Assembly: GCA_963790795.1 (NCBI GenBank)
Contig: CAWBPO010000001.1
Coordinates: 268,073 to 332,072, forward strand
DNA from: an uncultured bacterium
Lineage (GTDB): Bacteria; Patescibacteriota; Minisyncoccia; Minisyncoccales; RBG-13-42-11
Direction: 5' to 3'
Length of the DNA: 64,000 nucleotides
This document shows, piece after piece, positions 1 through 64,000 of this stretch; position 1 is the first letter of the stretch; the number at the start of each line of letters is the position of its first letter. Under the pieces are notes generated by a model. That model was not told where the DNA came from. It ran no database searches and saw only the letters and a program-made list of their open reading frames with translations. The position numbers and the translations under genes are program-made.

Positions 1-174
1 TATATATAATTCTGACAATTTTTTTATTTCTAACAAAGAAAAAATTTTATTTCTACGTAGAAAAAAATAAGAATTATCAAAAACATCAAAATACTCATCA
101 TCCAAACGAATCGGGAAGATTTTTTTCATTTTTTCAGTGTCTTCTATTTTTTCAAATTCAACCGTCCATTTCAT
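1..174 (-). CDS. hypothetical protein, N-terminal part only (runs off left edge)
   Basis: Reverse-strand ATG at 174..172 opens a frame that stays open to position 1 (MKWTVEFEKIEDTEKMKKIFPIRLDDEYFDVF...). It is absent from the ORF track because no stop lies in the window. No recognisable motif. Confidence 0.3.
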   Translation of the reverse strand, partial: MKWTVEFEKIEDTEKMKKIFPIRLDDEYFDVFDNSYFFLRRNKIFSLLEIKKLSELYI

Positions 175-320
175 ATCTTTTTTTCGTAATAACTCTATTT
201 TCTATATAAATCAATAGGTTATATCTCACAACATAGATTGTCCGAATAAAAAATCGCTAAAAAGGCGATTCTTTAACTTTGACCTCTTTTTTAATTTCTG
301 ATATATTAAAAAAACGTTCA

Positions 321-893
321 ATGAACAGAGAGTTTTTAATACAATTGACGAACACGCTTTACCGCTTGACTTTGTTTTTTCCGAAAAAAGAGCCTTTGCG
401 GTATAAGATGAGGGAATTGGCTGACAGTTTTTTAATCAAGCCGAATGAGAAAGACTTGGAAGCTTTGGATAGCTTTTTTGATGTAGCTTTGGTTCAGAAC
501 TGGGTAAGTCCTTCTGACATGTTGGCAATTAAGAAAGAATATGCTAATTTGGTTGGAGAGCTGAAAAAGCCAAAACAGGAAAAAAAGAAACCCTCCTTCG
601 CTAAAACTTCGGAGGGCAAGGATAATCCTGTTGTTGTTGAAACTTATCATTCAGACACCGAGCGAATCGAGGTGAAGAAGAGGACGGAGTTCTCTTCGCC
701 CAGGCAGGAAAAGATAATTGAGTTTTTGAAAGAAAACGGCAGAGCCCAGGTTTGGCAGATAAAGCAAATTCTCCCAGATGTCAGTAAAAGAACTTTAAGA
801 CGGGATTTTGAAAATATGCTAGGCAGAGGAAACATTGAAAGAATGGGCGAAAGAAACAATACTTTTTATCAGATTAAGAACATTGAATCCTAG
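321..893 (+). CDS. DNA-binding protein with C-terminal DeoR-type winged HTH
   Basis: ORF 279..893; first ATG at 321 (MNREFLIQ). C-terminus RQEKIIEFLKENGRAQVWQIKQILPDVSKRTLRRDFENML fits the DeoR-family HTH pattern. N-terminal LYRLTLFFPKKEPLRYKMRELA loosely resembles four-helix-bundle (23S-IVS-type) proteins. Confidence 0.55.
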   Translation: MNREFLIQLTNTLYRLTLFFPKKEPLRYKMRELADSFLIKPNEKDLEALDSFFDVALVQNWVSPSDMLAIKKEYANLVGELKKPKQEKKKPSFAKTSEGKDNPVVVETYHSDTERIEVKKRTEFSSPRQEKIIEFLKENGRAQVWQIKQILPDVSKRTLRRDFENMLGRGNIERMGERNNTFYQIKNIES

Positions 894-963
894 ATAGGAC
901 ATACATATATTATAGGTGGTAGGACAGAGTGTCCTACCTTCTGTAAGTTAAAATATATCGGAT

Positions 964-1473
964 ATGGCAAACTATAAAAAAGAATTCGGAAAAATATACG
1001 ACCAGTGCATCAACAAAATATATCGGTTCATATTCTTGAAAGTGAACTCTGAAGACATTGCTCAGGATCTATGTTCAGAAACCTTTTTAAAAGGATGGGA
1101 ATCATACAAAAACAACCCTAAGATTGAAAATCCTTCTGCTTTTTTATATCGGATAGCAAGGAATCTGGTAATTGATCATTATAGGCAAAAGGCTAGGATA
1201 CAGTTTGTTTCCCCTGAAATAGTGCCGATTATTGACCCCAGCCAGGAAATAGAGGCAAAAGCAGCCTTGAATTCCGATATGGACCAAATTAAGATAGTTT
1301 TGGCAGATTTAAAGGAAAGTTACCAGAATATGATTATCTGGCATTATCTGGATCAGTTGTCCATACCGGAAATAGCTAAAATGACAGGAAAAACAGAAGA
1401 TGCCACAAGAGTAATGCTTTGCCGGGCCTTAAAAAATCTTAGAAACGAGATTAACCGCATTCAAACCTCTTAA
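964..1473 (+). CDS. RNA polymerase ECF (sigma-70 family, group 4) sigma factor
   Basis: Region 2 (IYRFIFLKVNSEDIAQDLCSETFLKGW ... FLYRIARNLVIDHYRQ) and region 4 HTH (LSIPEIAKMTGKTEDATRVMLCRALKNLR). Length of 169 aa is typical. Confidence 0.85.
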   Translation: MANYKKEFGKIYDQCINKIYRFIFLKVNSEDIAQDLCSETFLKGWESYKNNPKIENPSAFLYRIARNLVIDHYRQKARIQFVSPEIVPIIDPSQEIEAKAALNSDMDQIKIVLADLKESYQNMIIWHYLDQLSIPEIAKMTGKTEDATRVMLCRALKNLRNEINRIQTS

Positions 1474-1508
1474 GTGTAATAAAACAGGTGATTTTTCGTC
1501 ATAATAGT

Positions 1509-2207
1509 ATGACCGAGAAAGAACTCATTGGCAAAATACAGGAATTGCGCCAAATCAAACCCAGAAAAGACTGGGTTCTTTCTAACAAAGCCATGATTTT
1601 AGGCCCTTCGACAGGACTCAGGGCAAGCGAAAGCACAGGATTATTTTTCTTCCCTTATTTCAAACCAGCCTTAGTAAGCCTGGTTTCTGTTTTTGTCCTT
1701 GTCGGTTTATTCGGTTTTGCTCAAAACTCTTTACCTGGCAATTTCTTATATTCTATAAAAAAGATCACTGAAAAAAGCCAGGCGCTTTTTGTATCGGATA
1801 AAGGAAAAACAGAATTCAGCTTTAATTTAGCTGACAAGAGACTGGAAGAATTAACCAAAATAGCGGAAAACAACCAGGTTAAAAATCTGCCTCAGGCCAT
1901 AAACGAAGTTCAGGCCAGTATTTCTGAAGCAGTCAAGAATTTATCAAACAGTTCAGATACGCAAATGCTTGAAAAGCTGGCTGAATTAGGCAAGAACAAA
2001 CAGAATGCCGAGCAGATTTTAGCCACTCAGATTGATTCTGAAGAATTGGACAATGCTTATAAAAGTTTAACTGAAAACTTAATTAAAGACTTGGAAACAA
2101 GAACATTAACCGAAGAAAAACAGGAGATTTTAAGCCAGATGAAAGAGCTTTTTGAAGCTGGCAATTTTCAGCAGGCTTTGGAGCTTTATCTGGTAAATCA
2201 ACAGTAA
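1509..2207 (+). CDS. membrane-anchored helical protein, candidate anti-sigma factor (DUF5667-like by recall)
   Basis: ORF 1488..2207; first ATG at 1509. One TM segment (LVSLVSVFVLVGLFGF) followed by an extracytoplasmic helical domain. Sits immediately downstream of the ECF sigma gene. Confidence 0.45.
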   Translation: MTEKELIGKIQELRQIKPRKDWVLSNKAMILGPSTGLRASESTGLFFFPYFKPALVSLVSVFVLVGLFGFAQNSLPGNFLYSIKKITEKSQALFVSDKGKTEFSFNLADKRLEELTKIAENNQVKNLPQAINEVQASISEAVKNLSNSSDTQMLEKLAELGKNKQNAEQILATQIDSEELDNAYKSLTENLIKDLETRTLTEEKQEILSQMKELFEAGNFQQALELYLVNQQ

Positions 2208-2305
2208 ATTTGAAAATTCGCGAATCTCGTGACTAATACGTAAGGTCGCGAAGATACAAGGTCGACGCGATTGAGATAAATTATCATTAAATTAAAATTA
2301 TAAAA

Positions 2306-4273
2306 ATGACTAGTTTAACAAAAAAGATTGTAGCAATCGTAACAACAGTTACCTGCGCAGCCTGGATGATCAGTCCTGGAATCGCTTCAGCTTTAACCGC
2401 TGAAGAACTTCAGGCTCAAATCGCTACCTTGACCGCCCAATTAGCTACTCTTCAAAGTGAATTAACAACCTTAACAGGAACAACCGCTGCAGCCGGAACA
2501 CCGGCAGCTTGCGCTGGCATAACCTTTACTGTCAATTTGACAATAGGTTCCACTGGTGCTGATGTTCAATGCCTTCAGGCATTTTTGAACACTAATGCTG
2601 CAACTCAAGTTGCTGCCACCGGGGCAGGTTCTCCTGGAGCAGAAACAATGTACTTTGGTTCTTTAACCCAAGCAGCTGTTTCTAAATTCCAGGCAAACAA
2701 TGCTATTTCACCAACAGCCGGTTTCGTCGGTCCTATAACTCGCGCCAAATTGAACGAGCTGTTGACAACAGCAACTCCGACAGGACTTCCAGCTGGTTGT
2801 ACATCAACCGCTGGCTACAGCCCAACAACGGGTGTGTCTTGTGCCACTGTAACACCGACAACTCCAACAGGAGGCGCAGAGGGTAGCATTTCAGCATTAA
2901 CAGCTGCCACACCGATTACCGGGCAGACTATTTATGCCGGACAGGCTGAAATAGCGATAAATGGCCTTAATATAAAAGCTGTTGGCTCTGACGTATTGGT
3001 CAATCGTATTGACATCAAATTTGTCCAGAGACCATGGCTTTATGTTCCAAAGATTACAATCACTGATGGCACAAACGTCTTAGCCACCTTTGATGTAACT
3101 CAGGCCAGCACCATTGAAGTGACTGTTGGTTCAAATTACGTTGTTCGTATTGAAGGTTTGAACCTCAACATTCCAAAAGACACAACAGTATCTCTTGTTA
3201 TAAAGGCTGATGTTACATTGCCTGTGGGAATATCTGCTAATACAACCATCACTTACCAGGTTCTTGCTAACGCAGTTCGTGGAATTGATGGAGCTGGTTT
3301 GACACAATACGCTCCGCTTGGCAATTTAACCGCAAGAACCTTTATTATAGCGAGAAGTACTGTTGCCCAGCTTGATGTCGCTGCTGCCGCTGACAACCCG
3401 TTAGCCAAAGCAGTTATCATCAGTGAAACAGAAACAACAGAGAATGTTGAAATGTTGAGAGCTAATGTCAAGGCAAAATACAACGATGCTATTATAAGAA
3501 CAGTCGTTGTTGATTTGGTAGACGCTAACAGCAGAATAGGAGCTTTGAAGCTTTATGACGGTTCCACTCTGTTGGCTGCTACAAGCACAGCAGGCTCAGC
3601 CAGTTCTACTTTCACTGACCTTAGCTTGAGAGTTAACAAAGATACTACCAAGACATTGATTGTAAAAGGTGACGTTTTGGCTACCAGCACAGAAGGCTAT
3701 GCAGCTTCAGTTTCCTTACCGGTTACTGTTACTGCAATCGTTGCCGAAGATGCTGGCGATTACACAACAGTTACAACCCTTACTGGTTCAAAGGCTTCAG
3801 GTAATGCAGCTTACTTCTACACTCTAGCTCCGAGCTTGGCTTTGGTTAGCACTGAAATTACAGGAATTCAAGGCACTACAGGAAGCGCTTCACCTCAGCA
3901 AGCACAAGGCAAGATTAAGATCAATGTGACTGCTCAGGGCGGAGACATTTACGTGCCTAAGTACGCTGCCTTAGTAGCTTCTAGCGGTATTTCAGCTAGC
4001 GCTACCGGAAACACAGCAGCATCTCCTACTTGCACTTTCACCAGCAACGCAACCGAGAAAACAAATTCTTGGTTAGTTTCATCCGGTGAAACCAAATGGT
4101 TTGAGGTGTCATGTATGATGACCAGCAGTGGAGCAGCTGCTTTTGCCCGAGCATACTTAACAAACTTCAAGTGGGATATAAGCGACGCAGCAGCAACAAC
4201 GCCTGATCACAACTGGACTTGGGGTCTTGAAACATTCAAGACAAGCGACATCTTCTTGCAGACTAAAGGATAG
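2306..4273 (+). CDS. secreted Thr/Ala/Ser-rich cell-surface protein with N-terminal coiled coil and peptidoglycan-binding (PG_binding_1-like) domain
   Basis: Signal peptide MTSLTKKIVAIVTTVTCAAWMISPGIASA. Coiled coil AEELQAQIATLTAQLATLQSEL. PGB-like GADVQCLQAFLN...YFGSLTQAAVSKFQANNAISPTAGFVGPITRAKLNELL. Followed by a T/P linker and beta-rich repeats. Confidence 0.75.
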   Translation: MTSLTKKIVAIVTTVTCAAWMISPGIASALTAEELQAQIATLTAQLATLQSELTTLTGTTAAAGTPAACAGITFTVNLTIGSTGADVQCLQAFLNTNAATQVAATGAGSPGAETMYFGSLTQAAVSKFQANNAISPTAGFVGPITRAKLNELLTTATPTGLPAGCTSTAGYSPTTGVSCATVTPTTPTGGAEGSISALTAATPITGQTIYAGQAEIAINGLNIKAVGSDVLVNRIDIKFVQRPWLYVPKITITDGTNVLATFDVTQASTIEVTVGSNYVVRIEGLNLNIPKDTTVSLVIKADVTLPVGISANTTITYQVLANAVRGIDGAGLTQYAPLGNLTARTFIIARSTVAQLDVAAAADNPLAKAVIISETETTENVEMLRANVKAKYNDAIIRTVVVDLVDANSRIGALKLYDGSTLLAATSTAGSASSTFTDLSLRVNKDTTKTLIVKGDVLATSTEGYAASVSLPVTVTAIVAEDAGDYTTVTTLTGSKASGNAAYFYTLAPSLALVSTEITGIQGTTGSASPQQAQGKIKINVTAQGGDIYVPKYAALVASSGISASATGNTAASPTCTFTSNATEKTNSWLVSSGETKWFEVSCMMTSSGAAAFARAYLTNFKWDISDAAATTPDHNWTWGLETFKTSDIFLQTKG

Positions 4274-4354
4274 TTTCAGCTTTAACTTTCTTGTAAAGTT
4301 TTCGTTTCTTGCCGAGAATATTCCTTGTGTGTTCTGCGGACAAGACAAAAAGTT

Positions 4355-4380
4355 CCCAGCTTTAAAGCTGGGGCTTTTTG
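4355..4380 (+). terminator. rho-independent terminator after the surface-protein gene
   Basis: CCCAGCTTTAAAGCTGGG perfect hairpin followed by CTTTTTG. Confidence 0.7.
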
Positions 4381-4410
4381 TTTTCTTTGTATTTTGCTAA
4401 AATATTTTTA

Positions 4411-6627
4411 ATGAAATCAATAACCAAGTTTTTGCTGTTTTCCGTATTAATCATCACTCCTTTCTTAAAAGTAGACTCTCTTTACTTTCCCTACGTTTCA
4501 GGGAAAATATATGTTTTCCGGCTTTTGGTAATGCTCGCTTTTTTCTTTTGGGTTTGGCTGATGCTGAAAGAAAGGGAATGCCCCTCGACTTCGCTCGGGG
4601 CAAGCAGCCCAAATTTTAAAAACATTCTGGTAATTGCTTTGGTTTTGTTTTTCTTAGCCCAGGTTTTAGTTTCTTTTTTTAGCGTTGACACTGCATATTC
4701 TTTTTTTTCCAGCATTGAAAGGGGAGAAGGCGTTTTACAGTACGGTTTCTGGCTTTTATATTTTTTAATACTTATTTCCGTTTTAAAAAGAAACCAAGAT
4801 TGGAAAATGCTTTTTTCGATTTTTGTGATTGTCGCTTTTTTGGTTTCTTGCTATTCCTGGCTGAATTTTAGCAGTCAGGGCCAGCTGCAGGGAATTTTCG
4901 GCAATCCCGCTTATTTTGCCTCTTTTTTGCTCTTTGCTATCGGTTTTGCTTTGTTAGTGGTTGAAAGAAAGTTTTTTGAAAGCCGCCTCATAAATAATTT
5001 GTTTATTGCGGCAGCCGGCTTTTTTGTTCTTACTTTAGTTTTTACCCAAATCAGAGGAGCTTATGCCGGACTGGCGGCCGGTGTCTTTCTTTTTTGCCTT
5101 TTATCTGTTTTGTTTTTAAGAAAAGAAAACAAAAAAGCGGCTGTTTTTTGCGGCATTTTACTATTAGTGGGTTTTGGCTCAATCGCTTTGCTTTTTTCCG
5201 CCAGAGAGAGCAATTTCGTTAAAAGCACTCCTCTTTTATCAAGGGTAACTGAGGTAACTAATATCTGGGAAACAGGTTCTACCAGAGAGCGTCTTTTAAC
5301 CTGGGAAATCGCTTTGAAAGCTTTTAAGGAAAAGCCGGTTTTCGGGTACGGTCCTGAGAACTTTGGAGTTGTTTCTAACAAGTATTACGACTACCGGATA
5401 GGCAGGGGAGAAGCCTGGTTTGACAGGGCGCACAACAATGTTTTTGAGATTCTGGCAACAGGCGGCATTATTCTTTTTTCTTTTTATCTTTTCTGGCTGG
5501 CTGCTGCAGCTTTTCTTATCTTTAAAATATATAAAGAGAAAAAACTTCTTTCTTTTCTTTTGGCTTCCCTGTTCTTGGCGTATTTCGTGCAAGGGCTTTT
5601 TCTTTTTGACGTTTTTGCCTCGTATCTCGGCCTTTTTCCGTTTCTGGCGTTTTTGGTTTTTAAATGCAGTTCTTCAAAAGAAGATTTTTCAGAAAGAAGC
5701 AATTTAAAAAGAAATCCTCCTTTGTTTATTTTGATTTTCGTCGGTATTTTTTCTTTTTTCGTCGTTTTTACCTCTTGTTTTTTGCCTTATAAAGCCAATG
5801 CTGCGCTTTTAAACTTTTGTAATTCTACGGAAAACGGCTTTTACAAGGAAGCTGAGCTGTTTTTGGAAGAATCTTTCAAAGTACAGTCGCCATATACTTT
5901 TTGGGAAACAAGAAAAAGGGCTGGCTGGCAATTTTTAAAAATTCTTGATTACGAGGTGGATGAGAATACAACTTCCGGAGACCTTCAGACAGTCAAAGAC
6001 ATTTATGATTTTATTGTTCCTGAACTTGAAGGGCTTGCTCAAAATCGGCCTTCTGAACAGCAGACATATTATCTTTTAGGCAGGATTTACCGTTTGGGTT
6101 CTGAGAAATTAGATAGAAATGATTTGGACAAAGCAGTAGATATTCTTGAAAAAGGATTCGCATATTCTGATTTAAGAGTTGATTATTTCAGTGAATTGGC
6201 CCAGGTTTTGCTTTCTCAGGGAAAATTTGAACAAGGTGAAGCATTGGTCAAGGATTATGTTAACAGGACGCATTTTCAGAATTATTTTCCCTTTTTAACT
6301 TTAGGACATTTTTATTTTGTGGCAGGCAAGTATAATTTAGCATTGGAACAATATGAAAAAGCAAGGGAAGTGGGCTATGATTTTTGTGAGATTGAGGCGG
6401 AATACAGCCGCTATATGACCGTGGCAGAACAAACGCAGGAATACCAAAAAATCGTTGATATGGCTAAAAGGTATTTGGAGGAGAAAGGGCCAGATTCAGA
6501 TACATATTTTAATATTGCTGTCGGCTATTTCAATCTTGAAGAAAAAGAAAAGGCAAAAGAATTCTTTTTGAAAGCTTTGGAACTTGACGCGCAGTACGAG
6601 TCATACCGGCCAATTTTCATTTATTAA
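4411..6627 (+). CDS. O-antigen ligase / O-oligosaccharyltransferase-like (Wzy_C) polytopic membrane protein with C-terminal TPR domain
   Basis: ORF 4378..6627, but 4378-4380 lies in the terminator T-tract, so ATG 4411 (MKSITKF) is preferred. About 12 TM segments. Motifs FTQIRGAYAGLAAGVFLF and WFDRAHNNVFEILATGG are typical of the Wzy_C family. C-terminal TPR-like repeats (ALEQYEKAREV..., AKEFFLKALELDAQ). Confidence 0.8.
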   Translation: MKSITKFLLFSVLIITPFLKVDSLYFPYVSGKIYVFRLLVMLAFFFWVWLMLKERECPSTSLGASSPNFKNILVIALVLFFLAQVLVSFFSVDTAYSFFSSIERGEGVLQYGFWLLYFLILISVLKRNQDWKMLFSIFVIVAFLVSCYSWLNFSSQGQLQGIFGNPAYFASFLLFAIGFALLVVERKFFESRLINNLFIAAAGFFVLTLVFTQIRGAYAGLAAGVFLFCLLSVLFLRKENKKAAVFCGILLLVGFGSIALLFSARESNFVKSTPLLSRVTEVTNIWETGSTRERLLTWEIALKAFKEKPVFGYGPENFGVVSNKYYDYRIGRGEAWFDRAHNNVFEILATGGIILFSFYLFWLAAAAFLIFKIYKEKKLLSFLLASLFLAYFVQGLFLFDVFASYLGLFPFLAFLVFKCSSSKEDFSERSNLKRNPPLFILIFVGIFSFFVVFTSCFLPYKANAALLNFCNSTENGFYKEAELFLEESFKVQSPYTFWETRKRAGWQFLKILDYEVDENTTSGDLQTVKDIYDFIVPELEGLAQNRPSEQQTYYLLGRIYRLGSEKLDRNDLDKAVDILEKGFAYSDLRVDYFSELAQVLLSQGKFEQGEALVKDYVNRTHFQNYFPFLTLGHFYFVAGKYNLALEQYEKAREVGYDFCEIEAEYSRYMTVAEQTQEYQKIVDMAKRYLEEKGPDSDTYFNIAVGYFNLEEKEKAKEFFLKALELDAQYESYRPIFIY

Positions 6628-6689
6628 CGCTTTTTTCTGCTAACCGGGTTTTCAAAATTCTATAATTTGATAATATATATATTGAGCTA

Positions 6690-8387
6690 ATGAAAAGCAT
6701 TTTAAAGGCAAATTTTTTATTTCTCTTTCTTTCTTTTTTAATTTTGGGAAGCGCTTTTGCTGTTGGAGTAAACGCTCAGTCAGAAACAAAGTCTTTCTAC
6801 GTTGAAAGCTCATATGATTTGTACGCCAGAAAAAGTGTTGAAACGGTTTTGGTACGCACTTCCGACAATCTGTATTTCTACGTTGAAAAGCCGTGGTGGG
6901 ATAATCGTTCTTCGGCAGAGCAAAACAATATCAGGGTTGCGCTTTACGATCTGGCAGAGGAATTTAAAAACAAAATCTATCCTGTTTTAACTTCTACTTT
7001 CGGCTCTGAATGGAATCCTGGAATTGACAATGACAGCAGAATCACGGTTTTAATTCATGAAATGGAAAGGGGTGTGGGAGGATATTTCCGCAACCACAAT
7101 GAATACTACAAGCCCCAGGTATACAGCTCAAACGAGGCAGAAATGCTGTATCTTAATTCCCAGTTTATCACCGCTTCCTTTGCTAAGAGCTTTTTGGCGC
7201 ACGAATTCGTTCATTTGATAACTTTCAACCAGAAAGACAGATTGAGGAACATTACAGAGGACGTCTGGCTCAATGAACTAAGAGCAGAGTACGCTCCCAC
7301 TCTTTTGGGATATGATGACATTTACGAAGGATCCAATCTTCAAAAAAGAGTAAATACTTTCTTAAACAATCCCTCTATTTCTCTGATTGAGTGGCAGAAT
7401 GAGGTTGAAAGCTACGGAGTTTTGAACGTTTTCGTCCAGTATTTAGTTGATCATTACGGATTTAAAATTCTGCAGGATTCTCTTTTTTCTTCAAAAGTGG
7501 GCATTGAATCGATAAATTACGCTCTGCAAAGAAACGGCTTTCAGAAGGATTTTTCCCAGATTTTCAGCGATTGGGCAGTAACTGTTTTGGTCAATGACTG
7601 CTCTTTGGGAAGCAGCTATTGTTATAAAAACAGTAATTTGAAGAATTTCAGGATTACTCCAGAAACCAACTTTATTCCGACAACTGCCGAAAGCACCTTG
7701 ATCACTTACAACCAGATTAAGGATTGGTCAGCCAAGTGGCAAAGAATATTCGGTGGTAAAGGAAGCTTAACTTTGAATTTCAGCGGAGGCGTAGGAATCA
7801 ATTTTAAAGTTCCTTATGTTGTTTGCGATTTTGACAACAAATGCTTTGTTAAAATCTTAACTTTGGATAAAGACGGGAAGGGGCAGATATTGATTTCCGA
7901 TTTCAGCTCAAAGTACTTTTCCCTGACTTTGGTGCCCTCTGTCCAGCAAAGGCAGTCAGAGTTTACGGGTAACGGATCTTATTATCCTTTTTCTTTGGAA
8001 ATAAAAACAAGGGAAGTGTCAGGCGATGGCGATGCTTTGATTCAGAGCCTTCTTGACAAGATAGCTTATTTGCAAGCTGAGATTGCCAGAGTACAGGCAG
8101 CCATTAACGCTTTTTTGGCTTCGCAAGGCAAGGAACAAATGAATTTTTCCTCCTGCCAAAGTTTTGGTAATGATCTTTACTACGGAATGAAAAACAGCCA
8201 GGAAGTTTCCTGCTTGCAGCAATTTTTGAAATCCAAGGGTTCCGATATTTATCCTGAAGGATTGGTGACTGGAAACTTTCTTTCTTTGACTTTTACCGCT
8301 GTTCAAAGATACCAGGCAAATAAAGGAATAATCCAGACAGGCTATTTTGGTCCTTTAACAAGAACAGCGGCTAATGCCGAATTATAA
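6690..8387 (+). CDS. secreted gluzincin zinc metallopeptidase with C-terminal coiled coil and peptidoglycan-binding domain
   Basis: Signal peptide. HEFVH zinc motif followed 20 residues later by VWLNELRAEYA, comparable to M1-type HExxH...WLNEGFA. C-terminus LQAEIARVQAAINAF plus SQEVSCLQQFLKSKG...GYFGPLTRTAANA (PGB-like). Confidence 0.7.
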   Translation: MKSILKANFLFLFLSFLILGSAFAVGVNAQSETKSFYVESSYDLYARKSVETVLVRTSDNLYFYVEKPWWDNRSSAEQNNIRVALYDLAEEFKNKIYPVLTSTFGSEWNPGIDNDSRITVLIHEMERGVGGYFRNHNEYYKPQVYSSNEAEMLYLNSQFITASFAKSFLAHEFVHLITFNQKDRLRNITEDVWLNELRAEYAPTLLGYDDIYEGSNLQKRVNTFLNNPSISLIEWQNEVESYGVLNVFVQYLVDHYGFKILQDSLFSSKVGIESINYALQRNGFQKDFSQIFSDWAVTVLVNDCSLGSSYCYKNSNLKNFRITPETNFIPTTAESTLITYNQIKDWSAKWQRIFGGKGSLTLNFSGGVGINFKVPYVVCDFDNKCFVKILTLDKDGKGQILISDFSSKYFSLTLVPSVQQRQSEFTGNGSYYPFSLEIKTREVSGDGDALIQSLLDKIAYLQAEIARVQAAINAFLASQGKEQMNFSSCQSFGNDLYYGMKNSQEVSCLQQFLKSKGSDIYPEGLVTGNFLSLTFTAVQRYQANKGIIQTGYFGPLTRTAANAEL

Positions 8388-8430
8388 CAAGCTCTAGCTT
8401 GGTATATCGAATAACGTTCGTTATGAGTGC

Positions 8431-8455
8431 TTGACAATAATTTTTATGCTACAAT
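8431..8455 (+). promoter_or_regulatory. candidate extended -10 promoter for the Calx-beta protein gene
   Basis: TTGACA at 8431, but only 13 nt before TGcTACAAT (8447..8455). The extended -10 is therefore the credible part. A hairpin TTCCACAG/CTGTGGAA at 8469..8500 follows in the leader. Confidence 0.35.
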
Positions 8456-8547
8456 GAATAAATGAGTTTTCCACAGGTTAAGTTATATTCAACTGTGGAA
8501 TAATCAAAAAATTGTTGAAATACATATAACTATAACCAACTAAAAAT

Positions 8548-10575
8548 ATGATTCAAAATAAAAAAATCTTTATCAAAACAATAGTTTCTTTTGTCGGTAC
8601 AGGGCTAGTCGCATTCGCCCTTCTATTTTTCGCTGGCGTTTCTACTATTAAAGCAGCAAACCCTACTATTCAGTTCACCGCCACCAGTTCCAGTGCGGCA
8701 GAATCAGTTACTCCAGCTATTTTAGAATTAACCCTTTCAGTTGCTACGGGCTCTGATGCCACGGTTGACTACGCTTTAACCGGCACAGCCACTGGCGGAG
8801 GAGTAGATTATACTGCAAATGCTACTGGCACAGCTACCATTTCAGCTGGCAATACTACCACCACTGTCTCGATTGTCATTGTTAATGACACGCTTGATGA
8901 AAACAACGAAACCATTATTGTCACCATCTCTAATCCTGCCAATGCTACTTTAGGCACTAATACTGTTTATACTTATACAATTAATGATAATGATACAGCA
9001 CCTACTATTCAGTTTACCGCCACCAGCTCAAGCGCTGCTGAAAGCGTCACTCCAGTTAGTTTAGAGTTTGTTTCGTCAGCAGTTTCTGGTCTGGATGTTA
9101 GCGTTGACTACGCTTTAACCGGCACAGCCACTGGCGGAGGAGTAGATTATACTGCAAATGCTACTGGCACAGCTACCATTTCAGCTGGCAATACTACCAC
9201 CACTGTCTCGATTGTCATTGTTAATGACACGCTTGATGAAAACAACGAAACCATTATTGTCACCATCTCTAATCCTGCCAATGCTACTTTAGGCACTAAT
9301 ACTGTTTATACTTATACAATTAATGATAATGATACAGCACCTACTATTCAGTTTACCGCCACCAGCTCAAGCGCTGCTGAAAGCGTCACTCCAGTTAGTT
9401 TAGAGTTTGTTTCGTCAGCAGTTTCTGGTCTGGATGTTAGCGTTGACTACGCTTTAACCGGCACAGCCACTGGCGGAGGAGTAGATTATACTGCAAATGC
9501 TACTGGCACAGCTACCATTTCAGCTGGCAATACTACCACCACTGTCTCGATTGTCATTGTTAATGACACGTTTGAGGAAAACAACGAAACCATTATTGTC
9601 ACCATCTCTAATCCTGCCAATGCTACTTTAGGCACTAATACTGTTTATACTTATACAATTAATAATAATGATACGTATTACAGTGGCGGCGGGAGTATAC
9701 CATCAACGCCAATTACTGCCACAGGACAAGTAACTGCTACTCCTTCTGCTGGCGGGAAAACAACGTTGACCACTTCAGCAGGCACAACAGCAACAGTTGA
9801 ATTACCGGCAGGAGCCGTAACATTTAATACCGTTATAACAATTCAAGAAGCAGTCACAGGAACCATTGTCATTGGCGCTCCGATTCCAACTGGACAAACA
9901 ATAATCAGCGGTTTTACCGTTACAACAACTGTTGATGGTACGGCTGTTACCAGTAGTTTTTTAAAGAGCGTCACTATAACCGTTACATACACTGACGCCC
10001 AGGTGGCTGGAATTGACGAATCAAGTTTAAAGCTTTATCGCTGGAATGGTACGCAATGGGTTGCCTTAATTTGTACAATCAATACTACTACCAACACTAT
10101 TACTGCTACAACCACTTCTTTTTCCAAGTTTGCCGTAATGACCAGTACTTCAACGACTTCAGCGGTCAAACCTTTAAGTGAAATGAGTATTGCTGAATTG
10201 CAGACTGAAATAGCTAGAATTACTGCTTTAATTACTCAATTGCAAACCCAGATAGCTCAGCTTCAGGGTGGAGTTTCTATTTCTCTTTGCGTTGGTACAA
10301 CCTTTAGCAGGAACCTATCTCAGGAAATGACAGGCAATGATGTTAAGTGTTTACAGTCAATCTTGAACCAGTCAACCGATACCAGAGTAGCTGCTTTGGG
10401 AGTTGGCTCTTCTGGCTATGAGACGACTTACTTCGGCGCTTTGACAAAAGCTGCCGTAATAAAATTCCAGGAAAAATACAAATCTGAAATTTTAACTCCG
10501 GTCGGCTTGAGCGCTGGAACCGGATTTGTCGGCCTTTCTACTAGAGCTAAATTGAACGCTTTATTAGGGAAATAG
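8548..10575 (+). CDS. secreted surface protein with three tandem Calx-beta-like domains, a beta-rich domain, and a C-terminal coiled coil with peptidoglycan-binding domain
   Basis: N-terminal signal/TM. Three repeats of ([18 protein letters not shown]...[18 protein letters not shown]...[19 protein letters not shown]). C-terminus [25 protein letters not shown] plus [12 protein letters not shown]...[14 protein letters not shown]...[15 protein letters not shown]. Confidence 0.8.
8662..9678 (+). repeat. 3 x 339-bp in-frame tandem repeat (113-aa Calx-beta-like unit)
   Basis: Units start at 8662, 9001 and 9340. Units 2 and 3 differ by only a handful of substitutions (e.g. CTTGATGAA vs TTTGAGGAA) and at the last ~15 nt. 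Unit 1 diverges in its first ~100 nt and is then identical. Confidence 0.95.
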
Positions 10576-10602
10576 AAAAACAGAAATTGTTTGGAATGAG
10601 AA

Positions 10603-10632
10603 AACCGGTGAATTATGCTCGCCGGTTTTTTG
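10603..10632 (+). terminator. rho-independent terminator
   Basis: ACCGGTG-aattatgct-CGCCGGT followed by TTTTTT. A second perfect hairpin TGTTGAAGT-cta-ACTTCAACA follows at ~10632..10652. Confidence 0.7.
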
Positions 10633-10697
10633 TTGAAGTCTAACTTCAACAATCTATGGTTTGATATATCGAACAAAGTTTGATATAATTAACCTAT

Positions 10698-11000
10698 ATG
10701 AAAGAACGATTAGCGTTGAGGCCGACCTTATTTTGGGAGGTAAATCCTAAAAAGCTTGATGAGCAAAAAGATGCCGAATTTATCATCGGACGGGTCTTGG
10801 ATTTTGGCAACTTAAGAGAGTGGAAAGCAATAAAAGATTTTTACGGTTTAGCCAAGATAAAAAAGATCGTCCAGGAGCATATTTTTTCCGACCCGCGCAG
10901 CGCTAATTTCTGGGCAATGATATTCGGCATTCATTTAAAAAATTTACGATGCAAGAAGAAGTTCTCACTAAAAACACCAAAAGCGTTCTCAATGCGTTAG
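10698..11000 (+). CDS. small protein upstream of AbiEii-like gene, candidate antitoxin (DUF6922-like by recall)
   Basis: 100-aa ORF overlapping the next gene by 52 nt. Motif LFWEVNPKKLDEQKDAEFIIGRVLDFGNLREW resembles the small partner proteins found with short AbiEii-family genes. Confidence 0.45.
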   Translation: MKERLALRPTLFWEVNPKKLDEQKDAEFIIGRVLDFGNLREWKAIKDFYGLAKIKKIVQEHIFSDPRSANFWAMIFGIHLKNLRCKKKFSLKTPKAFSMR

Positions 11001-11581
11001 ACGCTTCCGGTATTGCAAAGAATTTTTATTTAGCGGGTGGAACAGCGCTGGCTCTTTATTTCGGGCATCGTTTTTCTGTTGACCTTGATTGGTTTTCCGA
11101 AAAATTTGATTACACCTCCTCTTTCCGCAAACAGCTGGAAAAACTTGGAAAACTGGGCGTAGACAGCGAGTCTGAAAAAACTTTTAACGGCACATTGAAC
11201 AGAGTAAAAATCAGCTTTTTTGAATATCCATATCCCTTGGTAGCACCAAAGCAACGATACAAAGACAATATTTATCTGGCTGGTATTCCTGATATAGCGG
11301 CAATGAAGATGGAAGCTATCGGCAGGAGAGGTTCTCACAAAGATTTTATTGATATATATTTTCTTTTGCAGCATTATTCTTTAGAAGAACTTCTTGGATT
11401 TGTGCACAAAAAATTTGCCAATATTGAATATAACGAAACTCATCTTTTAAAAGCGCTGACTTATTTTGCAGACGCCAAAGGGTCTGTAATGCCGCAACCC
11501 ATAAAACAGGTAAGCTGGCAGAAGATTACAGGCACAATTAGACGCAACGTAGAAGCTTATTTAAAAAACTACGGTAAATAG
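10949..11581 (+). CDS. nucleotidyltransferase AbiEii/AbiGii toxin-family protein
   Basis: FYLAGGTALALYFGHRFSVDLDWF... and KMEAIGRRGSHKDFIDIYFLL match the DUF1814/AbiEii signature. Confidence 0.75.
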   Translation: MQEEVLTKNTKSVLNALDASGIAKNFYLAGGTALALYFGHRFSVDLDWFSEKFDYTSSFRKQLEKLGKLGVDSESEKTFNGTLNRVKISFFEYPYPLVAPKQRYKDNIYLAGIPDIAAMKMEAIGRRGSHKDFIDIYFLLQHYSLEELLGFVHKKFANIEYNETHLLKALTYFADAKGSVMPQPIKQVSWQKITGTIRRNVEAYLKNYGK

Positions 11582-11638
11582 ACGCTATTATAGAATTGAA
11601 TACTGCATTATTAATTTTAAATTTAAAATTTTAATTCT

Positions 11639-11953
11639 ATGTTAACTTTTTTCTTCGCCGGCTTTTTGGGCGGCGCAATAAGGGGACTCCTTGGCATTAT
11701 TAAGCACACTCTTTCTTACAAGGACGTGAAAATGCGTTGGGGGTATTTTAGCTCTCTGGCTTTCATTTCAGGATTTATCGGCTTGATTTCGGTCTGGATA
11801 ATACAGGAACTGGGCATTGCTTTTCTTGAGGTTAAAGTGCTTTCTCCGGCAATTGCTTTGATTGTCGGGTATGCCGGAGGCGATTTTTTGGAAAACATTT
11901 TCAAAGTCATAATCAAAAAGCCCATTCTTTTTGAACAGGAAAAGGAAGAATAG
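11639..11953 (+). CDS. small integral membrane protein (3 predicted TM), unknown function
   Basis: 104-aa ORF with hydrophobic segments FFFAGFLGGAIRGLLGII, LAFISGFIGLISVWII and LSPAIALIVGYAGG. Confidence 0.5.
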   Translation: MLTFFFAGFLGGAIRGLLGIIKHTLSYKDVKMRWGYFSSLAFISGFIGLISVWIIQELGIAFLEVKVLSPAIALIVGYAGGDFLENIFKVIIKKPILFEQEKEE

Positions 11954-11987
11954 ATTTTATTCGTATTTTGATACTTTTTGACACCTA

Positions 11988-12016
11988 TTGACACCCTTGC
12001 TTGGGTGTTTTAATAT
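11988..12016 (+). promoter_or_regulatory. sigma-70-type promoter (TTGACA-17 nt-TAATAT)
   Basis: TTGACA 11988..11993, 17-nt spacer, TAATAT 12011..12016. A second TTGACA lies 10 nt upstream at 11978. Confidence 0.5.
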
Positions 12017-12022
12017 TAAATA

Positions 12023-12175
12023 TATGCCCCGTAATACAACTTCCAGTAGGTGCGTTTCGTAACAAACGCCAGGGCATAACTTAAATGATTGTAAATATGA
12101 AACCATTATCAAATAACCATCAATAGAGCAAAACGCACCTGACGGCGTTTGGCTCTGGAAGTTGATATACGGGGT
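12023..12175 (+). promoter_or_regulatory. ~150-nt structured 5' leader with mutually exclusive pairings, upstream of the HTH gene
   Basis: Long-range arms CCCCGTAATACAACTTCCAG (12027..12046) / CTGGAAGTTGATATACGGGG (12155..12174) and AGGTGCGTTT (12048..12057) / AAACGCACCT (12131..12140). Competing local hairpins GCGTTT-cgtaac-AAACGC (12052..12069) and AAACGC-acctgacg-GCGTTT (12131..12150). The 3' arm ends 1 nt before ATG 12176. Confidence 0.4.
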
Positions 12176-12421
12176 ATGCCGGAAATCAATCCAAAAGAAG
12201 TATATACAACCAAAGAAGCACAGGATTTCTTGAAAGTTAGTTCGAGCACGATTAAACGACTGTTGAAACGGGGAATAATCAAAGCTTATAAGGTTGGCGG
12301 CACTTACCGGATCTGGGGGAGCGAAATTTTAGAATTGGTTTCTCCGAAATTGGAGAAAAAAGTTTACAGAGTTTATAAAAAGGTCAAAGATAAAACAAGA
12401 GAAACCATTGAGAAGTGGTGA
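12176..12421 (+). CDS. excisionase-family / MerR-like helix-turn-helix DNA-binding protein
   Basis: ORF 12149..12421 has a TTG start inside the leader helix; ATG 12176 is preferred. YTTKEAQDFLKVSSSTIKRLLKRGIIKAYKVGGTYRI matches the HTH_17/excisionase DNA-binding pattern. Confidence 0.7.
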   Translation: MPEINPKEVYTTKEAQDFLKVSSSTIKRLLKRGIIKAYKVGGTYRIWGSEILELVSPKLEKKVYRVYKKVKDKTRETIEKW

Positions 12422-12439
12422 TTTTTTATTGCTAATTTT

Positions 12440-13192
12440 ATGAAAAATAATGTTTCAAAAATCGGAATATTGGGCTATGGAGAAGTGGGCCAAGCGATAG
12501 CCGAGTTTTATGGTTCGGCAGGTTCACCACGAGCAAAAATAAAAGATTTAAAGAGAGATGATGGATTGGAAGGAATTGAAATTTTGCATATTTGTATTCC
12601 TTGGAGTAAGAATTTTATCGGGATCGTAAAAAAGGAAATTAAAAAAACAAGACCAAAGCTTATTATAAATCATTCTACCGTGGCTCCGGGAACGACAAAA
12701 AAAATTGCTTTAGGTTTGCCCAAAGGCTGTATGATCGTTCATAGTCCAATCAGGGGCATGCATCCCCGTTTATATAAAGGGATTAAGCTTTTTGTAAAAT
12801 ATATTGGCGCTGATAACAAAAAAGCAGGAGAAATGGCCAAAAAGCATTTAGAAAGGTTGGGAATAAAAACAAAAGTTTTTTACCCTTCCATAACCACTGA
12901 AGTCGGAAAGCTTTTAGATACTTCATACTATGCTTTATGTATTGCTTGGCACGGAGAAATGAAAAGAATTTGCGATAAAGCTAAAATAAAATTTGACGAA
13001 GCTGTGGTTGATTTCAACAGAACATACAATGAAGGATACAATAAATTGGGCAAGCTGAACGTTATTAGACCCGTTCTTTATCCGCCAAAAGGCGGTATCG
13101 GCGGTCATTGCGTTATTTATAATACAAAAATTATTAGCAAATATCTGAAAAGCAAAGCGTTTGATTTGATTCTTAAATACAAGCAAAAATAA
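12440..13192 (+). CDS. NAD(P)-binding dehydrogenase, short UDP-glucose/GDP-mannose dehydrogenase-like
   Basis: N-terminal Rossmann KIGILGYGEVGQAIA. Central helical region. GGIGGHCVIYNTK resembles the catalytic GGxCxxKD segment. At 250 aa it lacks the usual C-terminal NDP-sugar-binding domain. Confidence 0.45.
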   Translation: MKNNVSKIGILGYGEVGQAIAEFYGSAGSPRAKIKDLKRDDGLEGIEILHICIPWSKNFIGIVKKEIKKTRPKLIINHSTVAPGTTKKIALGLPKGCMIVHSPIRGMHPRLYKGIKLFVKYIGADNKKAGEMAKKHLERLGIKTKVFYPSITTEVGKLLDTSYYALCIAWHGEMKRICDKAKIKFDEAVVDFNRTYNEGYNKLGKLNVIRPVLYPPKGGIGGHCVIYNTKIISKYLKSKAFDLILKYKQK

Positions 13193-13194
13193 AG

Positions 13195-14664
13195 ATGAAC
13201 GCTATTTTGCCAGACATAAAATCAATTTTCTTTCATAATAAAACGACCAAACAAACGATATTTAAAAATAGTTTTTGGTTGGCAATAAATGAAGGCATAA
13301 GTAAGCTGGCAAAGCTGGTTTTGCTTATCTATGTGGCAAGAATATTGGGAGCCACCGATTACGGAAAATTTACTTTTGCTTTGGCTTTTGTAAGTTTGTT
13401 TCTTATATTTTTTGATTTTGGTCTGGCGCAAATTACCACTAGAGAATTTTCCCGCGAAAAGGAGAAAGAAAATGAGTTTTCCTCTCTCTTTTCTTTAAAG
13501 CTTATTCTGGGGTTAGGAACCTTGCTTTTGATATTAATCGTTTCTTTCTTTATTACTCCCAGCCTTTTAATTCAAAAGATAATCTGGATTTTAGCTGTTT
13601 GCTTTTTTATTGAAGGTCTTTTTGAAATACTTGTTGCTTTTTTCAGGGCTCGTCAAAAAATGGAGTATGAGGCTTTTGTGAAAACCTCAGAGTCTTTAAT
13701 ACTGGTTGGCGTCGGACTTTTTACCCTGTTTTATTGCCCCTCAATAATAAATTTAAGCTACAGCTATTTGTTCGGTGCCTTTGTTGCCTTAATTTTTGCT
13801 TTAGTTATTTTTCACTTTAAGTTTCAGAGAATCTCTTTCAATTGGAACAAGTCAGTTTGGAAAAAATATTTATATATATCTTGGCCATTGGGATTGGTGG
13901 CAATTTTAAGCACGATTTATAACCAGATTGATTCGGTTATGATGGGTTACTGGGGGATGATTACGGAAACCGGTTGGTATAACGCAGCTTACAGGATTGT
14001 CTGGCCGACTTTAATTCCGATAAGCCTGATTTCCGTTAGCTTTTTTCCGGTTTTAAGCAGGTATTTCAAAGAGTCAAAAGAAAAACTCCAGAAAGCCTGG
14101 GATTATCAGAATGAAATAATGGTTTTATTGGCGCTTCCCTTAATGGTTGGAGGAATAGTTCTGGCTCCGAAAATCATTGATTTTATTTACGATTCAAGTT
14201 TTGCTCCTTCAATCTTGGCTTTTCAAATTTTGATCCTAATGTCGGGGATTATGTTTCTTTATAATGCTTTTTATCAGGTATTAATTGCGGCCAACCAGCA
14301 AAAAAATATTTTCTGGGCTGTTTTGTCTGGAGCGATAATCAACATTATTTTGAATTTTCTTTTAATTCCGAAATTCAGCTTATATGGAGCAGCCGTAGCC
14401 ACGGTAATCACTCAAATTTTAGTGTTCTTTTTGCTGTTTAGATTTACTTTGAAGTTTACTCCGATTAATCCTTTTACCCTAAGGCTTTTTCTGGTTTTTC
14501 TTGGCGTTATTGGCTCCAGTACGGCAATGTATTTTGCGATAATCCAGCCGCAGATTTATAATCTTCATGTTTTGCTTTCTATTTTGGTCGGAATTGCCGT
14601 TTATTTTGCTGCTATTTTCGCCTTTAAATATGTGATAAAATATTTTAGTAGTTTAATTCATTAA
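13195..14664 (+). CDS. oligosaccharide flippase (Wzx / MOP superfamily polysaccharide biosynthesis protein)
   Basis: 489 aa with ~12-14 TM segments. N-terminal KNSFWLAINEGISKLAKLVLLIYVARILG is typical of the Polysacc_synt family. Confidence 0.8.
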   Translation: MNAILPDIKSIFFHNKTTKQTIFKNSFWLAINEGISKLAKLVLLIYVARILGATDYGKFTFALAFVSLFLIFFDFGLAQITTREFSREKEKENEFSSLFSLKLILGLGTLLLILIVSFFITPSLLIQKIIWILAVCFFIEGLFEILVAFFRARQKMEYEAFVKTSESLILVGVGLFTLFYCPSIINLSYSYLFGAFVALIFALVIFHFKFQRISFNWNKSVWKKYLYISWPLGLVAILSTIYNQIDSVMMGYWGMITETGWYNAAYRIVWPTLIPISLISVSFFPVLSRYFKESKEKLQKAWDYQNEIMVLLALPLMVGGIVLAPKIIDFIYDSSFAPSILAFQILILMSGIMFLYNAFYQVLIAANQQKNIFWAVLSGAIINIILNFLLIPKFSLYGAAVATVITQILVFFLLFRFTLKFTPINPFTLRLFLVFLGVIGSSTAMYFAIIQPQIYNLHVLLSILVGIAVYFAAIFAFKYVIKYFSSLIH

Positions 14665-14676
14665 ATAAATAAAAAT

Positions 14677-15696
14677 ATGCAAGAAAACAACTCAATCCAA
14701 ATAAACAAAGTTTTAATAACCGGCATAGGCGGTTTTGTCGGCAGCCACTTAGCAGACTATATTGTCACTAAGTTTCCTAATGTTCAGGTTTTGGGGTTGA
14801 CGCGCTGGTGGGAGCCGAGAGAAAACATCAAGCAAAGCATAGATAAGATTAAATTATGTTACGGCGATTTGGTGGATTTACCTTCCCTTGAAACTCTTTT
14901 GCAGGAGCATAAGCCAGACGTGATTTTCCATCTAGCTGCGCAGTCATACGTAGATTTCAGTTTTTGGGCGCCCATTACCACCTTAGACACCAATGTGATA
15001 GGCACAGCGAATTTATTGGAAGCTGTAAGAAAGTTGAAAGCCAGTTCAGGGTACGATCCGATAATCCAAATAGCCAGTTCTTCAGAATGCTACGGTCAGG
15101 TAAAAGAAAATGAAGTTCCGATAAAAGAAACCAATCCTTTCAGGCCGGCTTCCCCGTATGCTGTAAGCAAGGTGGCAGAAGACATGCTGGCTTTTCAATA
15201 CTGGCTGTCCTGGAAAGTTAAAACCATCAGGACGAGGATGTTTACCCATACCGGGCCCAGAAGAGGAGAAGTTTTCGTTGAATCTAATTTTGCCAAACAA
15301 ATTGCTGCCATTGAAGCAGGATTGCAAGAGCCGGTAGTTAAAGTTGGGAACTTGGACAGCGTGAGAACCTTTTTAGACATTAAAGACGCTATCAGAGCTT
15401 ACTGGCTGTTAGTAAACAAATGTTCTCCTGGCGAAGTTTACAATGTCGGCGGAAAAGAGACTATGACCGTGGGCGAAATGCTGGATAAGCTTTTAAAGCT
15501 TTCAACCGTAAAGGATATAAAAATTGAAGTTGACCCTGCCCGCTTAAGGCCTTCGGATGTTACCTTGCAGATTCCATGCGTTGACAAGTTTAAGCAGGCG
15601 ACCGGCTGGGAACCAGAGATTAAATTCGATCAAACTTTGGAGGATATTCTGAATTATTGGCGGGATTATTATAAAAGAGAAAAGCAAAATGTCTAA
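14677..15696 (+). CDS. GDP-mannose 4,6-dehydratase-family SDR (candidate GDP-heptose 4,6-dehydratase/C4-oxidase)
   Basis: VLITGIGGFVGSHLADYI, catalytic YAVSK, HTGPRRGEVFVESNFAKQI and VGNLDSVRTFLDIKDAIRAYWLL parallel GMD motifs (SPRRGxxFVTRKI; GNLDAKRDW). Confidence 0.7.
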   Translation: MQENNSIQINKVLITGIGGFVGSHLADYIVTKFPNVQVLGLTRWWEPRENIKQSIDKIKLCYGDLVDLPSLETLLQEHKPDVIFHLAAQSYVDFSFWAPITTLDTNVIGTANLLEAVRKLKASSGYDPIIQIASSSECYGQVKENEVPIKETNPFRPASPYAVSKVAEDMLAFQYWLSWKVKTIRTRMFTHTGPRRGEVFVESNFAKQIAAIEAGLQEPVVKVGNLDSVRTFLDIKDAIRAYWLLVNKCSPGEVYNVGGKETMTVGEMLDKLLKLSTVKDIKIEVDPARLRPSDVTLQIPCVDKFKQATGWEPEIKFDQTLEDILNYWRDYYKREKQNV

Positions 15697-16651
15697 GTTG
15701 AATTTAGAACTTTATAAAAAGTTATATTTAATCAGGAAAGCTGAGGCAGAGATTTGCAAGCATTATCCGGAAAATGAAATGAAAACGCCTATGCACATGT
15801 CTATGGGAAGCGAGGCTATTTCTGTCGGGGTTTGCCAGGCTCTTAAAAAGCAGGACCAGGTTTTCGGCACTTACCGTTCGCACGCTCTTTATTTGGCAAA
15901 AGCATCGGAAACTGATAAATTTTTTGCTGAAATGTATGGCAGAGCAACCGGCAGTGCCAAAGGAAAAGCAGGTTCCATGCATTTGTCTTTTTCTGAAACA
16001 GGTTTTATGGGCGCTTCAGCCATTGTGGCCAGTAACATTCCTTTGGCTGTGGGAGCAGCTTTTGCCAATAAATTCAAAAGGAACGGTCGAATTACGGCAG
16101 TATTCTTTGGCGATGGCGCAGCTGACGAAGGCAATTTTTGGGAAAGTTTGAACGTTGCCTGTTTGATGCGGCTGCCGATATTGTTTGTCTGCGAAGATAA
16201 TGATTTAGCCATGCATACATATAAATCAGAGAGGAACGGCTATAAATCTTTGAGCGCCATTGTATCAAAATTCGATTGCCATGTTTTTGGCAGTGAAACT
16301 ACTGATGCAGAAGCAATTTTTAAACTTGCAAAGAAAGCGATAGAGCTGATTAAAAAGACTCAGCGGCCCGCTTTCTTGCATTTGAGATATTACCGTTATC
16401 TGGAGCATGTTGGCATTTATGAGGACTTTGATGGCGGTTACCGCTCAAGGAAAGATTTTGAAGCGTGGTACAAACGCGATCCGATAATTCTGCAAAGGAA
16501 GAAATTATTGAAATCAAGAATTAAGGAAAAATCTATTTTAGCCATTGAGCAGAAAATAGATAAACAAGTAGAAAAAAGCGTAAAGTTAGCCCAAAAAGCG
16601 CCCTTTGCTGGAAAGGACGAGCTCTACGCCAATGTTTTTTATGAAAAATAG
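15689..16651 (+). CDS. thiamine-diphosphate-dependent dehydrogenase E1 component, alpha subunit-like
   Basis: MHMSMGSEAISVGV..., TYRSHALYLAKA and ThDP-binding FFGDGAADEGNFWESLNVACLMRLPILFVCEDNDLA. Confidence 0.85.
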   Translation: MSKLNLELYKKLYLIRKAEAEICKHYPENEMKTPMHMSMGSEAISVGVCQALKKQDQVFGTYRSHALYLAKASETDKFFAEMYGRATGSAKGKAGSMHLSFSETGFMGASAIVASNIPLAVGAAFANKFKRNGRITAVFFGDGAADEGNFWESLNVACLMRLPILFVCEDNDLAMHTYKSERNGYKSLSAIVSKFDCHVFGSETTDAEAIFKLAKKAIELIKKTQRPAFLHLRYYRYLEHVGIYEDFDGGYRSRKDFEAWYKRDPIILQRKKLLKSRIKEKSILAIEQKIDKQVEKSVKLAQKAPFAGKDELYANVFYEK

Positions 16652-17687
16652 GAAGATTACATATTGCGATGCTTTGAACGAAGCAATGATGCAGGAAATG
16701 GGGAGAGACCGGAATGTTTTTGTCTATGGCCTGGGAGTAGCTGATTTTAAAAGGATTTTTAATACAACTAAGGGTATTGTTGAGAAATTCGGGAAAAAGA
16801 GGTGCTTTGAAACGCCTTTGTGCGAGGACACGATGACTGGATTCGGTTTCGGAGCATCCTTAAACGGCCTGAAGCCGATTCATATTCATACAAGGGTAGA
16901 TTTTTTGCTGCTGGCGATGAACCAGCTGGTCAATATGGTTTCCTGTTACAGATACGGCACGGGAAAACGTATTAAACTTCCTTTTGTGATTCGAGCCATT
17001 ATCGGTCGGGGATGGGGTCAAGGTTTCCAGCATAGCAAAACTATGCAGTCGGTTTTTGCCCACATTCCGGGTTTAAAAGTAGTGATGCCGACTACTGCCC
17101 GCGATGCCAAAGGTTTGTTAATAGCTGCTATTAGAGACAACAATCCCGTAGTTTTTCTTGAGCACAGATGGCTTTATTGGCAGAAAGGAAATGTTCCCAA
17201 AAAGTCATTTGCCTTGCCTTTCGGAAAAGCCCAAATATTGCGCAGGGGAAAAGATCTGACCATTGTGGCCACTTCTTGGATGAACGTTGAAGCCTTAAAA
17301 GCAGCTGAGATTTTACAAAAAAGAGGGATAAGCATTGAAATAGTGGATCCGAGAACGATAGTTCCTCTTGATGAAGAAGCAATTTTAAAATCGGTCAGAA
17401 AAACAGGCCGTTGTATTATAGCAGATAACGATTGGCTGTATTGCGGTTTCAGCGCTGAATTAGCCAGTTTGGTTTCTGAAAAATGTTTTGGGAAACTAAA
17501 ATACCCGGTCCAGAGAATAGGATTTGCCCAGACTCCTTGTCCTACGGTCAGGCATCTGGAAAACGAGTTTTATCCCAATGCCGCAAAAATTGTAAGAGCA
17601 ATAGAGAAAATGTTGAAATTGCCTCCTGCCGATTTGTCAAAAGAGAATTTTTACAGCCACGAAAATAAATTTAAGGGTCCATTCTAA
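16641..17687 (+). CDS. thiamine-diphosphate-dependent dehydrogenase E1 component, beta subunit-like
   Basis: ORF 16605..17687; ATG 16641 (MKNRKITYCDALNEAM) overlaps the alpha stop. Transketolase-like pyrimidine-binding and C-terminal domains (RCFETPLCEDTMTGFGFGASLNG, NPVVFLEHRWLY). Confidence 0.85.
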   Translation: MKNRKITYCDALNEAMMQEMGRDRNVFVYGLGVADFKRIFNTTKGIVEKFGKKRCFETPLCEDTMTGFGFGASLNGLKPIHIHTRVDFLLLAMNQLVNMVSCYRYGTGKRIKLPFVIRAIIGRGWGQGFQHSKTMQSVFAHIPGLKVVMPTTARDAKGLLIAAIRDNNPVVFLEHRWLYWQKGNVPKKSFALPFGKAQILRRGKDLTIVATSWMNVEALKAAEILQKRGISIEIVDPRTIVPLDEEAILKSVRKTGRCIIADNDWLYCGFSAELASLVSEKCFGKLKYPVQRIGFAQTPCPTVRHLENEFYPNAAKIVRAIEKMLKLPPADLSKENFYSHENKFKGPF

Positions 17688-18514
17688 TGAATTTTAAAAA
17701 AATTAAAGAAAAATCAAATTGGATAAGGAAACAAGCTTTAGAAATGGCGGTTTCTGCTGGAAAAGGTCATTTAGGAGGAGCTTTTTCTTGCGTAGAAATT
17801 TTAGTAGCACTTTTTTACGGCCGCATTTTAAGGTTCTCTCCTCGAAAAAAGAAGGATCCGAATAGAGATAGATTTATTCTGAGTAAGGGTCATGCTTGTT
17901 TGACATTGTATTCTATTTTGGGCGATTTAGGTTTTTTTAGTAAACAACAACTGAAAAACTATGGTAAAGACGGTTCTCTTTTGGGCGGTCATCCAGACCA
18001 TTATACTCCAGGAGTAGAAGTTTCTACGGGTTCTTTGGGTCACGGTTTGGGAATTGGTTGTGGTTTGGCTTTAAGCGCGAAACTGAACCATAAATCTTTT
18101 ATTACTGTGGTGCTTTTGGGGGACGGTGAATGTTGCGAAGGTTCAGTATGGGAAGCTGCCACTTTTGCTTCTGCCCAAAAATTAAACAATTTAGTTGCAA
18201 TAGTTGATAATAATAAAGTAGGCGCGACTTCTCCGACTAAAAAATATGTAGGGCCCATGTCTTGGACTGGAAAATGGAGAGCTTTCGGTTGGGATGTTAA
18301 AGAAATAGATGGCCATAATTTTAAAGATATTTTTTCTGTTTTAAAAGATATTCACTCAAGAAAATCAAAAAGGCCATTAGTTATTGTGGCTAATACTATT
18401 AAGGGCAAAGGAGTATCTTTTATGGAGAACGATTTTCATTGGCATCATGGTATTCCCAAGGGAGAACTCTTAGAACAAGCAAGAAAAGAATTAAATAAAC
18501 CGCAAAATTTATGA
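17687..18514 (+). CDS. transketolase, N-terminal (ThDP-binding) subunit
   Basis: GHLGGAFSCVEILVALFY, DRFILSKGHACLTLYSIL, GSLGHGLGIGCGLA and LGDGECCEGSVWEAATFA...AIVDNNK. Confidence 0.85.
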   Translation: MNFKKIKEKSNWIRKQALEMAVSAGKGHLGGAFSCVEILVALFYGRILRFSPRKKKDPNRDRFILSKGHACLTLYSILGDLGFFSKQQLKNYGKDGSLLGGHPDHYTPGVEVSTGSLGHGLGIGCGLALSAKLNHKSFITVVLLGDGECCEGSVWEAATFASAQKLNNLVAIVDNNKVGATSPTKKYVGPMSWTGKWRAFGWDVKEIDGHNFKDIFSVLKDIHSRKSKRPLVIVANTIKGKGVSFMENDFHWHHGIPKGELLEQARKELNKPQNL

Positions 18515-19467
18515 GTAATAAACCGAAGACAAAAATTTTATACACTGATATGCGCGATGCAGTTTTTGAAGAATTGTATCTTATTGCAAAGAAAGACCGA
18601 GATGTAATTTTACTAACAGGAGACCAAGGGGCGAAAAGTTTTGAAAAGTTTCAAAAAAACATTCCGTCGCAATTTATTAACATGGGACCGGCTGAACAAA
18701 ACATTATAAGTGTTGCCGCTGGCCTTGCTTTAGGAGGAAAAAAGGTTTTTACCCACGCTATTGCAAGCTTTATTACATCACGCTGTTATGAACAAATTAA
18801 AATTGATATTGGATTGATGAATTTACCTGTAACCATTTTGGGCGTTGGCGGAGGTTATTCTTATGAAAGTGATGGACCCACTCATCATTCAAATCAAGAT
18901 CTAGCTATAATGAGAGCAATTCCCGGATTAACTATTTTAAACGCTTCAGATCCAATAAGTTTGGCGAATTTTCCCGCTTTGGCCTATAACAGTCCCAGTC
19001 CGGTCTATATTCGTTTCGATAAAGGGAACTATCCTTTTATTTACAAAGCTAATCATAATTTTAAAAATGGCTTACACATGATTAAACCTGGTAATGATTT
19101 AATCATTGTTTCTACGGGAATTATGACCCACCGAGCGTTAGAGGTTGCCCAAATTCTTAAAGAACATAACATCAAGGCTGGGGTTATCGATTTATATCGC
19201 ATAAAGCCAATTAATGAAAACCTGCTATTAAAATTTTTGCAAAAAACCAAAAATATTATTACCATAGAAGAGCACTTAATGTACGGAGGAATTGGCACTA
19301 TTATAAGTGATTTTTTATGCGACCACAATCTTCCTTTAAGATTTAAACGTTTTGGTCTCGTCGATAATTACTGTTTTAACTACGGTAGTCGTGGCTACAT
19401 GCATAAAAAAGCATGCCTCGATGTTAACGCTATAGTTAGACAGATCCTTTTATGGTTAAAAAAGTAA
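18511..19467 (+). CDS. transketolase, C-terminal (pyrimidine-binding + C-terminal domain) subunit
   Basis: FINMGPAEQNIISVAAGLALGGKKVF, GPTHHSNQDLAIMRAIPGLTIL. Start overlaps the upstream stop (ATGA). Confidence 0.85.
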   Translation: MSNKPKTKILYTDMRDAVFEELYLIAKKDRDVILLTGDQGAKSFEKFQKNIPSQFINMGPAEQNIISVAAGLALGGKKVFTHAIASFITSRCYEQIKIDIGLMNLPVTILGVGGGYSYESDGPTHHSNQDLAIMRAIPGLTILNASDPISLANFPALAYNSPSPVYIRFDKGNYPFIYKANHNFKNGLHMIKPGNDLIIVSTGIMTHRALEVAQILKEHNIKAGVIDLYRIKPINENLLLKFLQKTKNIITIEEHLMYGGIGTIISDFLCDHNLPLRFKRFGLVDNYCFNYGSRGYMHKKACLDVNAIVRQILLWLKK

Positions 19468-21371
19468 ACATAAAAAATGACAGAATACTCATTATAGTTG
19501 TTGGGTACTTTCCGTTTAAGGAAAGGGCTTATTACGAGTTCCCTTTAGGGTTGGCCTATGTATCTGCATGCTTGAAACAAGCAGGTTATATCGTGGATGT
19601 GCTTAATTTAAATCATTATGATGGCAATCAATTCGATTTAATTAAGGAGAAAATGGTTGAAAATAGCTACGGATATGTTTTGACTGGCGGTCTGTCTGCC
19701 CATTTTCAGCAGATCAAAGCTATTATTGATGATGTTCGTAATTCTGGCTCGACCGCTAAAATAATAATAGGCGGTGGTATAGTAACGGCTACTCCGAAAT
19801 TAATGTATGATTTCCTAGGGCCTGATTATATGGTTTTGGGAGAGGGCGAGATTACTGCTGTTGAATTAATAAAAGAAATTAACAACGGCGGAAAGAATTT
19901 AAAACGCGTTAAGGGAATTGGCTATTCTAACTCTTCTGGAAAATTGGTTGTCACTTTGCCAAGAGAGCCGATTATGGATCTTGACAGCCTTCCCTGGCCC
20001 GATCTGGAAGGTTTTGAATTTGAAAAATATCTTGAATCACAGACGCCAAACGATACTTTATATTTGTACATTAATGATAAGCCTCGATTTTATCCAATAA
20101 TTTCTAGCCGTGGATGTCCTTATAATTGTACTTTTTGTTATCATCCTTTAGGACAGAAATATCGAAGTCGTTCTATTGATAACTTTATGGAAGAAGTAAA
20201 ATATGTTACGGAAAAATATAATGTCAACAACTTAGCGATTTTTGATGAGCTTTTATCTTCTAATCGTAAGCGTTTATTTGAAATTTGTGAACGTTTAAAG
20301 AATCTGCCAGGTAAGTTACATTGGATGTGTCAATTGCGGGTAGATAACATTGATGAACAAATGCTAAGTATAATGAAAGAAGCCGGTTGTTTTCTTATTA
20401 GTTATGGTTTTGAAAGTGTCAGTGATATTGTGCTCAAAAGCATGAAGAAACATATTACAAAAGTACAAATTGAAAAGGCGCTCATTCTAACGCGAAAAGC
20501 TGGAATAGGAATTCAAGGATATTTTATATTTGGTGATACTGCAGAAACAAAAGAAACTGCATACGAAACATTACATTTTTGGAAAAAGTATCGTGATTAT
20601 CATATTACTATGGGATATGTTCGTCCTTATCCCGGCTCAGAACTATGGAATAGGGAAATAGTGGAGGGGAGACTGAATACTGCTGCAGATCAGCTTAGGC
20701 TCCTTGACCAGTGTGTGAATGATCCTCGTAATTTAAGTAGAATGGATAAAAAAGAGTGGTTCGAATTGCAAAAAGATGTCCAGAAGGCAATTATCTTAAA
20801 TAAACATTTTGGCGAATTAATTTCTAGTGAGAAAATTGTTGAGAATAAATATTCTATTACTATTTGTTGTCCTCACTGCCAGCAGGTAATTACTTACAAA
20901 AATTTTCATCAACGCATTTTAGGCATTTTTAAACTTGCTTGCCGCAATTGTAACCAAACAATGAATATGACGCCTCTGGCGTTTGGACATGTAAAGGATG
21001 ATTATGAGCGAAATCTGGCAGTTTATAAAAAAATAAAAGATGATCATGTGCCTGTAACGGTAATTCCATGTATGAGCGAACCTGAATTTTCTGCTATGGC
21101 CGAAATTTCCTTGGAGGGTACTAATATACAAAATTTTATGGATATCCGTGATGATAAAGTAAATAGAATATACATGGGAAAGAAAGTGCTAAAACAAAAC
21201 GTAAAAAATGTAAATTCATGTAAGGAGTACTATTTTTTAATTCCTCTTACGCGCCATGCTAATCGGATTTTTTCGTATCTGCTATCATCGGGAGTAAAGG
21301 AAAACCACATTTGTCGGTTAGACGAAATTATTGTTGGGCCAATTAAAGAAAACGCTTTTTGTCAAGCCTAA
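19452..21371 (+). CDS. B12-binding-domain radical SAM enzyme (class B, candidate C-methyltransferase) with C-terminal Cys4 zinc-ribbon extension
   Basis: N-terminal cobalamin-binding-like domain (ILIIVVGYFPF...GLAYVSACLKQAGYIVDVLNL). Radical SAM CxxxCxxC = SSRGCPYNCTFCYH. C-terminal ~200 aa carry CCPHCQQV...CRNCNQT. Confidence 0.8.
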   Translation: MVKKVNIKNDRILIIVVGYFPFKERAYYEFPLGLAYVSACLKQAGYIVDVLNLNHYDGNQFDLIKEKMVENSYGYVLTGGLSAHFQQIKAIIDDVRNSGSTAKIIIGGGIVTATPKLMYDFLGPDYMVLGEGEITAVELIKEINNGGKNLKRVKGIGYSNSSGKLVVTLPREPIMDLDSLPWPDLEGFEFEKYLESQTPNDTLYLYINDKPRFYPIISSRGCPYNCTFCYHPLGQKYRSRSIDNFMEEVKYVTEKYNVNNLAIFDELLSSNRKRLFEICERLKNLPGKLHWMCQLRVDNIDEQMLSIMKEAGCFLISYGFESVSDIVLKSMKKHITKVQIEKALILTRKAGIGIQGYFIFGDTAETKETAYETLHFWKKYRDYHITMGYVRPYPGSELWNREIVEGRLNTAADQLRLLDQCVNDPRNLSRMDKKEWFELQKDVQKAIILNKHFGELISSEKIVENKYSITICCPHCQQVITYKNFHQRILGIFKLACRNCNQTMNMTPLAFGHVKDDYERNLAVYKKIKDDHVPVTVIPCMSEPEFSAMAEISLEGTNIQNFMDIRDDKVNRIYMGKKVLKQNVKNVNSCKEYYFLIPLTRHANRIFSYLLSSGVKENHICRLDEIIVGPIKENAFCQA

Positions 21372-21377
21372 ACAAAT

Positions 21378-22403
21378 ATGTATCAAGATAAAAAAGTATT
21401 AGTAGCCGGTGGAACAGGAACAATAGGTATTCCTCTGGTAAAAAATTTAAGAAAGTTGGGCGCAGATGTGACAGTTGTTTCTTTAGATAACACTAATTAT
21501 GTTAAAACGGTGCTGGGTAATAAGATTCGTTTCTGGCAAGCGGATCTCACTGACTATAACAACTGTCTGAACGCTACCAAAAATCAAGATTATGTTTTTA
21601 ATCTTATTGGATTAAAGGGTTCTGTCGGAATCGGAGAGACAAAAGTGGCTAGCTATTTTGTTTCAATGTTGCGTTTTCAGACAAATCTGATGGAGGCCGC
21701 ATTCCGTTCAGGAATTAAGCGTTACTTGTTTGTAAGTAGTGTCTGTGTTTATCCTCCTTCAAAACTGCATAAGGAAGATAATGCGTGGAATGGCCTGCCA
21801 AGGCAAAACGATCGCTATCCTGGTATAGCAAAAAGAGTGGGCGAAATTCAGGGCGAGACCTATATGCATGAATATGGATGGGATGCAGTAAGAATAGTTA
21901 GGCCCTCTAATGTTTATGGTCCTTTCGATGATTTCAATCCCACAAGTGCTCAAGTCATTCCTGCATTAATTCGGAGAATGATTAACGGAGAAAATCCTAT
22001 AAAAGTATGGGGAGATGGTTCGGCCGTGAGAGATTTCATATTTTCAGAAGATGTTGTCGATGGAATGCTTTTGGCATTAGAAAAAGCGCTTCCAGGTGTG
22101 CCCATTAATCTTGGTAGTGGGAGGGGATGTACAATAAAAAAACTAGCAGAAACCATTGCTAGGCATGTTCCTACAGCACCCTTGATAGAGTGGGATTTCT
22201 CCAGGCCATCAGGTGATCCTATTAGAGTTTTATGTACAAAGAGGGCCAGAAAACTGCTTGGCTTTAAGCCAAAGACAACACTTGATGAAGGTATCCAGAA
22301 AACAATTGACTGGTTTCTGAATAACCAAGAATTAGCCGACCAAAAAGGGAGAGCCTTCGAGCTTCTTCAAAATCAAAATAAAATAACAAAAAAATATGAA
22401 TAA
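21378..22403 (+). CDS. NAD(P)-dependent epimerase/reductase SDR, GDP-L-fucose-synthase-like (paralogue 1 of 3)
   Basis: KVLVAGGTGTIGIPLV, YPGIAKRVGEIQGETY, RPSNVYGPFDDF, VIPALIRRM and VWGDGSAVRDFIFSEDV. Confidence 0.75.
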   Translation: MYQDKKVLVAGGTGTIGIPLVKNLRKLGADVTVVSLDNTNYVKTVLGNKIRFWQADLTDYNNCLNATKNQDYVFNLIGLKGSVGIGETKVASYFVSMLRFQTNLMEAAFRSGIKRYLFVSSVCVYPPSKLHKEDNAWNGLPRQNDRYPGIAKRVGEIQGETYMHEYGWDAVRIVRPSNVYGPFDDFNPTSAQVIPALIRRMINGENPIKVWGDGSAVRDFIFSEDVVDGMLLALEKALPGVPINLGSGRGCTIKKLAETIARHVPTAPLIEWDFSRPSGDPIRVLCTKRARKLLGFKPKTTLDEGIQKTIDWFLNNQELADQKGRAFELLQNQNKITKKYE

Positions 22404-22821
22404 AAAAAATAACCGTCTATACCTTCCAACACTTGCCGACTTAATAGATCAATTGGCCATTGATCAAATTAAAGAAGTCTTAAGGCCAGCGAATAAAGAT
22501 AGCTATGCCAGAGAAATGAAAAAAATAGGCCATGATATCGACATCCTAATCGAAGAAAAACAATTGAAGCTATCGGCTCGGTTGATTAGAATTATCATTG
22601 CCCTTGCCCAGCTAAATCTTCATATCTGGCACCACAAAGATAAAATGCAACACGACCAAAAACACTATTCGGAGTTGTTAAAGTTTGCTCACCAATTAAA
22701 CGGACTTCGTAATCAAATGAAGAATTTGATCTTGGAAGAGATTGGATGTAAAGAACCGAGCACTAGAAAAACTAATTTTAATACCGACGGTCTTGATGGT
22801 TGGGAAATTAGCATAGAATAA
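22396..22821 (+). CDS. small helical protein of unknown function (possibly DUF4254-like, recall only)
   Basis: 141-aa ORF overlapping the upstream stop. LADLIDQLAIDQIKE...LNLHIWHHKDKM...LRNQMKNLI. No catalytic motif recognised. Confidence 0.4.
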   Translation: MNKKNNRLYLPTLADLIDQLAIDQIKEVLRPANKDSYAREMKKIGHDIDILIEEKQLKLSARLIRIIIALAQLNLHIWHHKDKMQHDQKHYSELLKFAHQLNGLRNQMKNLILEEIGCKEPSTRKTNFNTDGLDGWEISIE

Positions 22822-22833
22822 TAGAGTAAAACT

Positions 22834-23970
22834 ATGAAATATAAAAAACTGGGAGATACCTCGGTTAAAATTTCTGCAATTGGACTAGGTACTACTGGTT
22901 CTGGCAGTTATTTAAATATTGATCATCAAAAGACTAAACAACGTATCGAACTATACCAGCAGGCTATTGATTTAGGGCTGACATATTTTGATACAGCAGA
23001 AATCTATGGCGGTGGTTATGCTGAGGAAGTTCTGGGTAGGGCAATTAAAGGTATTAGAGATAAAGTATTTATTGCCTCGAAATTTAATCCAAACAATAAT
23101 TCCTTTGATATGGTTATGAAATCTGTTGAAGGTAGCTTGAAAAGACTAAACACAGACTATATTGATTTATACCAAGTCCACTGGCCAAATCCGTTGATTC
23201 CGATATCTGAGACAATGGAGGCGCTTGAAAAACTAGTTGAACAAGGGAAAATAAAGCACATTGGTGTTAGCAACTTTTCCCTAGACGAATTTAAAGAGGC
23301 ACAAAATTTTTTACAAAAAGAAAAAGTTATCTCCATTCAAGTTGAGTATAATTTACTTGATCGTACCATTGAAAAAGAAATTCTTCCTTATTGCACGAAA
23401 AATAATGTATCAGTTATTGCTTATAGTCCTCTAAACCAAGGTAAATTAACTTGGCGGAATAAGCAGACTGTTATTCTTGATAATATAGCTAAAAAGTACG
23501 GAAAGACCTCTTGCCAAATTATTTTCAACTGGCTTATCTCACACTCTCCAGTGATTGCTTTAACAAAAATAAACAACTCGGAACATTTAAAAGAAAATAT
23601 TTTGTCAACAGTATTTACCTTGGATAAAAGCGATCTAAAATTAATAAATAATACATTCTGTGAAAAACCTATCAATGTGCCAACACAAAAAATTCGTGTA
23701 AATAAAATAGATGATCGACCAGCCTACAGTTCAGTTCAAGAAGCAATAGAAAATAAATTAGACTTTATTCCCAGTCCTCAAATTTTAGCTGAAAATATTT
23801 TATCACGAAAGATATTTAAACCAATTCGATTAGTATCCACTAAAGACCGTACCGGAAAATATGATTATGATCTAGACACGTATGATTTAATGGGAGAAAT
23901 TAAGAAGTATTGGGCATGGATAATTGCTTATGGCCCTAACGTACCCATCCCAGCCTATTATCTAGAATAA
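22834..23970 (+). CDS. aldo/keto reductase fused to a conserved ~100-aa C-terminal ParB/Srx-like extension (paralogue A)
   Basis: AKR motifs ISAIGLGT, YFDTAEIYGGGYAEEVLG, DYIDLYQVHWPNP and IGVSNFS. C-terminal extension ...DFIPSPQ...KPIRLVSTKD...YDL...YWAWIIAYGPNVPIPAYY is shared with 24940..26076. Confidence 0.8.
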   Translation: MKYKKLGDTSVKISAIGLGTTGSGSYLNIDHQKTKQRIELYQQAIDLGLTYFDTAEIYGGGYAEEVLGRAIKGIRDKVFIASKFNPNNNSFDMVMKSVEGSLKRLNTDYIDLYQVHWPNPLIPISETMEALEKLVEQGKIKHIGVSNFSLDEFKEAQNFLQKEKVISIQVEYNLLDRTIEKEILPYCTKNNVSVIAYSPLNQGKLTWRNKQTVILDNIAKKYGKTSCQIIFNWLISHSPVIALTKINNSEHLKENILSTVFTLDKSDLKLINNTFCEKPINVPTQKIRVNKIDDRPAYSSVQEAIENKLDFIPSPQILAENILSRKIFKPIRLVSTKDRTGKYDYDLDTYDLMGEIKKYWAWIIAYGPNVPIPAYYLE

Positions 23971-23989
23971 CAATTAAGAATAACAATTT

Positions 23990-24934
23990 ATGAAACAAAA
24001 AATTTTCAAATTAACTCTAAAAGATTTTGCCAGATTTATAGGAACAATTGTTAATGATATACCTAAGGATTGTAGAGAGCTAATTGCTAAATTTGACTCT
24101 CGATGCAGGAAATTAAATCAAGCAGAACGGGACAAAATTATTTTGGATATTTTAAAACGAATAGATTCTCCTGACCTTTCTATCTCTGGGGACAAAAATA
24201 AAAAAAACTGGGAAAAGGGCTGGAAAGAAAATCTGCAAAATTTTATTAAAAGCAATTACGATATTAATGAGTTAGTTCCTAAATATGTTAAATCTGATTA
24301 CCCTATTAGGCTTTATAGTGATTACGTGATGCCTTTTGATGCTAAATTTGAACTGCATTGGTGCAATATTTTCCGACAGTGGCTTTTTAAAAAATATTTT
24401 AAAGATGTGGAACATATCTATGACTTTGGCTGCGGCACAGGTTTGAATCTTGTTAAGCTGGCAAAAATTTTTCCTCAAAAAAAATTATATGGTCTGGACT
24501 GGGTAAAACCCTCTATGGACATTCTTAAATTATTGGCCAAAAAGCATGATTATAATATAAAAGGATATTTGTTTGATATGTTTGCCCCTGATGAAACTTT
24601 TGACATTCAAGAAAATAGTGGAATTCTGGCTTGGGGGGCCTTAGAACAAATGGGGCATAATTTTGAGCCCTTCCTCCAATTTATTTTGAAGAAATCACCA
24701 AGGATTTTTGTTCTTGTTAATACAATTGTGGAATTATATGATGAGAGTAATTTGGTTGACTACTTGGCTATTAAATTTAATAAGAGACGGAATTATTTAG
24801 AGGAATTTTTGCCTCGTCTGCGTCAATTGGAAACAGAAGGCAAAATCGAAATCTTAAAAATTCAGAAAGTGCCATTTGGGACCCTGTATCTTGATGGTTT
24901 CTCTTTTATTGTCTGGCGATCTAAAAAAGTATAA
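23990..24934 (+). CDS. class I SAM-dependent methyltransferase
   Basis: Motif I HIYDFGCGTGLNLVKLA, followed by acidic-loop LYGLDW. The N-terminal ~140 aa are an extra domain. Confidence 0.7.
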   Translation: MKQKIFKLTLKDFARFIGTIVNDIPKDCRELIAKFDSRCRKLNQAERDKIILDILKRIDSPDLSISGDKNKKNWEKGWKENLQNFIKSNYDINELVPKYVKSDYPIRLYSDYVMPFDAKFELHWCNIFRQWLFKKYFKDVEHIYDFGCGTGLNLVKLAKIFPQKKLYGLDWVKPSMDILKLLAKKHDYNIKGYLFDMFAPDETFDIQENSGILAWGALEQMGHNFEPFLQFILKKSPRIFVLVNTIVELYDESNLVDYLAIKFNKRRNYLEEFLPRLRQLETEGKIEILKIQKVPFGTLYLDGFSFIVWRSKKV

Positions 24935-24939
24935 TTTTT

Positions 24940-26076
24940 ATGAAATACAAAAAACTCAAAAAGACAACTTCTCGAATACCCGTTATCGGACAAGGCACTA
25001 TGGGAATTGGCGGCTATCTCTCAAAAGACACCACCAGTGATGATAGAGACGTTAGGGCGCTAAGACTTGGTATCAAACTAGGAGTGACTTTTATTGATAC
25101 GGCAGAAGGTTACGGGGCTGGGCATTCTGAAGAGCTGGTTGGTGAAGCGATTAAAGGAATCAGGGAAAAAGTTTTCATCGCGACAAAATTTTCTCCCGAA
25201 AACAGTAGTTATCAAAAAGTATTGCGCTCAGCAGAAGAGAGCATCAGAAGATTAAAGACAAATTACATCGATCTTTATCAGGTCCATTGGCCCAATCCCA
25301 AAATTCCTATTGAAGAAACAATAACAGCTATGGAAGATCTTGTTAAACAAGGTAAGGTGAGATATATCGGAGTTAGTAATTTTTCGTTAGGGCAAATGAA
25401 AGAAGCTCAAAAAGCGCTTCGGCAAAATAAACTTTTTTCAACCGAAATGGAGTATAATCTTTTCGACCGTTTTATTGAAAAAGACATACTCCCTTATTGC
25501 GAAAAAGAAAAAATAATAACTATAGCTTATAGTCCTTTAGATCAGGGAAGAATTGTCTCTGAAGAAGAGAACAAGTTAAAAGTATTACGTTCTATCGCCC
25601 AAAAATACGGAAAGACAGTTTCCCAAATAGTTTTAAATTGGCTGGTTTCACATCCAACCGTTATTGCTATTCCTAAAGCAACCGAAGAAAGCTACATTAA
25701 AGAAAATGCCTTAGCTGCCGATTTTGAGATGAGTAAAGAAGATTTTGATGAAATCGACAGAATTTATACTCGCGAAACAATATATGTGCCAGTACAGGAA
25801 ATTAATGTAAGTATAATTGGCCAGGGTGATAGAAAAGTTTATCAAACCCTGACAGAGGCGCTAGAAAATAAACTGAATTTTGTTCCAAGCCCTGCAGATT
25901 TGGCTCAATATATTAAAAATCATCCTGAGGAAGAGATAAAACCAGTTAGGTTAATTCTCGTTCAAGATAGTAAGTTTAAATATGATTTGATAGAAGGGAG
26001 AGTGCGTTATTGGGCTTGGGTTATTGCTCATAAGGGCGAAAAACCCATTCCAGCATATATTAGAAGAAAACTTTAA
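24940..26076 (+). CDS. aldo/keto reductase fused to a conserved ~100-aa C-terminal ParB/Srx-like extension (paralogue B)
   Basis: Same length (378 aa) and motif set as 22834..23970 (FIDTAEGYGAGHSEELVG, NYIDLYQVHWPNP, IGVSNFS). Extension NFVPSPA...KPVRLILVQDSKFKYDLIEGRVRYWAWVIAHKGEKPIPAYI. Confidence 0.8.
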   Translation: MKYKKLKKTTSRIPVIGQGTMGIGGYLSKDTTSDDRDVRALRLGIKLGVTFIDTAEGYGAGHSEELVGEAIKGIREKVFIATKFSPENSSYQKVLRSAEESIRRLKTNYIDLYQVHWPNPKIPIEETITAMEDLVKQGKVRYIGVSNFSLGQMKEAQKALRQNKLFSTEMEYNLFDRFIEKDILPYCEKEKIITIAYSPLDQGRIVSEEENKLKVLRSIAQKYGKTVSQIVLNWLVSHPTVIAIPKATEESYIKENALAADFEMSKEDFDEIDRIYTRETIYVPVQEINVSIIGQGDRKVYQTLTEALENKLNFVPSPADLAQYIKNHPEEEIKPVRLILVQDSKFKYDLIEGRVRYWAWVIAHKGEKPIPAYIRRKL

Positions 26077-26125
26077 AATAAGTAATTATTAAATAGGTCG
26101 AATTAGAATAATTTTAATTAAAAAT

Positions 26126-26878
26126 ATGGAAAAAAATATTCCTAAAATCTATAACAGTCCTGAAGAAAAAACAATTCGGGAACAATTTGTCGAATATTTT
26201 AGAAAGTGTCCCATTCCGAACGATCAGATTCTTTCTAATCTTGGATTGTTTCTAAATTCCAAGAACCTTTCAAGGATTATTTTTATGGATTATCTTTACA
26301 GGAAAATTATTGATGTTCAAGGAATTGTTGTTGAATTTGGAACGTGGTGGGGACAAAATTTATCTTTATTTTCTGCTCTTAGAGGAATATATGAACCGTT
26401 TAATCGTCACAGAAAAATAGTTGGTTTCGACACTTTTACCGGCTTTCCTTCTATTTCAGAAAAAGATGGCAGTTCCGATCTTGTAAACAAAGGAAATCTT
26501 GCCTTAACCGAGAATTACGTTGACTACTTAAAGAAAATAATGGAATTTCAAGAAAAAGACAATCCTTTGTCCCACATTAAGAAATTCGAGATTGTGCCTG
26601 GAGACGCTACGGTAACAATAAATAAGTTTCTTGAGGACAATCCGGAAACAATTATTGCTCTCGCTTATTTTGATTTTGACATTTACGAGCCCACTAAAAA
26701 ATGCTTGGAAGCAATTAAACCCAGATTAGTGAAAGGGAGTATTTTAGGATTTGACGAGCTTAATGACCATGATTCGCCTGGCGAAACCTTGGCGCTTGAT
26801 GAAGTCTTCGGATTAAACAACATAAAATTAAGGAGATATCCTTATGCTTCAAGGACTTCTTATTTTGTCGTTGAATAA
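26126..26878 (+). CDS. TylF/MycF-like (macrocin-O-methyltransferase family) SAM-dependent sugar O-methyltransferase
   Basis: GIVVEFGTWWGQNLSLFSAL..., RKIVGFDTFTGFP and IALAYFDFDIYEPTKKCLEAIKPRLVKGSILGFDE follow the family architecture. Confidence 0.6.
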   Translation: MEKNIPKIYNSPEEKTIREQFVEYFRKCPIPNDQILSNLGLFLNSKNLSRIIFMDYLYRKIIDVQGIVVEFGTWWGQNLSLFSALRGIYEPFNRHRKIVGFDTFTGFPSISEKDGSSDLVNKGNLALTENYVDYLKKIMEFQEKDNPLSHIKKFEIVPGDATVTINKFLEDNPETIIALAYFDFDIYEPTKKCLEAIKPRLVKGSILGFDELNDHDSPGETLALDEVFGLNNIKLRRYPYASRTSYFVVE

Positions 26879-26904
26879 GGAATAATTAGACAGTCAAAAT
26901 AATT

Positions 26905-27894
26905 ATGATAGAAGACAGTATCCTTAAAAGTTTTGCCAAGAAAAACGTCTTAGTAACCGGAGGAACCGGATTGATCGGTAGGCAGGTAGTAGATATTTTA
27001 TGCAATGCTGGAGCGAATGTCAGAATTGTTTCTCTGGATAAGATAAATGTAGACAAGAGAGTCAAGTATATTTTCGGAGACCTTGCTGATTTTGAGTTCT
27101 GTAAGAAAATTACCAAAGGCATGGATTTTGTCTTTCATCTGGCTGGGATCAAAGGTTCAGTTGAAGTAACAAAAAAGAAACCTGCCAGTTTTTTCGTCCC
27201 GCTTTTACAAATGAATACCAGTGTTTTGGAGGCTTGCAGGATAAACAATGTTAAGAAAGTGGTATATACCAGTTCAATAGGCGCTTATGCTTCAGCTGAA
27301 GTATTCAAAGAAGGGGAGAATTTAGAAGGTCCTCCCATGGACATGTTTCCTGGTTGGGCAAAGAGAATGGCCGAGCTACAGATCCAGGCATACAACATTC
27401 AGTACGGCTTGGACAATTTCGCTATTGTCAGACCGTGCAATGTTTACGGTCCCGGAGACAACTTTGATCCGGAAAACGCCATGGTTATCCCTTCGTTAAT
27501 GTATAGAATTTATCACAAGGAGAATCCGGTAGTTGTCTGGGGAGATGGTACAGCAATTCGCGATTTTGCTTTCAGCCGCGATGTAGCCGAGGGTATAATT
27601 CTGGCTTTGTATTTCGGCACCAAATCAAAATTCGTAAATCTGGGGAGCGGTCAAGGATATTCCATCAAAGAACTGGTTGAAACTTTACGAAGTTTTATTG
27701 ATTTCAACTATGAATTTGATGCCAGCAAATCAGGAGGTTTTCCAAGAAGGGTGATGGACATTTCTTTGGCTAAGGAGTTAATTCACTACAATCCGAGCAC
27801 TTCTTTGCCAGATGGCCTGAAAGAAACCTGGAACTGGTTTATAAACAATCAAGATGAGTATTTGAAAAGAAAAAATTATTTTAAAGAATCATGA
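26905..27894 (+). CDS. NAD(P)-dependent epimerase/reductase SDR, GDP-L-fucose-synthase-like (paralogue 2 of 3)
   Basis: VLVTGGTGLIGRQVV, PGWAKRMAELQIQAY, RPCNVYGPGDNF, VIPSLMYRI and VWGDGTAIRDFAFSRDV. Confidence 0.75.
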   Translation: MIEDSILKSFAKKNVLVTGGTGLIGRQVVDILCNAGANVRIVSLDKINVDKRVKYIFGDLADFEFCKKITKGMDFVFHLAGIKGSVEVTKKKPASFFVPLLQMNTSVLEACRINNVKKVVYTSSIGAYASAEVFKEGENLEGPPMDMFPGWAKRMAELQIQAYNIQYGLDNFAIVRPCNVYGPGDNFDPENAMVIPSLMYRIYHKENPVVVWGDGTAIRDFAFSRDVAEGIILALYFGTKSKFVNLGSGQGYSIKELVETLRSFIDFNYEFDASKSGGFPRRVMDISLAKELIHYNPSTSLPDGLKETWNWFINNQDEYLKRKNYFKES

Positions 27895-28421
27895 TTAAAG
27901 TCTCAAAAACAAAACTAGATAACGTTTTATTGTTTCAGCTGGAACATTTTAAGGACTATCGGGGCACGTATACTTCAATTTACAATAAGGAAGAGTTTGC
28001 TAAAACGATAAAAAGGGAGTTGGGCAAAGAGGTGGAATTTCTTGAAGACGATTACGCTTTTTCCAGGAAAAACGTTATAAGGGGAATTCACGGAGACGAC
28101 AGAACCTGGAAACTGGTAACCTGTCTTTTCGGAGAGTTTTACATTGTCGTTGTCAATTGCGACGAAGAATCAAAAGATTTTGGCAAGTGGGAAAAGTTTG
28201 TTTTAACAAGAGAAAACGGCAAGCAGGTTTTAATCCCGCCAAAACACGGCCATGCCTACGCAGTTTTGAGCGACAAAGCAGTTTTCCATTACAAGCAGTC
28301 TTGTTATTACCGGGGCATGGAAAAGCAGTTTACTTACAAGTATGACGATCCAAGGTTTAATATTCCCTGGCCGATAAAAAATCCTATTCTTTCCAAAAGA
28401 GATGAACAAGGACACATATAA
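27891..28421 (+). CDS. RmlC-type cupin sugar-nucleotide 3,5- (or 3-/5-) epimerase
   Basis: FKDYRGTYTSIY, RGIHGDDRTWKLVTCLFGEFYIVVVN and IPPKHGHAYAVLSDKAVFHYKQSCYY match the dTDP-4-dehydrorhamnose 3,5-epimerase family. Confidence 0.8.
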   Translation: MIKVSKTKLDNVLLFQLEHFKDYRGTYTSIYNKEEFAKTIKRELGKEVEFLEDDYAFSRKNVIRGIHGDDRTWKLVTCLFGEFYIVVVNCDEESKDFGKWEKFVLTRENGKQVLIPPKHGHAYAVLSDKAVFHYKQSCYYRGMEKQFTYKYDDPRFNIPWPIKNPILSKRDEQGHI

Positions 28422-28426
28422 AAATC

Positions 28427-29401
28427 ATGTCTATTAATACAAATTATTTTAAGAATAAAAAAGTTTTGGTAGCTGGCGGAGCCGGCTTTGTCGGCACGAA
28501 TTTAATTAAAAAATTGCTTGAAATAGGGGCAAAAGTAAGGGCTATTGATATAAAAGAATTGCAAATCCAAGACGATCGCGTTGAGTATCTCCAGGGTGAT
28601 CTTACAAAAAAAGAAGATTGTCAAAAAGCAGTTAAGGATATTGAATATGTTTTTATGTTGGCGGCGAATACTTCAGGCGCTGCGGTTATGGAGAAAACTC
28701 CACTAGTTCACGTTACCCCAAATATTATTATGAACAGCTTGATGTTGGAATCGGCGTATGAGGCTGGGGTCAAAAAATTCTTATTCCATAGCAGCAATAC
28801 GGTTTATCCAGTTTTAGATCGTCCTGCAAAGGAGGAGGATATGAAATATGGCGATGTTTTCTCAAAATATTATTTTGTTGCTTGGATGAAGCAGTTTTCT
28901 GAAGTTCTTTGCGAAATGTACACAAAGATAAAGAATCCGATGAAAACAGTAGTTACTAGGCCCGCAAATATTTACGGTCCGTATAGCGGTTTTGATCCAG
29001 AAACATCTCATGTAATACCTGCTTTAATAAGAAGAGTGGTCGAGAGAGAGAATCCATTAATTGTTTGGGGTGACGGCAATGATATAAAAGATTTTATTTA
29101 TATAGATGATCTTATTGAAGGAGATTTGTTGGCAATGGAAAAAATCGATAATTTTGAGCCGATAAATATAGCTTCTGGTCAATCATACACAATTAAAGAT
29201 GTCTTAAGGGCTATTTTGGAAGCAGATAACTATCAGGATGCCGAAATTGTTTTTGATGCCTCTAAACCGACTATGATACCAAAACGATTAATTGATAATT
29301 ATAAGGCTAAGGAGCTTTTAGGTTTTGAGGCTAAAACACCATTATTAAAAGGAATTAAGGAAACCGTAAATTGGTATAAGAATACTATTTCAAAAATATG
29401 A
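28427..29401 (+). CDS. NAD(P)-dependent epimerase/reductase SDR, GDP-L-fucose-synthase-like (paralogue 3 of 3)
   Basis: KVLVAGGAGFVGTNLI, RPANIYGPYSGFDPETSHVIPALIRRV and VWGDGNDIKDFIYIDDL. Confidence 0.75.
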   Translation: MSINTNYFKNKKVLVAGGAGFVGTNLIKKLLEIGAKVRAIDIKELQIQDDRVEYLQGDLTKKEDCQKAVKDIEYVFMLAANTSGAAVMEKTPLVHVTPNIIMNSLMLESAYEAGVKKFLFHSSNTVYPVLDRPAKEEDMKYGDVFSKYYFVAWMKQFSEVLCEMYTKIKNPMKTVVTRPANIYGPYSGFDPETSHVIPALIRRVVERENPLIVWGDGNDIKDFIYIDDLIEGDLLAMEKIDNFEPINIASGQSYTIKDVLRAILEADNYQDAEIVFDASKPTMIPKRLIDNYKAKELLGFEAKTPLLKGIKETVNWYKNTISKI

Positions 29402-30396
29402 TTATTACTAGAACGCCTTTTCGTATTTCGTTTTTCGGGGGAGGGACAGATTACCCGGTTTGGTATGAAGAAAACGGCGGGGCCGTATTAAGCACCACTA
29501 TAAACAAATACTGCTATATAACGACAAGATACCTTCCTCCGTTTTTTGATTACAAGTACAGGATAAGATACACTCTCCGCGAGGAAACCAAAGACATTTC
29601 TGAAATAAAGCATCCTTCTGTTAGAGAATGTTTGAAATACCTTAACATTAATCGCGGCATTGAAATGGTTCATGCAGCTGACTTGCCAGCTCGCTCAGGC
29701 CTTGGTTCCAGTTCCGCTTTTACCGTCGGTTTCCTGCACAGTTTGTACGCTTTGACCGGAAAAATGGTAACCAAAAGGCAGCTGGCTCTTGATGCAATTC
29801 ATGTTGAGCAGGATTTGATTAAGGAAAACGTTGGCTCTCAGGACCAAGCAAACGCTGCTTTTGGCAGTTTTAATAAAATAGAGTTTGGCGGCCAGGAGAA
29901 AATACGCGTCCAACCTATAACCATCAGCGGAGAGAAGTTAAAATTGCTTCAGGACCATTTGATGCTGTTTTTTACCGGTTTTTCCCGAGACGCTTCAGAA
30001 GTTGCCGGAGAACAGATTAAAAAAACCCCTTCCAAGGGGCAGGAATTGAAAACAATGAGGCAAATGGTAGACGAAGCAATTAATATTCTTAATGGCGATG
30101 CTGATAAAATTGAGGATTTTGGCAGACTTCTTCACGAGTCCTGGAAAATAAAAAGAAGCCTAACAGATCAAATATCAAACGGTCAAATTGATAATATTTA
30201 CGAAACAGGTCTTAAAGCAGGAGCCTTAGGAGGAAAATTATGCGGGGCCGGCAGTGGCGGATTTATGTTCTTTTTCGCGCCGCCCGAAGCGCAGGCGCAA
30301 ATAAAAGAAAGATTGAAACATCTTTTGCATGTGCCCTTTCGCTTTGATGATTTAGGCAGCCAAATAATTTTTCACAGCGCTCAAGACTTTTTTTAA
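29398..30396 (+). CDS. hddA: GHMP kinase, D-glycero-alpha-D-manno-heptose-7-phosphate kinase
   Basis: IITRTPFRISFFGGGTDYPVWYEENGGAVLSTTINKYCYIT, GHMP motif LPARSGLGSSSAF and C-terminal GGKLCGAGSGGFMFFF. Confidence 0.8.
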   Translation: MIITRTPFRISFFGGGTDYPVWYEENGGAVLSTTINKYCYITTRYLPPFFDYKYRIRYTLREETKDISEIKHPSVRECLKYLNINRGIEMVHAADLPARSGLGSSSAFTVGFLHSLYALTGKMVTKRQLALDAIHVEQDLIKENVGSQDQANAAFGSFNKIEFGGQEKIRVQPITISGEKLKLLQDHLMLFFTGFSRDASEVAGEQIKKTPSKGQELKTMRQMVDEAINILNGDADKIEDFGRLLHESWKIKRSLTDQISNGQIDNIYETGLKAGALGGKLCGAGSGGFMFFFAPPEAQAQIKERLKHLLHVPFRFDDLGSQIIFHSAQDFF

Positions 30397-30400
30397 AAAT

Positions 30401-31003
30401 ATGGACAAAATATTTTTAATCAACAAAGTAATAAAAGACAGTTGTGAAACAAAAAGAAAAATCTTGGAAAACAGGGAGATCTTGTCAATGATTGAAAAAA
30501 TCACTGAAGAAATGATAAAAGCGTTCAAAAGCGGAAAGAAAGTTCTTTTTTGCGGAAACGGCGGAAGCGCGGCCGACGCCCAACATTTAGCAGCAGAACT
30601 TTCCGGGAAGTTTTACTTAGACAGGGATCCTTTGCCCGCAGAACCCTTAAATATCAACACTTCTTTTTTGACTGCAGTGGCCAATGATATCTCCTATGAA
30701 GAGGTTTTTGCAAGATTAATAAATGCTATAGGTCAACCAGGAGATATTTTGGTTGCCCTTTCAACTTCTGGCAATTCAATGAATATTATAAAAGCCATTG
30801 AAGCTGCTAATAAGAAGGAAATGATTACAGTTGGCTTAACTGGGGAAACCGGCGGCAAAGTGAGACATCTTTGCAATTATTTGATTAAGGTGCCATCAAC
30901 TGACACTCCGAGAGTTCAGGAAGCTCATACTTTGATCGGACATATTATTTGCGAAATAGTGGAAAAGGAAATTTTTGGAGATAAAAACATTAAAGAATCA
31001 TGA
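30401..31003 (+). CDS. gmhA: D-sedoheptulose-7-phosphate isomerase (SIS domain)
   Basis: KVLFCGNGGSAADAQHLAAELSGKF and ALSTSGNSMNIIKAIEAA. Length of 200 aa is typical. Confidence 0.85.
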   Translation: MDKIFLINKVIKDSCETKRKILENREILSMIEKITEEMIKAFKSGKKVLFCGNGGSAADAQHLAAELSGKFYLDRDPLPAEPLNINTSFLTAVANDISYEEVFARLINAIGQPGDILVALSTSGNSMNIIKAIEAANKKEMITVGLTGETGGKVRHLCNYLIKVPSTDTPRVQEAHTLIGHIICEIVEKEIFGDKNIKES

Positions 31004-32292
31004 AAGCAGTAATATTGGCAGGAGGGAAGGGTACGCGCTTATTTCCTTTAACCAGAAGGATTCCAAAGGCATTGGTGGAAATAGGCGGAAAATCGGTTAT
31101 TGAACACCAAATTGTGCTTTTGAGGGATTACGGGATTAGAGAAATCTGGATACTTTCCGGCTATTTGAGCAGCCAAGTGAAAGAATATCTTCAAAACGGC
31201 AGAAAATGGAATGTTAATATCCATTATCTGCAGGAGAAAAAACCTTTGGGAACAGCAGGAGCCCTTAAGACTTTGGAAAAGCTAATACAGAAAGATGATT
31301 TTTTAGTTTTGTCCGGAGACGTAATGTTGGATTTCAACATTAAGAGGTTTATCAACTATCACCGCCAAAAGAAAGCTGCCACAATTATTGTTCATCCCAA
31401 TGACCATCCGGCAGACAGCGATTTGGTTGAAGTTGATAATCAAGGGAAAATTATTTCTTTATTAAAACGGCCTCATCCTAAAGCTAGTGTTTTCCGTAAT
31501 TTAAGCATTGCTTCCGTTTATATTTTTTCGCCAAAGATTTTTAAATATATCCCTCAAAGGAGAAAATGCGATATCGAAAAAGATATATTGCCTTTGGTTT
31601 TGAAATCAAAAGAGAAAATTTATGCCTATAATACTCCAGAATACATAAAGGATATCGGGACCCTAAAAAGGCTGAAAGAAGTAAGGGGAGATTACAGTTC
31701 AGGGAAGATCAGGAGAATTAACCTTAAAAATAAAAGGAAAGCCGTGTTTCTCGACAGAGACGGCGTTATCAATAAGGAGGTAGATCAGCTTTCTAGGATA
31801 AAAGATTTTGAATTATATAGTTTTGCCGCCAAGGCCGTAAAAAAGATTAACGATTCCGATTACCTGACTATTATAGTCACCAATCAGCCGATGATTGCTA
31901 AAGGTTTTATGACAAAAAACGATTTAAGTGAAATACATAAAAAATTGGAAACAGAGCTCGGCTTAAGGAGAGCGAAAATAGATGCCATTTATTATTGCCC
32001 CCATCATCCGGAAAAGGGGTTTGTCGGCGAGGTGCCGGAATTGAAAATTAAATGCAGCTGCCGCAAGCCGTTGCCAGGTCTTTTTCTGAAAGCGCGCAAA
32101 GACTTCAATATTGATTTTAAAAAGTCATATTTGGTTGGCGATCAGGAAAGGGATATTCTGGTTGGCAGGAAAATCGGCTGTAAGACTATTCTGGTCAGAA
32201 CCGGTCTCGGGAAAAATTACAAGAACGCCGTTAAGCCGGATTTTATTGCTAAAAATCTGTTAGAAGCAGTTACTAAAATAATAATCAAATAG
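31000..32292 (+). CDS. bifunctional D-glycero-alpha-D-manno-heptose-1-phosphate guanylyltransferase / D,D-heptose-1,7-bisphosphate phosphatase (HddC::GmhB fusion)
   Basis: N-terminal NTP-transferase domain MKAVILAGGKGTRLFPLTRRIPKALVEIGGK. C-terminal HAD phosphatase AVFLDRDGVINKE...VTNQPMIAKG...YYCPHHP...CSCRKPLPGLF...VGDQERDILVG. Confidence 0.8.
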   Translation: MKAVILAGGKGTRLFPLTRRIPKALVEIGGKSVIEHQIVLLRDYGIREIWILSGYLSSQVKEYLQNGRKWNVNIHYLQEKKPLGTAGALKTLEKLIQKDDFLVLSGDVMLDFNIKRFINYHRQKKAATIIVHPNDHPADSDLVEVDNQGKIISLLKRPHPKASVFRNLSIASVYIFSPKIFKYIPQRRKCDIEKDILPLVLKSKEKIYAYNTPEYIKDIGTLKRLKEVRGDYSSGKIRRINLKNKRKAVFLDRDGVINKEVDQLSRIKDFELYSFAAKAVKKINDSDYLTIIVTNQPMIAKGFMTKNDLSEIHKKLETELGLRRAKIDAIYYCPHHPEKGFVGEVPELKIKCSCRKPLPGLFLKARKDFNIDFKKSYLVGDQERDILVGRKIGCKTILVRTGLGKNYKNAVKPDFIAKNLLEAVTKIIIK

Positions 32293-32298
32293 CTTTAA

Positions 32299-33423
32299 AT
32301 GAAATACGATAAAATCAACTTTTTATATAGAACCCCAATTTCAGCTTTCGCCCCAGGTATACTTTATAAGGATTTAGAAAATAATTTAAGAAAAAATGAA
32401 TTATTACATTATGCCTATGATTTATCTGGGAAAGAACCTCTTAATATAAAAGAGTTTTTTAAATATCCTGTTTTATGCATCAATGGTTCCTGGGAACCCT
32501 TATTTGATATTGTAAAATCAATTTCCGGCCGGCAATTTGTTGCCGAACTAAATTCAGAACTTTTATTCAAAGGCGATCATTATAAGGGATTAAAAAAATT
32601 TATAATTCCAAAATTTTCCAGAATAGGAAAATATTTTAAAATTTTAAAAGAGGAGCCGCGGCGAAGATCTAAAGAGTTTTTTGAAGAGTTTAAGATGCTG
32701 TTTAAAATAAATATATCCAAGGACTATTCCTACCCTTATAAAGTAATGGAAGAGAGATCAAAATATTTCAATCTGTATTTTTCTGCATTTGAAGAAGAAT
32801 TAAATAAATATTTCGGAAAAGCTTGCTATTGGTATTGTCCTTGGGTTGATACCGATTTGTTGGACAATATCGCTTTTCCCTTATCAGATAAGATATTATT
32901 TGTCGGAGCTATTCATAAGGAAAGAATAAATTTTTTTAAACAGGACAAAAATAAAATTATTGAAATCAGAAATACCGCGCCCAAAAAAGATTCCATAGAA
33001 AACATTAAAGAGCTGTGTAAATTGATTAATAATTATAAATATACGATTTGCCCCATCGGCGTGACTGATAAGTACATTCCCGGTAAAATTTATGAATACA
33101 TGGCTTGTAAAAGATTGTGTTTCTGTTATTTACCAGAAGGGAGCGCATTTAGAATACAACGGCTTTTTGAAAACGGGAAAGAAATAGTTTATTTTAAAAC
33201 TTTTCCCGAATTGGAAGAAAAATACCGATATTACTTGAAAAATCCTAAAGAAGCTAATCTAATTGCTCAAGCTGGTTACAAGAAGATTAGGGAATATCAC
33301 AATGCCGACATTAGAGCAAAGCGATTTGCTAAAATAATCTTACACCATGCTAACGGTGGGAGATATGATAAATCTTTTAATAATATTTCTTTATTTGGCG
33401 GAAAATCAATTTTAAAATTATGA
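32299..33423 (+). CDS. CgeB-family / GT1-like glycosyltransferase (DUF3880-type)
   Basis: C-terminal GKIYEYMACKRLCF...EIVYFKTFPELEEKYRYYLKNPKEANLIAQAGYKKIREYHNADIRAKRF matches the Glyco_trans_1_2/CgeB tail. Confidence 0.55.
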   Translation: MKYDKINFLYRTPISAFAPGILYKDLENNLRKNELLHYAYDLSGKEPLNIKEFFKYPVLCINGSWEPLFDIVKSISGRQFVAELNSELLFKGDHYKGLKKFIIPKFSRIGKYFKILKEEPRRRSKEFFEEFKMLFKINISKDYSYPYKVMEERSKYFNLYFSAFEEELNKYFGKACYWYCPWVDTDLLDNIAFPLSDKILFVGAIHKERINFFKQDKNKIIEIRNTAPKKDSIENIKELCKLINNYKYTICPIGVTDKYIPGKIYEYMACKRLCFCYLPEGSAFRIQRLFENGKEIVYFKTFPELEEKYRYYLKNPKEANLIAQAGYKKIREYHNADIRAKRFAKIILHHANGGRYDKSFNNISLFGGKSILKL

Positions 33424-33860
33424 AGAAAAAAAATATTTTTTTAGGCATCGGAGTGGGAATAATTCTTATTGTTGGTGGTTGGCTAATATTTTCTGATGAA
33501 ATTAGTCAGTCAATTTTCCAACAGAAAATTAAAATCCTACCAGAGAATATTAAACAGGAAGTAGTTTTGGTTATTGATGATGGCGAGGAGTCACCGAAGA
33601 CTTTTGAAGTAAAGGTTGAAGAGGAGATGACCACTTTTGATTTGTTAAAAAGTAAAACAGAGGAGTTAAATATAGTCTTAGAAACAAAAACTTATGATTT
33701 TGGAGTATTAATTGAAGCGATCGGTGATAAAAAAAATGGAGAAGATGGGAAATATTGGATGTACTATGTTAATGGAGAAATGCCGGTGGTTGCTGCTGAT
33801 AAAAAAGAGATAAGGCTAGGGGATAAAGTCGAATTTAAATTTGAAAAATCACCTTTTTAA
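33420..33860 (+). CDS. membrane-anchored DUF4430-domain protein (transcobalamin-beta-domain-like, candidate cobalamin-binding protein)
   Basis: N-terminal TM, then TFDLLKSKTEELNIVLETKTYDFGVLIEAIGDKKNGEDGKYWMYYVNGEMPVVAADKKEIRLGDKVEFKFE, which fits the DUF4430 pattern (W.Y.VNG...GDxV.F). Confidence 0.6.
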   Translation: MKKKNIFLGIGVGIILIVGGWLIFSDEISQSIFQQKIKILPENIKQEVVLVIDDGEESPKTFEVKVEEEMTTFDLLKSKTEELNIVLETKTYDFGVLIEAIGDKKNGEDGKYWMYYVNGEMPVVAADKKEIRLGDKVEFKFEKSPF

Positions 33861-33863
33861 TTT

Positions 33864-34436
33864 ATGGAAATTTCTAAAAAAGGAAAAATTTTAGAATTTT
33901 CGGTTGCTGTACTTTTAGTTTTAATAGGAGTTAGTTTACGTTTTCTTCCTCATCCTCCCAATTTTACTCCAATTTTAGCCATTGCTTTGTTTGGAGGATT
34001 TTATTTTTCTAGAAAAATAGCTTTTATTTTACCAATCGCGGCGATGGTCATTACTGATGTTTTTATTGGGTATTATGAACTAAAATTAATGGCTGTAGTC
34101 TACGGAAGTTTTCTTTTATGTGTAGTTTTGGGATTTTGGTTAAAGAAAAACAAAAAATGGTACACAATTTTAGGAGGCTCTCTTTTGGCAGCCATTATAT
34201 TTTTTCTTTTAACAAATTTTTCCGTCTGGGCTTTTACCCCTTGGTATGCTAAAACTTTTTCTGGGATAATCCAATGCTATTTAATGGCTTTGCCGTTTTT
34301 CAAAAATACATTGTTAAGTAATTTATTTTATGTTTCTGTATTTTTCAGTGTTTATGAGGTGGCAAGATATTTTATCAGAAAGAAACGTGAAATAGTTTTA
34401 TTAAGCGGTTTAAAATCTATAAATAGAAAATATTAA
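33864..34436 (+). CDS. polytopic membrane protein, DUF6580-like putative transporter
   Basis: LRFLPHPPNFTPILAIALFGGFYFSRK... (HPxNFxPxxAxALFxG hallmark by recall). Five to six TM segments. Confidence 0.45.
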   Translation: MEISKKGKILEFSVAVLLVLIGVSLRFLPHPPNFTPILAIALFGGFYFSRKIAFILPIAAMVITDVFIGYYELKLMAVVYGSFLLCVVLGFWLKKNKKWYTILGGSLLAAIIFFLLTNFSVWAFTPWYAKTFSGIIQCYLMALPFFKNTLLSNLFYVSVFFSVYEVARYFIRKKREIVLLSGLKSINRKY

Positions 34437-34458
34437 AAATAGTCTTATCTATAAAATT

Positions 34459-35400
34459 ATGATTGAAGTTTCTGTAATAATACCTTGTCGGAATGAAGAA
34501 AAGTATATCGGGAAATGCTTGAGCTCTTTGCTAAATCAAGATTATCCAAAAGAAAAACTGGAAGTTTTGGTGATTGATGGAATGTCCAAAGATAAAACCA
34601 GAGAAATCATAGAAAAATTCAAAATTCAAAACTCAAAAATCAAAATCAGATTGTTGGATAATCCGAAGAAATTTACCCCCTTTGCTTTGAATGTCGGCAT
34701 TAAAAATGCTAAAGGCGATATTATTGTCAGGATGGACGCTCATGCCGGCTATGAAAAAGATTATATTTCAAAATGCGTAAAATACTCCATTGAGTACAAC
34801 GCAGACAATGTTGGCGGATTTATGAAAACTTTGCCAGCCGGAAAGAGTTTAATGGCAAAGGCCATTGCTTATTGTTTGTCTAATGTTTTCGGAGTAGGCG
34901 GTTCATATTTCAGGACCGGATCAAAAGAGCCTCGCTGGGTGGATACGGTTTTTGGCGGATGCTTTAAAAAGAATGTCTTTAACAAGATAGGGCTTTTCAA
35001 CGAAAATCTGTTCCGGAGCCAGGATATGGAATTTAATTTAAGATTGAAAAAGGCCGGAGGTAAAATTCTTTTAGCTCCAGATATTGTAAGCTATTATTAT
35101 CCCAAATCCACTCTTAAAGATTTTTTTGTTCATAATATTAAAGACGGGATTTGGGCGATTTATCCTTTGAAATTTGTTAAATTTCCCCTAAAATTAAGGC
35201 ATTATATCCCTTTGATTTTAGTTTTGACCTTGCCTTTGAGCATTTGGCCATATATTCTGCTTTCTTTGTTTTTTTCCTTTAAAGTCGCAGTTAGAGAAAA
35301 AGATATCAAATTGTTTTTCATAATGCCCTTGGTATTTGCTGCCAGGCATATAGGATACGGCTTAGGTTCAATCTGGGGCTTAGTAAAATTATTATTTTAA
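34459..35400 (+). CDS. family 2 glycosyltransferase with C-terminal TM segments
   Basis: VSVIIPCRNEEKYIGKCLSSLLNQDY, VIDGMSKDKT, RMDAH and SQDMEFNLRL. Confidence 0.85.
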   Translation: MIEVSVIIPCRNEEKYIGKCLSSLLNQDYPKEKLEVLVIDGMSKDKTREIIEKFKIQNSKIKIRLLDNPKKFTPFALNVGIKNAKGDIIVRMDAHAGYEKDYISKCVKYSIEYNADNVGGFMKTLPAGKSLMAKAIAYCLSNVFGVGGSYFRTGSKEPRWVDTVFGGCFKKNVFNKIGLFNENLFRSQDMEFNLRLKKAGGKILLAPDIVSYYYPKSTLKDFFVHNIKDGIWAIYPLKFVKFPLKLRHYIPLILVLTLPLSIWPYILLSLFFSFKVAVREKDIKLFFIMPLVFAARHIGYGLGSIWGLVKLLF

Positions 35401-35404
35401 AGCA

Positions 35405-36208
35405 ATGGAAACAAGGAAACAGAAAGAAATTGAATATTACGATAAGCAGGCGGAAAACTGGCTGAGGGATAATCCCAATAAAATACAAGAAGGGGACTTT
35501 GAAGGTTTTAATCCGTTGGTTTTGTCCAGTTTTCAGTTTTGTTATAAACTTCTTGGCAGGAATTGTCAGAATAAGATAGTTTTGGATTTTGGCTGCGGTA
35601 ATGGCGTTCATTCCATTTTTCCCGTAAAAATGGGAGCAAAAAAACTCGTCGGCATTGATTTGTCCGAGTCTTCTCTCAAGATAGCCATAGAAAGGGCAAA
35701 AAAAGAAGGAGTTTCAGATAAAACAGAATTTTTGGTGATGGATTGCGAGAAAATGGATTTTCCTGATAATTATTTTGATATTATTTTCGACGGAGGCACC
35801 TTTTCTTCTTTGGATTTGAACAAAGCGTATCCCGAACTGTTCCGCGTTTTAAAGCCAGGAGGCATTTTAATCGGAATTGAGACGTTCGGACACAATCCCT
35901 TTACCAATTTGAAGAGAAAAATAAATAAATTAGTCGGTAAAAGAACTGGATGGGCGGCAGAGCACATTTTTCAAACTAAAGATTTAAAAGAAGCGGGAAA
36001 ATACTTTAAAGAGATTGAGGTTCATTATTTTCATTTAAAGTCATGGCTGGCTTTTCCGTTTTTAAGCTTGCCTGGAGGAAAGCTTCTACTGAAGATTCTG
36101 GAAGCAATTGAAAAACCTTTTCTTAAGATACCATTTTTGAATAAGTACGCATTTAAAGTGGTATTTGTTTTTAAAAACCCAAAGGTCAAAGAGATAATCT
36201 CTTTTTAA
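35405..36208 (+). CDS. class I SAM-dependent methyltransferase
   Basis: Motif I VLDFGCGNGVHS, LVGIDLS and LKPGGILIGIE. Confidence 0.75.
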   Translation: METRKQKEIEYYDKQAENWLRDNPNKIQEGDFEGFNPLVLSSFQFCYKLLGRNCQNKIVLDFGCGNGVHSIFPVKMGAKKLVGIDLSESSLKIAIERAKKEGVSDKTEFLVMDCEKMDFPDNYFDIIFDGGTFSSLDLNKAYPELFRVLKPGGILIGIETFGHNPFTNLKRKINKLVGKRTGWAAEHIFQTKDLKEAGKYFKEIEVHYFHLKSWLAFPFLSLPGGKLLLKILEAIEKPFLKIPFLNKYAFKVVFVFKNPKVKEIISF

Positions 36209-36229
36209 CCTCATCTGAGGATTCGGCAA

Positions 36230-36823
36230 ATGATTAAAAGACTATTTGATATCATATTTTCCCTTTTTGGCTTGATATTAACTTCTCCTTTGTTTTTGCT
36301 TTTTTCTTTTCTGATAAAACGGGAATCACCGGGACCTGTTTTTTATCGTGGCAAAAGGGCGGGAAAAGGAGGAAAAGAATTTCTTATCTTCAAGTTCAGA
36401 ACCATGGTCGTTGATGCTGAAAAGATAGGGGGGCCCTCAACTTCCGGAGACGACCCACGTCTTTTAAAAATAGGCAGGATTTTAAGGAGATACCAATTAG
36501 ATGAACTGTCCCAGTTTATAAACATTTTAAAAGGAGAAATGTCGTTTGTCGGGCCAAGGCCGGAAGTGCCTTCGGAAGTGGCAAGATATGACAAGGAAGA
36601 CAGGGAATTAATCCTTTCAATAAAGCCAGGATTGACTGATTTGGCAACCTTGGAAAACGTTCATGAAGAGGAAATTTTAAGGGGAGCAGAAGATCCCCAC
36701 GAAGCTTACAGGAGATTAATCCAGCCGAAAAAAATACAATTAGCCAAAGAATACGTGAAAAGGCGCTCTTTCTGGCTGGATATTAAGATTATTCTTAAAA
36801 CCCTCAAATCTGCGATTTTTTAA
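36230..36823 (+). CDS. small monotopic phosphoglycosyl transferase (PglC/WbaP-C-type bacterial sugar transferase)
   Basis: MIKRLFDIIFSLFGLILTSPLFLL...SPGPVFYRGKRAGKGGKEFLIFKFRTM...DELSQFINILKGEMSFVGPRPE. Confidence 0.85.
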   Translation: MIKRLFDIIFSLFGLILTSPLFLLFSFLIKRESPGPVFYRGKRAGKGGKEFLIFKFRTMVVDAEKIGGPSTSGDDPRLLKIGRILRRYQLDELSQFINILKGEMSFVGPRPEVPSEVARYDKEDRELILSIKPGLTDLATLENVHEEEILRGAEDPHEAYRRLIQPKKIQLAKEYVKRRSFWLDIKIILKTLKSAIF

Positions 36824-36854
36824 ATGTTTTCTTTGAAAAAATAACCCTCCGTAT

Positions 36855-37736
36855 TTAAAATACGAAGGGTTGTTTTGCTTTGGCTTTTTTAAGCTCTCCG
36901 AATTCCAATACAATAGCTGTCGCCTCATCTGGCTTTTCCTCGTTCATTCTCTTTTTGATTAGCATCTCTTCAAGGGTCAATCCGTTATCTTGATAATCGC
37001 GAATTGACCTTTCAGCTAGTCTTAGCAGCCTTTCAGGAGAAGTCTCTTCATAAGGGAAAAAACCGTCAGAACAGAGAATAATGATTTCAAGGTCTTTAAT
37101 GGGAAGCGAAAAGGAATTCCAGTATTTTTCCAGAATCGGCTGGCCGTTCAAAACATAGTAGCTGTCTTTTGATTGGGGATTGTTAATGTCTTGCTGTCGG
37201 AGTTTGGCAAGTATGGGCGCGAATTCTACCCACATTTCTTCCTCGTTGTTGCCGTTTCTTTGAAGAATTTCCTCCCGGATTTCCATGGTTTTCTTTTCAT
37301 GACTGTAAACGGGATTGGGAGTAAAACCAATTTTCCCTGATCGATAGCGCCAGAATATCAGACAGTCGCCAAACTGCAAGAAATTCAGTACATTTTCTTT
37401 AACCTTTGCGATGGCGAAGCAAGCTCCGGGAATACGGCCGGCATTTTCTATGGATAACCCGTGAGCTTTGATGGTTTTTCCGACTACTACATTTATAATA
37501 GAAGTATAGGACTCTAGAGAAATATTAGCTTTTGCTTTTTGGAAAACTTCTACTGCCGTGGCAGCGATCATTTCCCCGCCGGTCCCGCCGTCAAAAAGCA
37601 TCGGCGGTTCCCTGTGTGAATGAGGTGCGCTTAAAGCGTCAATCGCTCCGTAAAAAGGATGTTTTATGATGATAGCATCTTCTTCTCGCTTATGTCTTCC
37701 GTGGTCACAAACTCCAATAGCTCTTCTAAAAGCCAT
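36855..37736 (-). CDS. PP2C-family (PP2C_2-like) protein phosphatase domain protein
   Basis: This is the only full-length minus-strand CDS in the window. HGRHKREEDAIII, FDGGTGGEMIAATAV, ILCSDGFF and DEATAIVLEF correspond to PP2C metal-binding motifs. Confidence 0.5.
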   Translation of the reverse strand: MAFRRAIGVCDHGRHKREEDAIIIKHPFYGAIDALSAPHSHREPPMLFDGGTGGEMIAATAVEVFQKAKANISLESYTSIINVVVGKTIKAHGLSIENAGRIPGACFAIAKVKENVLNFLQFGDCLIFWRYRSGKIGFTPNPVYSHEKKTMEIREEILQRNGNNEEEMWVEFAPILAKLRQQDINNPQSKDSYYVLNGQPILEKYWNSFSLPIKDLEIIILCSDGFFPYEETSPERLLRLAERSIRDYQDNGLTLEEMLIKKRMNEEKPDEATAIVLEFGELKKAKAKQPFVF

Positions 37737-37880
37737 TTCTTTGCTCCTTTACTCTTATTTCGGAAAGATTCTGATGTTAAAGGGCTGTTTTTCCCTCCGA
37801 TTGAAATTATCATAACTAAATTTATATTTTTTGTCAAATATTGATTCTTTGGCTGGAATTGAGTAAAATTAAGATATTGT

Positions 37881-38708
37881 ATGGATAAAACAAAAGAGAA
37901 CAATATTGAAGAGCTGGAGAAGTTATCCAAAGAAATCAGAAAGGAAATTCTGGGAATGATTTATCGCACAAAAAGCCCTCATATCGGCTGTTCTTTTTCA
38001 ATGGTTGAATTATTGGTTTCTTTATATTTCAGAGTTCTTAACATTAATTCTAATAATCCAGCAGATAAGAATCGTGATAGGTTTGTTTTGAGCAAGGGCC
38101 ACGGCTGTCCTGCTTTGTATGCTGTTTTGGCTAAAAAGGGGATTATTGATAAAGAATTTTTAGAAGGATTTGCCAAAGAAAACGGAACTTTGGAACAGCA
38201 TCCTACGCGCAACCCGAATATCGGAATTGAGATTACCAGCGGTTCTTTGGGCCATGGGTTGTCAATTGGCGTTGGTATGGCCTTGTCTGCAAAATATGAC
38301 AATGCTCCTTGGCGAGTTTTTGTTTTTTTGGGAGACGGCGAGCTTAACGAAGGTTCAAACTGGGAAGCGATGATGTTTGCTAAGCAGCATAATTTAGATA
38401 ATTTAGTAGCTATTGTTGACCACAACAAGCTTCAGGCCATGGAAAAAAGCTCAGAAGTCATTAACCTCGAGCCTTTAAAGGCAAAATGGGAAGCATTCGG
38501 CTGGAATATCAAAGAAGTTGACGGACACAATGTTGAAGAAATTGTTTCTGTTTTAAAAAATATTCCTTTTGAAAAAGGAAAGCCCTCTTGTCTTGTTGCT
38601 CATACGATAAAGGGCAAGGGAGTTTCCTTTATGGAAAACGAGCCTCGATGGCACGATAAGTATCCTGACGACGAAGAATATCAAAAAGCTTTAAATGAAT
38701 TAAAATGA
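37881..38708 (+). CDS. transketolase, N-terminal subunit (second copy)
   Basis: PHIGCSFSMVELLVSLYF, DRFVLSKGHGCPALYAVL, GSLGHGLSIGVGMA and LGDGELNEGSNWEAMMFA...AIVDHNK. Paralogue of 17687..18514, also 275 aa. Confidence 0.85.
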   Translation: MDKTKENNIEELEKLSKEIRKEILGMIYRTKSPHIGCSFSMVELLVSLYFRVLNINSNNPADKNRDRFVLSKGHGCPALYAVLAKKGIIDKEFLEGFAKENGTLEQHPTRNPNIGIEITSGSLGHGLSIGVGMALSAKYDNAPWRVFVFLGDGELNEGSNWEAMMFAKQHNLDNLVAIVDHNKLQAMEKSSEVINLEPLKAKWEAFGWNIKEVDGHNVEEIVSVLKNIPFEKGKPSCLVAHTIKGKGVSFMENEPRWHDKYPDDEEYQKALNELK

Positions 38709-39634
38709 GGAAAATTTTCTTTCAAACTTTGGAAGAATACGCAAAAAAAGACAAAAGCATTTTTATACTGGCCGCGGATTTAGGAGTGAAATTTTTCCAA
38801 AACTTCAAAAACATTGATCCTAAAAGATTTTTAAATGTCGGCGTAGCAGAAGCCAATATGATAGATATTGCTGCTGGTCTGGCCATGTCCGGCAAAAATG
38901 TTTATTGCTATTCAATTACTCCTTTCTTGATAGATAAAACTTTAGAACAGATTAAAATTGATTTATGTTATAACAAGCTGAATGTTAAATTATTGGGAGC
39001 GGGATCTGGCTTTATTTACGGAGCTGAAGGCGTAACCCATCACGCTTTAGAAGATTTGGCTGTGATGCGTTCTCTGCCCAACATGACTGTTGTTGCGCCG
39101 GGAGATGCTTTAGAAGCTGAAGCTTTAGCTAAAGCTTCAATTGATTTTCAAGGACCCCTTTTTGTCCGTTTTGGCCGCGATATTGATCCTGTTGTCCACG
39201 AAAAAGATTTTCATTTTGAAATAGGAAAGGGGATCGTTGTTAAAGAAGGAAAAGACATTTGCTTGATTGCCATTGGCACTATGCTTTATCCTAGCAAGCT
39301 GGTTTGCGAAATTTTAGAGAAACAAGGATTCAATCCTACTTTAATCAGTCTGCACACCTTAAAACCGTTGGATGAAAAACTGATTGAAGATTGCGCCAGG
39401 AACTATAAAGCCGTATTTACCATTGAAGAGCACAATATCATCGGCGGATTGGGCTCGGCAGTGGCTGAGGTTCTGGCTGAAACCAATTATTCTGGAGTTT
39501 TTCGTCGTTTGGGCATCCCGGACAAGTTTTCAGCTGATTTTGGAATTGGCGGCCCAAATTATTTGCTGGAAAAGATCGGTTTGACGCCGGAGAAGATAAG
39601 CGAAGTTATTTTAAATTTAATCAAAAAAATATGA
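38705..39634 (+). CDS. transketolase, C-terminal subunit (second copy)
   Basis: FLNVGVAEANMIDIAAGLAMSGKNVY, GVTHHALEDLAVMRSLPNMTVV. Start overlaps the upstream stop. Confidence 0.85.
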   Translation: MRKIFFQTLEEYAKKDKSIFILAADLGVKFFQNFKNIDPKRFLNVGVAEANMIDIAAGLAMSGKNVYCYSITPFLIDKTLEQIKIDLCYNKLNVKLLGAGSGFIYGAEGVTHHALEDLAVMRSLPNMTVVAPGDALEAEALAKASIDFQGPLFVRFGRDIDPVVHEKDFHFEIGKGIVVKEGKDICLIAIGTMLYPSKLVCEILEKQGFNPTLISLHTLKPLDEKLIEDCARNYKAVFTIEEHNIIGGLGSAVAEVLAETNYSGVFRRLGIPDKFSADFGIGGPNYLLEKIGLTPEKISEVILNLIKKI

Positions 39635-40737
39635 AACTTGAGGTTCCTTTCGTAAATTATAAATTGCAATATCAGAATTTGAAGAAAGAAGTAGACAATG
39701 TGATCCAAGGCGTTCTGAGCAGGGGAGATTTGATTTTAAGGCAGGATGTCGAAGAGTTTGAAAAGAACTTAGCTTCGGCTGCCGGCACTAAATACGCAGT
39801 GGGTCTGAATTCTGGTACAGATGCCTTAATTTTGTCTTTAAGGGCAGTTGGCATTGGTCCGGGAGACGAGGTGATAACAGTTTCCCACACTTTTTTGGCT
39901 TCAATCGCCGCTGTTGTTCACGTTGGAGCCAAGCCGGTTTTAATAGAAGTAAAAGAAGATTTTACGATTGACGTTGAGCAGATAGAAAAGGCTTTAACAG
40001 AGAGAACAAAAGCCATAATACCCGTTCATCTGAACGGCAGAGTTTGCCAGATGGATAAATTAATGGACATTGCCAGAAAGAACAATTTAATTGTCATTGA
40101 AGACGCTGCCCAGGCCTTACAAGCTGAATTTAAAGGCAAAAAAGCAGGGTCTTTTGGTAAGACAGGCTGTTTCAGTTTTTATCCGGCAAAGATTCTTGGG
40201 GCTTACGGCGATGCTGGCGGAGTGACCACCGACGACGAGGAGATTGCAGAAAAGATAAGGCTTTTCAGAGATCACGGGCAAAAAACAAAAACTGAAATTG
40301 TTTGTTATGGATGGAATTCAAGACTGGATAATATTCAAGCAGCTGTTCTTAATCTTAAATTCAAATATTTGCCAGAATGGATAAAAAGGCGAAGAGAGGT
40401 TGCTGCAATTTATAGTAATGGTTTGAGCGGCGTTTCCGGAGTGGAACTCCCTCCTGCTCTTGATTCTGACGATAAACATTTTGACGTTTTCCAGAATTAC
40501 GTTTTAAAAACGCAAAAAAGAGACGAACTTTTTAATTTTTTGAAGGGAAAAGGAGTGGAAACTTTGATTAAAGACCCGATTGCCAACCATCTTCATCAGA
40601 ATTTGGGACTTTCTCATTTTAAGCTTCCTTACACGGAAAAACTGGCAAAAGAAGTTATTTCTTTACCTCTTTATCCTGAATTAACCCAGGAGCAAATAGA
40701 ATACGTTATTGAATGCGTCAGAAATTTTTATGAATGA
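39631..40737 (+). CDS. DegT/DnrJ/EryC1/StrS-family PLP-dependent sugar aminotransferase (PglE-like)
   Basis: NSGTDALILSLRAVGIGPGDEVITVSHTF, IIEDAAQAL and the FSFYPAKILGAYGDAGG lysine motif. Confidence 0.85.
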   Translation: MKLEVPFVNYKLQYQNLKKEVDNVIQGVLSRGDLILRQDVEEFEKNLASAAGTKYAVGLNSGTDALILSLRAVGIGPGDEVITVSHTFLASIAAVVHVGAKPVLIEVKEDFTIDVEQIEKALTERTKAIIPVHLNGRVCQMDKLMDIARKNNLIVIEDAAQALQAEFKGKKAGSFGKTGCFSFYPAKILGAYGDAGGVTTDDEEIAEKIRLFRDHGQKTKTEIVCYGWNSRLDNIQAAVLNLKFKYLPEWIKRRREVAAIYSNGLSGVSGVELPPALDSDDKHFDVFQNYVLKTQKRDELFNFLKGKGVETLIKDPIANHLHQNLGLSHFKLPYTEKLAKEVISLPLYPELTQEQIEYVIECVRNFYE

Positions 40738-42601
40738 TTTTTTCAAAAAAATCTTATTTGAGAAAAGGCCGTTTGCCAAGCTGTTTTTCTTTTCTTTTAC
40801 TGACGGACTCTTAATTGTTGTTTCTGTTCTTTTGGCCTTTCTTGTCCGTTTTGAAGGATATATTCCAGCCCGCTATCTTTTGAATATTGAAGGGATAATA
40901 ATTTTAGCTCTATCAATTACCCTTCTCATTTTCTATCTTTTCAAACTTTATTATTTCACCTGGTCGTACGTCAGCGCCGAAGAAATGATTGCTTTGGTCA
41001 AGGCCGTATTTTTAAGCTTTCTTATTTTAACCGCCACCTTTTTCGTTTTAAGAGACCATCCGATTTTCAGCGGTTTTCCCCGTTCCACTCTTTTTATCAC
41101 TTATTTCTTTGTTTTTGTGCTTTGTGGCGGCTTTCGTTTCAGCAAAAGAGTTTTTTTGCAGGTTTTTCCCTCTAAAAAACAAAAAGAGAAAGAAAGAACT
41201 TTGATTGTTGGCGCTGGAGATGCTGGCGAACAGCTCTTAAGAAGCATATCAGTTTTTTCTTCCAGTCCTTACTTGCCTGTTGGTTTTGTTGACGATAGTC
41301 CGGCAAAACTGGGAGTTTTAATTCATGGCTTGAAGGTTTTTGGCGCGATTAAAGACATTCCCAAGATTGTCAGGGAAAACAGAGTTGAAGGCTTAATTAT
41401 TGCCATGCCTTCTGCCGATTCGCAGATCATACAGGAAGCAGTTGAAAAAGGCAGGGAAGCAGGCTTAAGAAAGATAAAAATAGTCCCGCCGATAGAAGAA
41501 TTGATTTCTGGCAGAGTAAGCATCGGCCAGCTTCGCGAAGTGGAAATGAGCGATTTGCTGGATAGGGAACAGGTTTCTTCCGAGCAAAAACCAATTGAGA
41601 ATTTTATCAAAAATAAGACAGTTTTGGTTACAGGTGCTGCCGGCTCCATTGGTTCTGAACTTTGTCGGCAAATAGCCAAATTCAGGCCTTTGTCTTTAAT
41701 TTTATTGGACCAGGATGAAACAGGCATTTTTAATATTTCCGAAGAATTGGAAGATACTTTTCCAAAACTGAAAAAATCCTCTTTAATAGCTGATATTAGA
41801 GACGAAGAAAAGATTGAGCGCATTTTCAAGGAGTTTCGTCCCAATATTGTTTTTCATGCTGCTGCTTACAAGCACGTGCCTTTGATGGAAGAAAATCCAG
41901 ACGAAGCTGTTAAAAACAATGTTTTTGGCACGAAAATCGTTGCTGAAACTTCAATAAGAAACGGCGTAGAAAATTTTATTTTCATTAGTACTGATAAAGC
42001 GGTAAATCCAAGTTCAGTAATGGGAGCGACCAAAAGAATGGGAGAAATGATTTGCCAGGTTTTCAGCCAGAGAAACTCAACCAGGTTTATTTCAGTCAGA
42101 TTTGGCAATGTTTTGGACAGCCGGGGAAGCGTCATTCCGATTTTTAGAGAGAAAATCAAGAAAAGAGAGCCAATAGAAGTTACTCATCCTGACATGACCA
42201 GATTCTTTATGACCACTCCTGAAGCCTGCCTTTTGGTTATGAGGGCAGGAGCAATGGGCCGAGGCGGAGAGGTTTTTATTTTAGATATGGGCGATGCCGT
42301 TAAAATAGTGGATTTGGCGAAAAAAATGATTTCTCTTTCAGGGTTGAAGCCAGATGTAGACATCCCCATTGTTTTTACCAAGCCCAGGCCAGGAGAAAAG
42401 CTGTTTGAGGAGATTCTGACAGCCGAAGAAGGAACGGTTGCCACCCAGAGCCAAAAGATTTTCATGGCAAAATTATCTGTGATTAACAAAGAAAAAATGG
42501 ATGCTAAGTTGTCAGAATTAAAAAAAGCAGCTGAAAGCGGAGACAAGCAAACGACAATAAAGATATTAAAAGAAGTCACTGATTATGGCAGACAAAAATA
42601 G
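40730..42601 (+). CDS. membrane-bound NDP-sugar 4,6-dehydratase (CapD/PglF/WbpM family polysaccharide biosynthesis protein)
   Basis: ORF 40709..42601; ATG 40730 overlaps the upstream stop. Four N-terminal TM segments. VLVTGAAGSIGSELCRQI, FHAAAYKHVPLME, STDKAVNPSSVMGATKR and RFGNVLDSRGSVIP. Confidence 0.85.
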   Translation: MNDFFKKILFEKRPFAKLFFFSFTDGLLIVVSVLLAFLVRFEGYIPARYLLNIEGIIILALSITLLIFYLFKLYYFTWSYVSAEEMIALVKAVFLSFLILTATFFVLRDHPIFSGFPRSTLFITYFFVFVLCGGFRFSKRVFLQVFPSKKQKEKERTLIVGAGDAGEQLLRSISVFSSSPYLPVGFVDDSPAKLGVLIHGLKVFGAIKDIPKIVRENRVEGLIIAMPSADSQIIQEAVEKGREAGLRKIKIVPPIEELISGRVSIGQLREVEMSDLLDREQVSSEQKPIENFIKNKTVLVTGAAGSIGSELCRQIAKFRPLSLILLDQDETGIFNISEELEDTFPKLKKSSLIADIRDEEKIERIFKEFRPNIVFHAAAYKHVPLMEENPDEAVKNNVFGTKIVAETSIRNGVENFIFISTDKAVNPSSVMGATKRMGEMICQVFSQRNSTRFISVRFGNVLDSRGSVIPIFREKIKKREPIEVTHPDMTRFFMTTPEACLLVMRAGAMGRGGEVFILDMGDAVKIVDLAKKMISLSGLKPDVDIPIVFTKPRPGEKLFEEILTAEEGTVATQSQKIFMAKLSVINKEKMDAKLSELKKAAESGDKQTTIKILKEVTDYGRQK

Positions 42602-44765
42602 CTTGGAAAAGATATATTTTAAAATAATTGAATGGGGGACTTATCTTGTTCTTTTTACCCCTTTTATTTTTATAAATGATTATTTTTTTCCTTTTGTCGT
42701 CCCTAAAACAATTTTTTTCAGAATTATTGTTGATGTTATCTTTATTGCTTTTATTCTTTTGGCGACTGCTAATGCTAAGTATAGGCCGAGAATTACTCCT
42801 TTGACTGTGGCTGTTTTTATTTTTTTGGCAGTACTTGTTTTAACTTCCATTACCGGTGTAAATTTTACAAGGAGTTTTTGGAGCGTTTTTGAAAGAATGG
42901 AAGGTTTATTAACCTTTTTTCATCTTTTTGCTTTTTACATCGTTTTAACCAGCGTTTTTAAAGAGAAAAAATATTGGGAAAGAATTTTGTCCGTTTCAAT
43001 CTTAGTCGGCATTTTCATTGCTTTTAACGCCTTGACTTCAACAAACCCGGCCACCCGAGGAGGAGGAACGCTCGGCAATTCTTCTTTTTTTTCAGCTTAC
43101 ATTCTTTTTAATCTTTTTTTTGCCATAATCTTTCTTGTTACTAAGAAAGGAGTTTGGCGGTTTTTTTACGCTGCCGCCTTCATTGTTTTTATCTGTTCTT
43201 TGTTTTTCAATCCCGGCGGCTTTACCAAAGGGGCTGTTGTCGCTTTCATTATGGGATTGCTTGTTTTGTTTTTTGGCTTTTTGCTGTTTGTTTTATTTTC
43301 ATCCGACCAGAAAAAGCTTAAAATCATTGTTCTTTCTTTGATGATTTTATTCGTCTTGGGAGCGTTTGGTTTTTCCCAGCTTGATTTTATTAAGGAAAAA
43401 ATGGACAAATTGTGGCAGTCAAGCAGCGTTCAAGCGAGATTGGTAGTTTGGAATATTGGTTGGCAGGGCTGGCAGGAAAGATTTTGGCTTGGCTGGGGCT
43501 TGGAGAATTTCAATGTTCCTTTTGTCAAGCATTACGACCCTGAACTTCCTCTTTCCGGCGATATTTGGTACGACAGGGTACATAATATTGTTCTGGATAC
43601 GGGAATTAACTCTGGAATTATCGGGTTATTAAGCTATTTGTCTGTTTTTGGCGTTGCTATTTTCGGCTTATTAAGACTTTTGCCGAGAATAAGCGAGAAA
43701 AAGAACATTATTGTTCCTTTGGCTATGGTTGCCTTGTTTTTGGTTTATTTTTTCCAGAATCTTTTTGTCTTTGATATGATTTCCACCCATATGATGTTTT
43801 TCTTAAGTTTGGCTTTTGCCGGCTTTCTGATTTCTTCGGGAAAAGAAGAAGTTAAAGAGAAAGTTTTTCCTTTGCCTTCTTTTGCTGCCGGCTTTTTAAT
43901 AATTCTAACTGTCTTTGTTCTTTTTTTCGGAAACATCCAGGTTGCCAAAGCTTCAAAGTTTTTACTCAAAGGAATAATTTCTCCCTTAGAGCAGTCCATT
44001 TCCTATTTCCAAAAAGCCTTTAAAGCTTCGCCAATGGTGCAGTTTGAAGGTTCTGAGCAGTTTTTTTCAAGAATGAGCACATTGTCTTCCCAGGCCGACC
44101 AGAATAAAGAATTGTTAAACCAGGGATTCATTTTGGCTGAGGAAGAGCTTAAAAAAAGCATTACTCAGAATCCTTTGGATTTTCGCCTTTATTTGTCTTT
44201 AGGAAGGTATTACAATAATTTTTATCAGTTTTCCGCCGATAAGGAAAAACTAACATTGGCTGAAAAAACTTTGAATAAGGCAATTGAATTAAGCCCGGGA
44301 AATCAGCAAGCCTATTTTGTTTTGGCCCAAACTTTCCTTTTTGAGGGTGATTACGAAAAGGCCATTGAAGCTTGTAAGAAAGCGGTTGAACTTGAACCGA
44401 ACCTGGCCCAGTCCCATTGGTATTTAATGAAAGTTTACAGGGCAGCAGGGGAATACGAGCTGGCTTTTTACGAATTAAAGGAAGTGGAGGGCTTGGGATT
44501 CAGCTGGCAGGGCGATGCTTCCACCTTAAAAGAAGGCATAGAGGTTCTCAAGGCAGTTGGCGTGGATATCAAGATTATAATTGCTCTTTATGAAAAAGGG
44601 GCAGAAATTAGTCCTAAAGATTACTATTTTTGGGCAAATTTGGCTGATAGTTATATGGCAGTAGGAGAAAAAGAAAAAGCGAAAAATGCGGTAGAAAATC
44701 TTTTGGAGTTGAAACCAGAACTTTCTCCCCAGGTTGAACAGTTTCTAAAAGAGTTGGGCTATTAA
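42585..44765 (+). CDS. O-antigen ligase / O-oligosaccharyltransferase-like (Wzy_C) membrane protein with C-terminal TPR domain (second copy)
   Basis: Same architecture as 4411..6627: GTLGNSSFFSAYILF, WYDRVHNIVLDTGINSGIIG, and TPR repeats (AEKTLNKAIELSPGN, AIEACKKAVELEPN). Confidence 0.8.
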   Translation: MADKNSLEKIYFKIIEWGTYLVLFTPFIFINDYFFPFVVPKTIFFRIIVDVIFIAFILLATANAKYRPRITPLTVAVFIFLAVLVLTSITGVNFTRSFWSVFERMEGLLTFFHLFAFYIVLTSVFKEKKYWERILSVSILVGIFIAFNALTSTNPATRGGGTLGNSSFFSAYILFNLFFAIIFLVTKKGVWRFFYAAAFIVFICSLFFNPGGFTKGAVVAFIMGLLVLFFGFLLFVLFSSDQKKLKIIVLSLMILFVLGAFGFSQLDFIKEKMDKLWQSSSVQARLVVWNIGWQGWQERFWLGWGLENFNVPFVKHYDPELPLSGDIWYDRVHNIVLDTGINSGIIGLLSYLSVFGVAIFGLLRLLPRISEKKNIIVPLAMVALFLVYFFQNLFVFDMISTHMMFFLSLAFAGFLISSGKEEVKEKVFPLPSFAAGFLIILTVFVLFFGNIQVAKASKFLLKGIISPLEQSISYFQKAFKASPMVQFEGSEQFFSRMSTLSSQADQNKELLNQGFILAEEELKKSITQNPLDFRLYLSLGRYYNNFYQFSADKEKLTLAEKTLNKAIELSPGNQQAYFVLAQTFLFEGDYEKAIEACKKAVELEPNLAQSHWYLMKVYRAAGEYELAFYELKEVEGLGFSWQGDASTLKEGIEVLKAVGVDIKIIIALYEKGAEISPKDYYFWANLADSYMAVGEKEKAKNAVENLLELKPELSPQVEQFLKELGY

Positions 44766-44775
44766 GCTTTAAGCA

Positions 44776-44804
44776 TTGACAATTTTTACGCTATTTGCTA
44801 TCAT
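44776..44804 (+). promoter_or_regulatory. strong sigma-70-type promoter (TTGACA-17 nt-TGcTATCAT)
   Basis: TTGACA 44776..44781, 17-nt spacer ending in TGC (extended -10), TATCAT 44799..44804. Confidence 0.5.
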
Positions 44805-44850
44805 TGAATCAGTGAGTGCGACCCGAAAGGGCTCCATTCAAAAGTCGGCG

Positions 44851-44880
44851 AAAAACCTCACTTAAGCGAGGTTTTTTGCT
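44851..44880 (+). terminator. weak rho-independent terminator ~45-70 nt downstream of the 44776 promoter
   Basis: AAAAACCTC-acttaagc-GAGGTTTTTTGCTTTTT. Confidence 0.45.
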
Positions 44881-45014
44881 TTTTAAAATTCAAAAACCCA
44901 AAGGTTTTTTGGGTTCTTGAGAGGGCCAACGAGTTTACTCCAAAACAAAGTCTTTAGTGAGTGCTGTCCGTTGGCCCAATGTTATTTTAGCAATTTTTCT
45001 GTTAGAATACAAAA

Positions 45015-45934
45015 ATGGATATCAATAAGTTTTTACCATCAGTCAGAAAAGACGTTCTATTGAAGAATTACACTACTTTTAGAATTGGCGGGCCAGCCAG
45101 ATATTTTTTTCAAGCAAAAAGCAAAGATGATTTGCTTTTGGCGTTTAAAACGGCAAAAAGATTTAATTTGCCTTTTTTTATTTTGGGCGGAGGAAGCAAC
45201 TTGCTGGTTTCGGACAAAGGATTTAACGGAATAGTTATTAAAATTGAAAATTGTAAATTGAAAATTGAAAATTGTAAAGTAAGTACTGATACTGGAGTAC
45301 CGTTGAACAAATTAATTAGTCTTTCAGTTGAAAAATCATTAACAGGTATGGAGTGGGCATCGGGAATTCCCGGGACAGTCGGCGGAGCTATTTTTGGAAA
45401 TGCCGGAGCTTTCGGAAAATCGATGAAAAATGTCGTTAGAAAGGTTGAAGTTTTCAATGCGAAAAATTTGAAATTTGAAACATATAATTTAAAAGACTGC
45501 AGATTTGATTATCGAGAAAGCGTTTTTAAGAAAAAAAAGAATTTAATTATAGTATCTGTGTTTCTAAAATTGAAAAAAGGAAAAAAACTGGAAATTAAAA
45601 AGAGAATTAAAGAATATATTGATTATAAAAAAAATACTCAGCCCTTAAATTATCCTTCAGCTGGGTCTGTGTTTAAAAATCCGGATAAAAAATCTGCCGC
45701 TCGGCAGGAAGAGGATCTCTTCTCAAAATTTCGTTGATTGAAGATTGCGGTTTGAAAGGAAAAACAATGGGAAAAGCAAAAATTTCCGGGAAGCACGCCA
45801 ATTTTATTGTTAATTTGGGCGGAGCTCGGGCAGAAAACGTTAAAAATTTGATAAATTTTACAAAAAAGGCGGTAAAAAAACGTTTCGGAGTGTCGCTAAA
45901 AGAGGAAATTCAATATTTGGGTTTTGAAAATTAG
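45015..45934 (+). pseudogene. murB: UDP-N-acetylenolpyruvoylglucosamine reductase gene split by a frameshift (ORFs 45015..45737 and 45734..45934)
   Basis: N-terminal part: NYTTFRIGGPARYF, ILGGGSNLLVSD, GIPGTVGGAIFGNAGAFG, PSAGSVFKNP. C-terminal part in the -1 frame: LIEDCGLKGKTMGKAKISGKHANFIVNLGGA...FGVSLKEEIQYLG. The join falls at 45702..45735. Confidence 0.85.
45240..45281 (+). repeat. 21-bp in-frame tandem duplication inside murB
   Basis: AAAATTGAAAATTGTAAATTG / AAAATTGAAAATTGTAAAGTA, encoding KIENCKL-KIENCKV. Confidence 0.85.
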
Positions 45935-46124
45935 ATTTTTTCCATTTTCCATTTTTATTTTCTATTTTTCGGTTTTCCACACTTGACAAAGTTTTTCAAA
46001 ATGAAAAAATATACTAATGGATGCGAATAGTTAGTCGACTATTCGCTGAGACTCTTTTAAAAATCGTTACCATTCTCATGGCAAAGAAAAAAGCAAAGAA
46101 AAAGAAGAAATAAATTATTTTCTC

Positions 46125-46157
46125 CCCCTCACTTAAAAAGTGAGGGGTTGTTTTTTT
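46125..46157 (+). terminator. rho-independent terminator after the poly-Lys mini-ORF
   Basis: CCCCTCACT-taaaa-AGTGAGGGG followed by TTGTTTTTTT. Confidence 0.75.
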
Positions 46158-46224
46158 ATTACTCTTTACAAAAAAGTTTTTTAATGCTAAAAAGATAAAA
46201 AGAATAATTTTAACAAGATAACCG

Positions 46225-46334
46225 GTTAATCGCTTTTTGTTTCACTCTTTGTTTTTCCGAGCACATAATCAGCAAACTTATATGCTCGGTTAGCTGGGGA
46301 AAGTTTAAAATCTTTCCTGTGGTAAGCGATTGAC
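46225..46334 (+). promoter_or_regulatory. candidate structured leader (three-way junction) directly upstream of speH
   Basis: P1 GTTAATCGCTT (46225..46235) / AAGCGATTGAC (46324..46334), 11 bp including one G.U. P2 CCGAGCACATAA (46257..46268) / TTATATGCTCGG (46278..46289). P3 GGAAAG (46298..46303) / CTTTCC (46312..46317). The P1 3' arm ends 9 nt before ATG 46344. Confidence 0.35.
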
Positions 46335-46343
46335 TACAGTATT

Positions 46344-46772
46344 ATGACTGGTAAAACAAAGAGATCCATTCAATGGGTCAAAAAATCCAAAAAACAGAAA
46401 TATGCCGGCATTCATTTGATTGCTGAATTTTGGAATGGGAAAATTATTGAAAATCCCAAAGAAATCAAGAAAATCCTGATAGCGGCAGTTAAAGAAGCGA
46501 AAAGCACTCCTTTAGAAGTGGCAATTCACAAATTTTCACCCCAGGGACTGACTGGGGTTGTTTTATTGGCAGAGTCCCATGTTGCTATTCATAGTTGGTC
46601 GGAATTTAACTATGTGGCTATTGACATTTTTACTTGCGGGGACTGGGCTAAACCCTACAAAGCTTTGCAATATTTAAAGAAAATATTTAAACCGAAAAAA
46701 GTTGAAATAAAAGAGATAAAAAGAGGGAAGTTAGTCAAAGAGGATAAATCCTCTTTTCCACCTTCATTTTAA
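46344..46772 (+). CDS. speH: S-adenosylmethionine decarboxylase proenzyme (class 1b, pyruvoyl-dependent)
   Basis: GIHLIAEFWNG and GVVLLAESHVAIHSWSEFNYVAIDIFTCG (self-cleavage E-S site, HSWPE-like motif). Confidence 0.85.
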   Translation: MTGKTKRSIQWVKKSKKQKYAGIHLIAEFWNGKIIENPKEIKKILIAAVKEAKSTPLEVAIHKFSPQGLTGVVLLAESHVAIHSWSEFNYVAIDIFTCGDWAKPYKALQYLKKIFKPKKVEIKEIKRGKLVKEDKSSFPPSF

Positions 46773-46790
46773 TAAATTAAAACTCGGTAA

Positions 46791-47672
46791 ATGAAAGATT
46801 ATTTTAAATTTAAAAAAAGCAAGTGGTTTTTTGAAGAAGATGTTCCTTATGACACTTCAGGAATAAAAATCGGTATGGAGATAAAAAGGAAAATTTATTC
46901 TGGCAAATCCAATTATCAAAAAATAGATTTTTTTGATACTTATGCTTATGACAGAATTTTGGTTCTTGACGGAATTCTGCAGACCTCAGAAAAAGATGAA
47001 TTTATATATCATGAAATGCTTTGCCAATTGCCGATGTTTTTGCACAAAAATCCAAAAAGAATTTTAATTATCGGCGGCGGAGACGGAGGATCATTGGAAG
47101 AAATATTGAAACACAAGATAGAAAAGGTTTGGATAGTGGAAATAGACGAGAAAGTGATTGAACTTTCAAAAAAATACATTCCTTCGATTTCAAAGGGTTC
47201 TTTCAATAATAAAAAGGCGGAAATCATTATCGGAGACGGGAAAAAATACATAAAAAGACATAGAAATTTTTTTGATGTTATTATTATTGATATTTCTGAT
47301 CCTCTTGGCCATTCGAAAGAACTGATTTCTTTAAATTTTTATCAAGACGTTAAAAAAGCCCTAAACAAAAACGGCATAGTATCTATTCAATCTGGTTCCT
47401 TGAATGACCAGCCGATTTTGGTGGCTAAGATTTTTGAACGGATAAAGAAGATATTTCCTTTTGCGGATGTTCACTGGGCAGTAGTTCCTTCTTATCAAGC
47501 CGGAGAATATAGTTTTATTATTGGAGCGAAAGAAAATTTAGGAAAATTAACGCAAAAAGACCTTCAGAAAAAATACGGAAAATTAAATCTCAAGCTAAAA
47601 TACTTTAGTCCGGAAATTTATTTTACCTCCAGAGTTTTGCCAAAATATCTGGCAGAAAAAATAGAGAAATAA
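46791..47672 (+). CDS. speE: spermidine synthase (polyamine aminopropyltransferase)
   Basis: YQKIDFFDT, LVLDGILQTSEKDEFIYHEML, ILIIGGGDGGSLEEILKH and IIIDISDP. Confidence 0.85.
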   Translation: MKDYFKFKKSKWFFEEDVPYDTSGIKIGMEIKRKIYSGKSNYQKIDFFDTYAYDRILVLDGILQTSEKDEFIYHEMLCQLPMFLHKNPKRILIIGGGDGGSLEEILKHKIEKVWIVEIDEKVIELSKKYIPSISKGSFNNKKAEIIIGDGKKYIKRHRNFFDVIIIDISDPLGHSKELISLNFYQDVKKALNKNGIVSIQSGSLNDQPILVAKIFERIKKIFPFADVHWAVVPSYQAGEYSFIIGAKENLGKLTQKDLQKKYGKLNLKLKYFSPEIYFTSRVLPKYLAEKIEK

Positions 47673-47693
47673 AAAATAATTTGACTTTTTAGT

Positions 47694-47726
47694 AATCGGC
47701 TGCATTTTAAAGAAGCCGATTTTTAT
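47694..47726 (+). terminator. rho-independent terminator after speE
   Basis: AATCGGCT-gcattttaaaga-AGCCGATT followed by TTTTATTT. Confidence 0.65.
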
Positions 47727-47769
47727 TTACAAAATGAGGATTTTTATGTATAATTTAAAGGATATTATT

Positions 47770-50250
47770 ATGTCAATTGTTGATAAAATTTTCGGCAATG
47801 CCAACGAAAACTATTTAAAAAAGCTTGAATCTGTTGTAAAACAGATAAATTCTTTTGAAAAAGAATTCGAGGGTTTTTCTGACGAAAAATTAAAAGAAAA
47901 AACAAAAGAATTCAAAGACATATTGTGCGGAAGACAGCGCGGAGGAAAGACCTCCGTGGAAAAACAAGGAGGTCTGTCCTTAGATGATATTTTGCCGGAA
48001 GCTTTTGCCCTTGTCAGAGAGGCTGCAAAAAGAACTCTTAACCAAAGGCATTTTGATGTTCAGCTTATTGGTGGCATTGTCTTACATCAGGGGAAAATTG
48101 CTGAAATGAGAACAGGTGAGGGAAAAACTTTGGCTGCCACTCTACCTTTGTACCTTAACGCTTTAGAAGGAAAGGGCTGTCATTTGGTTACTGTTAACGA
48201 TTATTTGGCTCGCAGGGACACTGTTTGGATGGGTCAGATATATTATGCACTTGGTTTGTCAGTGGCCTGCATAGTTCATGATGCTGCTTTTATATACGAC
48301 TCAGCATACGTCGGCGAACAAAAAACAGCCAACAGTGAACAGTTAGATAAAGAGCGGGACGCTGTCGCCGGCTTTAAGGTTATTGAAAGTTATTTGAGGC
48401 CTTGTTCAAGAAAAGAAGCTTATGAAGCTGATATTACCTATGGAACCAACAATGAGTTTGGTTTTGATTATTTGCGGGACAACATGGTTTATGATTTGTC
48501 TCAGCAAACGCAGAGAGGCTTTAATTTCGCCATAGTTGATGAAGTTGATTCAATTTTGATTGATGAGGCGAGAACTCCTTTGATTATTTCAGCTCCTGAT
48601 ACGGAAAGTTCCAAATTCTATCAGGAATTTTCCAGGATTACTCCAAAGCTTGATGTTCAGGAAGATTATGAGATTGACGAGAAAATGAAAGCAGTCACCC
48701 TGACCGAAAAAGGCGTAAACAAAGTTGAAAAAATCTTAGGCCTGGAGAATATTTACGAGGAAAGGGGAATAAAGTATCTCCATTATCTTGAACAGTCATT
48801 AAGGGCTCAAACGCTTTTTAAGAAAGATAAAGATTACGTGGTAAAAGACGGCCAGGTTATTATCGTTGATGAGTTTACCGGCAGACTGATGCCCGGAAGA
48901 AGATGGTCTGGCGGCCTTCACCAGGCAGTTGAGGCGAAAGAAGGAGTTTTCGTCAATCCGGAATCTTTAACTTTAGCTTCAATCACTTTTCAGAACTATT
49001 TCAGGATGTACAAGAAACTGGCTGGTATGACAGGAACAGCAGCCACCTCAGCTGAAGAGTTTGACAAAGTATATAAATTGGAAGTGATAACTGTTCCAAC
49101 GAACAAACCGTTGCAGAGAGTTTATCTGTCAGATAGAATTTACAAAACGGAAAAAGGAAAATTTGAGGCAGTAGTCAAGGAAATAAAAGAAAAACATGAA
49201 GCTGGGCAACCGGTTTTGGTCGGTACCACTTCAATTGAGAAAAACGAGTATCTCGGCAAATTATTGGACAGAGAAGGAGTACCCCACCAGATTTTAAATG
49301 CAAAGCAGCATGAGAAAGAAGGAGAAATTATTGCCCAAGCAGGCAAATTAGGCCAAGTAACAATAGCAACCAATATGGCAGGCAGGGGAGTTGACATAGT
49401 TTTAGGAGGTAACCCGCCAGATTCTGCTCAAGCGGAAAAAGTGAAAGAATCTGGGGGATTGCACGTAATCGGCACGGAAAGGCACGAAGCAAGAAGAATT
49501 GACAATCAGTTGAGAGGTAGAACAGCCAGGCAGGGAGATTTAGGCTCTTCTCAGTTTTTCGTTTCTTTGGAAGACGATTTAATGCGTATTTTCGCTTCAG
49601 ACAAGATAAAGTCTTTAATGAATGTTTTGAAGATTCCCGAGGACCAGCCGATTGAAACAAGGATGGTTTCTGGCGCCATTGAAACAGCCCAGGCAAAGAT
49701 TGAAGGAATGAATTTTGATTTAAGAAAGCATATTTTGGAATATGACGACGTGATGAACAAGCATCGTGAGATTATTTACAAAAAAAGAAAAGAAATATTG
49801 GAAAAAGCTGAGACGGGCAGCCTTAAACCGCAGATTCTGGAAATAATCCAAAAACACGGCTGCAAAGAAGAGGATTACGAGAAAAAAGAGAAAGAAATGG
49901 GTTCGGAAAAAATGAGGCAGGTTGAAAAGATTGTTTATTTGAGGATTTTAGACACGCTCTGGCTGGAACATTTGGAAAATATGGAGCATTTGAGGGATTC
50001 TGTCAGATTAAGGGCTTACGGCCAGCAGGATCCTTTGATTGAGTACAAATCAGAAGGCCACAGGATGTTCCAGGAATTGTTAAAAAGGATTGAAGAGGGT
50101 ATTGCCAATACCATTTTAAAAGTAACTTTGGTAGAACAACCCCAACAGTCGCAGCCAGTTGAGTTTTCAAGAAGCAAAAAAAAGCCTGGCAGAAACGATC
50201 CCTGTCCATGCGGTTCTGGCAAAAAATATAAGAAATGTCACGGTCGCTGA
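47770..50250 (+). CDS. secA: preprotein translocase ATPase SecA
   Basis: ORF 47734..50250; ATG 47770 (MSIVDKIFG) matches the canonical SecA N-terminus. [53 protein letters not shown] and the C-terminal zinc motif [14 protein letters not shown]. Confidence 0.95.
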
Positions 50251-50332
50251 CGCTTCCGTTTCGTTTCTTGATTTCCACGGCGGTGCCGTAAAAATTAAAA
50301 AGTGTTGTATGCCAAAATACGACTAAAATTTT

Positions 50333-50872
50333 ATGAAAATTCTCAAGAAAAAAGTAATTTATAAAGGAAAATATTTAAAATTGATAGCAAAAGAATATTT
50401 GGTTAAAGCCGGTAAGAAAGGGGTTTGGGAATGTCTGGAGAGACCGGGAGGAGTTTTGGTTTTTGCTTTAACAAAAAGTAAAGAAGTAATTTTGGAAAAA
50501 ATTTTTAGAATTCCTATAGAATCTTACAGTATTGAACTTCCAGCCGGCACTCAAGATAAAAAAAATGAAGACCCGAAAAAAACTGCTAGAAGAGAACTTC
50601 TTGAAGAAACAGGATATTTAGCAAAAAAACTGACATTGGTCTTTAAATGTCAATTAAGCCCCTGGATTGCTTCAAGTCCAGGATTATTATTTTTTGCACC
50701 TGACGTTGAATTCGTGGGAAGAGAAGGCGGAGAAGACGCAGAAGAAATAGAGGTTATAAAAATTCCACTTAAAAATTTAGAGAAATTTTTGATAAAACAA
50801 TCAAAAAAGACACCAGTTGAGATTAGCGTCTTTGGCGCATTAGCTATTCTAAAGAAGAAAAAATTAATTTAA
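50333..50872 (+). CDS. NUDIX hydrolase (ADP-ribose pyrophosphatase-like)
   Basis: Nudix box LPAGTQDKKNEDPKKTARRELLEETGY. Confidence 0.8.
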   Translation: MKILKKKVIYKGKYLKLIAKEYLVKAGKKGVWECLERPGGVLVFALTKSKEVILEKIFRIPIESYSIELPAGTQDKKNEDPKKTARRELLEETGYLAKKLTLVFKCQLSPWIASSPGLLFFAPDVEFVGREGGEDAEEIEVIKIPLKNLEKFLIKQSKKTPVEISVFGALAILKKKKLI

Positions 50873-50873
50873 T

Positions 50874-51536
50874 ATGTTTTTCTTTCCTGTCGGTTGTTTA
50901 ATATTTATTCTTTTTATTTTATTTTTGCCTGTTTTGTTTGCTTTGGGATATTTTCACATTATTACCATCGGATTTGAGAAGCTGGGCATTTCTCCGGAAG
51001 CAGTCATATTTTTGCTTTTGGCGATTTTAATCGGTTCTGCCATCAACATTCCTTTAGGCAGAAAAAAATTAAGACATGTTGAAGAATCGAGATTTTTCGG
51101 ATTATGGCGCACTCCGAAAGTTGAAGCCCAAGGCCTTGCCATAAACGTGGGAGGAGCTGTTATTCCTGTTTTAATTTCTTTCTATTTTATATATTCCAGC
51201 TGGAACGCAGGATTTGATATAAAACAGATTTTAATTACTGCTACCTTAATGGTTTTGCTTTGCAAGTTTTTGGCTAAAGTTGTTCCTGGCGTTGGCATTT
51301 CAATGCCTGCTTTGATTCCTCCGGTATTTGCAGTTGTTTTTGCCTTGATTTTTGCCCCTGATTTTGTCGCTCCCTGCGCTTTTATTTCAGGAACTTTTGG
51401 CGTTTTAATCGGAGCTGACCTTTTGAACTTGGGAAGAATCAGAAAATACGGCGGTTTTTTGTCAATTGGCGGGGCAGGAGTGTTTGATGCTATATTTTTA
51501 GTAGGAATTATTTCCGTTCTTCTGGCTGGTTTTTAA
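50874..51536 (+). CDS. integral membrane protein, DUF1614-like (recall)
   Basis: 220 aa with ~6 TM segments. GGAVIPVLISFYF and GGAGVFDAIFLVGI motifs. Confidence 0.45.
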   Translation: MFFFPVGCLIFILFILFLPVLFALGYFHIITIGFEKLGISPEAVIFLLLAILIGSAINIPLGRKKLRHVEESRFFGLWRTPKVEAQGLAINVGGAVIPVLISFYFIYSSWNAGFDIKQILITATLMVLLCKFLAKVVPGVGISMPALIPPVFAVVFALIFAPDFVAPCAFISGTFGVLIGADLLNLGRIRKYGGFLSIGGAGVFDAIFLVGIISVLLAGF

Positions 51537-51583
51537 CGGAGAGGGCAGTTGACATTTACGGTTAAAATAATTACAATAGAAAA

Positions 51584-53053
51584 ATGTCAAAGAAAAAGCT
51601 TTATATCACCATTGTTTTTATTTTTATTCTGACTCTTTTTGCCGGAATCTTCAGTTATCCTGATTATTTCAACCGTGGAATAGATTCTTTCAATAATCTG
51701 AAAGTTTCAGTTTTTGGCTTTCAGATTCAAACGCCTCATTTTCCCAAGGCTCCTTTTGTGCTGGGGCTTGATTTACGGGGCGGAATCCAGCTGATTTATG
51801 AGGCGGATTTATCCAATATTGATGACGCGGACAAAACAGAAACAATGGAAGGATTAAGAGATGTGATTGAAAGGAGGGTGAATCTGTACGGCGTGACCGA
51901 GCCTGTTGTTCAAATACAGGGAGAAAAAAGATTAATTGTTGAACTGGCTGGCGTAAAAGACATTGGAGAGGCAATAAAAATGATAGGAGAGACCCCTTAT
52001 TTAGAATTCAGGGAAATGCTTTCTCCGGAAGAAAAAGAAGAAGCCAAAAACAGCTTTTCCGAGGAGGATATTTCGCAGATAATAAACGCTTACAAGGAGC
52101 AGACTGGCCAGGAAAAAACCAAGGATGAGATTTTGGACATGCTGACTTCTAATTTATTAAAGCCGACAGAACTGACCGGCAAATATTTGAAAAGAGCAGA
52201 CATTGCTTTTGATCCGAATACCAACAAGCCTGAGGTTTCTCTTCAATTCAAAGAAGAAGGAGAAAAATTGTTTGAAGAAATTACCGAAAGAAATGCTGGC
52301 AAGCCATTAGCTATTTTTTTGGATGACCAGTCAATCGTTGACACTGACGGTGACGGTAAAATAACAGAAAATGACCTTTATGCTCCCATTGTCCAGGAGA
52401 AAATTACCGGAGGGAAAGCAGTAATTACCGGCAATATGAACATTAACGAAGCCAAAGAGATTGTCAGAAGATTGAATTCCGGCGCTTTACCCGTTAAAAT
52501 CGGTACTCCCATTTATCAGAAATTAATTGGTCCGACATTGGGCCAGGTTTCTTTGGAAAAATCTTTAAAAGCCGGCATTTTCGGCTTTCTGGCAGTAATT
52601 TTATTCATGATAATTTTCTACCGCTTGCCGGGAATTCTCGCTTCTTTTGCTCTGGTAATTTACGCAGTTTTAGTTTTATTCCTTTTTAAGATAATTCCGG
52701 TTACTTTGACTTTGGCTGGTATTGGTGGCTTTGTCTTGTCTGTTGGTATGGCGGTTGACGCCAATATTTTGATTTTTTCCAGAATGAAGGAAGAACTGAA
52801 GCAAGGTAAAGATTTTGAACAAAGTGTAAAAGAGGGTTTTGACAGGGCCTGGCCGTCCATCAGAGACAGCAATTTCAATTCGCTTATCGTTTGCATCATT
52901 CTGTTCAGTTTCGCAACTAATTTTATAAAAGGATTCGCTTTCACTTTGAGCTTGGGAATTTTGGTTTCAATGTTTTCAGCGATTATTATTACGAGAACTT
53001 TTCTTAAATGCTTTATTAGAACAAGGCTTGAGAAAATTAAATGGCTTTGGTAA
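51584..53053 (+). CDS. secD: protein translocase subunit SecD
   Basis: LGLDLRGGIQLIYEAD, periplasmic domain, and a C-terminal 6-TM RND-like region GIGGFVLSVGMAVDANILIFSRMKEE. Confidence 0.9.
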   Translation: MSKKKLYITIVFIFILTLFAGIFSYPDYFNRGIDSFNNLKVSVFGFQIQTPHFPKAPFVLGLDLRGGIQLIYEADLSNIDDADKTETMEGLRDVIERRVNLYGVTEPVVQIQGEKRLIVELAGVKDIGEAIKMIGETPYLEFREMLSPEEKEEAKNSFSEEDISQIINAYKEQTGQEKTKDEILDMLTSNLLKPTELTGKYLKRADIAFDPNTNKPEVSLQFKEEGEKLFEEITERNAGKPLAIFLDDQSIVDTDGDGKITENDLYAPIVQEKITGGKAVITGNMNINEAKEIVRRLNSGALPVKIGTPIYQKLIGPTLGQVSLEKSLKAGIFGFLAVILFMIIFYRLPGILASFALVIYAVLVLFLFKIIPVTLTLAGIGGFVLSVGMAVDANILIFSRMKEELKQGKDFEQSVKEGFDRAWPSIRDSNFNSLIVCIILFSFATNFIKGFAFTLSLGILVSMFSAIIITRTFLKCFIRTRLEKIKWLW

Positions 53054-53056
53054 TTT

Positions 53057-53962
53057 ATGTCAATTAAATTTTTAAAATATTCAAAACTTTATTTTATTCT
53101 CTCCGGAATTTTGATTTTAGCAAGCATTGTTTCTATCTGTGTTTTCGGCTTGAAATTCGGCATAGAGTTTACCGGCGGCAGCATCATGGAGCTGTCATTT
53201 CAAGATGAGAGGCCTTCATTGGAGAATATACAGCAAAATCTTTCTCAGTTTAATCTGGGCGAAATTATCGTGCAGCCGATGGCTGACAATGAAATGATTC
53301 TGAAAATGAAAGAAATAGACGAAACGACTCACGAGAAAATTATTTTAAAATTACAAGAAGTGTCTAGTTTTGAAGAAAAGAGCTTTGAGGTGATCGGCCC
53401 GACAATCGGCACAGAATTAAAGCAAAAAACAAAAAACGCCGTAATTTTAGTATTGCTTGCCATTACCCTTTATATCACTTTCGCCTTCAGAAAGGTTTCC
53501 TGGTCGGCTATCCGCTCCTGGCAATATGGAATAGCCTCTCTTATTGCTTTGTTCCACGATGTCATAATTCCTCTTGGCGTTCTTGCCGTTTTGGGAGAAT
53601 TATATAATGTTGAGATTACCATTCCGGTTATTGCTGCTTTGTTAACCATTTTGGGCTATTCAGTTCATGACACCATAGTGATTTTTGACAGAATAAGAGA
53701 GAATCTGCTTAAGACAAAATTCAAGTCATTTGAAGAAACAGTTGACGCAAGCTTGAACCAAACTCTTCTTCGGTCAATCAGCACTGTCTTTACTGTTTTG
53801 CTCGTTCTTTTTGCCATTTTCTTTTTCGGCGGCCGGACCCTGCAGTCTTTTTCCCTTATTTTGATTATCGGAATCAGCAGCGGCGCCTATTCTTCCATCT
53901 TTGTGGCAAGCCCCATATTGGTTGCTTGGGCAAAATGGAAGCAAAATAAGGGAAAGGTTTGA
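53057..53962 (+). CDS. secF: protein translocase subunit SecF
   Basis: GIEFTGGSIMEL, LFHDVIIPLGVLAVLG and GYSVHDTIVIFDRIRENL. Confidence 0.9.
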   Translation: MSIKFLKYSKLYFILSGILILASIVSICVFGLKFGIEFTGGSIMELSFQDERPSLENIQQNLSQFNLGEIIVQPMADNEMILKMKEIDETTHEKIILKLQEVSSFEEKSFEVIGPTIGTELKQKTKNAVILVLLAITLYITFAFRKVSWSAIRSWQYGIASLIALFHDVIIPLGVLAVLGELYNVEITIPVIAALLTILGYSVHDTIVIFDRIRENLLKTKFKSFEETVDASLNQTLLRSISTVFTVLLVLFAIFFFGGRTLQSFSLILIIGISSGAYSSIFVASPILVAWAKWKQNKGKV

Positions 53963-53995
53963 CATTAATTATTAAATATTGTATAAACAAATAAC

Positions 53996-54988
53996 GTGCC
54001 TATTTTAAACATTAATTATCAACAAATTTGCGAAAAGCTTTTAAAAGCCCTGCCTCAAAAACAAAAAGAGGTTCTTTTGCGGCGTTTTGGCCTGGAGGCA
54101 AAAGGTTTGAGCAAAGGAGAAACCCTTGAAGCCATCGGCAAGAGTTTTGGCATTACCAGAGAAAGGGTCCGCCAGGTTGAAAACGACGCTTTTTCGAGAT
54201 TAAAGCCGGAAATTAAAAAATATCAAAAAGTCTTCCAGTATTTTAAAAACTTTCTTAAAAAAACAGGAAATTTAAGAAAAGAAGAGGCGCTTTTGGCTGA
54301 GCTGGCCGGCGGGAAATTTCAGAACCAGATTTATTTTTTGCTTACTTTGGCAGAAGATTTTGAAAGATTCAGCGAAACAAAAGATTTCTATTCTTTGTGG
54401 ACAACTGACCGGAAATCCTGGCTCTCAGCCCAAAAAATCATTAATGCTATTTACGAGAAATTGGAGAAAGTCGGCAAACCATTGAAATTAAAAGAAATTA
54501 ACAACCTAAACTCTTTAAAATCAGAAACCCTAAGCTCTTTCTTGGAAATTTCCAAGAAGATTCAGAGAAATAAAGAAGGGTTTTTTGGTTTGAAAGACTG
54601 GCCGGAAATTAATCCAAAAAGGATAAAAGACAAGGCCTACTTGGTTTTTAAAAAAAATCAAAAGCCCTTGCATTTTAGCCAGGTGGCCACTCTTGTCGGT
54701 CAGGCTTTGCCTCAAACCGTTCATAACGAACTGATAAAAGACCCCAGGTTTGTTCTGGTGGGAAGGGGTACTTACGCTTTAAAAGAGTGGGGATATGAAG
54801 AAGGAGTGGTTAAAGACGTTATTTTAAACATTTTAAAAACAGCTGGAAAGCCCCTTAAAAAAGAAGAAGTTTTGGCAAAGACCTTAAAACAAAGAATGGT
54901 CAAAGAAAATACCATTTTGTTGAACTTGAGCAATAAAAAATACTTCTTTAAGACCCCGGAGGGTCGTTACACAATAAGAGAAGCTTAA
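53996..54988 (+). CDS. sigma-70 region-4-like HTH protein with C-terminal HARE-HTH-like domains
   Basis: GTG start. QKEVLLRRFGL...ETLEAIGKSFGITRERVRQVENDAFSRL is region 4.2-like. C-terminal LHFSQVATLVGQ...FVLVGRGTYALKEW and VILNILKTAGKPLKKEEVLAKTL...PEGRYTIRE are RpoE-delta/HARE-HTH-like. Confidence 0.55.
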   Translation: MPILNINYQQICEKLLKALPQKQKEVLLRRFGLEAKGLSKGETLEAIGKSFGITRERVRQVENDAFSRLKPEIKKYQKVFQYFKNFLKKTGNLRKEEALLAELAGGKFQNQIYFLLTLAEDFERFSETKDFYSLWTTDRKSWLSAQKIINAIYEKLEKVGKPLKLKEINNLNSLKSETLSSFLEISKKIQRNKEGFFGLKDWPEINPKRIKDKAYLVFKKNQKPLHFSQVATLVGQALPQTVHNELIKDPRFVLVGRGTYALKEWGYEEGVVKDVILNILKTAGKPLKKEEVLAKTLKQRMVKENTILLNLSNKKYFFKTPEGRYTIREA

Positions 54989-54998
54989 ATTTTAAATT

Positions 54999-56318
54999 AT
55001 GCCAACAGTAGAAGAATCTGTTTTACTTTTAACTACCATCTGGCAGGCGATAAAGAATTGGTGGTGGGTTGTTTTACCTTTAATTTTTTGGAAGCCGTTT
55101 TCCTTCCTTTATTTATGGTGGAGAATGGAACTTTTTTTCGGCAAACAGCGCATGGTTGTTCTTGAGATTAAACTGCCAAAGAAACTGTCAAAACCGATAA
55201 GGGCAATGGAAGTTGTGCTTTCAAGCTTGCATGCGACAATTTATCAGCCGCCTGATTTGTGGGAAAAATGGGTAGACGGTCAGATTCAGCTTTCTTTGGG
55301 GCTTGAAATCGTTTCAATTGACGGAGAGTCGCATTTTTTTGTCAGAACGCCAGTACAATACAGGGATGCGGTAGAATCAAGCTTTTACGCGCAGTATCCT
55401 GAAATTGAAATTATTGAAGCTGACGACTATACAAAGTATATTCCTCAAAGCATTCCCAACAAAGATTGGGATATGTTCGGCTGCGATTACAAATTGGCAA
55501 AAGACGACCATTATCCGATTAAAACATATACTGAATTTGAAACTGAACAAGAGAAAACAGAAGAAAAAAAGATTGATCCGATTGCCGGGCTTTTGGAAGC
55601 AATGGCTAAGATTAAAAAAGGAGAACAGCTTTGGATTCAGCTTTTGATTGAGCCGGTCGGCGATGCAGATTTAGAGTTGTCTTTCAGCAAATGGAAGCAG
55701 AAAGGCGAAGTATTAAGAGATAAATTAGCCAGAAGGGAAGTTCCTAAGGTTTCAAAACCAATGCTTCAAGAAGCAACAGAAATATTAATATCAGGAGTAC
55801 CGGCTGAAGAAAAGAAGGAGGGAAAAGAAATTTTTCCTCCTGAAATGAAATTAACTCCGGGAGAAAGAGAGATTTTAGCGGCAATAGAGAAGAAAATGTC
55901 AAAGCCCATTTTCAACGTTACAGGCAGATTCATTTATCTTGGCAAGAGAGATGTTTGGTTCAAGCCCAATTTCAGATTGGCTTTTTCTTTTTTCAACGAA
56001 TATACGACAAACAATCTTAATGCTTTGTTCCCCGAGGGTAAAACCCTGACCAAGATTAAAAAAGCTTTGATTTTTCAATTTCTCAATCTTAAGTTCATAT
56101 ATAGCAGAAGGCATTATTTGAGATGCCGAAGATTGTTCAGAAATTACATTAGAAGACTTTCTCCTTTTTTTCCTCGTTCAGAAGGGACTTACATGTTAAG
56201 CACGGAAGAGATTGCTTCTCTTTTCCATTTCCCAAGCGAGGAAACAGCTCCTGCTCCTGGAGTAGCCAGAATAGAATCAAGAAAAGGAGTTGTTCCGCCT
56301 TCTTTGCCCACGGAATAA
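54999..56318 (+). CDS. membrane-anchored protein of unknown function, partner of the downstream VirD4/TraD-like ATPase
   Basis: N-terminal TM pair (WWVVLPLIFWKPFSFLYLWW). VVLEIKLPKK...AMEVVLSSLH. C-terminal LSTEEIASLFHFPS. The stop lies 18 nt before the ATPase start. Confidence 0.45.
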   Translation: MPTVEESVLLLTTIWQAIKNWWWVVLPLIFWKPFSFLYLWWRMELFFGKQRMVVLEIKLPKKLSKPIRAMEVVLSSLHATIYQPPDLWEKWVDGQIQLSLGLEIVSIDGESHFFVRTPVQYRDAVESSFYAQYPEIEIIEADDYTKYIPQSIPNKDWDMFGCDYKLAKDDHYPIKTYTEFETEQEKTEEKKIDPIAGLLEAMAKIKKGEQLWIQLLIEPVGDADLELSFSKWKQKGEVLRDKLARREVPKVSKPMLQEATEILISGVPAEEKKEGKEIFPPEMKLTPGEREILAAIEKKMSKPIFNVTGRFIYLGKRDVWFKPNFRLAFSFFNEYTTNNLNALFPEGKTLTKIKKALIFQFLNLKFIYSRRHYLRCRRLFRNYIRRLSPFFPRSEGTYMLSTEEIASLFHFPSEETAPAPGVARIESRKGVVPPSLPTE

Positions 56319-56335
56319 TGTGATAACAATTAAAT

Positions 56336-58009
56336 ATGACCAACGAAGAAATCAATTTTTTTGCTGTAACCACTTTTAGAAACCAAAGGAAAAAATTCGG
56401 GATTAAAACCGATGACAGGCGTCGGCATGTTTATGTTATCGGTAAAACAGGCATGGGTAAAACTTTGATGTTGAGGAATATGGCCCTTCAGGACATCCAG
56501 CAGGGCAAAGGAATCGGTTTCATTGATCCGCACGGCGAGGCAGCTGAAGAATTATTGGACTGTATTCCTTCAAACAGGGTTAACGACGTAATCTATTTTA
56601 ATCCGGCTGACATTGATTATCCGATTGCTTTCAACATTATGGAAAGTGTTGGCGTGGAACACCGGCATTTGGTCGCTTCTGGCTTGATGGGCGTTTTTAA
56701 GAAAATCTGGCCTGATGTTTGGTCAGCTAGAATGGAATACATTTTGAACAATTCAATTTTAGCTCTTTTGGAATATCCAGGAGCCACTCTTTTGGGCGTT
56801 AACAGAATGCTGGCTGATCCTGAATACCGGAAAAAAGTGGTTGAAAAAGTGATGGATCCGGTGGTTAAATCTTTCTGGACCCAGGAATTCGCCAGATACG
56901 CCCAGAGATACGAGGTGGAAGCAACTGCGGCCATACAGAACAAAATTGGCCAGTTCATCTCCAATCCTTTAATCAGGAACATTATCGGCCAGGTAAGGTC
57001 CAGCATTAATATGAGGAATATTATGGATGAAAAGAAGATTTTTATAATGAATATATCAAAAGGAAGAGTGGGAGAAGACAATTCCAGGCTGCTTGGCGCT
57101 CTTTTAATCACCAAGCTTCAGCTGGCAGCCATGTCCAGAGTGGATGTTCCTGAAGAAAAAAGAAATGATTTTTTCCTTTATGTTGACGAATTCCAGAACT
57201 TTGCCACAGAATCATTCACCAATATTTTGTCTGAAGCGAGAAAATACAGGCTGGCTTTGCTTTTGGGGCATCAGTATATTGCCCAGATGGATGAAACGGT
57301 CAGAGACGCGGTTTTCGGCAACGTTGGCACAATTGTCTCTTTCAGAGTCGGAGCGGAAGACGCAGAATATTTGGAAAAAGAATTCGCTCCTGATTTTACT
57401 GCTGAAGACTTGGTCAATTTGCCGAAATACAACGTTTATTTGAAATTGATGATTGATGGGGTTGCCGGTCCTGCTTTTTCGGCAGAAACTTTGTCTCCTT
57501 TACCGGCCCTTGAAAAATCAAACCAGGAAAAAATCATTAAAGTTTCAAGAGAGAGATACAGCACTCCGAGAAAAGTTATTGAAGAAAAAATTGCCAAGTG
57601 GACAGGAATGTTAAATGTTGCGGAAACTCCGATGCAGCCATCTTCCCAGCCCTTGTATGACGCCAAATGCGCTTTGTGCGGCAAATGGACAAAAGTGATT
57701 TTTGAGCCGACTGCTTCCCGTCCCGTTTATTGCAAAACCTGCTTGAAAAAAGTTAAAAAACCTTCTGCTGAAAGGGAAAAACCAGTTTTGCCGGCCAACG
57801 AGCCAGAAAAGAGAAAAGAAGAAAGACCAAGGGTTTCTCTCCAAGAAGCAGTTGGCAAAACGCCTGTTTCTTTTTCTAGCAGAACAACAACTGGAAAAGA
57901 AGAAAAAAGGAAGCCAAGAAAAGAAGTTAATTTGGAAGAATTAAAAAAAACATTAGAAGAATCTTTAAAAGATGTAGAAAAAAAAGATGAAGGGGCTGGG
58001 GGACTTTAA
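56336..58009 (+). CDS. FtsK/HerA/TraD-superfamily P-loop ATPase (type IV coupling-protein-like) with C-terminal CxxC...CxxC zinc ribbon and K/E-rich tail
   Basis: Walker A HVYVIGKTGMGKT, Walker B FFLYVDEFQNFAT, ARKYRLALLLGHQY. Zinc ribbon CALCGKWTKVIFEPTASRPVYCKTC. Confidence 0.7.
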   Translation: MTNEEINFFAVTTFRNQRKKFGIKTDDRRRHVYVIGKTGMGKTLMLRNMALQDIQQGKGIGFIDPHGEAAEELLDCIPSNRVNDVIYFNPADIDYPIAFNIMESVGVEHRHLVASGLMGVFKKIWPDVWSARMEYILNNSILALLEYPGATLLGVNRMLADPEYRKKVVEKVMDPVVKSFWTQEFARYAQRYEVEATAAIQNKIGQFISNPLIRNIIGQVRSSINMRNIMDEKKIFIMNISKGRVGEDNSRLLGALLITKLQLAAMSRVDVPEEKRNDFFLYVDEFQNFATESFTNILSEARKYRLALLLGHQYIAQMDETVRDAVFGNVGTIVSFRVGAEDAEYLEKEFAPDFTAEDLVNLPKYNVYLKLMIDGVAGPAFSAETLSPLPALEKSNQEKIIKVSRERYSTPRKVIEEKIAKWTGMLNVAETPMQPSSQPLYDAKCALCGKWTKVIFEPTASRPVYCKTCLKKVKKPSAEREKPVLPANEPEKRKEERPRVSLQEAVGKTPVSFSSRTTTGKEEKRKPRKEVNLEELKKTLEESLKDVEKKDEGAGGL

Positions 58010-59021
58010 TTTTAAAAATAAAAGAGTTTTGCTCCGATGCGATTTTGACGTTCCTGTGGCAAACGGAGTTATTCTGGACGATTTCAGAATTAAAAAAGCT
58101 TTGCCGACCATACAATATTTGGTTGGAAAGGGAGCTAAACTCATTTTAATGGCTCACTTGGACAGGCCTGAAGGGAAAACAGTTGAAGAACTGAAATTGA
58201 CTCTGGTTCAAAAAAAGTTATCGGAGTATTTGAGTTTATCCGTAATCCAAGCTCAAGACTGCGCAGGTTCTCAGGTTGACAAGCTGGTCAATGAATTGAA
58301 GCCAGGCGAAATATTGCTTTTGGAAAATTTAAGATTCCGCAAAGAAGAAGAGGAAAATGACGATAATTTTTCCAGGAATTTGGCAAAGCTGGGAGATGTA
58401 TATATTAACGACGCTTTTGCCAATTCGCACAGAAACCATGCTTCAATTGTTGGCCTGCCAAAATATCTGCCTTCTGCTGCAGGGATGTTGTTTAAAGAAG
58501 AAGTTGATGCTTTGAGTAGGATAAAAGACAATCCTGAAAGGCCTTTAGTTGCTATTATCGGCGGAGAAAAAGTGGAAACAAAAATGGAATTGGTTGATAA
58601 GATTTCCGAGAATGCTGATTTTGTTCTTATCGGCGGATTGATAAAAGAAGCAATGCAAAAAAACAATATTCAGCTGAAAAATTACCAGAAAATTGTTGAA
58701 CCCGTTAATGATGTCGGCAAAAAAGATATCGGTCCTGAAACCATCAGTCTTTTCAAGGAAAAAATACATTCAGCTAAAACTGTTTTTTGGAACGGTCCTT
58801 TGGGCCAGACCGAAGAAAAAGAATTTACTGTTGGGACCGAAGAAATTGCCAGGGCGATTGTTCAAAGCAAAGCGTTTTCCGTTGTCGGAGGTAGCAATAC
58901 AGTAGAGTTTTTAAGCAAAATCGGCTTGATTGATAAGTTTAGTCATATTTCCACTGGCGGAGGAGCGATGATAGCTTTTTTGAGCGGAGAGAAACTTCCT
59001 GGAATAGAAGCGTTGAGGTAA
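57987..59021 (+). CDS. pgk: phosphoglycerate kinase (compact, 344 aa)
   Basis: KRVLLRCDFDVPV, LILMAHLDRPEG, LLENLRFRKEEE, NDAFANSHRNHAS, FWNGPLGQTEE and HISTGGGAMIAFLSGEKLPGIEAL. Confidence 0.85.
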   Translation: MKGLGDFNFKNKRVLLRCDFDVPVANGVILDDFRIKKALPTIQYLVGKGAKLILMAHLDRPEGKTVEELKLTLVQKKLSEYLSLSVIQAQDCAGSQVDKLVNELKPGEILLLENLRFRKEEEENDDNFSRNLAKLGDVYINDAFANSHRNHASIVGLPKYLPSAAGMLFKEEVDALSRIKDNPERPLVAIIGGEKVETKMELVDKISENADFVLIGGLIKEAMQKNNIQLKNYQKIVEPVNDVGKKDIGPETISLFKEKIHSAKTVFWNGPLGQTEEKEFTVGTEEIARAIVQSKAFSVVGGSNTVEFLSKIGLIDKFSHISTGGGAMIAFLSGEKLPGIEALR

Positions 59022-59165
59022 AAAAAACCGGGGAAACCGAATGAGTCGAAAGAAATAAGCTATGGAGCAAATGAATAACGCATAATAGCCTATCTCACAT
59101 TCGGTTTCCCCGTATGAGGAAAACAGGTACTTCACCCGCTGAACCCCCAAACAGAAAAGTACTAT
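59021..59165 (-). ncRNA. candidate ~145-nt small RNA of unknown class, bounded by its own promoter and intrinsic terminator
   Basis: Minus-strand promoter at 59199..59172. Extended hairpin CGGGGAAACCGAATG (59029..59043) / CATTCGGTTTCCCCG (59098..59112), plus an inner 9-bp stem that needs a G.U pair only on the minus-strand RNA. The minus-strand hairpin is followed by a U9 run (plus-strand A-run 59020..59028). Confidence 0.45.
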
Positions 59166-59171
59166 ATTATA

Positions 59172-59199
59172 ATTATACTCTTTTTAAATAATTTGTCAA
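59172..59199 (-). promoter_or_regulatory. consensus sigma-70 promoter on the minus strand (TTGACA-16 nt-TATAAT)
   Basis: The reverse complement of 59172..59199 reads TTGACAAATTATTTAAAAAGAGTATAAT. Confidence 0.55.
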
Positions 59200-59200
59200 G

Positions 59201-60385
59201 ATGCAAGAAATCAATCCTTCGACTTCGTTCAGGATTAATGGTGAGCGTAGTCGAACCATCAAGAACTTAAAGAAGGCAGCCAGCCGCATTTTAAAAGCAA
59301 TTCAAAAAAAAGAGAGAATTATTCTTTACGGAGATGCTGATTTAGACGGCACAACATCGGTCATTATCTTAAAAGAAACCATCAAGACTTTGGGCGGAAA
59401 TATTTCAGCTTTTTATTTCCCGGATAGAGAAACTGAAGGTTACGGCCTCACTGAAAAAGGCCTTGATTTTTTGAAAAAGGAATCTCCCGCCTTAATAATC
59501 GTTTTGGACTGCGGTATAGGTAACTTGAAGGAAGTGAAATTGGCGAAAAAAATTGGTTTCAAGGTTATTATTGTTGACCATCATGAAACTTTGGACAAAT
59601 TGCCTGAAGCTGAAATAATAGTTGACCCAAAGCAAAAAAGCGACAAATATCCTTTTAAAAAATTAGCTTGTGTCGGGATAGCTTTCAAGCTTTCGGAAGC
59701 CATACTTGGCAAGAAAATGACAGAAAGCCTAAGAAGGAACTTTTTAGAGATGACAGCCATTGCCACTGTCGCTGATATGATGCCGAAAGAATCGGAAAAC
59801 AAGATTTTTATTGAACAGGGACTTTCTTATTTGGAAAGCTCTTGGAGGCCAGGCATCAGAGCTTTTTTGGAATCGTTTAAAGAGTATTCGGACATCAATC
59901 AAAAAGTTTCCAAAATCATTTCAATTTTGAACATTAGGGACGTAAAAGAAAGTCTTCCAGCCAGCTTCAGACTGTTGACATGTTCTTCTCTAGAGAAAGC
60001 AGAGAAAATTATCGGGGAATTGTTGGAAAAATCAGAAGTGAGGAGAGAAAAAATGGAAGAAATGATGGCTGAAGTGGAAAAAAGATTAACGGAAAAAGAA
60101 GAATCGATAATTTTTGAAGGCGATACAATCTTTGAATTGACGCTTATCAGCTCAATTGCTTCGATACTCTGCCGCAAATATCTCAAGCCAGTTTTCCTTT
60201 ATAAAAAGATGGAAAAAGAAAGCCAGGGCACGGTCAGAACGCCAAAAGAAACAAACGGAGTTTCTTTGATGAGGAATTGTTCAGAGCTTTTGCTGACTTT
60301 TGGCGGACATGCTCAGGCAGCCGGTTTCAGGGTAAAAAATGAAAACTTGGAAAAATTTAAAAGTTGTTTAATTAGAAATATATGA
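59201..60385 (+). CDS. DHH/DHHA1 phosphoesterase, RecJ-core-like single-stranded-DNA exonuclease or nanoRNase
   Basis: DHH motifs ILYGDADLDGTTS, VLDCG and IIVDHH. DHHA1 motif FGGHAQAAGF. Shorter (394 aa) than canonical RecJ. Confidence 0.7.
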   Translation: MQEINPSTSFRINGERSRTIKNLKKAASRILKAIQKKERIILYGDADLDGTTSVIILKETIKTLGGNISAFYFPDRETEGYGLTEKGLDFLKKESPALIIVLDCGIGNLKEVKLAKKIGFKVIIVDHHETLDKLPEAEIIVDPKQKSDKYPFKKLACVGIAFKLSEAILGKKMTESLRRNFLEMTAIATVADMMPKESENKIFIEQGLSYLESSWRPGIRAFLESFKEYSDINQKVSKIISILNIRDVKESLPASFRLLTCSSLEKAEKIIGELLEKSEVRREKMEEMMAEVEKRLTEKEESIIFEGDTIFELTLISSIASILCRKYLKPVFLYKKMEKESQGTVRTPKETNGVSLMRNCSELLLTFGGHAQAAGFRVKNENLEKFKSCLIRNI

Positions 60386-60402
60386 ACCTTTGATATTCTT
60401 CT

Positions 60403-60825
60403 ATGAAAAAAATTGTCATTTATACTGACGGCGGTTCAAGAGGGAACCCCGGGCCATCAGCCATAGGAGTTGTTTTTTGCAACGAGAAAGGCCAGTATTT
60501 TAAAAAATATTCAGAGTATCTGGGCGATGATTTGACCAATAACGAAGCTGAATATCAGGCAGTGGTTTTCGCTTTGCAGAAATTCAGGGCTCTTTTCGGC
60601 AAAAAACTGGCAAAAAGCAGCGATGTTGAGATTAAATCTGATTCAGAGTTGATGATTAAACAATTAAAGGGGGAGTACAAGGTTTTAGAGCCGAATATTC
60701 AAACTCTCTTTTTAAAGGTTTGGAATTTAAAAATTGATTTTAAAAAGATAAAATTTTCTCTTATACCCAGAGAAAAAAACAAAGAGGCGGATGCTTTGGC
60801 CAATATGGCTTTGGACCAGAGATGA
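60403..60825 (+). CDS. ribonuclease HI-family protein
   Basis: IVIYTDGGSRGNPGPSAIGVVF, TNNEAEYQAVVFAL, KSDSELMIKQL and NKEADALAN, giving the D-E-D-D catalytic pattern. Confidence 0.8.
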   Translation: MKKIVIYTDGGSRGNPGPSAIGVVFCNEKGQYFKKYSEYLGDDLTNNEAEYQAVVFALQKFRALFGKKLAKSSDVEIKSDSELMIKQLKGEYKVLEPNIQTLFLKVWNLKIDFKKIKFSLIPREKNKEADALANMALDQR

Positions 60826-60829
60826 ATCA

Positions 60830-60855
60830 AAAAATCCGTTAATTAACGGATTTTT
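60830..60855. terminator. bidirectional terminator shared by the RNase HI gene (+) and rnpB (-)
   Basis: Perfect palindrome AAAAATCCGTTAATTAACGGATTTTT with A/T runs on both sides. Confidence 0.65.
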
Positions 60856-60861
60856 AAATAT

Positions 60862-61250
60862 CCCAGCAAGCTCGTAAGCCGAATTCTGTTTTAAGCGATC
60901 ATCTGTCTGGGCCCTTGATTGCTCTCAGGCTCGAGCGAACTACTTTTCACCCCTATAAGATAGTGATTTATCTCATTGGGATTTGTTCTTGCACCCAGTA
61001 AGGATTTAGCCGTTTCACCCCTGCATTGCTGCAGGACTTTCCCGTGGTTTTACGGGCTGCTCAACCTTTCGGTTCAGCTCGTCTCTGTTCGCACCTCTCC
61101 GAGCACATAATCAAATTATGTGCTGCGGGACGGCTGTTAGCCGCTACTTTTTTATCGAGCACATAATTTAATTATGTGCTACGAGAGTGTTCGGACTTTC
61201 CTCTGAACATATAAAGTTTTATAGGTTCAGCGATCACTCGGCTTGCTAGG
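60862..61250 (-). ncRNA. rnpB: RNase P RNA (bacterial type)
   Basis: Minus strand carries CR-I GAGGAAAGUCCGAAC (complement of 61189..61205) and CR-V ACAGAAUUCGGCUUACG (complement of 60873..60890). P1 forms between CCUAGCAAGCCGAG (5') and CGAGCUUGCUGGG (3'). GGGGUGAAA motifs are present. Length ~390 nt. Confidence 0.85.
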
Positions 61251-61315
61251 ATATTATAATTCTAGCAGAATTGAAAACTTTGTCAAATCTGAAAATTGAG
61301 GTAAAATAATTCATA

Positions 61316-62956
61316 ATGTTTAAAAAATTGTTTAAGTCGCAAACTAAAACCTTGACTTTCGCCGCCATTTTATTAGGAGCGTCGGCTTTGGTCAGCCGGC
61401 TTTTGGGATTGATTAGGGACCGCTTGCTGGCTGGAACCTTCGGAGCAGGAGAAGAACTTGATATTTATTTTGCCGCTTTCAGGATTCCTGACTTTGTTTA
61501 CGGAATTCTGATTACTGGCGGTATTGCCGCTGTTTTTCTTCCTGTTTTTTCGGAATACTTTAAGAAAAACGAGGAAGAGGCCTGGCAATTTTCCAGCAAT
61601 CTTTTCAATTGTTTTTTGATTCTGCTTGTTTTTCTTTGCGCCATTTTGGCTGTTTTTACGCCTTGGCTTATTGATTTGATTGCTCCGGGATTTTCTTTTA
61701 CCAGTAAGAACTTGGCTGTTGCTTTGACCAGGATAATGTTTATTTCTCCTGTGTTTTTCGGCTTGGCCAGTATTTTTTCAGGAGTGCTTCATTATTTCAA
61801 CCGGTTTCTGGTTTACTCTCTAGCTCCTGTCATATATAATCTTGGCATAATATTCGGTATTTTGTTTTTGGTGCCCAGATTCGGCCTTTATGGATTGGCT
61901 TATGGAGTTATCTTGGGAGCTTTATTTTATTGGCTGATTCAGGTGCCGGCAGCCAAGGATTCAGGATACAAGTATCTGGCTTTTTTTGATTTTAAAAATT
62001 CAGGATTGATTAAGGTTTTCAAACTGATGGTTCCCAGGACAATCGGAGCGGCTGCCTATCATATCAATTTAATAGTCATTACTGCCATTGCTTCAACGCT
62101 GGCTGCCGGTTCCATCGCCATTTTTAACTTTGCCAACAATCTTCAGTATTTCCCGATCGGCCTTATCGGAATTTCTTTTTCAGTGGCTGCTTTTCCTTTG
62201 TTGTCCAAGAATTGGGCTTTTGATTTGAAAGAAGAGTTTTTTAAAGTTTTTTCTTCAACTTTCCGCCAGATTCTTTTTCTAATAATTCCAATCTCTCTTT
62301 TGGTTTTCATATTCAGGAGCGAAATCGTTCGAATTGTTCTGCAAACAGGTCAATTCGGCGGTTTTGAGACAAGATTGACTTCAGCCTGTCTTGGTATTTT
62401 TTGTTTGAGCATTGCCGCTTTTTCCTTTGTTCCTTTCCTGGCCCGCGTTTTCTATTCTTTCCAGGATACAAAAACTCCGGTGCTCATCGGCTTGGCTTCC
62501 ATGGCTTTTAACATTGCTCTTTGTTATTTTTTCAACTTTATTCTGGGATTTTCAAACTTTTTCCAGCAATTTATGGTAAACATATTGGGACTTCAGCGGA
62601 TTGAAGATGTCAGGGTGATCGGTCTGCCTTTGGCCTTGTCTGTTTCCGGCATTTTCCAGTTTTTTTTCCTTTTGTTTTTTCTTAAAAGAAAGCTCAATGG
62701 TTTGGTTAACGGAGAAATCTTGCAGTCTTTCTGGAAAATTGCAATATCAAGCGTTTTAATGTCTGTTTTTGTCTGCCTGTCTTTTTCTTTTATCGGTGCT
62801 TTTTTTGATTTTCAAACTGATTTCAGCGTTTTGATTCAAACAACAATAGCTGTTATTATCGGCGCTGTCGTCTATATCTTTATTAATATTTTGCTCAAAT
62901 CTCCAGAAGTTAAAACTATTTGGTCTGCGATAGAAGAGCAGTTCAAAAGAAATTAA
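61316..62956 (+). CDS. murJ: lipid II flippase MurJ (MviN)
   Basis: LGASALVSRLLGLIRDRLLAGTFGAGEELDIYFAAFRIPDFVYGIL, and 14 TM segments. Confidence 0.85.
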   Translation: MFKKLFKSQTKTLTFAAILLGASALVSRLLGLIRDRLLAGTFGAGEELDIYFAAFRIPDFVYGILITGGIAAVFLPVFSEYFKKNEEEAWQFSSNLFNCFLILLVFLCAILAVFTPWLIDLIAPGFSFTSKNLAVALTRIMFISPVFFGLASIFSGVLHYFNRFLVYSLAPVIYNLGIIFGILFLVPRFGLYGLAYGVILGALFYWLIQVPAAKDSGYKYLAFFDFKNSGLIKVFKLMVPRTIGAAAYHINLIVITAIASTLAAGSIAIFNFANNLQYFPIGLIGISFSVAAFPLLSKNWAFDLKEEFFKVFSSTFRQILFLIIPISLLVFIFRSEIVRIVLQTGQFGGFETRLTSACLGIFCLSIAAFSFVPFLARVFYSFQDTKTPVLIGLASMAFNIALCYFFNFILGFSNFFQQFMVNILGLQRIEDVRVIGLPLALSVSGIFQFFFLLFFLKRKLNGLVNGEILQSFWKIAISSVLMSVFVCLSFSFIGAFFDFQTDFSVLIQTTIAVIIGAVVYIFINILLKSPEVKTIWSAIEEQFKRN

Positions 62957-64000
62957 TGGAAAATATACGCAACTTCTGCATAATTAGTCATGTTGACCAT
63001 GGTAAATCAACTTTGGCTGACAGGTTTCTTGAATTGACAAACACAGTTCCCAAAGCAAAGATGAGGGAGCAGTTTTTGGATTCAATGGACTTGGAGAGGG
63101 GAAGAGGTATTACCATTAAAATGCATCCTGTCAGAATGGAGTATGTTCTTGATTCAAAGCCATATATCTTGAATTTGATAGACACGCCAGGCCACATTGA
63201 TTTCAATTACGAGGTTTCAAGAAGCTTGGCAGCGGTTGAAGGCGCTATTTTATTGGTTGACGCAACCAAAGGCGTTCAGGCTCAGACAATACACAATCTG
63301 GAATTAGCAAAAAAGCAGGGTTTAATAATCATTCCGGCAGTCAATAAAATTGATTCGCCTCAGGCAAGAATTGAAGAGGCAAAAGTTTCTCTGGCGCAAC
63401 TGCTGGAAATATCGGAAAATGAAGTTTTTCTTATTTCAGCTAAAAAGGGGACAAACGTTAAAGAACTTTTAGAAACTGTAATCAGGAAGCTTTCTTCTCC
63501 TCAGGGAGATGTTGATAATCCTTTTCGGGCTTTGATTTTTGATTCCAAATACGACCCATATAAAGGAATTGTCGCTTATTTGAGAGTTCTTGACGGTAAA
63601 ATATCAGCCAATGAAAAGATATATTTGATTCAAAGCAAGGTTAAAGGCGAAGTTAAGGAACTTGGCTATTTTAAGCCTGAGTTTTCTCCGGTGAAAGAAT
63701 TAAAAAGCGGAGAAATAGGTTATTTGGCTACTGGAATCAAGGAGCCCGGCAAAGTAAGAGTGGGAGACACAATTTCAAACATTTTTAATATTAAGCCTTT
63801 GCCAGGATACAAAGAGCCAAAGCCTGTTGTTTTCGCTTCCTTCTATCCTGAGAATCCTGATGTTTTTGACAATTTGAAAGAAGCTTTGTCCAAATTAAAG
63901 CTTAACGATTCTTCTTTCACTTTTGAGCCGGAAACAAAGGAAGCTTTGGGCAGGGGGTTCAGCTGCGGATTCTTGGGCTCTTTGCACGTTGAAATCGTTT
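62956..64000 (+). CDS. lepA: translation elongation factor 4 (LepA), N-terminal ~348 aa; continues past the right edge
   Basis: ATG 62956 overlaps the murJ stop (TAATG). MENIRNFCIISHVDHGKSTLADRFLE...LDSMDLERGRGITIK...NLIDTPGHIDF...NKIDSP. Absent from the ORF track because no stop lies in the window. Confidence 0.9.
   Translation, partial: MENIRNFCIISHVDHGKSTLADRFLELTNTVPKAKMREQFLDSMDLERGRGITIKMHPVRMEYVLDSKPYILNLIDTPGHIDFNYEVSRSLAAVEGAILLVDATKGVQAQTIHNLELAKKQGLIIIPAVNKIDSPQARIEEAKVSLAQLLEISENEVFLISAKKGTNVKELLETVIRKLSSPQGDVDNPFRALIFDSKYDPYKGIVAYLRVLDGKISANEKIYLIQSKVKGEVKELGYFKPEFSPVKELKSGEIGYLATGIKEPGKVRVGDTISNIFNIKPLPGYKEPKPVVFASFYPENPDVFDNLKEALSKLKLNDSSFTFEPETKEALGRGFSCGFLGSLHVEIV

Follow-up and report, generated by a model that had tools for sequence, protein, structure and literature searches.

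Two adjacent core-genome genes of Paceibacteria probably encode the halves of one split type IV coupling protein

Coupling proteins (T4CPs) such as TrwB (R388), VirD4, Cag-beta and DotL carry a P-loop nucleotide-binding domain (NBD) with Walker A and B motifs, an inserted all-alpha domain (AAD) and a TraG-D_C region. In canonical T4CPs, a two-helix N-terminal transmembrane domain (TMD) belongs to the same chain and DUF8128 is absent. T4CPs without a TMD that are encoded next to a membrane protein form a recognised subfamily, to which TraJ/TraI of pIP501 and the TraG-TraJ pairs belong; by their description, they likewise place a soluble coupling ATPase beside a presumed membrane tether. The membrane partners in this subfamily are described as small, the TraJ-like ones having ~200 aa and up to five helices (PMC7434980). 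Another type, which contains DUF8128 in one polypeptide with the ATPase, occurs in Streptomycetaceae (annotated as [quoted passage not shown]) and in Peribacillus ("DUF87"). The genes of these fused proteins lie on plasmids or in ICE-like regions, next to PrgI, a cell-wall hydrolase, a VirB4-like ATPase and a relaxase-like gene.

As to Patescibacteria, the sections of the study by Quinonero-Coronel et al. (2025; PMC12102498) on which we draw report VirD4-type homologues in 2,918 of 3,035 genomes (96%), only 148 of them near virB4, and VirB4 in 2,417 of the 3,035 (80%). The position of T4CP homologues far from virB4 is thus already known from these sections, in which the authors also raise a possible exaptation of the orphan homologues. 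For Ca. Southlakia epibionticum, the same sections describe a t4cp homologue, not necessarily the orthologue of the pair studied here, as non-essential and the T4SS genes as essential. VirB4-N-domain-like proteins have been reported as separate genes in Patescibacteria and Sulfolobales. The T4CP homologues of the 2025 study are very probably the same gene set as the pair described below, and the sections mentioned do not refer to a split architecture, a DUF8128 half, a zinc-finger tail, synteny with secDF and pgk or the level of conservation. New here are the division into two genes, the recognition of one half as DUF8128, the zinc finger in the tail and the syntenic place in the core genome.

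The window analysed in this study is a stretch of 64,000 nucleotides from an uncultured bacterium (GCA_963790795.1, CAWBPO010000001.1:268073-332072). A sequence-only reading had singled out two of its ORFs as a stand-alone VirD4/TraD-like ATPase with a dedicated membrane partner. Both ORFs exist and carry the motifs named by that reading (Table 1), among them VVLEIKLPKK at aa 53–62 and LSTEEIASLFHFPS at aa 400–413 of the partner; the gap between the genes, given there as 18 nt, is one nucleotide shorter. The partner gene is real, because its family comprises 1606 cluster representatives at 50% identity, and so is the ATPase gene, because at least 8000 proteins match its product at E ≤ 0.001, the best 120 of them with 70–100% identity.

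Table 1. Features of the gene pair and of the gene preceding it (positions in the window).
Feature	Position	Strand	Basis
Sigma-70 region 4 + HARE-HTH protein, 330 aa	53996..54988	+	PF04545 4.6e-13, PF05066 2.7e-8
Partner: putative N-terminal half of split T4CP, DUF8128 (PF26449), membrane tether + cytoplasmic alpha/beta domain, 439 aa	54999..56318	+	Profile comparison, precomputed Pfam
Trp-rich hydrophobic segment, aa 21-41, WWWVVLPLIFWKPFSFLYLWW, presumed single membrane anchor	55059..55121	+	Only hydrophobic window in partner
Conserved seam: LSTEEIASLFHFPS, then tail ..APAPGVARIESRKGVVPPSLPTE	56196..56315	+	Conservation, alignment to fused T4CP
17-nt spacer at the putative split point	56319..56335	.	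ORF coordinates
ATPase: putative C-terminal half, soluble, TrwB/VirD4-type (nucleotide-binding + all-alpha domain) with zinc-finger tail, 557 aa	56336..58009	+	Pfam, PDB, hhalign, Foldseek
Walker A GKTGMGKT, aa 36-43	56441..56464	+	Sequence; aligns with TrwB P-loop
Walker B LYVDEF, aa 281-286	57176..57193	+	Aligns with TrwB LWLFIDEL
CxxC-x17-CxxC treble-clef zinc finger, aa 445-469, CALCGKWTKVIFEPTASRPVYCKTC	57668..57742	+	PF23477 4.5e-12, TIGR04272 4.4e-12
Mixed-charge K/E-rich C-terminal tail, aa 475-557, with conserved terminal amphipathic helix	57758..58006	+	Composition, AF2

The assignment of the ATPase to the VirD4/TrwB type, already proposed from the sequence, was borne out by both profile and structure searches. 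Its Pfam matches were PF10412 (TrwB_AAD_bind, 2.2e-10, spanning aa 25–332), PF12696 (22.6 bits) and PF23477, and FtsK_SpoIIIE, the motor domain of the FtsK/SpoIIIE-type translocases and thus also of TcpA-type T4CPs, was absent from its Pfam and NCBIfam matches. Among the PDB sequences, TrwB was the best match (3.6e-6) and DotL matched as well, the similarity to canonical T4CPs being marginal at this level (29 bits to TrwB). The leading Foldseek matches of the AF2 model were Cag-beta, TrwB and DotL, with E values of ~1e-5 for TrwB and Cag-beta. A grouping of the protein with any non-translocase family was not seen. The model itself is poor (pLDDT 60). It contains an all-helical stretch at aa 107–214, between Walker A and Walker B, with a block-mean pLDDT of ~70–85, and in view of the overall quality of the model this gives moderate support for the inserted all-alpha domain that the protein would have in common with TrwB, VirD4, Cag-beta and DotL. 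The P-loop NBD and the TraG-D_C region are further features common to it and these T4CPs. In 34 orthologues, G36, K37, T38, G39, G41 and K42 of Walker A and all six positions of Walker B are invariant. No hydrophobic segment was found in the ATPase, so it has no membrane anchor of its own and is soluble, as had been claimed.

The partner belongs to a family named DUF8128 in UniRef, and PF26449 (PF26449.1) is precomputed for most of its homologues and for P0121, a protein identical to the partner of the window. Since the local Pfam scan of the partner gave zero matches, the DUF8128 assignment rests on this precomputed annotation. The presumed anchor reaches a Kyte-Doolittle value of only 1.25 (19-residue window), which makes the transmembrane call weak; the AF2 model of the partner (pLDDT 78.8, pTM 0.77) has helices at aa 4–29 and 31–49. 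In a single Foldseek run against the PDB, the top 14 matches of this model were all TrwK/VirB4 (E 7.6e-5, prob 1.0), which may point to a fold like that of the VirB4 N-terminal domain, with a TM-score of only ~0.35 and with no similarity to VirB4 found at the sequence level.

In hhalign comparisons with fused Streptomycetaceae T4CPs, the partner (aa 33–439, columns 46–435) aligned with T4CP positions 66–393 (Prob 97%, E 9.8e-11) and the ATPase (aa 17–387, columns 21–391) with positions 408–780 (Prob 100%, E 7.6e-50), the two alignments being colinear and adjacent. PF26449 and PF10412 occur in a single chain in 118 of 120 Streptomycetaceae T4CPs of ~800 aa. One of these fused proteins, from Embleya, is encoded in a monoderm T4SS cluster together with PrgI, an ATP-binding protein, a replication-relaxation protein and NlpC/P60, and it has one clear transmembrane segment (aa 34–56) at a position equivalent to that of the partner's anchor; a single N-terminal anchor helix is thus common to the fused proteins and to the pair. 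A Peribacillus plasmid T4CP of 870 aa, whose gene adjoins replication-relaxation and TcpE genes, is matched by the partner HMM at aa 54–316 (1e-26) and by the ATPase HMM at aa 330–759 (1.3e-45). As judged from these alignments, DUF8128 is evidently the N-terminal half of monoderm conjugative T4CPs, fused in Actinobacteria and Firmicutes. Since both halves align colinearly on the same fused T4CPs, the pair most probably amounts to a single T4CP, of the monoderm "DUF8128 + TrwB-like ATPase" type, that is divided over two genes, with the same order of DUF8128, ELAxLxHxP seam and TrwB-like NBD/AAD as in the fused proteins. It should be noted that the adjacent membrane protein predicted by the sequence-only reading is indeed there, but it appears to be the T4CP's own DUF8128 N-terminal half rather than an extra component, so that the module would be one split protein and not a novel two-component system. 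In this respect it differs from the fused DUF8128-type T4CPs in being encoded by two genes and in having a zinc-finger tail, from canonical T4CPs in that the ATPase would be anchored through a separate protein, and from the TraJ-like tethers in that the partner, with its 439 aa, combines one anchor with a large DUF8128 domain in the cytoplasm.

The fold matches of the partner could also be read as those of a split VirB4-like assembly ATPase, in which the N-domain and the ATPase domain are separate, as in CedB/CedD or TrsD + VirB4, and which would not be a coupling protein. The separate VirB4-N-domain-like proteins of Patescibacteria and Sulfolobales fit such a reading, and TrsD and CedB/CedD of Sulfolobales are examples of a T4SS ATPase whose N-domain-like part has a gene of its own. 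The ATPase half, however, is T4CP-like and not VirB4-like, as it fits T4CP families and structures far better: in the Foldseek search, TrwK came 39th (E 0.027). The ATPase gave no match to CagE_TrbE_VirB or another Pfam VirB4 family, its only VirB4-type NCBIfam match was weak (NF045975, E 0.0036, 15.1 bits against a cut-off of 590), and its CedD match was limited to the P-loop (27.5 bits against a cut-off of 600). Moreover, the full-length relatives are T4CPs, whose cluster encodes a VirB4-like ATPase separately. We consider a split VirB4 very unlikely.

The partner seam aligns with LSVPELAALAHLP..DAPGLTRAGARSVVPP, which lies directly N-terminal of the ATPase domain in the fused T4CP. Positions E403, E404, H410, P412, P418, P420, R424, K428, L436 and P437 of the seam are invariant or nearly so. 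The partner tail has a pLDDT below 50 when the partner is modelled alone, and the seam peptides of both halves combine high conservation with low pLDDT in isolation. In all 77 related loci, each half has an ORF of its own on the same strand as the other, in relative frames 0, 1 and 2 in 30, 20 and 27 of the loci, respectively, and a median of 20 nt separates the partner stop codon from the first ATPase codon that aligns. The genes are also split in Colwellbacteria-like loci, whose partner shows just 30% identity. The occurrence of separate ORFs in 77 of 77 loci and in all three frames, together with the Colwellbacteria-like loci, indicates that the split is real and ancient.

The zinc-ribbon and basic tail ascribed to the ATPase held up in part. 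The finger is real: CxxC-x17-CxxC occurs once in the whole window, the finger was found in 80 of 80 loci, and its four cysteines are invariant in 34 orthologues. The same domain in small Methanosarcina proteins binds zinc (PMC12704099). It is, however, lineage-specific, being absent from the Colwellbacteria-like orthologues, and the tail that follows is not basic but of mixed charge, with 21 K/R and 18 D/E among 83 residues. Conserved tail positions are S501, F513, R528, K529, V531, E535, L536, L540 and L544, and AF2 places a helix at aa 533–551.

The neighbourhood of the pair was compared across 80 species-level genomes, which have in common the gene order secD, secF, sigma-r4/HARE-HTH gene, partner, ATPase, pgk, recJ-like gene and rnhA. 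In the window, secA, secD and secF lie upstream and pgk, the recJ-like gene, rnhA and murJ downstream, the ATPase gene overlapping pgk by 23 nt. The secDF and pgk flanks had been recognised from the sequence, but the sigma-r4/HARE-HTH gene intervenes between secF and the pair and ends 10 nt before the partner gene. This gene lies upstream of the pair in 75 of the 80 loci and in all three distant loci (partner 30% identical), where the secD–secF–sigma-r4/HARE-HTH neighbours are retained as well, and it is found directly upstream even where secDF or pgk is not adjacent. Its product is possibly an accessory of the module. Throughout the 80 related loci, the ATPase gene adjoins the membrane-protein gene. 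The median identity is 69.5% for the ATPase, 67% for SecA, 54% for SecD/F and 48.5% for Pgk; the conservation of the ATPase is thus on a par with that of SecA. These data show that the block of secDF, sigma-r4/HARE-HTH gene, partner and ATPase is vertically inherited. In Paceibacteria/Parcubacteria, a group of tiny symbiotic bacteria, the split pair is a core-genome feature fixed among the housekeeping genes, and it no longer belongs to any mobile element.

In this setting, an ordinary T4CP of an integrated conjugative or mobilisable element, or the remnant of one, is almost certainly the wrong description, and it was rejected on the synteny data. The nearest fused relatives do belong to conjugative clusters, and homologues of the ATPase are present on 383 plasmid records. 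Against this, the same housekeeping neighbours stand on either side in the 80 genomes, and those upstream also in the three distant loci. Neither the scanned window ORFs nor the genes tracked in the loci included a member of an integrase, relaxase or MPF family, no compositional break was seen around the pair, and tblastn of the partner against plasmids gave zero matches. Unlike the fused T4CPs, the pair lies in a housekeeping block without T4SS or relaxase neighbours: the ten longest of the remaining window ORFs contained no T4SS, relaxase or pilin family, and no such gene lies within 10 kb of the pair in any of the 80 loci. The chromosomal, housekeeping-embedded nature of the pair, and its flanks free of such genes, had been correctly read from the sequence.

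The same data bear on a role of the ATPase in anti-phage defence, of the mad8-like (MADS) or HerA-like kind. The PADLOC mad8 model matches the ATPase with 9.7e-15 and HerA models match it weakly, mad8 and HerA belonging to the same FtsK/HerA/VirD4-type ATPase superfamily, and a Bradyrhizobium relative is found among CHAT and TPR genes. However, mad8 and HerA work in a multi-gene defence context, MADS being an operon of eight genes and HerA having an effector partner, whereas the ATPase is the only protein here to match such models, and no methyltransferase, nuclease or other mad gene, nor a HerA partner gene, adjoins the core-genome pair. The fold search ranks T4CP structures above HerA. The variable presence typical of defence islands was not seen; the genes are instead universal, syntenic and vertically inherited under strong purifying selection. 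A defence role is therefore extremely unlikely.

For the pair as a whole, we favour a split DUF8128/TrwB-like T4CP whose halves re-associate and whose outlet is most likely a chromosomal VirB4-type T4SS, an explanation that in our estimate has an even chance of being correct. The first gene would supply a short membrane anchor and a cytoplasmic N-domain with, according to the model, a VirB4-N-terminal-domain-like fold. The second would supply the nucleotide-binding and all-alpha motor domains and, in the present lineage, the zinc finger and the charged tail. The break would fall in the linker that joins both parts in the fused proteins, and the partner tail and the N-terminus of the ATPase, both conserved, may re-associate, giving an ATP-driven ring tethered to the membrane, for which a hexamer would be expected from TrwB. 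If other T4CPs are a guide, a substrate or adaptor may dock at the C-terminal tail. The T4SS serving as outlet would be encoded elsewhere on the chromosome, as in most Patescibacteria.

What speaks for the link to a T4SS is the presence of VirB4 in the 2,417 genomes counted in PMC12102498 and in three (L018, L052 and L059) of the six genomes that we matched to pair loci. That the pair is stand-alone, as the sequence-only reading had it, is accordingly shown for its neighbourhood only. Counted against this explanation are the lack of T4SS, relaxase or pilin genes nearby, the excess of T4CP genomes (2,918) over VirB4 genomes (2,417), the non-essential Southlakia homologue and the other three matched genomes (L022, L028 and L073), in which VirB4 was not detected; all three are draft MAGs, which makes a missing VirB4 soft evidence. 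A T4CP whose sequence is conserved as strongly as that of SecA, or more so, is in our judgement unusual, which also weighs against this explanation.

These observations would suit the same split T4CP if it had been exapted as a membrane-anchored nucleic-acid motor independent of a T4SS, for instance to draw in or process scavenged DNA, possibly at ComEC, or for another DNA or RNA transaction, with the sigma-r4/HARE-HTH protein as a nucleic-acid-binding adaptor. We regard this as possible but somewhat doubtful. It would account for the housekeeping synteny with SecA-level conservation, for the pair in genomes without detected VirB4 and for the persistence of the HTH gene directly upstream where secDF or pgk is not adjacent, and ComEC-like genes lie ~4 kb downstream in one locus (L090). 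It also agrees with the 96% against 80% of genomes with T4CP and VirB4, with a t4cp homologue that is non-essential where the T4SS is essential and with the exaptation raised by the authors themselves (PMC12102498). On the other hand, such a motor would still need a channel, since in our view a single anchor helix in each subunit would hardly build one that lets macromolecules pass. The genomes without a detected VirB4 are draft MAGs, the window ORFs that were scanned against family libraries showed no ComEC gene, and in genomes as tightly packed as those of CPR bacteria adjacency is a weak sign of a functional link. Nucleic-acid binding would be conjecture; the tail is of mixed charge instead of basic, and some lineages lack the zinc finger.

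In its most specific form, the exapted motor would go back to a T4CP that was captured by the ancestor of Paceibacteria and split, and that now works free of a T4SS, tethered to the membrane and with the sigma-r4/HARE-HTH protein as its DNA-binding adaptor, to take up or handle host DNA that the cell has scavenged. We consider this unlikely, though not far-fetched. If true, the machine would serve scavenged host DNA in organisms that are unable to make nucleotides.

Both open reading frames named by the sequence-only reading were found where it had placed them, between the housekeeping flanks it had described. The feature table lists them together with sigHARE, the gene lying between secF and the first of the pair. 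The first protein (hereafter, the partner) has a Trp-rich stretch at aa 21–41 that is its sole hydrophobic window (1.25, Kyte-Doolittle, 19-residue), and it closes with LSTEEIASLFHFPS and a Pro-rich tail. A 17-nt spacer separates it from the ATPase, which carries the Walker A motif GKTGMGKT, the Walker B motif LYVDEF and a CxxC-x17-CxxC motif at aa 445–469. The hydropathy scan of its 557 aa revealed no hydrophobic segment. Its C-terminal tail of 83 residues, previously described as basic, is of mixed charge (21 K/R vs. 18 D/E). Both are clearly real genes, since large homologue sets exist for each: the protein search returned at least 8000 ATPase homologues at E ≤ 0.001, the best 120 of which are 70–100% identical, and clustering at 50% identity leaves 1606 representatives in the partner family. 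The ATPase keeps its motifs intact, and they are invariant among the orthologues aligned.

Features of the split pair and the preceding gene in the window
Feature	Coordinates	Strand	Product	Domains
sigHARE	53996..54988	+	330 aa	sigma-70 region 4, aa 15-70; HARE-HTH, aa 212-265
Partner ORF	54999..56318	+	439 aa	
ATPase ORF	56336..58009	+	557 aa	

Judged by its sequence matches, the ATPase is classed as a VirD4/TrwB-type coupling ATPase, the family proposed earlier, with Pfam, PDB sequences and fold ranking in agreement. The Pfam domain TrwB_AAD_bind covers aa 25–332 (2.2e-10), and matches to TraG-D_C and to the zinc finger PF23477 (4.5e-12) were also obtained. In NCBIfam, the TraD, VirD4 and CedD P-loop matches all remained sub-threshold, alongside TIGR04272. 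The CedD identity (NF053655) was rejected, as the match was confined to the P-loop and scored 27.5 bits against a cut-off of 600 bits. The closest PDB sequences are TrwB (3.6e-6) and DotL. The N-terminus of the ATPase coincides with the beginning of the TrwB soluble domain, so the protein is without any membrane domain. [quoted passage not shown] The family DUF8128 (PF26449) was precomputed for the identical database protein and for most partner homologues, and DUF8128 is also the UniRef name; the identity of the partner rests solely on these labels and on profile comparison. As tblastn of the partner against plasmids gave no match, the fused relatives were reached through the ATPase instead, which matched 383 plasmid records. 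On an Embleya linear plasmid, it matches the C-terminal half of a protein of 812 aa with the annotation 'type IV secretory system conjugative DNA transfer family protein', a type IV coupling protein (T4CP) lying in a monoderm T4SS cluster in the order PrgI-family protein, ATP-binding protein, T4CP, replication-relaxation protein, NlpC/P60. The N-half of this T4CP runs LSVPELAALAHLP..DAPGLTRAGARSVVPP, and its counterpart in the partner runs LSTEEIASLFHFPS..APAPGVARIESRKGVVPP. A search with the Embleya protein showed PF26449 and PF10412 in one chain of ~800 aa in 118 of 120 Streptomycetaceae homologues.

When an alignment of 125 diverse partner sequences was compared with that of the fused T4CPs by hhalign, it matched residues 66–393 (Prob 97%, E 9.8e-11), and the ATPase alignment matched residues 408–780 (Prob 100%, E 7.6e-50), so that the two matches are colinear and adjacent, with a linker of ~14 residues between them. 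The partner match needed this deeper alignment set against an alignment of fused T4CPs; a shallow partner alignment against the single Embleya sequence reached a probability of only 12%. The same layout was seen in an 870-aa T4CP of a Peribacillus plasmid (partner HMM at aa 54–316, E 1e-26; ATPase HMM at aa 330–759), which adjoins replication-relaxation, conjugal-transfer and TcpE genes. From the colinear profile matches, the one-chain relatives and the Peribacillus layout, we conclude at the level of profile comparison that the pair is one monoderm DUF8128-type T4CP, divided into two genes at the linker between its domains. What had been called a dedicated membrane partner is, on the same comparison, half of the same protein, and DUF8128 is newly assigned a role as the N-terminal domain of monoderm T4CPs. 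Full-text searches of the literature found no mention of DUF8128.

The AF2 model of the partner was acceptable (pLDDT 78.8, pTM 0.77), and its top 14 PDB matches were all R388 TrwK/VirB4 chains (E 7.6e-5, probability 1.0, TM ~0.35). This hints, at fold level only, at an architecture like that of the VirB4 N-terminal domain, with which DUF8128 is possibly homologous; the predicted likeness bears on the relationship of T4CPs to VirB4. No sequence support for a VirB4-like partner was obtained, the PDB profile search giving one meaningless match. That the pair might instead be a split VirB4 seems to us highly improbable.

A scan of species-representative genomes found a relative in at least 567 of them, of which the best 80 loci (63–87% identical) were analysed. 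The DUF8128 gene lies directly upstream of the ATPase gene in 77 of these; two others have no room on the contig, and the last (L013) has ftsZ upstream. In all 77, the halves are separate same-strand ORFs, with relative frames 0, 1 and 2 in 30, 20 and 27 loci, respectively. The presence of all three frames rules out a sequencing frameshift and shows that the spacer has changed independently many times after the halves separated. The order secD, secF, sigHARE, partner, ATPase, pgk, recJ-like, rnhA is kept across the 80 loci. Median identity is highest in the block for the ATPase (69.5%), compared with 67% for SecA, 54% for SecD/F, 48.5% for Pgk and 47% for the partner, and at no locus does SecD, SecF, Pgk, MurJ or the RecJ-like protein reach the identity of the ATPase. 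In a distant Colwellbacteria-like lineage, the partner is ~30% and SecD 45% identical, the ATPase still 62%; the order secD, secF, sigHARE, partner, ATPase is retained, the zinc finger is missing from the ATPase, and efp stands where pgk is otherwise found. The split is thus ancient and fixed, and the locus is inherited vertically as part of the core genome of Paceibacteria/Parcubacteria. The finger, present in 80 of 80 orthologues of the main set, is an addition in one large lineage. A mobile-element remnant, the reading under which the pair would be a leftover of conjugation, was rejected on the conserved housekeeping synteny and retains a very slight probability.

Locus L013 (661..2148) is the sole one with upstream room that carries neither the HTH nor the DUF8128 gene; where these are expected, it has ftsZ with long lysine-rich N- and C-terminal extensions, so its DUF8128 half is encoded elsewhere or missing. 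In the Colwellbacteria-like locus L090, the orthologous ATPase (9308..10795, 495 aa) has a charged tail only and no zinc finger, and ComEC-like genes (14827..16906), with the membrane and metallo-beta-lactamase domains as two ORFs, lie ~4 kb downstream of it.

Two plasmid relatives lie outside conjugation clusters. The Sulfitobacter mediterraneus plasmid NZ_CP081110.1 (L081) encodes at 7953..9140 a stand-alone homologue of 395 aa, 41% identical to the ATPase of this bacterial group (E 6e-90) and much closer to it than any conjugative T4CP. The homologue lacks an N-domain, a partner gene and a finger, adjoins transposases on a non-mobilisable plasmid and may reflect horizontal transfer. The Bradyrhizobium sp. 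131 plasmid p131_1 (L083) encodes at 7059..9185 a T4CP-like protein of 708 aa, whose N-extension gave no DUF8128 match. As its neighbours are CHAT-domain and TPR genes in place of a T4SS, it could be part of a conflict system.

In the window, the pair is preceded by secA, a Nudix gene, a membrane protein gene, secD, secF and sigHARE, and followed by pgk, whose start is overlapped by the ATPase stop region (23 nt, 57987..58009), a recJ-like gene, rnhA and murJ; the context of secDF upstream and pgk downstream, pointed out earlier, recurs across the 80 loci. The ten largest other ORFs of the window include no secretion genes, encoding polysaccharide, cell-envelope and radical-SAM proteins instead. 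A defence role (mad8) was rejected on the gene context and is given scant probability. Promoter and terminator scans of the window gave counts at chance level, and no convincing promoter or terminator was found from secD to pgk. As the sole strong promoter-like site (51549..51577) lies just 5' of secD, the stretch from secD to pgk may form a single long transcript, as the signal scans suggest.

The sigHARE gene ends 10 nt 5' of the DUF8128 gene, a position kept in 75 of 80 loci and 3 of 3 distant ones, and it stays beside the pair even in loci without adjacent secDF. The encoded protein may be an accessory that binds DNA for the split T4CP, or the gene's place may be no more than retained gene order. 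Nearly all sizeable ORFs of the window are on the + strand, and the cumulative GC skew climbs almost continuously over 1..64000 (negative in 2 of 32 2-kb windows), as would be expected if genes and replication were strongly co-oriented on a single replichore. Two paralogues of 726–749 aa (4378..6627 and 42585..44765), each with an O-antigen-ligase-like domain (Wzy_C) and TPR repeats, flank a large glycan-biosynthesis cluster (12000..45000) that includes a flippase, an aminotransferase, an epimerase, a nucleotidyl transferase and a B12/radical-SAM enzyme.

The seam, where fused T4CPs have their linker, is formed here by the partner tail (P418..P437) and ATPase residues 6–31. Few parts are more conserved than these two segments, yet they had low pLDDT when each protein was modelled in isolation. 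We infer that the halves re-form the seam, the partner tail and the ATPase N-terminus re-associating by protein–protein contact. The single anchor helix would tie a ring-shaped motor, expected by analogy with TrwB to be a hexamer, to the membrane, and the DUF8128 domain would face the cytoplasm; the fused Embleya T4CP has the same one-TM topology. C-terminal extensions of other T4CPs receive the substrate or adaptor (TraD–TraM, DotL), and by analogy the zinc finger and charged tail with its conserved terminal helix may serve as such a receptor. The C-terminal domains of T4CPs are treated in a T4CP review (PMC7434980), and a PF23477-type finger binds zinc in Methanosarcina proteins (PMC12704099).

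The function of the pair is, as stated previously, not established. We give about an even chance to a coupling protein with the patescibacterial T4SS as its outlet. In the passages of PMC12102498 covered here, VirB4-type systems of monoderm ancestry, vertically inherited, are reported in 2,417 of 3,035 Patescibacteria genomes. Six genomes could be matched to its supplementary Table S3 for per-genome co-occurrence of T4CP and VirB4: three have VirB4 (L018, L052, L059), and in three draft MAGs (L022, L028, L073) none was detected. The pair stands alone in its neighbourhood, as the sequence-only reading held, but not genome-wide in those first three. That the same split T4CP works without a T4SS is possible rather than probable. 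This is favoured by the three draft MAGs and the SecA-level conservation of the ATPase and, in the same passages, by T4CP homologues outnumbering VirB4 (2,918 genomes, just 148 of them near virB4), by the Southlakia t4cp homologue being reported non-essential and the T4SS essential, and by the authors themselves raising exaptation. Against it, the fused relatives are bona fide parts of T4SSs, VirB4-type systems are widespread and three matched genomes have VirB4.

The split T4CP does not form a class of system of its own. T4CPs without a TMD paired with membrane proteins are known, and TraJ/TraI of pIP501 and the TraG–TraJ pairs are likewise two-gene T4CPs of a recognised subfamily (PMC7434980); VirD4-type homologues away from virB4 in Patescibacteria are reported in the covered passages of PMC12102498. 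Within the literature searched and those passages, what is new is that the DUF8128 partner is the T4CP's own N-half; that the split is ancient, fixed and set inside a conserved secDF/HTH/pgk block; that the conservation of the ATPase rivals that of SecA and the finger was gained by one large lineage; and that DUF8128 has a predicted VirB4-N-domain-like fold.

A large part of bacterial diversity falls within the Patescibacteria, which rely on host cells for their building blocks. No T4SS before theirs had been reported as essential to the bacterium carrying it. The substrate and coupling protein of this T4SS are not understood, and the split T4CP offers a concrete handle: a pair in hundreds of species-level genomes, with a defined seam, SecA-like conservation and a lineage-specific zinc-finger tail. 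Identifying the widespread 'orphan' T4CP homologue of Patescibacteria as a split DUF8128-type coupling protein helps annotation and the design of experiments on the T4SS of this group, and whether it feeds a T4SS or is a lone machine is now directly testable.

Follow-up and report, generated by a model that had tools for sequence, protein, structure and literature searches.

A candidate clade-restricted small RNA gene with its own promoter and terminator between pgk and a DHH phosphoesterase gene in a Nealsonbacteria-like bacterium

In a window of 64 kb (the whole stretch of DNA that was analyzed, 64,000 nt), the spacer separating pgk from the gene of a DHH/DHHA1 phosphoesterase very probably harbors a separately transcribed gene for a structured non-coding small RNA (sRNA) on the minus strand, which we predict to represent a new family restricted to one clade of Nealsonbacteria-like bacteria of the Candidate Phyla Radiation (CPR). 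The sRNA lies outside every described RNA family. A gene giving rise to a stable, trans-acting RNA is the overall best explanation of the locus, and we assign it a probability of roughly 0.6. An independent, non-coding minus-strand sRNA of ~145 nt had been proposed in a preliminary description of this DNA, and the proposal is supported by the promoter, by compensatory changes in the stems, by the strand bias of the G.U pairs and by the lack of a conserved reading frame. The coordinates of all features are collected in Table 1.

The candidate possesses both its own promoter, matching the sigma-70 consensus at 12 of 12 positions, and its own terminator on the same strand, i.e. a 15-bp stem followed by U8. 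The consensus hexamers with their 16-nt spacing were found at exactly the coordinates first reported (59199..59172), and the promoter does abut the start codon of what was then called a recJ-like gene, the -35 hexamer being located 1 nt from the ATG (59201). This is the only match at all 12 positions in the 54-64 kb region as well as in the whole 64-kb window. With at most one mismatch, four matches were observed in the window against 0.5 expected, and the sole other intergenic one is the promoter of the RNase P RNA gene (rnpB). Among related loci, hexamers and spacing are kept in L044, L003, L006 and L045, and L049 has TTGACA-17-TTTAAT. Every member of the clade described below retains the minus-strand promoter, with the -35 hexamer lying against the DHH ATG, or at most 1 nt from it, in the other members compared. 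The pgk-DHH spacer contains no plus-strand promoter that agrees with the consensus at 9 or more of the 12 positions.

The only other promoter of this quality between genes offers an informative comparison. The gene rnpB lies 1.7 kb from the sRNA promoter on the same (minus) strand, and the gene flow is consequently not uniformly plus-strand, contrary to the earlier statement. In the window and in six relatives (L003, L006, L010, L019, L001 and L018), the rnpB promoter has the form TTGACA-16/17-TAnAAT and ends 9-10 nt before the first model position, in most cases with a hairpin and a T-run just downstream. Within the window, rnpB and the sRNA gene are alike in reading TTGACA-16-TA(G/T)AAT followed by TATAATAT, in being situated on the minus strand and in ending at an intrinsic terminator, and these signals persist throughout the clade; past the -10 hexamer, the two promoters have the string AATTATAATAT in common. 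The RNAs themselves are unlike in sequence, size and fold, and RNase P RNA is universal whereas the sRNA is confined to one small clade. Since its expression signals match those of rnpB, the candidate appears to be a stable-RNA-type transcription unit. The RNase P RNA gene also served as the analogy by which the start of the sRNA was placed at ~59163-59165, 7-9 nt past the -10 hexamer, while the 3' end was placed within the U-tract. As a separate observation, several neighbors of the locus are connected to RNA metabolism, namely the DHH/NrnA-like phosphoesterase, RNase HI and RNase P RNA.

The predicted transcript folds into a 5' hairpin and a long bipartite hairpin, the outer stem of which is perfect over 15 bp (100% complementarity between 59029..59043 and 59098..59112) and has a GC-rich base. 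The inner stem comprises 9 bp and includes one G.U pair, present in the minus-strand RNA only; both stems thus agree with what had been read from the sequence before. The tract that follows consists of eight U residues (59027..59020) rather than the nine counted earlier, and overlaps the pgk stop codon TAA (59019..59021). The whole transcript reaches -56.1 kcal/mol on the minus strand (z = -6.7) against -38.2 on the plus strand (z = -4.0), and the core hairpin -41.4 kcal/mol (z = -7.8) against -32.0 (z = -6.8).

Table 1. Features of the pgk-DHH junction and of the predicted sRNA gene, in window coordinates.
Feature	Position	Strand	Details
pgk	57987..59021	+	Pfam PGK, E = 8e-115
pgk-DHH spacer	59022..59200		179 nt
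DHH/DHHA1 phosphoesterase gene	59201..60385	+	394 aa; previously called recJ-like
RNase P RNA gene (rnpB, RF00010)	60859..61249	-	Rfam match
Sigma-70-type promoter	59172..59199	-	TTGACA 59199..59194; 16-nt spacer; TATAAT 59177..59172
Predicted sRNA transcript	59020..59165	-	~146 nt; both ends inferred
5' hairpin	59115..59149	-	Outer pairs UGGGGG / UCCUCA; inner stem 8 bp, G.U-rich
Outer (terminator) stem, 5' arm	59098..59112	-	CGGGGAAACCGAAUG
5' internal loop	59094..59097	-	UGAG; 4 nt, precedes the 5' arm of the inner stem
Inner stem, 5' arm	59085..59093	-	AUAGGCUAU
Apical loop	59064..59084	-	UAUGCGUUAUUCAUUUGCUCC; 21 nt; conserved core CGUU(AUU)CAUU(UG)CUCC
Inner stem, 3' arm	59055..59063	-	AUAGCUUAU
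3' internal loop	59044..59054	-	UUCUUUCGACU; 11 nt; UUCGAC conserved
Outer (terminator) stem, 3' arm	59029..59043	-	CAUUCGGUUUCCCCG
U8 tract, intrinsic terminator	59020..59027	-	Overlaps pgk stop (59019..59021)

The RNA had been called an orphan, a label which no longer applies, as two related loci carry the same RNA in identical place and orientation: L044 (JGI Ga0401129_0026167, from sample JGI 3300038952), whose DHH protein is 86% identical, and L049 (from SRR22315506), the basal member of the clade with a DHH protein that is 72% identical. Compared with shuffled sequences, the transcript of L044 resembles that of the window at z = 19, and the transcript of L049 does so at z = 6. The former combines TTGACA-16-TATAAT, the same bipartite terminator hairpin and U9 with a 5' hairpin of the same layout as in the window (GAGG-uu-AGCAGA-gau-UCUGCU-uu-CCUC). 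The latter has the same bipartite hairpin followed by U5AU3, and a different, AU-rich 5' hairpin.

Conservation and covariation across related genomes had been suggested as a check on the candidate, and the hairpin is indeed kept in both orthologues with compensatory changes. In an alignment of the core hairpin from the window, L044 and L049 (A5; n = 3), which was fitted by hand to the structure with N as gap and therefore inflates pair counts, 98.5% of the stem cells hold standard pairs and 13 of the 24 pairs are changed on both sides. None of 500 shuffles reached the observed value, and partners slid by 1-3 columns pair in 37-49% of cells. The outer stem (helix 1) is paired in 97.6% of cells of this same three-sequence alignment, with six pairs changed on both sides; as this stem is also the terminator, part of its covariation may merely preserve termination. 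The inner stem (helix 2) is dispensable for termination, yet it is paired at 100% in all three orthologues, and seven of its nine pairs are changed on both sides.

The unpaired parts of the long hairpin are conserved as well. L044 agrees with the window at 19 of the 21 apical-loop positions and at all 10 compared positions of the 3' internal loop UUCUUUCGAC, and L049 retains both the apical core CGUU..CAUU..CUCC and the internal-loop motif UUCGAC. At four-fold degenerate sites of the flanking genes, the identity of the window is 54-57% to L044 and 31-43% to L049, which is close to saturation for a genome as A+T-rich as this one. Against these near-saturated sites, the promoter hexamers, the apical loop and the internal loop stand out as nearly invariant. 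Because two unpaired motifs are conserved together with a stem that termination can do without, we propose that the sRNA functions as a molecule.

The distribution of the locus was analyzed with the help of DHH proteins from metagenome-assembled CPR bacteria, labelled Nealsonbacteria, Saccharibacteria or Minisyncoccales; the window itself is part of a 539-kb contig. The order pgk-to-DHH is conserved in ~40 loci, most of which have the genes directly adjoining or overlapping, at intergenic distances from -22 to +13 nt. In a neighbor-joining tree of the DHH proteins, the loci with a consensus minus-strand promoter form one clade, {L049, (window, L044), (L006/7, L045-47), (L010, L003/8/9)}, whose sister clades have neither the spacer nor the sRNA at this site. 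As the promoter-bearing loci form a single clade surrounded by sisters without a spacer, the transcription unit was most parsimoniously inserted once, judging from the tree, into a junction that was ancestrally fused.

The RNA body of the window was detected in three sequences only (the window, L044 and L049), i.e. in relatives with at least 72% DHH identity. A sister subclade, comprising L003/8/9, L006/7, L010 and L045-47 (DHH proteins 77-82% identical), carries a longer RNA at the same site. This long form resembles the short one in position, strand, 12/12 promoter and first transcribed bases (GUACUUU), and it likewise has its own intrinsic terminator at the pgk stop. It differs in size (~190-215 nt) and in fold, consisting of several internal helices inside an enclosing 10-bp P1 helix, with seven compensatory pairs. 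A covariance model of the short form (R1) gave no match at E <= 10 in L003, L006, L010 or L045, and shuffle-controlled local alignment of short- and long-form bodies was not significant (z = 0.2-1.8), the similarity being limited to the promoter and the first ~7 transcribed nt. Two shared motifs hinted at by MAFFT (CAU..CYCC.UAGC and UCGAC) were rejected as signs of homology, being supported neither by the covariance model nor by the shuffle-controlled alignment. The long form is thus a co-located RNA of unproven homology, whose body has either diverged beyond recognition or been replaced under a conserved promoter.

These observations bear directly on the foremost rival explanation, namely that the locus works in cis by the act of transcription. 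The strong minus-strand promoter, which points towards pgk, and the terminator would then uncouple the ancestrally fused pgk-DHH operon, through RNA polymerase collision or occlusion and through antisense pairing with the read-through mRNA (including GadY-like processing), and the sequence of the RNA would matter little. Several findings speak for such a role: the close packing of pgk and DHH in most relatives indicates ancestral co-transcription, and with no plus-strand promoter reaching 9 of 12 matches in the spacer, expression of the DHH gene probably requires read-through across the sRNA gene. Moreover, the clade shares the positions of promoter and terminator while the RNA body differs between subclades, and a single promoter driving a dissimilar body in the sister subclade is what a function of transcription itself would predict. 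What the cis explanation leaves unaccounted for is the near-invariance of the apical loop and UUCGAC beside saturated neutral sites, and the compensatory upkeep of an inner stem that is not needed for termination; the long-form RNAs, too, maintain internal helices of their own through compensatory change. We therefore regard a purely cis-acting, sequence-indifferent locus as rather unlikely, by whichever of these means it might act. The cis role and the trans role are not mutually exclusive.

A known parallel for the cis side is GadY of E. coli, a cis-encoded sRNA opposite the gadX-gadW intergenic region. Like GadY, the sRNA described here has its own promoter and terminator, is antisense to the spacer of two co-oriented genes and would be complementary to any bicistronic transcript of theirs. 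Its location fits the cis-antisense class, lying between co-oriented genes that abut in relatives and have no plus-strand promoter in the spacer, with the sense read-through transcript being putative. Being encoded opposite the pgk-DHH intercistronic region, the sRNA would be perfectly complementary to any read-through mRNA. It departs from GadY in having conserved unpaired motifs, which suggest more than simple antisense pairing.

For the trans side, the closest likeness is to RsaE and RoxS, trans-acting sRNAs with C-rich loops from Hfq-independent bacteria, of which RsaE acts by occlusion of the Shine-Dalgarno (SD) sequence. They share with the present sRNA a stable hairpin, a conserved pyrimidine-rich (CUCC) motif in the apical loop and a terminator hairpin at the end. 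Here, however, there is no Rfam match, and SD occlusion is unlikely because the genome hardly uses SD motifs: an SD-like motif precedes only 6 of 53 start codons in the window, where leaders are rich in A and U. An anti-SD function of the loop, in which CUCC(/CAU) would mask SD and AUG regions, was ruled out on the same count. RNAduplex comparisons of the apical and internal loops with all gene starts, with the window on both strands and with RNase P RNA yielded no convincing trans target. The best non-self duplexes (40688..40707, inside a coding sequence, 47521 and 51470) reach ~-20 to -21 kcal/mol and fall within the tail of the background, and the longest perfect complementarity elsewhere in the 64-kb window (12% of the genome) is 11 nt. 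Matches in viral contigs were also discarded, as the 15 hits to a 17-mer of the loop are at about chance level by a rough estimate and the single hit to a composite motif proved unrelated on inspection.

Which strand is transcribed can be judged from the stems themselves. Several G.U and U.G pairs are distributed over the two stems of L044, and a single one occurs in the inner stem of the window; since each of these becomes an A-C mismatch on the plus strand, the minus strand is favored as the transcribed one. Folding of the entire spacer gives the same picture in every lineage, with minus- and plus-strand values of -60.7 and -40.0 in the window, -43.1 and -36.2 in L044, and -40.7 and -38.1 in L049, and all three have a U-tract after the hairpin on the minus strand. 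This weighs heavily against a second rival, according to which the hairpin is a plus-strand element of the pgk-DHH mRNA, e.g. an intercistronic stabilizer or processing hairpin, a pgk terminator or the leader of a mini-ORF in the plus-strand loop GGAGcaaATGaataacgcaTAA. To its credit, the plus-strand fold is significant for both the whole transcript and the core, L044 has a plus-strand U5 run after the hairpin, and the loop resembles an SD sequence plus ATG in the three orthologues, opening the mini-ORFs MNNA*, MNNV* and, in L049, one of 11 aa. A pgk terminator had been argued against from the start, and rightly so, as a plus-strand T-tract after the hairpin is absent in the window; L049 has none either. 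The mini-ORF, of which MNNA* was considered as a candidate, was rejected on account of an SD-to-ATG spacing of 1-3 nt in a genome that barely uses SD motifs, a length that varies among the orthologues and the A-C mismatches just mentioned. As it also leaves a perfect and conserved minus-strand promoter unexplained, we hold the plus-strand explanation to be very improbable.

Just as improbable is that the candidate represents a highly diverged universal RNA (6S, SRP 4.5S or the like) that goes unrecognized by covariance models in CPR genomes. The strong stable-RNA-type promoter in common with rnpB would suit such an RNA, 6S, SRP and tmRNA being small abundant RNAs with strong promoters (the abundance being theirs), and since even the RNase P RNA of the window barely passes its Rfam threshold (101.8 against 100 bits), divergent RNAs could well escape detection. 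At gathering thresholds, though, a scan of the whole window with Rfam 15 (4227 models) returned RNase P RNA only. Scans of eight relatives and of the L006 spacer added no family beyond RNase P RNA. A lax scan of 58800..59400 (E <= 10) gave matches at chance level only, the best of which scored 22.6 bits against a threshold of 43 and lay on the plus strand. ARAGORN identified no tRNA or tmRNA genes in the window. The Rfam scan that had been recommended thus places no known family at the site and upholds the reported lack of SRP, tmRNA, 6S and tRNA signatures. The architecture is wrong, too: 6S RNA (RF00013) is a ~180-nt rod with a large central bubble, a closing stem and a terminal stem, whereas the sRNA consists of two separate hairpins, the second interrupted by an internal loop of 4/11 nt and closed by an apical loop of 21 nt; SRP 4.5S RNA (RF00169) has a helix 8 bearing a GNAR tetraloop as well as conserved loops of both symmetric and asymmetric kind, whereas the apical loop UAUGCGUUAUUCAUUUGCUCC is no tetraloop and neither a helix-8 motif nor a GNRA-capped helix is present. 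Finally, absence from the site in sister clades is not what a universal RNA would show.

A coding function was looked for in the same transcript. The earlier statement that no ORF exceeds seven codons is correct for ATG starts (MRYSFAP*) and incorrect for TTG starts, as a frame starting with TTG at 59150 stays open for 43 codons, up to the terminator, and would extend to 79 aa with read-through. In L044 and L049 this frame is interrupted, the window's seven-codon ORF lacks its ATG in L044, and no reading frame is common to the window, L044 and L049, all three frames being interrupted or unshared. A small protein gene, or a chance hairpin beside a chance promoter, is therefore most improbable despite the open TTG frame, given these interruptions, conservation of promoter, hairpin and loops far above the neutral level, and a perfect promoter that is expected far less than once per window. 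Within the 64 kb (12% of the genome), neither the stem arm nor the whole hairpin has a second copy, and the element is not REP- or MITE-like there. A match of the R1 model at 26164..26258 (E ~0.02) was considered as a paralogue and judged false, as it lies antisense within a coding sequence and has many broken pairs.

Returning to the preferred explanation of a gene for a stable, trans-acting sRNA, its proposed workings are as follows. The consensus sigma-70 promoter beside the DHH start would drive a minus-strand RNA of ~145 nt, composed of the 5' hairpin and the long bipartite hairpin, whose GC-rich outer stem together with U8 would act as an intrinsic terminator at the pgk stop. This RNA would accumulate as a stable species, like that of rnpB, and its apical loop CGUU..UUCAUU..CUCC (apex UUCAUU) and 3' internal loop UUCGAC may contact a protein or another RNA. 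That it does accumulate stably and act in trans through these two conserved unpaired elements is the more tentative part of the proposal, for which we see slightly less than an even chance.

A bolder and, in our opinion, doubtful extension is that structured non-coding RNA genes repeatedly arise or land at the pgk/DHH junction of Nealsonbacteria-like CPR genomes. At least four lineages would then have independently acquired unrelated structured spacers, one fixed stable-RNA promoter would, within a single clade, drive two unrelated bodies (a short form of ~125-145 nt and a long form of ~200 nt), and the short form would constitute a novel RNA acting in trans, or part of an RNP, with a possible functional link to the neighboring RNA-metabolism genes. 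If this should hold true, such an RNA would operate in organisms without SD-based translation initiation, in which riboregulation is barely charted.

To our knowledge, hardly anything has been charted of the regulatory and structural small RNAs in the Candidate Phyla Radiation, and a search of the literature for sRNAs in Nealsonbacteria found nothing. The present locus does not overturn any known ideas on bacterial sRNAs. Its usefulness stems from a consensus promoter in common with rnpB, a structured RNA that is embedded in a terminator and supported by covariation, an origin that can be dated because the gene was inserted into a formerly fused operon junction, and an RNA body that appears to have been replaced while the promoter was kept. 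These features make it a good test case for the gain and remodelling of non-coding RNA genes in reduced genomes.

In the sister subclade of related metagenome loci (e.g. L003, L006, L010 and L045), the site and promoter are those of the short form, i.e. the minus-strand candidate sRNA between pgk and the DHH-phosphoesterase gene, and the structured RNA is a long form of about 190-215 nt. This RNA adopts a multi-helix fold enclosed by P1, with compensatory pairs, and ends in a terminator of its own. No Rfam match was found for the long form, nor any detectable similarity to the short form.

Other lineages, represented by five further loci (L019, L021, L023, L018 and L001), have independently carried, unrelated spacers at this junction; these are strongly folding, GC-richer and 172-310 nt long, and most of them fold better on the minus strand. 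These spacers yielded neither Rfam matches nor a consensus promoter or terminator. The motifs CUUCGNAG, GAGAAAUNAGCAG and ACUGCGUG are common to the first three.

Features of the window and of the pgk/DHH junction in related loci
Feature	Location	Strand	Remark
Coupling-protein ATPase gene	window 56336..58009	+	TrwB/TraG-like, treble-clef zinc finger
pgk	window 57987..59021	+	PGK of 344 aa
Promoter	window 53036..53063	-	near-consensus, TTGACA-16-TTTAAT
RNase P RNA gene	window 60859..61249	-	Rfam match
RNase P RNA promoter	window 61286..61259	-	near-consensus, upstream of gene
Long-form RNA	L003 2775..2968	-	
Long-form RNA	L006 2737..2958	-	
Long-form RNA	L010 1128..1340	-	
Long-form RNA	L045 1784..2003	-	
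Folding spacer	L019 2820..2991		
Folding spacer	L021 1327..1636		
Folding spacer	L023 1600..1795		
Folding spacer	L018 2757..3000		
Folding spacer	L001 2733..2988		

The RNase P RNA gene of the window, which barely exceeds its Rfam threshold (101.8 vs 100 bits), also has an intrinsic terminator, and its layout is kept in six related loci. ARAGORN found no tRNA genes in window 1..64000.

The covariance model of the short form gave one weak match at 26164..26258 (-), with 20.7 bits and an E of about 0.02. Lying antisense within the CDS 26126..26878, it is probably a false positive, since many pairs are broken. The minus-strand promoter listed in the table sits exactly at the junction of the ORFs 51584..53053 and 53057..53962. 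Plus-strand promoter matches of 10-11/12 occur in 10576..10948, 11582..12439 and 45738..46343, several among the window's long spacers.

The coupling-protein ATPase gene directly upstream of pgk overlaps that gene, an arrangement kept in L049, which carries the short form, and in L053. The window PGK lacks about 45 C-terminal-domain residues relative to that of L049 (391 aa); L003 and L045/L046 have the same short PGK, as L006 and L010 apparently do.

The leaders of the window genes are A/U-rich, and an SD-like (Shine-Dalgarno) motif at -20..-4 was identified at 6 of the 53 predicted gene starts, i.e. all starts in the window. Judged from sequence, translation initiation in this organism apparently proceeds largely without Shine-Dalgarno pairing.
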